Virus record (IMG/VR): IMGVR_UViG_2734482544_000002
Direction: 5' to 3' (one strand)
Length of the DNA stretch: 21,182 bases
DNA from: a virus
Lineage: Duplodnaviria; Heunggongvirae; Uroviricota; Caudoviricetes
Part shown: piece after piece, positions 1 to 21,182 of the stretch
Layout: every line of letters starts with the position of its first letter
Numbering within the stretch: the first letter of the stretch is position 1
Notes under the pieces: model-generated
Database searches by the model: none
What the model saw: only the letters and a program-made list of their open reading frames with translations
What the model was told of the DNA's origin: nothing
Position numbers and translations under genes: made by a program

Positions 1-3000
1 CGTCATACGCTATACCGTTAAAAATAATGGGCGGAATAATAATCTGGCGGTCAAAGTTATGATCATCGCTGATGGTGACTGTAACCGTACCGTCTGGTGT
101 TTCCGTGTTACCCCACGTACCGACTTTTTTCGGGAAGGCTTTTGATACAGCTTTAACGAAATCCCCTCTGACCTGGGTCGCCTCCAGCATGCCCTTAATC
201 GTACAGTTCTGGTTAATCGTGACATTGTTGAGCGTTCCTGAGTTCGCATTCACACTACCACTGATATCCGCATTTTTAGCGGTCAGCTTTCCGTCTGATG
301 TCAGGGAAAATACCGGAGGACTGCCACCGCTGGTAATGGCGGGGGCTGTCAGGCGCTTCAGGAACACGTCGTTCATGAATATCTGGTTGCCCTGCGCCAC
401 AAACATCGGCGTTTCATTCCCGTTTGCCGGGTCAATAAACGCGATACGATTGGCGGCAACCAGAAACTGGCTCAGCTTGCCTTCCTCCGTGTCCTCCATG
501 CTGAGGCCAATACCCGCGACATAATGTTTGCCGTCTTTGGTCTGCTCAATTTTGACGCCCCACATCGCATTCCATTTATCGTTAGCGTCCTTCCACTCTT
601 TCGAAAACTCATCCAGTCTGCTGGCGTTATCCTCCGTCAGATCAACTTTTTCCAGCAGCTCTTTACCGAGATGGGATTCGGTTATCTTGCCTTTGAAAAA
701 ATCCAGGTAACCTTCCGCATCATCGCTCGCCCGACCGACGGCCTCCACGAATGCCGATTTGCCAACGGTGTTCACACTGCGGATATAAAAGTAATAATCA
801 TGGCCCGGTTTGATATTGATACTGGCGGCTATCCAGTACAGCCCCGCGCCAAGGTAGCGGGCTGTGGTTTCAACCTGCCTGATATCGGTAATCCGCGTTT
901 CCGAGAACCAGAACTCAAACTGTACCGTCGGATCATAAACCGCAAGATGCGGCGTGGCAGTTATCTGAAAATAGCCCGGCGTCAGCTCAATCCGCGACGG
1001 TGCTACCGGTGCGGCAATCCTGAACGATACCGACGCCGGATCGCCCTGCTGTCCCCAGGCATTTACCGCCCGGACTGTCAGCGTGTACCGTCCCAGCGCC
1101 AGTTGCGTGAAGCGGTATGTGGTTTCCGTCGTCCGGGCCGTGCTGACCAGCCGCTCACTGCCGTCATCCGCTGCCACGGTCAGGCGAAGCATAAAGCTCA
1201 CCCCCTTCACCACCTTCGGCGTGTCCCAGCGCGCCAGCACCTGATATTCCCCGCTGTCTGCGGTGACTTCGGCAGTCAGGTGCTGCACCGCTGGCGGCGT
1301 GACACCATTCACCGTGCCGCTCTGGTCGCCGTCAAAGTGCGCCCCGTTATCCACGATGGCTTCTTTTTCCGGTACATGCTGCACGGCAGTGATGGCATAC
1401 GTGCCGTCATCGTTCTCACGGATACTCACACAGCGGAACAGGCGCTGGCGCAACGTCGGCAGCTTCAGCCCCCACACGCTGTATTCAGCAACGCCGTCAG
1501 GAACACGGCTCACTTTCACCTTCACGCCGTCGGTGACGGACTGAACCTCCACGCTGACCGGATTGCCACTTCCGTCAACCAGGCTTATCAGCATGGTACC
1601 GGAGGATGGCAGCGTGATTTCACGGTCGAGCGTCAGCGTCCGGGTCTGGCTGTTTACCGCCAGCACGCGCCCGCCGATGCTGATACCCGCATAGTCATCA
1701 TCACAGATTTCAATGACATCGCCCGGCACATGGCGAAGCCCTTCTGCGCCCACGCTGAAGTCCACGGTCTGCGTTTCCAGCAGTTCTGTTTTAATCAGCC
1801 ACAGCCCGGCGCGGTGTGCCTGCCCCCGNNNNNNNNNNNNNNNNNNNNNNNNNNNNNNNNNNNNNNNNNNNNNNNNNNNNNNNNNNNNNNNNNNNNNNNN
1901 NNNNNNNNNNNNNNNNNNNNNNNNNNNNNNNNNNNNNNNNNNNNNNNNNNNNNNNNNNNNNNNNNNNNNNNNNNNNNNNNNNNNNNNNNNNNNNNNNNNN
2001 NNNNNNNNNNNNNNNNNNNNNNNNNNNNNNNNNNNNNNNNNNNNNNNNNNNNNNNNNNNNNNNNNNNNNNNNNNNNNNNNNNNNNNNNNNNNNNNNNNNN
2101 NNNNNNNNNNNNNACAGCGCATCGCCGAGCAGAAATCACTGAGCACATCCCACGCCTTGCGCTGTGTGGTCAGGTACGCATTACAGGTGATGCGCGGCTC
2201 CGTGCCGCCAAAGCCGTCCGGCACTGACTGGTCGCAGTACTGGCCGATGACATACAGCGCCCATTTGTCCACATCCGCCGCACCAAGACGTTTCCCCATG
2301 CCGTAGCGCGGGTGGGTCAGCATATCCCACAGACACCAGGCCATGTTGTTGCTGTATGCTGGTTTTAACGTTCCGTCCCAGATACCGCTGTATTGTCGCG
2401 TCTGCGGGTTATAGTTCGACGGCACCTGCAGAATGCGCCCGCGAAGATGATAATTACGACTCACCTGCTGGCTGCCGAACTGCTCCGAGTCCACCTGTAC
2501 GCCGACCAGTGCAGTGTTCGGGTAGCACTGTTTCACATCGATGATTTCGGTGTATGACGACCAGAGCGTTTTGTTCTGCAGCTGGTCTGTGGTGCTGTCC
2601 GGTGTCATCCTGCGNNNNNNNNNNNNNNNNNNNNNNNNNNNNNNNNNNNNNNNNNNNNNNNNNNNNNNNNNNNNNNNNNNNNNNNNNNNNNNNNNNNNNN
2701 NNNNNNNNNNNNNNNNNNNNNNNNNNNNNNNNNNNNNNNNNNNNNNNNNNNNNNNNNNNNNNNNNNNNNNNNNNNNNNNNNNNNNNNNNNNNNNNNNNNN
2801 NNNNNNNNNNNNNNNNNNNNNNNNNNNNNNNNNNNNNNNNNNNNNNNNNNNNNNNNNNNNNNNNACCGTCAGGAACACGGCTCACTTTTACCTTCACGCC
2901 GTCGGTGACGGACTGGACCTCCACGCTGACCGGATTCCCCTGCCCGTCAACCAGGCTTATCAGCGTGGTGCCGGAGGATGGCAGCGTGATTTCACGGTCG

Positions 3001-4520
3001 AGCGTCAGCGTCCGGGTCTGGCTGTTCACCGCCAGCACGCGCCCGCCGGTGCGGATACCGGCATAGTCATCATCGCAGATTTCAATGACATCGCCCGGTA
3101 CATGACGAAGCCCTTCAGCACCCACGCTGAAATCCACGGTCTGCGTCTCCAGCAGTTCCGTTTTAATCAGCCACAGCCCGGCGCGGTGTGCCTGCCCCCG
3201 GCTGGTACAGCCAAAGGCATCCATCTTCGTGACGTTACGACCGTAACGGACAATGGCCTGCGTATCCTCCACAAGCTCTGTCGCCGTCTCCCAGCCGTTA
3301 TCCGGGTCAATCCAGTTCACCTCAACGGCATTATGGCGGTCTTTCAGGGCGCTGAAACTGTAGCGGAACGGCGCGCCATCATCCGGCATCACCACATTAC
3401 TGCGGTTATAGGCCCACACCTTATCCGACTGTCGGTCCTGCACGAACGTCAGCGTCTGCCCGTTCCATACCGGCATACAGCGCATCGCCGAGCAGAAATC
3501 ACTGAGCACATCCCACGCCTTGCGCTGTGTGGTCAGCCAGGCATTACAGGTGATGCGCGGCTCCGTGCTGCCAAAGCCGTCCGGCACCGACTGGTCACAG
3601 TACTGGCCGATGACATACAGCGCCCATTTATCCACATCTGCCGCACCAAGACGTTTCCCCATGCCATAGCGCGGATGGGTCAGCATATCCCACAGACACC
3701 AGGCCATGTTGTTGCTGTATGCCGGTTTTAACGTTCCGTCCCAGATACCGCTGTATTGCCGCGTCTGCGGATTATAGTTCGACGGCACCTGCAGAATGCG
3801 CCCGCGAAGATGATAATTACGGCTCACCTGCTGGCTGCCGAACTGCTCCGAATCCACCTGTACGCCGACCAGTGCCGTGTTCGGGTAGCACTGTTTCACA
3901 TCGATGATTTCGGTGTATGACGACCAGAGCGTTTTGTTCTGCAGCTGGTCTGTGGTGCTGTCCGGCGTCATTCTGCGCATCCGGATATTAAACGGGCGCG
4001 GCGGCAGGTTATCCACCACCACCGAGGCCAGATACTGCGAGGTGGTTTTGCCCTTAATGGTGATGTCTTTTTCCGTCACCCAGCCACCGTTACGCTGTAT
4101 CTGAACCAGCAGGCGGACTTCCGACGGATTCCTGTCTCCCTTTGAGGTGGTTTCCACCAGTGCCTGTACACCGAAGGTAAAGCGCAGACGGTCGATGTTT
4201 GCCGACGTGATGGTCCGGGTGATCGGCGTGTCATATTTCACTTCCGTACCCAGCACCGTCTCGGAGCCGGAGGATTCAAATCCCTCCGGCGGTGACTGCT
4301 CCTGCTCACCTGCCCGGAACACCACCGTGACGCCGGAGATGTTGGTATTCCCCTCACTGTCCAGCACCGGCGTACTGTTCAGCAGCACGCTTTTTAATCC
4401 ATCCACCGGACCTTCAACCGGCCCTTCGCTGATGGCATCGATCACACTCAGCAGCTGCGTGGACTTCAGGTTGTCCTTCGCTTCGCGCGGGGTATGCCCC
4501 TTACTGCTGCCTTTACCCAT
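1..4520 (-). CDS. J: Tail tip / host-specificity protein J (central tail fibre). Partial: start codon at 4520, 3' end beyond the window start. Interrupted by two N-runs and an apparent diverged duplication.
   Basis: Track ORF 2454..4520(-) begins [44 protein letters not shown]. My own minus-strand translation of 1..1500 reads in one frame without stops (…[61 protein letters not shown]…[21 protein letters not shown]), i.e. the fibronectin-III-rich C-terminal half of a lambda-J-type protein. Gene sits downstream of I, as in lambda. Confidence 0.9.
1494..2614. repeat. Copy A of a ~1.1 kb J-internal segment (contains gap 1829..2113), diverged direct repeat of 2866..3977
   Basis: 1494..1828 aligns with 2866..3200 (offset 1372) and 2114..2614 aligns with 3477..3977 (offset 1363), with scattered substitutions (e.g. 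ctttcaccttcacgcc vs cttttaccttcacgcc; cagcatggtaccgga vs cagcgtggtgccgga). Confidence 0.85.
1829..2113. other. Assembly gap (285 N)
   Basis: Run of n in the sequence; the equivalent interval in the second copy (3201..3476) is 276 bp, so the gap length is an estimate. Confidence 0.99.
2615..2864. other. Assembly gap (250 N)
   Basis: Run of n in the sequence. Confidence 0.99.
2866..3977. repeat. Copy B of the J-internal segment, contiguous with the J N-terminal region
   Basis: See copy A; copy B is uninterrupted and in frame with the J start at 4520. Confidence 0.85.
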
Positions 4521-4580
4521 TCGTCATGCTCCATAAACGATAAAACCGCCCGGAGGCGATTTCACATAAAACATTTTGCA

Positions 4581-5252
4581 TCAGCGACCAATCACCACAA
4601 CCTGACCACCGTCCCCTTCGTCTGCCGTGCTGATCTCCTGAGATACCACACGTGACCCCACGCGCATTTCACCATACAGAACAGGCATAACATTGCCCTG
4701 GGCAACCATGTTATCCAGTGAGGAGAAATAGGTGTTCTGCTTACCGTTATCCGTTGTCTGTGTGCGGGGAGTTCTGGCTTTCGGTGCCAGCATCTGAGCC
4801 ACACCGCCGAGCACCATACTGGCACCGAGAGAAAACAGAATGCCGGTCATACCACCGGCACCAATGGCAGCCCCCCATGCTGCAAGGGTGGCTCCGGCGG
4901 TAAAGAATGATCCGGCAATGGCGGCTGCTCCCAGGACAATCTGGAATACACCACCTGACTTGGCCCCGGCGACTCTGGGAACAATATGAATCACAGCGCC
5001 GTCAGGCAGAGCCTCATGTAACTGTGCCGTTAATCCGGACGTGCTAACATCCTGCCCGGCAATACGCACCTGATACCAGCCGTCGCTCAGCTTCTGACGA
5101 AACGCAGGGAGCTGTGTGGCCATCGCCCGGATGGCTTCGGCACCCGTTTTCACACGAAGGTCGATGCGGCGGCCAAATCGTTGCAAATCCCCGTAAAGGC
5201 AGATGCGTGCCATGCCCGGTGACGCCAGAGGGAGTGTGTGCGTCGCTGCCAT
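4581..5252 (-). CDS. I: Tail assembly protein I
   Basis: 223-aa ORF, the same length as lambda gpI; overlaps the K 3' end by 103 nt as in lambda; glycine/alanine-rich C-terminal hydrophobic stretch; position between K and J. Confidence 0.88.
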   Translation of the reverse strand: MAATHTLPLASPGMARICLYGDLQRFGRRIDLRVKTGAEAIRAMATQLPAFRQKLSDGWYQVRIAGQDVSTSGLTAQLHEALPDGAVIHIVPRVAGAKSGGVFQIVLGAAAIAGSFFTAGATLAAWGAAIGAGGMTGILFSLGASMVLGGVAQMLAPKARTPRTQTTDNGKQNTYFSSLDNMVAQGNVMPVLYGEMRVGSRVVSQEISTADEGDGGQVVVIGR

Positions 5253-5893
5253 TTGTCGGTATACCTCTCTCGTTTGCTCAGTTGTTCAGGAATATGGTGC
5301 AGCAGCTCGCCGTCACCACAGTAAATGGCGGCATGATTCGGCACCGATGAACCAAAACAGCACAGCAGCACATCGCCCGGCTGCGCCGCTGACAACGGCA
5401 CCTGATACAGCCCTGTGGCCTCCAGATTATCCAGATAGAGATTCTGACCGTGACGCCACCAGTCATCCTCACGATGAAAATCCGGCATCTCAATCCCCGC
5501 CAGATGGTAAGCATCCCGGAACAGCGTGTAACAGTCCGTCACCCCGTGCTCAAAGCGCCGCCCGGTAAGATGTGGCACACAGCGGAACTTGTGAATCGCC
5601 CCCCGGCAGACCAGCCACCACGGCAAATCACTCTGCACCTGCAGCCGCCGGTCGGCCTCACTCAGCCAGGGCAGACCACCGGGGTGGCTGTGGACCAGTG
5701 CCACAATCTCACCCTGCATCTCTGCCTGCAGCCAGTCTTCCGGCGACATACGGAAATACGCCTCCGGCTCACCGGAGATATTCACGCAGGGGAAATATCT
5801 TTCCCCCTCCGGCGTTCTTACCACGAAGCCGCACGACTCCGCTGGAGCACATCGCCGGGCGTGCGCCAGAATCGCTGATTCTGTCTCTGTCAT
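5150..5893 (-). CDS. K: Tail tip assembly protein K (MPN/JAMM plus NlpC/P60 domains). Long form 247 aa; the lambda-annotated 199-aa form would start at 5746.
   Basis: JAMM-like HSHPGGLPWLSEAD (HxHx7SxxD) and downstream Cys/His (GVTDCYTL…NHAAIY) typical of NlpC/P60. Start at 5893 is 6 nt after the L stop; the internal Met (…YFRMSPEDW…) gives the 199-aa form. Confidence 0.85.
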   Translation of the reverse strand: MTETESAILAHARRCAPAESCGFVVRTPEGERYFPCVNISGEPEAYFRMSPEDWLQAEMQGEIVALVHSHPGGLPWLSEADRRLQVQSDLPWWLVCRGAIHKFRCVPHLTGRRFEHGVTDCYTLFRDAYHLAGIEMPDFHREDDWWRHGQNLYLDNLEATGLYQVPLSAAQPGDVLLCCFGSSVPNHAAIYCGDGELLHHIPEQLSKRERYTDKWQRRTHSLWRHRAWHASAFTGICNDLAAASTFV

Positions 5894-5898
5894 GGGAT

Positions 5899-6597
5899 TT
5901 ACTGCGAAAGTTTGTTAATGGAAAGGAAGCCGCCAAAGTTGCCGACGTTATTGCGAAACTTACAGCCACTCAGGCATTTGCTGCATTTATCCTTCGTGAT
6001 GTCGGACGTTGGCTGGTCATATTCATCCGCGACCGCCGGACCGTGATAACCGCACTCATCGCCGCGATAGGTCCAGGTGCAGGTGTTGGCCAGCATGATA
6101 CGTCCCGGAAAAACAGCGCCATCTGTTTCCGTCGGCGTGGACAGTACAAAAGAGGCACTCACCGCGCTCAGTTCGCTGCACTGCTCAATGCGCCAGCGGC
6201 TGATCACCTCCTGCTCCGGATCGGCGTCACTGTTTCCGTTGACGAAGTTCACCGCATCCAGAAAACGGGCGTAAACCTTACGCCGGACCACCGTTCCGCC
6301 GACCAGACTCTGTAGATCTTCCGCCATCCCGGTGACCATACCGTACAGGTTAGAAACCATCAGCGTGGGGCGCGTACTGGTGCCTTTGCCATTCAGTTCA
6401 AAACCACTCCCCTGAATGGGATACGGCTGATACTGTCGCCCCTGCCAGGTGACCGGCTCACCTTTTTCGTTCTGCTCATTACAGAAAAAATAACGTTCTC
6501 CACCGACCTCTGTCAGATCGATTTCCCAGAGCACCACGCTGGCCGACTGCTCCGCACGGGTGCATTCATTCAGTGTTTCCTGCCGGATATCCTGCAT
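5899..6597 (-). CDS. L: Tail tip assembly protein L
   Basis: 232-aa ORF, the same length as lambda gpL; start codon overlaps the M stop by 1 nt; cysteine-rich C-terminus (CSKCLSGCKFRNN) consistent with the Fe-S cluster motif of gpL. Confidence 0.88.
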   Translation of the reverse strand: MQDIRQETLNECTRAEQSASVVLWEIDLTEVGGERYFFCNEQNEKGEPVTWQGRQYQPYPIQGSGFELNGKGTSTRPTLMVSNLYGMVTGMAEDLQSLVGGTVVRRKVYARFLDAVNFVNGNSDADPEQEVISRWRIEQCSELSAVSASFVLSTPTETDGAVFPGRIMLANTCTWTYRGDECGYHGPAVADEYDQPTSDITKDKCSKCLSGCKFRNNVGNFGGFLSINKLSQ

Positions 6598-6926
6598 CAG
6601 TTCACCACCTGTTCAAACTCTGCGCTGAACTCAACACGCAGCATACTGACCCGCGACGACCATTTTGCGCAGGTCACCTTTATCTGCCGCCACTCATAAG
6701 GCGGCGTCCACAGAAAGGCTTTCCAGCCCCCGTGCTCTTCCAGAAACGACTCCAGTACCATGGCCTCCTCACGGGGGACAGAAAGCGTCACGCTGTACGT
6801 TTTCAGGTTGGCATTCAGCCCGGCAGGCGCTCGCTGGGAATAGCCATCACCAAAGCGCACCTTTCTTACAGAAGGGGCCGAAGCCACATCCATACCGGGT
6901 TTCACTTTCCAGCGGAAGGTTTTCAT
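6597..6926 (-). CDS. M: Tail tip assembly protein M
   Basis: 109-aa ORF, the same length as lambda gpM; ATGA overlap with the H stop; position between H and L. Confidence 0.88.
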   Translation of the reverse strand: MKTFRWKVKPGMDVASAPSVRKVRFGDGYSQRAPAGLNANLKTYSVTLSVPREEAMVLESFLEEHGGWKAFLWTPPYEWRQIKVTCAKWSSRVSMLRVEFSAEFEQVVN

Positions 6927-9484
6927 CGTCCACCTCCGGAGAACAGGCCACCATCACGCATCTGTGTCTGAATTTCATCACGGGCACCCTTGCGGGCCAT
7001 GTCATACACGGCCTTCATCATCTGTGGACCTGGCAGACCATTCGTACCGTCGTTCTGAATCACCACGTGATTGTTCTGATTAAAATTAATGCCTTCAGCC
7101 CGCCGCATCTGCGCCGGACTTCCGGCACCGCCCACATAACCACCTTCCGCATAGCCGCGCATCAGCCGGTAGAGATTCCCCACGCCAATCCGGCTGGTTG
7201 CCTCCTTCGTGAAGACAAATTCACCACGGTGAACAATCCCCGCTGGCTCATATTTGCCGCCGGTTCCCGTAAATCCCCCGGTTGCAAAATGGAATTTCAC
7301 CGCAGCGGCCTGAATGGCTGTACCACCTGACGCGGATGCGCCGCCACCAACAGCCCCGCCAATGGCGCTGCCGATACTCCCGACAATCCCCACCATTGCC
7401 TGCTTAAGCAGAATTTCTGTCATCATGGACAGCACGGAGCGGGTGAAGCTGCGCCAGTTCTGTTCACTGCCGGTCAGCATCGCCGCCATATTCTGTGCAA
7501 TACCATCAAAGGTCTGCGTGGCTGCACTTTTAACCTGTGACATACTGTCCGTGGCGCTCTCTTCCCACTCACTCCAGCCGGACTTCAGGCCTGCCATCCA
7601 GCTCCCGCGAAGCTGGTCTTCAGCCGCCCAGGTCTTTTTCTGCTCTGACATGACGTTATTCAGCGCCAGAGGATTATCGCCATACTGTTCCTTCAGGCGC
7701 TGTTCCGTGGCTTCCCGCGCTGCCTGCCGGTCAGTCAGCCCCCGGTTTTTCGCATCAATGGCTGCCCGTTTTGCCCGTTGCTGCTGTGCGAATTTATCCG
7801 CCTGCTGCGCCAGCGCATTCAGGTGCTCCTGATACGTAACCTTGTCACCAAGTGCAGCCAGCTGGCGTTTGTACTCCAGCGTCTCGTCTTTATGCGCCAG
7901 CAGGGATTTCTCCTGTGCGGACAGCTGGCGACGTTGTGCCGCCTCCTCCAGTACCGCGAACTGACTTTCTGCCTTCCACAAATCCCGGCGCTGCTGGCTG
8001 ATTTTCTCATTCGCTCCGGCATGCTTCTCCAGCGTCCGGAGTTCTGCCTGAAGCGTCAGCAGGGCCGCATGAGCACTGTCTTCCTGACGATCGCCCGCAT
8101 ACACCTTCACGCCGGACTGTTTCGGCTTTTTCAGCGTCGCTTCATAATCCTTTTTCGCCGCCGCCATCAGCGTGTTGTAATCTGCCTGCAGGATTTTTCC
8201 GTCTTTCAGTGCCTTGTTCAGTTCTTCCTGACGGGCGGTATATTTCTCCAGCGGCGTCTGCAGCCGTTCGTAAGCCTTCTGCGCCTCTTCGGTATATTTC
8301 AGCCGTGACGCTTCGGTATCGCTCTGCTGCTGCGCATTTTTGTCCTGTTGACGCTGTTGATCTACCCTCTTTTGGGCTGCATCCCGCTCCAGGCGTTTTT
8401 TTTCACGATCATCCCAGTAACGCGCCCGTGCTTCATCGTTAACGAAATAATCATCCTTGCGCAGATTCCAGATGTCGTCTGCTTTCTTAAACGCAGCCTC
8501 TGCCTTAATCAGCATCTCCTGCGCGGTATCAGGACGACCAATATCCAGCACCGCATCCCACATGGATTTGAATGCACGTGCAGTCCTGTCTGCCCAGGTC
8601 TCCAGCGTGCCCATGTTCTCTTTCAGGCGGCGGGTCTGGTCATCAAACCCTTTCGTTGCGGCCTCGTTCGCCGCCTGCAATGCCCCGGCTTCATCGCCGG
8701 AACGCTGCAACTGAGCAACATACGCAATCTGCTCCGCCGTCACGTTATGGAACTGGCGTGCCATCGCCGTCAGCCCCGACGTCGGGTCTGTGGTCAGCTT
8801 CCCGAAGGCTTCAGCGACCTTGTCCACCTCCACGCCGGATGCATAGGAGAAACGCGCCACACTCTGGCTGATGGACGCAATCTGAGCCTCACCGCTTACC
8901 CCCGCCTTAACCAGTGCGCTGAGTGACTCGCTGGTCTGGTTAAACGTCAGCCCTGCCGCCTGCCCGGCTCTGGACAGGACCAGCATACGATCTGCCGTCA
9001 GTCCCGCCTGATTACCGGAAAGGACCAGCGTTTTGTTGAAATCGGACAGGGTTGAGTTGCCCTGATACCAGGCATACGCCAGCGCACCGGTCGCCACCGC
9101 CAGCGAGGTGGCCCCCACCATCGGCAGGGTGATCGCGCCGGCAAGCCCCCTGAACATGGGGATCATCCCGCCGAAGGAGTCCTTAACCTGACCACCCTGT
9201 TGCAGCAGGATCAGCCAGGGATTCTGCCCCCCTGCAAGCTGCGTGGCCACGTCGGTGAACTGTGCAGGCAGCATACGCATGGCGGCTTTATACTGCCCGA
9301 CGGAAATCCCCGCTTTCTGTGCAGCCAGCGCCTGTCGGCTCAGCGACTGTTCAACGACTGCCGCTGTTTTTTTCGCATCACTTTCCGTACCGGAAAAATG
9401 ACGCCTGACTCTGGCCATCTGCTCGTCAAATCTGGCCGCATCCAGACTCAAATCAACGACCAGATCGCCTACCGGTTCAGCCAT
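6923..9484 (-). CDS. H: Tail tape measure protein H
   Basis: 853-aa ORF, the same length as lambda gpH; long Ala/Gln/Glu/Lys-rich coiled-coil-like central region; glycine-rich hydrophobic segment near the C-terminus; position after G/T. Confidence 0.92.
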   Translation of the reverse strand: MAEPVGDLVVDLSLDAARFDEQMARVRRHFSGTESDAKKTAAVVEQSLSRQALAAQKAGISVGQYKAAMRMLPAQFTDVATQLAGGQNPWLILLQQGGQVKDSFGGMIPMFRGLAGAITLPMVGATSLAVATGALAYAWYQGNSTLSDFNKTLVLSGNQAGLTADRMLVLSRAGQAAGLTFNQTSESLSALVKAGVSGEAQIASISQSVARFSYASGVEVDKVAEAFGKLTTDPTSGLTAMARQFHNVTAEQIAYVAQLQRSGDEAGALQAANEAATKGFDDQTRRLKENMGTLETWADRTARAFKSMWDAVLDIGRPDTAQEMLIKAEAAFKKADDIWNLRKDDYFVNDEARARYWDDREKKRLERDAAQKRVDQQRQQDKNAQQQSDTEASRLKYTEEAQKAYERLQTPLEKYTARQEELNKALKDGKILQADYNTLMAAAKKDYEATLKKPKQSGVKVYAGDRQEDSAHAALLTLQAELRTLEKHAGANEKISQQRRDLWKAESQFAVLEEAAQRRQLSAQEKSLLAHKDETLEYKRQLAALGDKVTYQEHLNALAQQADKFAQQQRAKRAAIDAKNRGLTDRQAAREATEQRLKEQYGDNPLALNNVMSEQKKTWAAEDQLRGSWMAGLKSGWSEWEESATDSMSQVKSAATQTFDGIAQNMAAMLTGSEQNWRSFTRSVLSMMTEILLKQAMVGIVGSIGSAIGGAVGGGASASGGTAIQAAAVKFHFATGGFTGTGGKYEPAGIVHRGEFVFTKEATSRIGVGNLYRLMRGYAEGGYVGGAGSPAQMRRAEGINFNQNNHVVIQNDGTNGLPGPQMMKAVYDMARKGARDEIQTQMRDGGLFSGGGR

Positions 9485-9911
9485 ACCGGACTCCTCCTGC
9501 GATCCCTTCTGATACTGTCATCAGCATTACGTCATCCTCCGTCATGTCCGCCACATCCGGGGAAGCGGGGATAACTTCATTCCCGTCCGGGCCAAAGCGG
9601 ACACCTCCGGCAAGCCCTGCCGCTTTCTGCATCAGCACATCATCTTCAGGCTCTTCGTCAGCCTCGCGCCGGTTCAGCAGACTGAAATCCAGCGGATGCA
9701 TCTCCGGATCGCTGAAAAACAGGCTGAGCACGGTGTACGTCAGCCCGGAAAAGTGCATATCCAGCAGAACATCATGAAAATAATGGGTACTGTAAAAGCG
9801 GTGCCAGTCGGCATACTCCGTGGATGACATCCCGGCAAGCATGGCGCGCCAGTCGGGTCGCCCCATCTCACGCGCCAGTTTCAGGGCAAAACTCAGCTCA
9901 CCGTCGAACAC
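9477..9911 (-). CDS. T: T reading frame, expressed only as the G-T fusion by -1 programmed frameshift (tail assembly chaperone)
   Basis: 144-aa ORF overlapping the G 3' end in the -1 frame; slippery GGGAAAG lies at the G/T overlap; overlaps the H start by 8 nt. Confidence 0.85.
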   Translation of the reverse strand: MFDGELSFALKLAREMGRPDWRAMLAGMSSTEYADWHRFYSTHYFHDVLLDMHFSGLTYTVLSLFFSDPEMHPLDFSLLNRREADEEPEDDVLMQKAAGLAGGVRFGPDGNEVIPASPDVADMTEDDVMLMTVSEGIAGGVRYG

Positions 9912-10315
9912 TTTCCCGCAGAAACAGGCTCTGCAGGCCCGGCGTCCTCTGCCTGTTCAGGAGCATCATTCACCACAAACTCATACATACCGGACAGCCG
10001 GTACACCACGTTTTCAGCATGAGAAATTGCCTCTGTGGGCCAGGTGGTAAGCACTTCCTGCTCAATCTGTTTAACGGCTTCATTCATGGACGGCATCTGC
10101 GTCTTCTTCGGATGGTTATGCCACAGGGACATCGCAACCACAAAAGCGCCGGTTCTGATGGCGTCTTCCACAGTAAACTTCCGGTTGCTGTCTGACTCCG
10201 CCTGTTCTGCCTGCCGTTTCATCAGGTCGAGATGCTCAATACGCTGCAGGGCTGACAGTTCAGAAAGCGTGACGGTCACACCGTTATGTTCAAATGATTC
10301 GGTTTTCAGGAACAT
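9893..10315 (-). CDS. G: Tail assembly chaperone G
   Basis: 140-aa ORF, the same length as lambda gpG; C-terminus …SAGKCSTVS* encoded across the GGGAAAG heptamer. Confidence 0.88.
   Translation of the reverse strand: MFLKTESFEHNGVTVTLSELSALQRIEHLDLMKRQAEQAESDSNRKFTVEDAIRTGAFVVAMSLWHNHPKKTQMPSMNEAVKQIEQEVLTTWPTEAISHAENVVYRLSGMYEFVVNDAPEQAEDAGPAEPVSAGKCSTVS
9911..9917 (-). promoter_or_regulatory. Programmed -1 ribosomal frameshift slippery heptamer (G GGA AAG) for G-T
   Basis: Plus strand ctttccc at 9911..9917 is GGGAAAG on the minus strand, 18 nt before the G stop; the -1 frame continues into the T ORF. Confidence 0.8.
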
Positions 10316-10330
10316 CGCTGACTCTCCGGA

Positions 10331-11071
10331 TTAACTGGCGGTGACGTTGATTTCTGCAACCGCAGCAAACTCACCATTACCAGATACGACCGGAATGTTG
10401 ACCTTGCCTGCAGCAACACCTTTCACGGTGATGGTCATACCACTGACCGACACGGTGGCTTTTGTTTTATCCGCAGACACCGCACGGAAGCTCTTGTCGG
10501 TTGCGCCATCCGGCTGGAATGCCACGGTCAGCGTGGTGCTCTGCCCTTTCACTACGGAAGCACTGGCGGGTGTCACCGTCATGCCGGTCGTCGCCGTCAC
10601 CGTGCTGCGATCTTCTGCCATCGACGGACGTCCCACATTGGTGACCTTCACCGTGCGGGTAATCACCTCCTTCGCCGTCACCGCCTTACCGATACTGCTG
10701 ACCCAGCCACGGAACACATCGACCGTGCCGTTCGGGAAGCGGATTTTATAGGCACGGGTATCACCTTCATTAAACCACGCCAGCAGCGCCTGCTGCCCCT
10801 GCTCTCCGGGCATCCACGCCAGCGTGAAGCTGGTATCTCCGGCAGATTTCTGCCCCTGCCCGGTCGCAGTCCAGTCTGCATCTTCATCATCGAGATAGCT
10901 GTCGTCATAGGACTCAGCGGTCAGTTCGCCGGGCGTCAGGTCTTTAACTTTTGCCAGACGCGACCAGTCAACGTCTGAAAGCGGGTTCGCATAAGGGTCA
11001 CCGCTCCCCTTATAAACCCACAGGGTGGTCCCGGCACCTTTCACCGGCATTGTAGGATTTGGTACAGGCAT
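10331..11071 (-). CDS. V: Major tail tube protein V, with C-terminal Ig-like (Big_2) domain
   Basis: Track ORF is 256 aa from 11101; the start at Met11 ([22 protein letters not shown]…) gives 246 aa as in lambda V and lies 7 nt after the U stop. C-terminal …[18 protein letters not shown]. Confidence 0.9.
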
Positions 11072-11078
11072 AGCGTCC

Positions 11079-11474
11079 TCACATTTCATAGATAATGACA
11101 TAAGTCAGATCGGCTGAACTCCACAGGCCCGCATCATCGTCGCGCCGGTAGTCATAGCCGCTGGCCACCATACTGGTGATCAAATCTGACAGTGCCGGGA
11201 TATCGCTCATCACAGGATAAATCCGGGACTCCATCCACGAATCCAGCTCTGAATCCGGCACCTGAGCAGGCAGGAAAACTTCAATATGCAGCTCCGCCTG
11301 CCAGGTATCGCTGTCCAGCTCTTCGCCCGTGTATTCAGCGCCGGTGAGATAAACGGCAATTGCCGGAAAATCTTCCTCATCAAAAACAGCGGGGCGACCA
11401 TCAAAAAGCGTCGCCCCGGTGTCATGCTTCTCCAGTGCATCCAGTACGGCTGCACGGAGTTCAGTATGTTTCAT
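11079..11474 (-). CDS. U: Tail terminator protein U
   Basis: 131-aa ORF, the same length as lambda gpU; ATGA overlap with Z; position between Z and V. Confidence 0.88.
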
Positions 11475-12049
11475 CGCTTTATTACCATTCTCAGTTGATG
11501 CTGCAGCGCATAGCCCAGCTCTTTCGGAAGACGTTCACGCCGTATCCGTTCAATATTCTGTTTAAACGCCGTGGTCAGCGGCACCGCCATCGGGATTTTC
11601 ACCACATCAATGGGGTAACGGTTTTTCCCGGCCACACGCTGCATAACATGCCACCGGCCGTTTTTCAGTTGCTGAATAAACGCGCCGGGAATACGACGGT
11701 TACCCACCACAAGCACGCTGCCGCCACCTTTCAGGGATGAACGCTGCCCCTTTTTATGACGCCTGCGGCGGGACAGGACAACCCGCGCATTACCCAGCTT
11801 GATTACGGGCAAATCCCCCCGGTTAACTTTGATTCTGGCCTGCGGATTTTTGACCGTGGCCCTTTTCAGCCTGGCCCTTTCCTTTACCAGTTTCCGGCGT
11901 ACCTTTGTCTCACGGGCAACCTGTGACGCAGACTGCGATATCGCGGATGAAGCAACGCGGTTAATGGCCATTGCGGCGGCACCGGGCACCGCCGTTTTGC
12001 TGATACGGCTGAGGTTTTCAACGGCCTGCTCAAGACCTTTTATGGCCAT
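11471..12049 (-). CDS. Z: Tail completion protein Z
   Basis: 192-aa ORF, the same length as lambda gpZ; position between FII and U. Confidence 0.85.
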   Translation of the reverse strand: MAIKGLEQAVENLSRISKTAVPGAAAMAINRVASSAISQSASQVARETKVRRKLVKERARLKRATVKNPQARIKVNRGDLPVIKLGNARVVLSRRRRHKKGQRSSLKGGGSVLVVGNRRIPGAFIQQLKNGRWHVMQRVAGKNRYPIDVVKIPMAVPLTTAFKQNIERIRRERLPKELGYALQHQLRMVIKR

Positions 12050-12060
12050 ACATCCCCCTT

Positions 12061-12414
12061 TCAGCGGCGACGGTTAACGGCAGGCGGTACGCCCCGTCCA
12101 AGCCAGAGATGACAACTTCCGCCATCATCCGGCGAAACCCGATCTACCCAGAAATTTTCCTCACCGATGGTCAGCGTGTCTCCACGCCGCAGCTGCCGCA
12201 CCTCATCAGTCCGGACAAACAGGGACGGGCTGGAGCCTTCAACGCGCACGCCCTGTCCGGCATAGCTGATATTTTCAGGGTCATCAAAAACACCACGTAT
12301 CACCGCACCTGACTGCTCACCGGATGTCATGGTGGCTGACGTTCCCATGTACCCGCGTATCGTTTCATCGGCGCGGGCAATGGCAGCATCGAACAGGTTA
12401 TCGAAATCAGCCAC
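12061..12414 (-). CDS. FII: Head-tail connector (head completion) protein FII
   Basis: 117-aa ORF, the same length as lambda gpFII; position after FI. Confidence 0.85.
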   Translation of the reverse strand: MADFDNLFDAAIARADETIRGYMGTSATMTSGEQSGAVIRGVFDDPENISYAGQGVRVEGSSPSLFVRTDEVRQLRRGDTLTIGEENFWVDRVSPDDGGSCHLWLGRGVPPAVNRRR

Positions 12415-12425
12415 AGCGCCTCCCG

Positions 12426-12824
12426 TTATTGCATTCTGGCCAGGCCGCGCTCTGTCATTTCGGCTGCCACACCGGCAGAGACACGAAACGCCGTTCCCGG
12501 CAGCACAAATGCCACAGGTTTATCCCGCGTGGCGTGAAGTGCATCAGTATGCAGCGTCACCAGTGCCACGACCGTGACCAGTTCAGCCGTATCCTGAATC
12601 ACGGTATCCGGCTGCGCTGATACCACCTCATTTTCATGCCCGGTCAGCACATTTTCCCGGCTGAGAGGGGTGTCCTGACCGGCAGTTTCATCCGTGTCAT
12701 CAAGCTCTTCTTCCAGCTCTGCCACACGAAGCGCCAGTTCTTCTTTCGTTCCCGTCAAACTGACATCGCGGTTCAATTGCTCACCCAGCTCCTGAAGACG
12801 GGCAATCAGTTCATCTTTCGTCAT
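12426..12824 (-). CDS. FI: DNA packaging protein FI
   Basis: Track ORF is 145 aa from 12863; the start at MTKDELIARLQELGEQLNRD… gives 132 aa and sits 41 nt after the E stop, as in lambda. Confidence 0.82.
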   Translation of the reverse strand: MTKDELIARLQELGEQLNRDVSLTGTKEELALRVAELEEELDDTDETAGQDTPLSRENVLTGHENEVVSAQPDTVIQDTAELVTVVALVTLHTDALHATRDKPVAFVLPGTAFRVSAGVAAEMTERGLARMQ

Positions 12825-12865
12825 GAACTCCTCCACAGAGAGAAAATGGCCCCGAAGGGCCATGA

Positions 12866-13891
12866 TTACGCCAGTTGAACGGACACGAACTCATCAGGAT
12901 CAGCCAGCAGCATCAGCGGTGCTGACTGAATCATGGTGAACTCACGCGCCGGATCGCCGGTGGTCACCCAGTTTTTCGGGTAACGGGCAGAAGCGTTAAT
13001 GCCTTCGCGCTGTGCGTCCGCATCCTGAATGCAGCCATAGGTGCGCAGACCGCGAGCCTGAGTGTTCCCCAGCACCATCGTGTTGTCCGGCAGGAAGTTC
13101 TTTTTGACGCCGTTTTCCACGTACTGTCCGGAATACACGACGATGGCCACATCGCCATACATTCCCTTATAGGACACCGCTTTGCCCAGGTCTTTTACCG
13201 CTGTCTCCAGCTCGGAATGAGAGCCGCGACGGGTATCCAGCTTCTCCTTGACGGCTTTGAAGGAACGGAACAGCGCCCAGCCTTTCGGGTCAAACACGAT
13301 GATATTCACCACACCGCTGGCGTTCAGCGCGTAGGCTTCGATATCGTCGGTCGGGTCATACGTGGACTTGTCACGCTTGCTCCACTCCGTGACGCCGGAC
13401 TGTGTGATGTTGTTCGCCGCACTGCGGCCCATATCCACCTCAACCGGATCGAAGGCTTCACCGGTCATGGTGTATTTGCCCTTGAGCACGGCAGAAACTG
13501 CCTGCATCTCTTCGACCTGAGCAATGGCCAGCTCTTCGTCACGCATGTTCTGCATGATGATGCGACGGCGGCGGTAAGCCGGGTCCGCCAGATTCTGCGG
13601 ATCTTCATCCGGCAGGCGACGCAGGGTCATCTGCGGATTCACCTCATGCTTGGGTTTGACATATCCCGGCGTAAATTCAGAGGTGGAGCCGCCACGGGAA
13701 CGGATAACCTCACCGGAAACAATCGGCGAAACGTACAGCGCCATGTTTACCAGTCCCGGAATTTGTGAGAGATAGACTTTCTCCGTAGTGAAGGGATAGC
13801 TCTCACGGAAAAAGAGACGCAGAAACAGCGGATCAAACTTAAATTTCTGCTCATTTGCCGCCAGCAGCTGGGCGGTTGTGTACATCGACAT
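12866..13891 (-). CDS. E: Major capsid protein E (HK97-like fold)
   Basis: Track ORF is 350 aa; the internal start MSMYTTAQLLAANEQKFKFDPLFLRLFFRESYPF… gives 341 aa and is recognisably lambda gpE. Confidence 0.93.
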   Translation of the reverse strand: MSMYTTAQLLAANEQKFKFDPLFLRLFFRESYPFTTEKVYLSQIPGLVNMALYVSPIVSGEVIRSRGGSTSEFTPGYVKPKHEVNPQMTLRRLPDEDPQNLADPAYRRRRIIMQNMRDEELAIAQVEEMQAVSAVLKGKYTMTGEAFDPVEVDMGRSAANNITQSGVTEWSKRDKSTYDPTDDIEAYALNASGVVNIIVFDPKGWALFRSFKAVKEKLDTRRGSHSELETAVKDLGKAVSYKGMYGDVAIVVYSGQYVENGVKKNFLPDNTMVLGNTQARGLRTYGCIQDADAQREGINASARYPKNWVTTGDPAREFTMIQSAPLMLLADPDEFVSVQLA

Positions 13892-13946
13892 AAAAAAATC
13901 CCGTAAAAAAAGCCACACAGGCGGCCTTTAGTGATGAAGGGTAAAG

Positions 13947-14279
13947 TTAAACGATGCTGATTGCCGTTCCGGCAAACACGGTCCGTTTTTTCGTCTCGTC
14001 GCTGGCAGCCTCCGGCCAGAGCACATCCTCATAACGGAACGTGCCGGACTTGTAGAACGTCAGTGTGGTGCTGGTCTGGTCAGCAGCAACCGCAAGAATG
14101 CCAACGGCAGCACCGTCGGTGGTGCCATCCCACGCAACCAGCTTACGGGTGGAGGTGTCCAGCATCAGCGGGGTCATTGCAGGCGCTTTCGCACTCAATC
14201 CGCCGGGCGCGGTTGCGGTATGAGCCGGGTCACTATTGCCCAGCGGCTGGTAATGGGTAAAGGTTTCTTTGCTCGTCAT
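13947..14279 (-). CDS. D: Capsid decoration protein D
   Basis: [41 protein letters not shown]…, 110 aa from the second Met; recognisably lambda gpD. Confidence 0.93.
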
Positions 14280-14288
14280 AAACATCCC

Positions 14289-14894
14289 TTACACTGGTGT
14301 GTTCAGCAAATCGTTAACGGCATCAGATGCCGGGTTACCTGCAGCCAGCGGTGCCGGTGCCCCCTGCATCAGACGATCCAGCGCAGTGTCACTGCGCGTC
14401 TGTGCACTCTGTGGTGCTGCGGCCAGAATACGGCGGGCCGTTTCCACGGTCATACCGGGGGTTTCGGCCAGCACGCGTGCCTGTTCTTCGCGTCCGTGAG
14501 CCTCCTCACAGTTGAGGATCCCCATAATGCGACTGTTTTCTGCCGCAACCGCTGCGGTGATCTGCGCGTTCACGTCCGGCTGCGCCGCGCTGGCGTTCTC
14601 GCCCTCCGTCGCTTGCACCACGCCAGTAACGTCAGCCTGCGAAGCAGTGGCTGAAACAGTTGTTGATTGAGTCTCTTTGGTCATTCGCCCTCCTGAGAGA
14701 CGGGATTTACGTGCATCCAGTGCATCACGCATGACGGTGATCGCATCGGTACTGTTAACAAGTTCATCAGCCAGTCCGGCATCAATGGCCTCCTGACCGC
14801 TGTACACTGCAGCCTCGGTATCCAGCACAGCCTGCACGGACAGGCCGGTATATGCCGACACCTTCTGTGCAAACATCCGGCGGGTTGCATCCAT
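14289..14894 (-). CDS. Nu3: Scaffolding protein Nu3, nested in-frame in the 3' third of C
   Basis: In-frame Met at residue 284 of the track ORF (…QSR-MDATRRMFAQKVSAYTG…) gives a 201-aa product sharing the C stop, matching the lambda C/Nu3 arrangement. Confidence 0.7.
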   Translation of the reverse strand: MDATRRMFAQKVSAYTGLSVQAVLDTEAAVYSGQEAIDAGLADELVNSTDAITVMRDALDARKSRLSGGRMTKETQSTTVSATASQADVTGVVQATEGENASAAQPDVNAQITAAVAAENSRIMGILNCEEAHGREEQARVLAETPGMTVETARRILAAAPQSAQTRSDTALDRLMQGAPAPLAAGNPASDAVNDLLNTPV

Positions 14895-15588
14895 CCGGGA
14901 CTGCAATGTTTCCCGGACATCATCCGGTAGATGGCTGTAGGGGTTGCCATCCACCTTATGGCTGCCGCTGTAAATCAGCGTGATTTCCACGCCCTGTTTC
15001 TCCAGTGCAGCGCCGTAATTACTGTGAGCCATCATGACGCCGATGGAGCCTGTCCGGGCGGTCTGCGTGACCAGACGCCGGGAGGCGGCACTGGCAAGCA
15101 GCTGACCTGCGCTGCAGTTCATGTCATTGGCCAGCGCCCATACCGGCTTTATGTCACGCACACGGGCGATGATGTCAGCGCAGTCAAATGCTCCCGCCAC
15201 CATTCCGCCCGGTGTGTCCATATCGAGCAGAATGCCGTCCACCATCGGGTCGCTGGCAGCCTGTTGCAGACGGGCGATAATGCCGTTGTAACCGGTCATC
15301 CCCGAGTACGGCTGCAGCGCCCGCGTCCGGCTGACCAGCGTGCCGGACACCGGCAGCACGGCGATGCCGTTCATTACCTGATAACTGCGGGCCTGTCGTG
15401 GTCCGTCATCATCACCGGATAACGCCAGCGCCGCGGGTGCCTCTCCGGCAGTCAGGCTGTCGCCGGATACTGCATCCGTCAGGCAGCTGATCCCAAGCTG
15501 GCCTGCAAGCGCACAAAAGAAAACCCGCGCATAGGCGGGTTCAAGCATCAGCGGCTCATTAAAAGCCATGCTGGCAATATGCGGGAGA

Positions 15589-15608
<20 letters not shown>
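14289..15608 (-). CDS. C: Head protease / minor capsid protein C (S49/ClpP-like serine protease), likely GTG start
   Basis: Track ORF is 484 aa from 15743; a start at codon 46 (V, GTG; …VTAELRNLPHIASMAFNEPLML…) gives 439 aa and a 20-nt overlap with the B stop, as in lambda. S49-peptidase-like core (…DTPGGMVAGAFD…). Confidence 0.88.
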
Positions 15609-19289
<3,681 letters not shown>

Positions 19290-19315
<26 letters not shown>

Positions 19316-19835
19316 TCAGCAACCCCGGTATCAGTTCATCCAGCGCGGCTGCTTTGTTCATGGCTTTGATGATATCCCGTTTCAGGAAATCAACATGTCG
19401 GTTTTCCAGTTCCGGAAAACGCCGCTGCACCGACAGGGGGATCCCGTCGAGAATACTGGCAATTTCACCTGCGATCCGCGACAGCACGAAAGTACAGAAT
19501 GCGGTTTCCACCACTTCAGCGGAGTCTCTGGCATTTTTCAGCTCCTGTGCGTCGGCCTGCGCACGCGTAAGTCGATGGCGTTCGTACTCAATAGTCCCTG
19601 GCTGGAGATCTGTCTCGCTGGCCTGCCGCAGTTCTTCAACTTCCCGGCGCAGCTTTTCGTTCTCAATTTCAGCATCCCTTTCGGCATACCATCTTATAAC
19701 GGCGGCAGAGTCATAAAGCACCTCATTACCCTTGCCACCGCCTCGCAGAACGGGCATTCCCTGTTCCTGCCAGTTCTGAATGGTACGGATACTCGCACCG
19801 AAAATGTCAGCCAGCTGCTTTTTGTTGACTTCCAT
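19290..19835 (-). CDS. Nu1: Terminase small subunit Nu1 (winged-HTH cosB-binding)
   Basis: 181 aa, MEVNKKQLADIFGASIRTIQNWQEQGMPVLRGGGKGNEVLYDSAAVI…; first gene after cos. Confidence 0.93.
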
Positions 19836-20012
19836 TGTTCATTCCACGGACAAAAACAGAGAAAGGAAACGACAGAGGCCAAAAAGCCCGTTTTCAGCAC
19901 CTGTCGTTTCCTTTCTTTTCAGGGGGTGTTTTAAATAAAAACATTAGGTTACGGCGAAGAAGAACGGAAACGCCTTAAACCGGAAAATTGTCATAAATAG
20001 CGAAAACCCGCG
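19836..20012 (-). promoter_or_regulatory. cosB region (Nu1 R-sites and IHF-binding region) between cosN and the Nu1 start
   Basis: Reverse complement reads …CGCGGGTTTTCGCTATTTATGACAATTTTCCGGTTTAAGGCGTTTCCGTTCTTCTTCG…, closely resembling the lambda left-end cosB sequence as I recall it. Confidence 0.7.
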
Positions 20013-20024
20013 CGCCTTCCGCCC
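20013..20024 (-). other. Putative cosN core (position of the 12-nt cohesive end), uncut in the prophage
   Basis: Minus strand reads CGACAGGTTACG|GGGCGGAAGGCG|CGCGGGTTTTCGC. Flanks match lambda cos, but the 12-mer differs from canonical GGGCGGCGACCT in its last 6 nt. Confidence 0.55.
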
Positions 20025-20223
20025 CGTAACCTGTCGGATCGCCGGAAAGGACCCGCAAAATGATAATAATTATCATCTACATGTCACAACGTGCATCTAC
20101 GCCATCAAACCACGTCAAATAATCAATTATGACGCAGGTATCGTATTAATTGATCTGCATCAACTTAACGTAAAAACAACTTCAGACAATACAAATCAGC
20201 GACACTGAATACAGGGCAACCTC

Positions 20224-20457
20224 ATGTCAACGAAGAACAGAACCCGCAGAACAACAACCCGCAACATCCGCTTTCCTAACCAAATGATTGAACAAATTAA
20301 CATCGCTCTTGTTCAAAAAGGGTCCGGGAATTTCTCAGCCTGGGTCATTGAAGCCTGCCGCCGGAGACTGTGCTCAGAAAAAAGAGTTTCGCCTGAAGCA
20401 AACAAAGAAAAGAGTGACATTACTGAATTGCTCAGAAAACAGGTTAGACCAGATTGA
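20224..20457 (+). CDS. Small ribbon-helix-helix-like DNA-binding protein (77 aa), antisense to the late operon
   Basis: MSTKNRTRRTTTRNIRFPNQMIEQINIALVQKGSGNFSAWVIEACRRRL…: basic N-terminal tail, a short beta-strand (RNIRFP), helix, G-x-G/S turn, second helix, the Arc/MetJ/CopG pattern. Possibly the DUF3950 (YlcI/YnfO-like) family of lambdoid prophages; family assignment is from memory. Confidence 0.6.
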   Translation: MSTKNRTRRTTTRNIRFPNQMIEQINIALVQKGSGNFSAWVIEACRRRLCSEKRVSPEANKEKSDITELLRKQVRPD

Positions 20458-20499
20458 AGCAATTTAGATAATCGTGCAGACTACGCCCCCTCATATCAC

Positions 20500-20925
20500 A
20501 TGGAAGGTACTACAATGGCTCAGGTTGCCATTTTTAAACAAATATTCGATAAAGTGCGAAATAATTTAAACTATCACTGGTTTTATTCTGAACTAAAACG
20601 TCACAATGTCTCACATTACATTTACTATTTAGCCACAGAGAATATTCATCTTGTTCTTGAAAACGATAATACGGTTTTAATAAAAGGACAGGGTAAGGTT
20701 GTAAATGTAAGATTTTCAAAAAATAAATGCCTTATAGAAGCCACCTTAAAAGGATTCAAATCAGGAGAGTTATCATTTTACGAATACAGGAAAAATCTTG
20801 CTACAGCAGGGGTTTTCAGATGGATTACAAATATCCACGAAAACAAAAGGTATTACTATACCTTTGATAATTCATTACTCTTTACTGAGAACATACAGAA
20901 CACTACACAAATATTTCCGCACTAA
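20500..20925 (+). CDS. AT-rich hypothetical protein (141 aa), possibly DUF1398-like 'phage envelope protein' family
   Basis: Clean ORF in a markedly AT-rich stretch (Asn/Lys/Tyr/Ile-rich product: …[22 protein letters not shown]…[22 protein letters not shown]…); same strand and 42 nt downstream of the RHH ORF; followed by a hairpin. No recognisable catalytic motif. Confidence 0.55.
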
Positions 20926-20933
20926 ATCATAAC

Positions 20934-20962
20934 GTCCGGTTTCTTCCGTGCCAGAACCGGAC
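20934..20962 (+). terminator. Stem-loop (8-bp stem gtccggtt/aaccggac, 13-nt loop) 9 nt after the stop of ORF 20500..20925
   Basis: Perfect inverted repeat in the sequence. No downstream T-run, so not a canonical intrinsic terminator; it could be a processing or regulatory hairpin. Confidence 0.3.
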
Positions 20963-21182
20963 TCGCTGGCATGATGAAATATGTGTACCCGGTAACCCCG
21001 GTGTGCATCGTTTTTGATTATTCCCGCACACTCGCGCAGAAGGAGTTCCCCGTCGGGCTACGGTCTCTGTTAATACGGGAATACGGCGACGATTGGATTT
21101 GCCCCTATATTTCCAGACATCTGTTATCACTTAACCCATTACAAGCCCGCTGCCGCAGATATTCCCGTGGCGAGCGATAACC

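Follow-up and report, generated by a model that had tools for sequence, protein, structure and literature searches.

The J region and its two gaps

The window (i.e., the whole stretch of 21,182 nt that was analysed, from the IMG/VR virus record IMGVR_UViG_2734482544_000002) carries a lambda-like morphogenesis operon on the minus strand, ending in the gene for the host-range determinant J. Using the list of open reading frames (ORFs) in the window together with the gene calls and Pfam families of the near-identical contig L049, we annotated the operon genes at 4521..21182 as I, K, L, M, H, T/G, V, U, Z, FII, FI, E, D, C, B, W, A and Nu1; the cos region of the window aligns with lambda bases 1..200. 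Within the tail operon (H-M-L-K-I-J), J follows I, as given by the ORF order, by the Lambda_tail_I family at 4581..5252 and by the L049 gene calls. It starts with an ATG at 4520 (minus strand). Exactly two runs of N were found in the window, 1829..2113 (285 N) and 2615..2864 (250 N), and they split the J region into three contig blocks, which we will henceforth refer to as X, Y and Z. The features of the region, with the two J alleles distinguished below labelled 'a' and 'b', are as follows:

1..1828, minus strand: block X, 3' part of J allele 'a', codons ~441-1049 of a J of ~1137 aa; exits the window at its left end
1494..1828, minus strand: repeat copy A1, the portion of X that overlaps Z in J coordinates, aa 441-552
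1829..2113, no strand: 285-N gap within allele 'a'
2114..2614, minus strand: block Y, which is also repeat copy A2, 501 bp, J allele 'a' aa 182-348
2615..2864, no strand: 250-N gap, join of the allele 'a' fragments to the allele 'b' contig
2865..4520, minus strand: J part of block Z, J allele 'b' codons 1-552
2866..3200 and 3477..3977, minus strand: repeat copies B1 and B2, both inside Z
3160..3536, minus strand: 377-bp run identical in alleles a and b, assembled once only, in Z
4521..21182, minus strand: rest of block Z, lambda-like head and tail operon and cos region, with two small plus-strand ORFs

The initial annotation had described a diverged direct repeat of ~1.1 kb inside J, with non-identical copies and some substitutions that alter residues, and our alignments bore out both observations. 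Specifically, 1494..1828 matches 2866..3200 at 314/335 positions (93.7%; offset 1372) and 2114..2614 matches 3477..3977 at 483/501 positions (96.4%; offset 1363). Both alignments are gapless, the copies are separated by 285 and 250 N, and their similarity far exceeds chance. Where the 285 N stand, the other copy has 276 real bases (3201..3476), which accounts for the difference of 9 between the offsets. At the protein level, VDGQGNP and SSGTTLISL occur in the copy that starts at 2866, and VDGSGNP and SSGTMLISL in the copy that starts at 1494. In total 36 codons differ between the copies, of which 30 are synonymous, meaning that both copies derive from functional genes. As written, J would be about 4.8 kb long, as had been proposed; the repeat is not what carries it out of the window, as J exits at position 1 either way, about 88 codons short of the stop of an X-type J.

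One explanation of this arrangement is that part of J (aa 182-552) has truly been duplicated in tandem, by unequal recombination between two prophage J alleles, giving a longer tail-tip protein. The direct order of the copies on one scaffold and the predominance of synonymous differences would both fit such an event, which we nevertheless consider very improbable. Its junction would be concealed within the 250 N, where the sequence is interrupted, and the limits of the repeat are all contig ends (the end of X at 1828, the entire Y at 2114..2614 and the start of Z at 2865). The reading frame bears on the same question in two ways. Across the 285 N, X and Y share one frame, which counts in favour of a duplication; by contrast, the 250-N join breaks the frame by shifting Y and X by +1 relative to Z, and the ORF that begins with the ATG at 4520 ends at 2454. 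Equivalently, each offset (1363 and 1372) leaves a remainder of 1 on division by 3, so the frame is not kept through both copies, although this is a weak test because the N lengths are estimates.

Two J alleles in three blocks

To assign the blocks to alleles, we compared each of them with J genes elsewhere. X is a single open frame of 609 codons and is 99.95% identical to the N-free contig L035, in which the ORF runs 88 codons further to a stop and this type of J is present as a single copy; each complete-genome J that we fetched gave one colinear match to X. Y is an open frame of exactly 167 codons, identical at 501/501 positions to the J of E. coli NCTC9082, strain 181.1, L014 and L040. The J of NCTC9082 also matches copy A1 at 334/335 positions, with 276 bp between the two matches, while the copies in Z match it at only 93.4% and 96.4%. 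Another draft, L014, holds the flanks of the gap between X and Y at 100% identity, again with 276 bp between them. On these sequence matches we assign X and Y to the same J allele ('a'), distinct from that of Z ('b').

An ungapped comparison of allele a (from L014) with allele b (from L033 and Z) gave 74 mismatches in 1781 positions and one identical run of 377 bp, the sole long identical run between the alleles. This run contains the 285-N gap: it takes in the 276 bp that allele a lacks, together with 41 bp at the end of X and 60 bp at the start of Y. We read the position of the gap as the signature of a collapsed repeat, and its true length, judging by L014 and NCTC9082, is most likely 276 bp. 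Unlike at the 285-N gap, we found no long run of identity between a and b at the left end of Z (2865) or at the right end of Y (2614), and it is possible that a third J allele or low coverage caused these two breaks. For the 250-N gap, the comparisons strongly support a false join of the allele a fragments to the allele b contig, and in the contiguous relatives examined we found nothing between these J segments.

The lengths of the N runs have to be read with caution. In a sibling draft (L050), runs of 250 N stand for 251 and 242 real bases and, taken together with the 285 N that replace 276 bases, this indicates approximate gaps whose lengths do not identify the scaffolder software. An alternative is that the Ns mask real, uninterrupted sequence of exactly those lengths, such that the repeat is truly in the record. 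Some stretches of a public collection are described as N-masked, and 285 and 250 are non-standard lengths for a placeholder; even so, we find this scarcely credible, since the exact lengths would frameshift the gene and would set X and Y 285 bp apart instead of the 276 bp seen in all relatives. Moreover, a mask would have no reason to coincide with the only long run identical in a and b, and the runs in the sibling draft behave as approximate gaps.

Single-copy J in relatives and the repeated segment

We then looked for the undivided form of the Z-type gene. Many complete E. coli genomes match the Z operon at 97-98% identity. At only ~97% identity to Z, complete RefSeq E. coli genomes are too distant to stand in for this prophage. 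A better proxy came from looking up the exact H protein: the closed chromosome CP104423.1, which is 99.964% identical to Z over 16,620 bp. Its prophage carries one intact J ORF of 1165 aa, with no N, and Z encodes exactly the first 552 aa of that protein. The exact 1165-aa protein is found on at least 1000 contigs under the record name host specificity protein J [Shigella sonnei] (it is from the names given to this J protein that we take the organism label for CP104423.1). A J of 1165 aa is likewise encoded by five viral contigs that lack N and share 99.0-99.9% identity with Z. A single-copy J in the same prophage of a closed genome and on so many contigs argues against a genuine duplication.

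The sequence that follows the end of Z was the same in all Z-type relatives (11/11, two of which showed 3 to 6 differences), and it differs from X at 59/840 positions; at the protein level, X shares only 82% identity with this true continuation of the J of Z. The initial annotation had implied that the locus would collapse into one J of 3.4 kb, and this does not follow: X and Y come from a different J gene than Z, and therefore even a collapsed J would be a chimera here. As L035, L004 and L037 show, J alleles are mosaic, and the 3' partner of Z in this strain is therefore taken from near-identical relatives rather than observed. On that basis, the true J of this prophage, including the 3' part that follows Z in this strain, would be an ordinary 1165-aa protein of the Shigella sonnei type.

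To see whether a doubled J segment occurs elsewhere, we searched aa 182-552 against 1.84 billion representative proteins and inspected the best 150 of 7188 matches. Four representatives among these 150 had two matched stretches. Two of them (P0116 and P0142) are 43% and 47% identical to the query; the other two (P0001 and P0002) are the only close J relatives with two stretches among the best 150 of 7188, and both come from draft scaffolds in which every extra copy begins right after a single-N join. Duplicated aa 182-552 in an N-free close relative of J was not found among the best 150 of 7188 matches; in that set, all close relatives that carry the piece twice are N-joined, which again speaks against a genuine duplication. 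At the nucleotide level, neither allele-specific 52-mers searched against viral_contigs nor a two-allele degenerate 52-mer searched against genome_contigs gave any record with two matches ~1.37 kb apart without N. In the complete-genome J genes examined, each block was present once and in colinear order in all.

The domain content of the repeated segment points the same way. In an intact Z-type J (L033/L049, 1165 aa) the order of Pfam families is FNIII-A_GpJ, Phage-tail_3, Ig_J, Ig_J_second, Phage_Tail_Tip and Ig_GpJ_C, and Z, Y and X each match the expected part of this gpJ series: Z has FNIII-A_GpJ at 86-207 and Phage-tail_3 at 330-498, while X has the end of Phage-tail_3, Ig_J, Ig_J_second, Phage_Tail_Tip and the start of Ig_GpJ_C. 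The repeated unit (aa 182-552) contains the last 26 residues of FNIII-A and the entire Phage-tail_3 hub domain, and it ignores domain boundaries in that it begins 26 residues before the end of FNIII-A. It had been suggested that a duplication would add fibronectin-III-like repeats to the fibre; the repeated piece is instead the core of the hub, and the Ig/FN3-like domains (610-818) lie outside it. An intact relative aligns with the solved lambda J (8iyk_J) at E = 0, query residues 1-836 to chain residues 1-836. A genuine duplication would thus cut FNIII-A and double the Phage-tail_3 hub core in a region that otherwise aligns one to one with lambda J, and a J with a doubled hub core would probably not assemble. 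Were the scaffold order right, for which we see hardly any chance, J would be a recombinant tail-tip protein of ~1500 aa carrying the hub segment aa 182-552 twice, once from each prophage allele.

We further compared the locus with lambda gpJ (PDB 8iyk and related entries). The intact relatives share with it the full series of domains, the one-to-one alignment over 1-836 and the position of the gene after I. The window differs in that it contains fragments only: from a 1165-aa J it has aa 1-552, and from a second J of ~1137 aa it has aa 182-348 and aa 441-1049.

Origin of the repeat and its consequences

Considering this, we put the probability at roughly 0.94 that the J repeat is a false duplication produced by assembly and scaffolding, in which partial contigs of two J genes were strung across N gaps. 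The initial annotation had left a scaffolding artefact and a real tandem duplication side by side without ranking them; the three-block anatomy and the single-copy relatives favour the former, and the out-of-frame 250-N join and the single-copy 1165-aa J count against the latter. Its warning that the J model in this window is unreliable holds, as J appears to be strung together from pieces of two genes.

The arrangement could have come about as follows. At least two closely related J genes of the lambda type would have been present in the sequenced material. The assembler would have failed to thread reads through them, because the alleles are 94-96% alike with perfectly identical stretches, and so would have left three contigs. 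Contig Z would comprise the whole morphogenesis operon and codons 1-552 of the allele b J, contig Y codons 182-348 of the allele a J, and contig X codons 441-1049 of the allele a J. The scaffolder may have joined X to Y rightly, across a gap that stands for a/b-identical sequence already used once, in Z, and may then have misplaced the X-Y pair beside Z. Overlapping parts of two genes would thus lie head to tail and resemble a diverged tandem repeat. The specific assembler or scaffolder step behind the join of Y to Z is one that we infer from this anatomy.

Similar artefacts are known. In the heterotype false duplications described by the Vertebrate Genomes Project (Ko et al. 2022, PMC9516828), diverged versions of a locus likewise sit on separate contigs that are placed in tandem with a gap, a better assembly of the locus lacks the duplication, and a false gene model results; a gap between the copies is listed among the published marks of false duplication (PMC9516828). 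Our case differs in that the bacterial genome is haploid: the versions in the window most likely represent paralogous J genes from different prophages, not the two haplotypes of a diploid. A further parallel is found in short-read drafts of STEC and Shigella, in which several near-identical lambdoid prophages break contigs within phage genes; that homogeneous lambdoid prophages disrupt short-read assemblies is known (PMC7175801). As in the window, the public drafts L006, L014, L021, L022, L029, L031, L046 and L047 contain J pieces that overlap and are joined by N; the N runs of the window are longer than in such drafts, and otherwise we found no substantive difference.

As to the source of the two alleles, these most likely belong to two separate lambdoid prophages within a single Shigella or E. 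coli genome. Alternatively, the same artefact may have drawn on J alleles from two strains or subpopulations (in a mixed culture or a metagenome), with allelic contigs scaffolded in tandem. Diverged copies flanking gaps have the same anatomy as a heterotype false duplication, which agrees with a two-strain source; however, we hold such a source to be unlikely, given that multiple J copies per genome are the rule (the median number of J-like copies per E. coli genome is 2-3, with up to 14). Alleles a and b also occur together, 100% identical to the blocks of the window, in at least two other entries (L014/L039 and L006/L037) that are apparently isolate drafts. Finally, X and Z's own 3' part differ by 28 aa in length and in 18% of residues, so that different prophages fit better than strain variants of a single prophage.

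On the artefact reading, whichever the source, the repeat is not a real feature, and its value lies only in a warning about quality. A gene caller run on the scaffold would return either a chimeric ORF of 688 codons with a run of X residues or an apparent gene expansion. When host range is typed, or expansions of tail domains are counted, from draft assemblies, J models that span N runs should therefore be discarded. The same artefact has already yielded false "duplicated J" proteins in public catalogues (P0001 and P0002), and it has left J as chains of pieces in viral contigs of IMG/VR: single Ns link overlapping parts of J in 6 further IMG/VR contigs (8 loci), and two of these six contigs carry alleles a and b together.

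Layout of the repeat and its reading frame

The window contains exactly two runs of Ns, at 1829..2113 (285 N) and 2615..2864 (250 N), which separate three blocks:

Block X: 1..1828
Block Y: 2114..2614 (501 bp)
Block Z: 2865..21182

J, the lambda-type tail-tip and host-range gene, lies on the minus strand with its start ATG at 4520. Ungapped alignment bore out the diverged direct repeat that the initial annotation had described within J: X 1494..1828 matched Z 2866..3200 at 314 of 335 positions (93.7%), and the entire Y matched Z 3477..3977 at 483 of 501 (96.4%). The offsets of the two copies (1372 for X and 1363 for Y) differ by 9 because the 285 N occupy the place of 276 bases in Z. The residue substitutions quoted between the copies were confirmed. 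The two copies differ in 36 codons, and 30 of these changes are synonymous, meaning that both come from genes under selection and not from sequencing noise.

The limits of the repeat coincide with contig ends (2865 is the first base of Z, the repeat takes in all of Y, and the X copy stops at the last base of X). In one copy or the other, each limit is thus the place where a contig breaks off, a pattern which is a product of assembly and not of duplication. In codons of J, Z covers 1-552, Y 182-348 and X 441-1049. Across the 285 N, X and Y share one frame, and the 250 N shift both by +1 relative to Z, so that the ORF from 4520, as written, ends at 2454.

Two alleles of J

Each block matched once, and colinearly, in every complete-genome J fetched. 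In the J of E. coli NCTC9082, 334/335 positions agree with X 1494..1828 and 501/501 with Y, and the two segments lie 276 bp apart; its identity to the corresponding stretches of Z is only 93.4% and 96.4%. The IMG/VR contig L014 shows the same spacing of 276 bp and matches both X 924..1828 and Y at 100%. X and Y, about 276 bp apart, thus form one coherent allele (allele a), for which 285 N is a nearly correct gap estimate. A contig free of N, L035 (99.95% identity to X), carries X-type J as a single copy of approximately 1137 aa. Compared with X and Y, several relatives (L035, L037 and strain 181.1) have mosaic J alleles: L035 combines its X-type 3' part with a 5' segment whose identity to Y is only 97.1%, while strain 181.1, whose J has 1232 aa, matches Y at 100% and X at only about 92%. 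Prophage J genes thus appear to recombine frequently.

The J encoded by Z (allele b) has intact relatives. The H protein of the window has exact copies in thousands of assemblies; one of these is the closed, N-free chromosome CP104423.1, in which 16,620 bp align with Z at 99.964% identity. Its J is a single intact ORF of 1165 aa, and the identical protein occurs on at least 1000 contigs under the record name host specificity protein J [Shigella sonnei]. The first 552 residues are exactly those encoded by Z, with five synonymous nucleotide differences. These, the only differences between the J of the closed genome and the part of it in the window, cluster in 79 bp (window 4116..4194; J nt 327-405), which could mean that a short tract was gene-converted or that two alleles were merged into one consensus. 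Five N-free viral contigs, 99.0-99.9% identical to Z, have the same 1165-aa ORF. Beyond the left end of Z, all 11 Z-type relatives share one sequence (two with 3 to 6 differences); between this continuation and X, 59 of 840 positions differ, and at the protein level the two share only 82% identity and are 28 residues apart in length. On the evidence of these near-identical relatives, the common 1165-aa Shigella sonnei-type protein is the true J of the prophage.

Aligned without gaps, allele a (L014) and allele b (Z and its relative L033) showed 74 mismatches over 1781 positions and only one long stretch without any mismatch, the 377 bp at 3160..3536 in Z. This run comprises exactly the 276 bases absent from allele a, the last 41 of X and the first 60 of Y. 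This segment, common to both alleles, was assembled a single time, in Z, and a hole remained in the path of allele a. The 285-N gap is thus a textbook collapsed repeat, an explanation that covers this gap and not the end of Z at 2865 or that of Y at 2614. Complete E. coli genomes carry a median of 2-3 J copies (maximum 14), and homogeneous lambdoid prophages are known to fragment short-read assemblies (PMC7175801). The same prophage in another, sibling draft (CWWG01000057.1) has runs of exactly 250 N at 15478..15727, in the same J, and at 20406..20655, in the tail-fibre gene downstream. The real sequence at these two places is 251 and 242 bases long, so the runs are approximate gaps, and 250 N seems to recur as an approximate gap length in assemblies of this type.

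Of the two origins initially proposed for the repeat, a scaffolding artefact joining two J alleles is the one that held, with X and Y matching one allele and Z another. A real in-frame tandem duplication is not supported, given the frame break at the 250 N as written and the single-copy J of closed CP104423.1, and we regard a genuine duplication of J as very improbable. The repeat as observed is confirmed, and as a duplication it is not a real feature: what the window contains is pieces of two ordinary J genes, and a single J collapsed from it would still be a chimera. In false duplications as published, a sequence is present in diverged versions that were scaffolded in tandem with a gap between them, a doubling that better assemblies lack (PMC9516828); the repeat fits this description, except that the versions there were haplotypes and here are most probably paralogous prophage genes.

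Searches for duplicated J proteins

A search of 1.84 billion representative proteins with the repeated segment (aa 182-552) as query gave 7188 hits. A full-length J with a duplicated aa 182-552, which would rank top, was absent from the best 150 of these. Among the same 150, the only close J relatives (at least 92% identical) matched in two stretches were P0001 (662 aa) and P0002 (457 aa), and the distant hits so matched were P0116 (43% identical) and P0142 (47%). P0001 and P0002 come from the NCBI draft scaffolds WXHL01000062.1 and WXMW01000062.1, respectively, where every extra J copy starts directly after a single-N join; in WXHL01000062.1 the M gene is also present three times. Public catalogues thus contain false 'duplicated J' proteins, predicted from drafts in which partial J alleles were joined by single Ns.

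Overlapping J fragments chained by single Ns were found in six further IMG/VR contigs (eight loci), which appear to derive from isolate drafts; the IMG/VR UViGs L006, L014, L021, L022, L029, L031, L037 and L039 have two to four such fragments. Alleles a and b both occur, at 100% identity to the window blocks, in IMGVR_UViG_2693429679_000007 and IMGVR_UViG_2700989365_000006, which makes two prophages of a single genome a likelier source than a mixed sample.

Domain content and the cos region

Pfam domains of intact J (residues)
FNIII-A_GpJ: 86-207
Phage-tail_3: 330-498
Ig_J: 610-714
Ig_J_second: 718-818
Phage_Tail_Tip: 872-1000
Ig_GpJ_C: 1029-1164

The proposal that a duplication had added fibronectin-III-like repeats to the fibre does not agree with these coordinates: the repeated piece (182-552) covers only the final 26 residues of FNIII-A, together with the hub domain, and the Ig/FN3-like modules lie outside it. 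Residues 1-836 of lambda J, for which a structure has been solved, align one-to-one with the protein here. A doubled J core is not a modular repeat addition, and a J containing one would be unlikely to assemble.

Lambda bases 1..200 align closely with the cos region of the window, but where lambda has its cohesive end GGGCGGCGACCT, the 12-mer in the window (20013..20024, minus strand) is GGGCGGAAGGCG, with 5 of 12 bases differing. Beyond cos lie two small ORFs, on the strand opposite to the morphogenesis operon:

20224..20457, plus strand: matches DUF3950
20500..20925, plus strand: matches DUF1398, in visibly A+T-rich sequence

Small ORFs of this kind are typically accessory genes, located close to the prophage ends in lambdoid phages.

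Follow-up and report, generated by a model that had tools for sequence, protein, structure and literature searches.

The question posed by this locus is where its gene K begins: at an ATG directly behind the stop of the preceding gene, or at an internal ATG 48 codons further on, where the phage lambda reference annotation places the start. Very likely K is a two-domain protein of 247 residues translated from the first of these codons (ATG 5893), and the 199-residue lambda K is artefactual. This answer draws on the open frame, its conservation, the completeness of an N-terminal domain, the modelled fold of that domain and a discrepancy in the lambda reference, all of them established in the present analysis.

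In the DNA analysed (21,182 nucleotides, here called the window), the left and morphogenetic arm of a lambda-like prophage, the genes follow one another on the minus strand in the order Nu1, A, portal, protease, capsid E, Z, V, H, M, L, K, I, J. Upstream of K on that strand lie H (6923-9484), M (6597-6926) and its immediate neighbour L (5899..6597), a tail tip protein matched by the Pfam family Phage_tail_L with an E value of 1e-100, while gene J, for the central fibre, runs from 4520 downward on the same strand. K sits between L and gene I, which bears a ubiquitin-like domain (Ubl), and upstream of J, an order shared with lambda, 434 and mEp460, and this gene position makes it a member of the TAPK family. 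As a side observation, runs of N at 1829-2113 (285 bases) and 2615-2864 (250 bases) fall inside the expected gene J, so that its frame translates into 688 residues that include a stretch of X and end in a nonsense C-terminus. Two plus-strand open reading frames, 72-524 and 524-2227, matched no Pfam family and probably shadow J.

Gene K and its reading frame

Full-length K occupies 5150..5893 on the minus strand, with an ATG start codon at 5893..5891, 247 codons and a stop at 5150. The TAA of L (5901..5899) is followed by the five-base spacer atccc (5898..5894), the two together filling 5894..5901. The original prediction, made from the sequence, had K open from 5893 in the 247-residue frame, as the list of open reading frames confirms; its distance of six nucleotides past the L stop was right to within one base, the actual spacer being five. 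It had also put the lambda-type start at 5746, a position that needs correction, as the internal ATG (Met49, the K start annotated in J02459 and NC_001416) lies at 5747..5749 on the minus strand, read 5749..5747, and is separated from the end of the stop codon by exactly 600 nucleotides, or 199 amino acids. The segment upstream of it, which has no counterpart in the lambda reference annotation, comprises exactly the 48 codons that had been proposed (5750..5893, minus strand). The long-form N-terminus reads MTETESAILAHARRCAPAESCGFVVRTPEGERYFPCVNISGEPEAYFR up to the boundary between extension and internal Met, from which it continues as MSPEDW; MTETESAILAHAR and CAPAESCGFVVR are peptide segments of the same long form.

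Within the extension lies Glu19 (codon 5837..5839, minus strand, in the context P-x-E-S/x-C-G), the predicted general-base glutamate of a JAMM motif whose zinc-ligand part, H68-S-H70-x7-S78-x2-D81, is encoded at 5651..5692 on the minus strand. The distance from Glu19 to His68 of H68-S-H70-PGGLPWL-S78-EA-D81, a perfect HxH-x7-S-xx-D, is 49 residues, the spacing that had been anticipated for the JAMM glutamate. Equally well founded was the claim that the short form lacks a properly spaced glutamate, its only ones (residues 52, 58 and 62) being 6-16 residues N-terminal to His68.

An open run of this length is unremarkable by itself, as 48 stop-free codons would arise by chance with a probability of about 0.18 at the local composition (59.5% G+C), so that the case for the extension needs conservation, codon-position pattern and domain completeness. 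The same figure may be claimed for the opposite reading, by which the 199-residue K is the sole real protein and the 144 nucleotides upstream of it are an untranslated spacer between L and K, open by chance. This is also what is annotated in J02459, NC_001416 and UniProt TIPK_LAMBD, and the short K is kept, with an annotated ribosome-binding site (RBS), in OM418626. The behaviour of the extension in homologues, described next, leaves this reading with a vanishingly small probability.

Conservation, selection and fold of the extension

Across 14 full-length homologues of 69-97% identity (from Escherichia, Shigella, Salmonella, Citrobacter and Edwardsiella) 16 positions of the extension are invariant: I8, L9, A12, A16, P17, E19, S20, C21, G22, V24, G30, Y33, P35, N38, S40 and F47. 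An exhaustive HMMER search against 1.8 billion cluster representatives returned 1731 proteins at E <= 1e-10, and among the matches listed are distant full-length relatives of 228-271 residues and 34-59% identity, whose own residues 3-15 align with query residues 3-12, indicating that they share the N-terminal start of the window K. When 29 such relatives (34-59% identity) were aligned with the window protein, C21, G22, N38, H68, S69, H70 and D81 were invariant over the 30 sequences and E19 and S78 were kept in at least 90%, while position 49 was mostly Ile. Amino-acid conservation in the extension thus reaches relatives at 34% identity and Met49 is not conserved, both of which count against a K that begins at Met49.

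The frame itself is equally persistent. An uninterrupted full-length match to K was found in 117 of 134 loci drawn from genome, viral and phage collections, the remainder comprising matches cut off by a contig end, three prophage copies in decay and the lambda reference. Those three copies (L047 and L048 from E. coli ECMA0423, and L050 from Shigella flexneri SFBU1023) are decaying cryptic prophages, with frameshifts and premature stops scattered through the chromosomal K, and the lambda reference apart no other K homologue encountered had its N-terminal region broken. The stops or frameshifts in the upstream region that would have spoken against the long form are therefore confined, among the 134 loci, to these three copies and the reference.

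Substitutions in the extension are of the coding type. Compared with E. albertii, codons 2-48 contain 13 synonymous and five non-synonymous differences (dN 0.049, dS 0.50, omega 0.10), close to the values for codons 49-105 (omega 0.17) and 106-247 (omega 0.11); dN/dS was limited to such closer comparisons because dS is saturated against the Edwardsiella, Budvicia and Limnobaculum homologues. In 90 unique close sequences the polymorphic sites of the extension are distributed over codon positions 1, 2 and 3 as 12, 7 and 31 (p = 6.6e-5), a pattern like that of the downstream part of K. Both measures agree in showing the 48 codons to evolve as the rest of the gene does.

Profile searches point the same way. 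On the 247-residue form the Pfam family Prok-JAB (PF14464, cut-off 25 bits) scores 52.6 bits and is aligned over model positions 4-103 of 114, whereas on the 199-residue form it scores 22.9 bits, under the cut-off, and is aligned over positions 63-103 only. The 48-residue piece by itself is aligned to model positions 3-41, so that the extension alone matches essentially the first 40 positions of the profile. The motif E-x(n)-H-S/T-H-x7-S-x2-D is satisfied by the 247-residue form alone, and its five positions are at least 90% conserved in the 30 sequences. The resulting JAB/MPN+ domain (residues 4-98, 5600..5884, minus strand, by PF14464 and Foldseek) is followed by an NlpC/P60 domain (residues 111-224, 5222..5563, minus strand, by Pfam PF00877 and Foldseek) with Cys121, His187 and His199/His200, to which NLPC_P60 (PF00877) gives 49.2 bits against a cut-off of 23; in the 30-sequence alignment D120, H187 and H200 of this part are invariant and C121 and H199 are kept in at least 90%. 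By profile and conserved residues, then, the C-terminal domain of K is classed from its sequence as an NlpC/P60 (C40) papain-like peptidase. NCBIfam offered no K-specific model; its desampylase model stayed below threshold (29 bits, cut-off 130), and its NlpC/P60 matches were weak.

An AlphaFold2 model built from the 30-sequence alignment (mean pLDDT 95.2, pTM 0.90) gives residues 1-48 a helix (3-15) and a hairpin of two strands (21-27 and 30-36) at a pLDDT of 94-98. As modelled, the extension supplies core elements of the JAMM/MPN fold and is no mere tail. Foldseek searches of the PDB with the N-terminal domain retrieved PfJAMM1 (5ld9 and 5lda, free and bound to the ubiquitin-like SAMP2), Rpn11, CSN5 and AMSH with a probability of 1.00, the PfJAMM1 match having a TM-score of 0.62 normalised to the target 5ld9 and an rmsd of 3.0; the C-terminal domain retrieved NlpC/P60 peptidases of the MepS/Spr type. 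A profile search of PDB sequences found JAMM1 at E 2.5e-10, with E19 aligned to the Glu of 'vEVCGF' and the HSH...S..D segment aligned too. By motif, profile and predicted fold the N-terminal domain of K is thus assigned to the JAMM/MPN+ family. The domain match, the conservation, the dN/dS ratio and the codon-position pattern together refute a K of short form only, whose reference frame, moreover, is shut merely by one missing base. The suggestion that the functional K may be the long form is accordingly borne out by conservation, selection, domain completeness and the model.

The missing base in the lambda reference and the start of translation

The 199-residue annotation arises because J02459 and NC_001416 lack one G ten bases upstream of the annotated ATG. 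In the window this base lies at 5759..5759 (a plus-strand C, read as G on the minus strand), corresponds to the position after nucleotide 14266 of J02459, and keeps the 247-residue frame open. In NC_001416 the K frame is shut six codons upstream of the annotated ATG (a stop followed by AGGYFRMSPEDW), and the sequence there is GGAGGC-TATTTCC (that is, GGAGGC-TATTTCCGTATG), whereas the window, 434, mEp460 and nine further lambda-K loci have GGAGGCGTATTTCC (GGAGGCGTATTTCCGTATG); several of those nine are lambda contigs of 48.4-48.5 kb, contaminants in unrelated assemblies. Since the missing base puts the upstream codons in another frame, the start was annotated at the first ATG preceded by a good Shine-Dalgarno sequence (GGAGG, 10-11 nucleotides upstream). 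The 199-residue lambda K is thus an annotation artefact of a base missing from the 1982 sequence. The original prediction, in contrasting the long frame with a lambda-type start, assumed a start that does not genuinely exist, since resequenced lambda has the same open 247-residue frame; the missing G as the cause of the short annotation had been overlooked.

That the missing base might be real in the sequenced lambda stock, with K produced through programmed or spontaneous frameshifting or with an NlpC/P60-only K sufficing, is scarcely credible. A BLAST search with 271 nucleotides of the lambda reference against 50,697 phage records found the shorter version in four records only of 209 (J02459, NC_001416, OR474059 and OR974322), and their number is what this reading has in its favour; however, J02459 and NC_001416 are the same sequence, OR474059 carries no annotation and OR974322 may have been derived from the reference. 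The next 22 records among the matches listed align over 272 nucleotides for the 271-nucleotide query at 99.6% identity, and include lambda imm21/imm434/h434, DE3 and HK629/HK630 besides KT232076, LC730321 and PV340536. The G is present in all other listed independently sequenced lambda phages and hybrids (KT232076, LC730321, PV340536, OM418625-7 and DE3 EU078592), and also in full-length lambda contaminant contigs. Coordinates offer a further indication: between NC_001416 and OM418626 the end of L moves from 14127 to 14126, yet the start of K stays at 14276, which fits two compensating single-base errors in the lambda reference. In a supplier's notes on the lambda sequence an inserted G is given for 14266 and a deletion for 138, something that the coordinate offsets support indirectly only. 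Judging from the other lambda records, the missing G of J02459 is very probably a sequencing error and not a private mutation of the sequenced stock.

Records differ in how they handle the gene. K is annotated with 744 nucleotides (247 amino acids) in PV340536 (lambda), 434 and mEp460, and with 636 nucleotides in KT232076. In OM418626 (lambda imm434, 2022; locus L053, 383-772) the old ATG at 14276 is kept and the GGAGG marked as RBS even though its own frame is open, and the presence of the G beside a short K indicates that the reference error is spreading by annotation transfer. Near-identical lambda DNA was also encountered in draft assemblies labelled as Pseudomonas, Shewanella, Chromatium, Neobacillus, Bradyrhizobium, Streptomyces, Vibrio, Leeuwenhoekiella and others (loci L005-L017, L019, L026, L027, L029, L030, L034, L039, L043-L045, L049 and L051). 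Some of these fill whole contigs of some 48.4-48.5 kb, in many cases with a coverage of about 1, and the lambda loci in those drafts look like control or vector DNA contamination and not like real prophages.

Initiation at the long start raises a question of its own, since the ATG at 5893 is not preceded by a Shine-Dalgarno motif (its anti-SD duplex has a dG of +0.7 kcal/mol, where those of H, M and L lie between -7 and -11). Its place five nucleotides after the L stop, together with this lack, makes coupling to L likely, and K is probably initiated by termination-reinitiation, a mechanism that we infer from the arrangement of the two genes; the stop-to-start gap is 4-11 nucleotides in seven of nine scorable loci, the window included, from E. 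albertii to Limnobaculum. The internal ATG, on the other hand, is preceded at a distance of 11 nucleotides by the Shine-Dalgarno-like GGAGG (5761..5765, minus strand), whose anti-SD duplex of -9.5 kcal/mol is on par with those of the genuine H, M and I starts. This contrast between the two starts invites the idea of two isoforms, in which phages of the lambda clade would initiate also at ATG49 through the GGAGG and make a 199-residue product consisting of the NlpC/P60 peptidase and half a JAB domain. Codon 49 is indeed ATG in 91 of 101 unique sequences (the others being ATA in three, ATC in three, CTG in two, GTG in one and one gapped row), and phages with an NlpC/P60-only TAPK were noted by Iyer et al. 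(PMC1779556). However, the 11-nucleotide spacing exceeds the optimum, and the GGAGG doubles as coding sequence within codons Pro43-Glu44-Ala45, of which Pro43-Glu44 are conserved. Nor do the two elements vary together: synonymous variants that break the GGAGG (GAA, CCT) occur with ATG49 kept, ATG49 is replaced by ATA, ATC or CTG with the GGAGG kept, Citrobacter and Edwardsiella homologues have Met49 but no GGAGG, and in distant relatives position 49 is Ile. According to the model, moreover, the 199-residue product would begin within the MPN fold, just ahead of helix 51-60, and would probably fold poorly. Two isoforms are therefore improbable, although less so than either of the readings rejected above. 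[quoted passage not shown]

A scan of 5100-6700 for promoters and terminators gave nothing above shuffled expectation, and an internal promoter for a short K transcript was dropped for lack of any such signal. In the searchable literature no protein-level evidence (N-terminal sequence, mass or ribosome profiling) was found for either K start.

Proposed function of K and comparison with known systems

The preferred reading, a 247-residue K from ATG 5893, leads to a proposal for its function in which the catalytic roles are predicted and the gpI substrate is taken from the literature. Residues 1-105 would form a complete JAMM/MPN+ zinc isopeptidase domain, with Glu19 as putative general base, His68, His70 and Asp81 as candidate zinc ligands and Ser78 nearby, and residues 106-247 an NlpC/P60 papain-like peptidase domain (Cys121, His187, His199). 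The task of K as tail tips are assembled would be to remove the N-terminal ubiquitin-like domain of the gene I product at a Gly-Gly, and K would itself end up outside the virion. Gene I (4581..5252, minus strand, 223 residues), the proposed substrate gene, shares 103 nucleotides with the 3' end of K; Pfam Lambda_tail_I matches residues 14-97 of its protein, and the ubiquitin-like domain ends in S99-G100-G101 (codons at about 4950-4958, minus strand).

Much of this proposal has precedent. The JAMM motif was listed in lambda K in 2003 (PMC300881), and the combination of JAB and NlpC/P60 domains was described under the name 'TAPK' by Iyer, Burroughs and Aravind in 2006 and predicted to cut the I Ubl at its C-terminal glycine (PMC1779556). 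Cleavage of the gpI Ubl by gpK as an assembly checkpoint was presented by the Davidson laboratory in a 2025 talk, available as a meeting summary only (PMC12908700). Lambda gpK is absent from virions (PMC10721106) and is nevertheless needed for tail assembly (PMC10721106, PMC12617516). In the cryo-EM structure of the lambda tail the first resolved residue of gpI is 101 (PMC11101478), which in the window's I protein falls right at S99-G100-G101, an observation that fits removal of the Ubl at this site rather than the disordered N-terminal domain assumed in that study.

Records disagree on the start of gene I no less than on that of K. From ATG 5252 (SD dG -9.3), as in lambda, I has 223 residues, whereas in mEp460, KT232076 and PV340536 it starts at a GTG overlapping the K stop. 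The equivalent GTG in the window, at 5153, would give 190 residues, a form that keeps Lambda_tail_I model positions 26-83 only and thus has a truncated ubiquitin-like domain; window position 5213 is flagged by the same question alongside 5153 and 5252.

The long form of K and its JAMM/JAB nature are therefore already known (PMC300881, PMC1779556), and the 247-residue form is the usual output of gene callers and of the NCBI pipeline for thousands of prophages. The sole point not found stated in the searchable literature, where no paper on the K start problem or on the missing base of J02459 came to light, is the missing G as the cause, a matter of database curation. As far as tail-tip assembly biology is concerned, the result restates comparative genomics of 2003 and 2006 and recent experiments. 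Its value is practical and not conceptual: J02459, NC_001416 and TIPK_LAMBD still give K without its first 48 residues, including the predicted catalytic Glu, so that studies relying on those records overlook the deubiquitinase-like domain. One structural review of 2020, for example, analysed a gpK of '199 residues' and recognised a peptidase at residues 52-182 only (PMC7291167). For cloning, modelling or mutating gpK the 247-residue form is the one to use.

Among known systems the closest is lambda gpK itself (TIPK_LAMBD, AAA96551, NP_040598), the same gene in the same H-M-L-K-I-J order, in a group of phages with about 97% nucleotide identity to the window. Its C-terminal 199 residues correspond one to one with those of the window K, and the difference is one of record, 199 residues in the reference against 247 in the window and in resequenced lambda. 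The K proteins of 434, mEp460, HK629/HK630 and lambda PV340536 are identical to the window K in length, start and domain pair, and the 'C40 family peptidase / phage tail protein' of Escherichia, Shigella and Salmonella prophages is the same 247-residue K, with nothing of substance to tell them apart. The exact window protein is deposited as 'C40 family peptidase [Shigella]' and occurs on at least 1000 contigs, under a product name that ignores the JAB domain, while the 199-residue sequence in the protein collection is that of TIPK_LAMBD/AAA96551. The window K shares with the TAPK family (PMC1779556), of which it is a member, the two-domain architecture and the place beside a gene I with an N-terminal Ub-like domain and a C-terminal Gly. 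Further afield, the JAMM/MPN+ enzymes (P. furiosus JAMM1, AfJAMM, Rpn11, CSN5 and AMSH) have the same E-x(n)-H-S-H-x7-S-x2-D motif with the same 49-residue spacing, at about 20% identity to K, which differs in being fused to an NlpC/P60 domain and apparently lacks the Ins-1 and Ins-2 insertions typical of the eukaryotic enzymes. They may differ in substrate as well, that of K probably being a linear fusion within a phage structural protein and that of the archaeal and eukaryotic JAMM enzymes an isopeptide conjugate.

What the first reader, a model, noticed from the sequence alone, without database searches (positions are those of the whole stretch)
20013..20024. cosN core apparently differs from the canonical lambda cohesive end in 6 of 12 positions
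Both flanks align well to lambda cos (right-end …CGACAGGTTACG; left-end CGCGGGTTTTCGCTATTTATG…), but the 12-mer between them is GGGCGGAAGGCG rather than GGGCGGCGACCT as I remember it. cosN is the terminase nicking site and is normally highly conserved among lambda, 21, phi80 and relatives. A changed right half implies either a different cohesive end with co-adapted terminase, or a cos-defective prophage that cannot package.
Basis: partly seen in the sequence, partly recalled or inferred. Interest (0 to 1): 0.5.

Follow-up and report, generated by a model that had tools for sequence, protein, structure and literature searches.

The report
Natural variant of lambda cohesive end
The lambda-type prophage in this window carries a different but common natural version of the 12-base sticky end, changed only in the half that lambda's packaging enzyme is known to tolerate, so it is an ordinary working packaging site and not a broken or exotic one.

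Summary
On the minus strand, window 20024..20013 reads GGGCGGAAGGCG where lambda has GGGCGGCGACCT. That is 5 differences (bp 7, 8, 9, 10, 12), not 6.

Everything else in cos matches lambda: cosQ, the CG pairs at both nick sites, the left half GGGCGG, all spacings, R3/R2/R1, Nu1 and A.

The 12-mer is an established natural allele:
- It occurs in 155 of 5,426 complete E. coli genomes (canonical: 4,101).
- It occurs in 55 IMG/VR contigs with 15 different cosQ-cosN spacers, 9 metagenome contigs and 23 plasmid records.
- It occurs in two deposited phage genomes, PhiR46_1 and YDC107_1, both N15-like phage-plasmids.
- Single-step intermediate alleles exist.

Co-adaptation of terminase is not needed. 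Four identical gpA proteins, and one identical Nu1+gpA pair, occur with both alleles. Carriers are not decayed: 36 of 39 have intact Nu1 and A, against 36 of 58 canonical loci.

Published work (Feiss et al. 2015) already shows that bp 7-12 vary naturally (N15, phiD326, Gifsy-1) and are tolerated by lambda terminase.

Verdict: routine, low interest. This exact 12-mer was not found in the papers I could search.

The parts
20013..20024 (-). The 12 bp of cosN that become the cohesive end. Read on the minus strand: 5'-GGGCGGAAGGCG-3' (lambda: GGGCGGCGACCT).
   Evidence: The position corresponds to the feature annotated 'cos site' in phage DE3 and to lambda bp 1-12.
20013..20018 (-). Right half of cosN (lambda bp 7-12): AAGGCG instead of CGACCT. 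All 5 differences lie here.
   Evidence: alignment. PMC4669245 states that natural differences in bp 7-12 are common and that mutations there have minimal effect.
20011..20026 (-). cosN including the conserved CG dinucleotides that flank each nick site (bp -2,-1 and 13,14). Inferred nicks: top strand between window 20025 and 20024, bottom strand between 20013 and 20012.
   Evidence: Sequence. The flanking CG pairs are described as highly conserved in PMC4669245 and PMC9026076. The nick positions are inferred by homology and were not measured.
20048..20054 (-). cosQ (GGGTCCT), the packaging-termination signal. It lies 23 nt upstream of the top-strand nick, as in lambda.
   Evidence: cosQ is annotated at the equivalent place in the phage 434 records.
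19960..19975 (-). R3, the critical TerS (Nu1) binding site of cosB, at lambda bp 50-65: AGGCGTTTCCGTTCTT, identical to lambda.
   Evidence: The extent bp 50-65 comes from PMC9026076. The cosN-to-R3 spacing is unchanged: the window is collinear with lambda from bp 13 to 17160 without indels.
19901..19916 (-). R2, an inverted copy of the R motif (AGAAAGGAAACGACAG) in cosB.
   Evidence: identical to lambda. The boundaries are my reading of the repeated motif, not a tested footprint.
19860..19875 (-). R1, a direct copy of the R motif (CTGTCGTTTCCTTTCT) in cosB.
   Evidence: The boundaries are inferred as for R2.
19290..19835 (-). Nu1 (TerS), 181 aa. It has 3 differences from lambda Nu1: K48R, A75T, L132I.
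17390..19315 (-). A (TerL, gpA), 641 aa. It has 4 differences from lambda gpA: T151S, D185E, L404R, T466I.

Best explanation
This is a working lambda-type cos site that carries a natural alternative allele of the cohesive-end sequence.

How it should work:
1. Nu1 (TerS) binds R3/R2/R1 of cosB, with an IHF-induced bend between R3 and R2.
2. That anchors gpA (TerL) over cosN.
3. TerL nicks the top strand after ...TTACG and the bottom strand 12 bp away.
4. The virion DNA then has 5' overhangs GGGCGGAAGGCG and its complement, instead of lambda's GGGCGGCGACCT.

All five changes lie in bp 7-12. Nicking of that half depends on positioning by TerS at R3 rather than on the local sequence, so ordinary lambda terminase handles it without any change.

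The allele is old and has spread by recombination among lambda-like prophages and N15-like phage-plasmids of Escherichia.

Shown here: the anatomy, the distribution of the allele, the absence of terminase co-variation, and the intactness of carriers. Inferred: the actual nick positions and the packaging efficiency.
For: (1) Anatomy. cosQ, its 23-nt distance to the nick, the CG flanks, the left half GGGCGG and R3/R2/R1 are all as in lambda. There is no indel between lambda bp 13 and 17160.

(2) Recurrence.
- The exact 37-mer spanning the variant occurs in 155 of 5,426 complete E. coli genomes (166 places). The canonical 37-mer occurs in 4,101 genomes (7,413 places).
- The variant occurs in 29 IMG/VR and 9 metagenome contigs under one flank definition.
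- It occurs in 55 IMG/VR contigs under a cosQ-anchored definition, with 15 distinct cosQ-cosN spacers.
- It occurs in 23 PLSDB plasmids from E. coli, Shigella sonnei, E. albertii and E. fergusonii.
- It occurs in one GTDB species representative, Escherichia sp. E1V33.

(3) Different backgrounds. The sequences upstream of cosQ are unrelated among carriers.

(4) Complete elements carry it.
- Phage PhiR46_1 has annotated telL/telR ends, a full lambda-like head and tail module, and the laboratory host ECOR13.
- Phage YDC107_1 carries it.
- Plasmid pAH01-1 has a protelomerase, SopA/ParB, RepA and Nu1 through J.

(5) No terminase co-adaptation. No substitution is fixed in carriers. Four identical gpA proteins and one identical Nu1+gpA pair occur with both alleles.

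(6) Carriers are not decayed. 36 of 39 variant loci have full-length Nu1 and gpA, against 36 of 58 canonical loci.

(7) It belongs to a known spectrum of alleles. In IMG/VR the non-canonical alleles are N15-type CGTCCG (60), this allele (55), Gifsy-1-type CAGCGT (50) and about 19 rarer ones. These include one-step neighbours AAGGCT and CAGGCG, then CAGGCT, CAGACG and CAGACT.

(8) Literature (PMC4669245).
- Differences in bp 7-12 are common. N15 and phiD326 differ at bp 9 and 12, Gifsy-1 at bp 8, 9 and 11.
- Right-half mutations have minimal phenotypes.
- Lambda carrying the N15 cosN gives the same yield as lambda with its own cosN (132 against 120 pfu per cell).

(9) Annealing strength is preserved. 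Both 12-mers have 10 of 12 G+C, and nearest-neighbour dG is -17.8 against -18.2 kcal/mol.
Against: - Nobody has measured the ends of a virion that carries this allele. The two phage records that contain it are written in prophage or plasmid orientation, without a cos annotation.
- The published tolerance data cover single changes and the 2-bp N15 difference. They do not cover a 5-of-6 replacement that also changes the base next to the bottom-strand nick (bp 12 T>G, which the N15 allele shares).
- I found no paper describing how PhiR46_1 was isolated. That it forms plaques rests on the record's host field.
- This particular prophage may be unable to make infectious particles for another reason, a disrupted J gene. 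It cannot by itself prove that the site works.
Confidence: 0.85

Rival explanations
1. Cos-defective prophage. The changed right half stops terminase from nicking, so this element cannot be packaged and the variant is a scar of decay.
For: The window's prophage has a disrupted J gene, so it may be defective anyway. Five clustered changes next to the bottom-strand nick look drastic.
Against: - The same 12-mer is present in 155 complete E. coli genomes and in many unrelated backgrounds.
- It is present in complete phage-plasmids and in a deposited phage.
- 36 of 39 carriers keep intact Nu1 and A, more than among canonical carriers.
- Decay would produce scattered singleton sequences, not one discrete allele found 55 times.
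- The literature shows that bp 7-12 are tolerant of change.
Confidence: 0.04
2. A different cohesive end that needs a co-adapted terminase. On this reading, carriers encode a TerL (or TerS) variant specialised for the altered nick site.
For: - The window's gpA has L404R, seen only in 3 variant carriers and in none of 54 canonical ones. From my memory it lies close to the nuclease active-site residue D401.
- A distinct Nu1 haplotype of about 12 linked substitutions is almost confined to variant carriers (7-10 of 31 against 1 of 93).
Against: - 21 of 24 variant carriers have L404, as lambda does.
- Most variant carriers have the ordinary Nu1.
- Four identical gpA sequences and one identical Nu1+gpA pair are found with both alleles.
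- Variant-carrier gpA proteins are 1-7 residues from lambda gpA, the same range as canonical carriers.
- Lambda and N15 terminases showed no cosN specificity in experiments.
Confidence: 0.05
3. Sequencing or assembly error, or a private mutation of this one genome.
For: None beyond the fact that the window's exact source was not found among complete E. coli genomes. The best match is 97.3% identical.
Against: Identical 12-mers occur in hundreds of independent assemblies from several collections.
Confidence: 0.01
4. The allele works and is also kept by selection as an end-incompatibility group. Ends with 5 mismatches could not anneal with canonical ends, which would limit hybrid chromosomes between co-resident lambda-like elements. 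This adds to the best explanation and does not exclude it.
For: - The alleles fall into a few discrete, frequent classes rather than a smear.
- The variant is strongly enriched on extrachromosomal N15-like elements: 16 of 166 places against 19 of 7,413 for the canonical allele.
- A 2-bp end mismatch already lowers yield (PMC4669245, text).
Against: - Linkage and shared ancestry of the Nu1-A block could give the same pattern.
- Feiss et al. read bp 7-12 as not under selection.
- No test of selection was done here.
Confidence: 0.1

Closest known systems
Bacteriophage lambda cos (cosQ-cosN-cosB) with cohesive end GGGCGGCGACCT
   Same: - cosQ GGGTCCT, the 23-nt distance to the nick, the CG pairs at both nicks and the left half GGGCGG.
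- R3 is identical at bp 50-65, and R2 and R1 match.
- Nu1 is 98.3% and gpA 99.4% identical.
- The window is collinear with lambda through gene I.
   Different: Bp 7, 8, 9, 10 and 12 of the cohesive end: AAGGCG instead of CGACCT.
cosN of phage N15 and phiD326 (GGGCGGCGTCCG)
   Same: A natural right-half variant with the left half and CG flanks conserved. It shares G at bp 12. It was shown experimentally to be packaged equally well by lambda terminase.
   Different: N15 differs from lambda at only 2 positions (9 and 12), has T rather than G at bp 9, and sits beside a simple cosB and a TerL 65% identical to lambda's. The window allele has 5 changes beside a fully lambda-type cosB and terminase.
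cosN of Salmonella phage Gifsy-1 type (differs from lambda at bp 8, 9, 11). The allele matching that description in my census is GGGCGGCAGCGT.
   Same: A multi-position right-half variant (A at bp 8, G at bp 9, as in the window allele) with a conserved left half.
   Different: A different sequence at bp 7, 10, 11 and 12. Assigning GGGCGGCAGCGT to Gifsy-1 is inferred from the positions stated in PMC4669245, not from a Gifsy-1 record.
Putative cos of mEp213 and LLS (GGGCGGCGCGCT)
   Same: Another right-half variant of a lambda-type 12-nt 5' overhang, inferred from sequence (PMC12315714).
   Different: It changes bp 9 and 10 only, and belongs to phages whose TerL is more distant from lambda's.

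Membership tests
lambda-like cos site (12-nt 5' cohesive ends, as defined in PMC4669245) | [quoted passage not shown] | tested here: met
   7 of 12 positions are identical and bp 1-6 are identical.
lambda-like cos site (12-nt 5' cohesive ends, as defined in PMC4669245) | Conserved 5'-CG-3' dinucleotides flanking both nick positions | tested here: met
   ...TTACG|GGGCGGAAGGCG|CGCGGG. Conservation of these pairs is stated.
lambda-like cos site (12-nt 5' cohesive ends, as defined in PMC4669245) | cosQ (GGGTCCT) at the conserved distance upstream of cosN | tested here: met
   Window 20054..20048 on the minus strand, 23 nt before the nick, as in lambda.
lambda-like cos site (12-nt 5' cohesive ends, as defined in PMC4669245) | Complex cosB: R3 at bp 50-65, then inverted R2 and direct R1, followed by the TerS and TerL genes | tested here: met
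   R3 is identical to lambda, R2 and R1 are present, and Nu1 and A are intact.
lambda-like cos site (12-nt 5' cohesive ends, as defined in PMC4669245) | Terminase actually makes nicks staggered by 12 bp, giving 5' overhangs | not testable with these tools
   This needs virion end sequencing or an in vitro cos-cleavage assay.
canonical lambda / 21 / phi80 / 434 cohesive-end sequence | The 12-mer is identical to GGGCGGCGACCT | tested here: not met
   5 differences, at bp 7, 8, 9, 10 and 12.
lambda packaging specificity (TerS-lambda with cosB-lambda) | Lambda-type R sequences and a lambda-type Nu1 | tested here: met
   R3 is identical. Nu1 has 3 substitutions (K48R, A75T, L132I), none within residues 17-24, the recognition helix as given in PMC9026076.
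cos-defective or decaying cryptic prophage | Packaging genes and sites show disruption, and the variant is private or scattered | tested here: not met
   Nu1 through I are full length. The allele recurs in 155 genomes. 36 of 39 carriers have intact terminase genes. Caveat: J in this window is disrupted by a duplication, which is unrelated to cos.

The most novel reading that the evidence does not exclude
The cohesive-end sequence of lambda-type phages exists as a small number of discrete, frequent alleles: canonical, N15-type, Gifsy-type and this AAGGCG type. The AAGGCG allele is concentrated in N15-like linear phage-plasmids. These alleles could act as end-compatibility groups, kept by selection against hybrid chromosomes with mismatched ends among the many lambda-like elements that share one cell and one terminase type. 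On this reading they would not be neutral drift in a tolerated half-site.
Probability: 0.1. Interest if true: 0.45.

Novelty: new member of a known kind. Interest (0 to 1): 0.15.

Why it matters
It matters little for biology in general. It confirms, with population-scale counts, the published view that the right half of cosN is free to vary while the left half, the nick-flanking CG pairs and cosQ are fixed.

Practical value:
- Annotation pipelines and tools that find phage termini by looking for GGGCGGCGACCT will miss about 3% of E. coli genomes' lambda-type cos sites, and about half of those on N15-like phage-plasmids.
- Lambda-based in vitro packaging or cosmid logic would give ends that cannot anneal with standard lambda arms.
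- The allele is the most diverged frequent natural cosN (5 of 6 right-half positions). That makes it a convenient natural substrate for testing how far TerS anchoring makes bottom-strand nicking independent of sequence.

Tried and rejected
- A full-text search for the string GGGCGGAAGGCG found only an unrelated plant paper.
- The survey most likely to list the allele is not in the library: Vahanian et al. 2017, Virology 509:140, cited. I could not check whether it already catalogues this 12-mer.
- No paper describing the PhiR phages was found.
- The first scan of species-representative genomes, with a strict GGTTACG flank, found nothing. A cosQ-anchored pattern then found one carrier, Escherichia sp. 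E1V33.
- I looked for the window's source genome. The best complete E. coli genome is only 97.3% identical and lacks the J duplication.
- I tested for a terminase residue diagnostic of the allele and found none. L404R and the divergent Nu1 haplotype occur only in subsets.
- Two carriers seemed to have a different cosB. L140 turned out to be a deletion that removes cosB, Nu1 and the 5' end of A. L127 has a TerS-like protein only 35% identical to Nu1. I did not classify L127 further.
- I considered a local inversion or an indel as the origin of the 5-base change. The length is unchanged and the reverse complement does not match lambda. The chain of single-step intermediate alleles makes stepwise divergence followed by recombination the simpler account.

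Full report
**What is in the window**

The window is a lambda-type prophage segment in reverse orientation. Nu1 lies at 19835..19290 and A at 19315..17390, both on the minus strand. Read on the minus strand, the cos region is ...GCGGGTCCTTTCCGGCGATCCGACAGGTTACG GGGCGGAAGGCG CGCGGGTTTTCGCTATTTATGACAATTTTCCGGTTTAAGGCGTTTCCGTTCTTCTTCG.... The 12-mer occupies window 20024..20013.

**Checking the observation**

- I aligned the region with lambda (the DE3 record, whose 12 bp are annotated 'cos site'), 2H10, Turner, PhiR70_1 and an Stx1 phage. GGGCGGAAGGCG sits exactly where the others have GGGCGGCGACCT, or GGGCGGAGACCT in PhiR70_1, with no indel.
- Against the lambda reference, the window is collinear from bp 13 to 17160.
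- The differences are at bp 7, 8, 9, 10 and 12.
- The cos region has 22 mismatches to lambda in 361 nt, and five of them fall in six adjacent bases. Random placement of 22 mismatches does this in 178 of 200,000 trials. The change is a discrete replacement, not background drift.

**Anatomy around the 12-mer**

| Feature | Window coordinates (minus strand) | Compared with lambda |
|---|---|---|
| cosQ GGGTCCT | 20054..20048 | 23 nt before the top-strand nick, as in lambda |
| CG pairs at both nick sites | 20026..20025 and 20012..20011 | conserved |
| Left half GGGCGG | 20024..20019 | identical |
| R3 (bp 50-65) | 19975..19960 | identical |
| R2 motif | 19916..19901 | conserved |
| R1 motif | 19875..19860 | conserved |

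The extent of R3 is from PMC9026076.

Nu1 differs from lambda at 3 residues and gpA at 4. Every lambda gene from Nu1 to I is full length at 94-100% amino-acid identity. So the only unusual element is the right half of cosN.

**Is the 12-mer private or recurrent?**

Tabulated with the five phage loci already fetched, it gave 120 canonical, 2 of this variant and two singletons.
- Exact-pattern scans found the variant in 29 IMG/VR contigs and 9 metagenome contigs.
- Among 5,426 complete E. coli genomes, a 37-mer spanning the variant occurs in 155 genomes. That is 166 places, 16 of them on plasmid records, several of them about 46 kb. The canonical 37-mer occurs in 4,101 genomes, at 7,413 places, 19 of them on plasmids.
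- PLSDB holds 23 plasmids with the variant, from E. coli, Shigella sonnei, E. albertii and E. fergusonii.
- Among species-representative genomes, one Escherichia sp. (E1V33) carries it.

**Backgrounds of the carriers**

The carriers have unrelated sequences upstream of cosQ and several different cosQ-cosN spacers. Under a cosQ-anchored definition there are 55 IMG/VR carriers with 15 distinct spacers. The allele has therefore passed through many recombination events.

**Complete elements that carry it**

- Two records in the phage collection have it. PhiR46_1 has annotated telL and telR ends, a full lambda-like head and tail module, and the host field 'E. coli ECOR13'. YDC107_1 is filed under Ravinvirus.
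- Plasmid pAH01-1 is a complete N15-like phage-plasmid. It has a protelomerase, SopA/ParB and RepA, plus Nu1 through J.

**Census of right-half alleles**

I scanned IMG/VR with patterns that exclude the canonical allele one position at a time. The non-canonical alleles were:

| Right half (bp 7-12) | Count | Note |
|---|---|---|
| CGTCCG | 60 | N15-type |
| AAGGCG | 55 | this window |
| CAGCGT | 50 | fits the published description of Gifsy-1 |
| CGTCCT | 15 | |
| CGACCG | 10 | |
| AGACCT | 6 | |
| CAGACT | 6 | |
| about 15 others | 1-3 each | |

No contig had a change only at bp 10 or only at bp 11.

One-step neighbours of the window allele exist (AAGGCT and CAGGCG), followed by CAGGCT, CAGACG and CAGACT. 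This gives a single-step path back to a form three changes from lambda. The lambda and N15 ends were confirmed from their reference records.

*Co-adapted terminase.* Per-site comparison of Nu1 and gpA between variant and canonical carriers found no substitution fixed in the variant group. L404R occurs in only 3 of 24 variant carriers, and T466I is polymorphic in both groups. With more loci, four identical gpA proteins and one identical Nu1+gpA pair were found with both alleles. Variant-carrier gpA lies 1-7 residues from lambda gpA, the same range as canonical carriers.

*Cos-defective prophage.* Among loci with at least 2.7 kb downstream of cos and a lambda-type terminase, 36 of 39 variant loci have full-length Nu1 and gpA, against 36 of 58 canonical loci. 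Neither reading is supported.

**What the literature says**

Feiss et al. 2015 (PMC4669245) report the following:
- In lambda-like cosN sites, differences in bp 7-12 are common. N15 and phiD326 differ at 9 and 12, and Gifsy-1 at 8, 9 and 11.
- Mutations in bp 7-12 have minimal effects, whereas symmetric left-half mutations are severe.
- This asymmetry reflects anchoring of TerL by TerS at cosB.
- The nick-flanking CG pairs and cosQ are conserved.
- Lambda carrying the N15 cosN yields as much phage as lambda with its own.

PMC9026076 adds that TerL endonuclease centres are not highly sequence specific, and that the cosN-to-R3 spacing is critical. That spacing is unchanged here.

A dedicated survey exists (Vahanian et al. 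2017, Virology 509:140, cited), but it is not held in the library. The exact 12-mer appears in no phage paper I could search.

**Mechanism**

Steps 1 to 3 are inferred by homology; step 4 was computed.
1. Nu1 binds R3, R2 and R1.
2. gpA is positioned over cosN and nicks after TTACG on the top strand and 12 bp away on the bottom strand.
3. The virion ends are 5'-GGGCGGAAGGCG and its complement.
4. G+C content (10 of 12) and predicted duplex stability (-17.8 against -18.2 kcal/mol) match lambda's, so cyclisation should be as efficient.

A chromosome with one end of each allele would have 5 mismatches in 12 and would probably not cyclise. A 2-mismatch pair already lowers yield.

**Verdict**

This is a real, functional-looking, fairly common natural allele of a site whose right half is already known to vary freely. 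It is routine and of low interest.

Two things remain open. The ends of a virion carrying this allele have not been measured. The marked enrichment of the allele on N15-like phage-plasmids (16 of 166 places against 19 of 7,413) is unexplained.

Noticed in passing
window 1..4520 (minus strand). Repeat copies at 1494-1793 / 2866-3165 and 2114-2413 / 3477-3776.: The tail-tip gene J contains a tandem partial duplication of about 1.36-1.37 kb whose copies are 93-96% identical. The junction is out of frame. One ORF (4520..2454, 688 aa) covers J residues 1-552 plus out-of-frame sequence. A second open frame (2881 to the window edge) carries J residues 182-348 and 441-1043 (tblastn matches). The best-matching E. 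coli genomes lack the extra 1.37 kb. This prophage may therefore be tail-defective, independently of cos.
   Followed up: partly
window 18104..18106 (gpA codon 404, minus strand): gpA has L404R. This was seen only in 3 variant-cosN carriers, including this window, and in none of 54 canonical carriers. From memory it lies near the nuclease active-site residue D401. Most variant carriers have L404, so it is not required for the allele.
   Followed up: partly
E. coli genomes and PLSDB hits, e.g. NZ_CP055252.1 (L320), PV340565.1 (L395), CP025712.1 (L163): The variant cosN is strongly enriched on extrachromosomal N15-like linear phage-plasmids (protelomerase, SopAB/ParAB, RepA) that carry lambda-type Nu1/A and head and tail genes. 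It accounts for 16 of 166 variant places against 19 of 7,413 canonical places on plasmid records.
   Followed up: partly
Nu1 of a subset of variant carriers among loci L089-L161: A distinct Nu1 haplotype with about 12 linked substitutions (V46A, Q71L, Q78H, I82L, Y84F, D95T, R103K, D104E, G123R, A126S, E144D, V148I; 92.8% identity) is almost confined to variant-cosN carriers: 7-10 of 31 against 1 of 93.
   Followed up: no
L127: cos at 4111-4135, ORF at 4252..4803: One carrier of the variant cosN has no lambda cosB. Downstream it has a TerS-like protein only 35% identical to Nu1, and upstream there are capsid-like genes and a small DNA-binding-type ORF. It could be a satellite (PICI-like) or another phage type that shares cosQ and cosN.
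   Followed up: no
L140: cos at 3266-3290, minus strand: This is a prophage remnant with the variant cosN. A deletion or replacement removes cosB, Nu1 and the first 50 or so codons of A.
   Followed up: partly
L180 (Raphidiopsis brookii D9), L183 (Aeromicrobium sp.), L184 (Archangium violaceum), L187 (Alicyclobacillus fastidiosus plasmid): Perfect canonical lambda cosQ, cosN and right flank occur in assemblies of non-enterobacterial species. Most likely this is lambda, cosmid or fosmid vector or spike-in contamination of those assemblies.
   Followed up: no
L002 (phage PhiR70_1, PV340577.1), locus position about 766: A deposited phage with a one-base cosN variant, GGGCGGAGACCT (bp 7 C>A). The same allele occurs in 6 IMG/VR contigs.
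   Followed up: no
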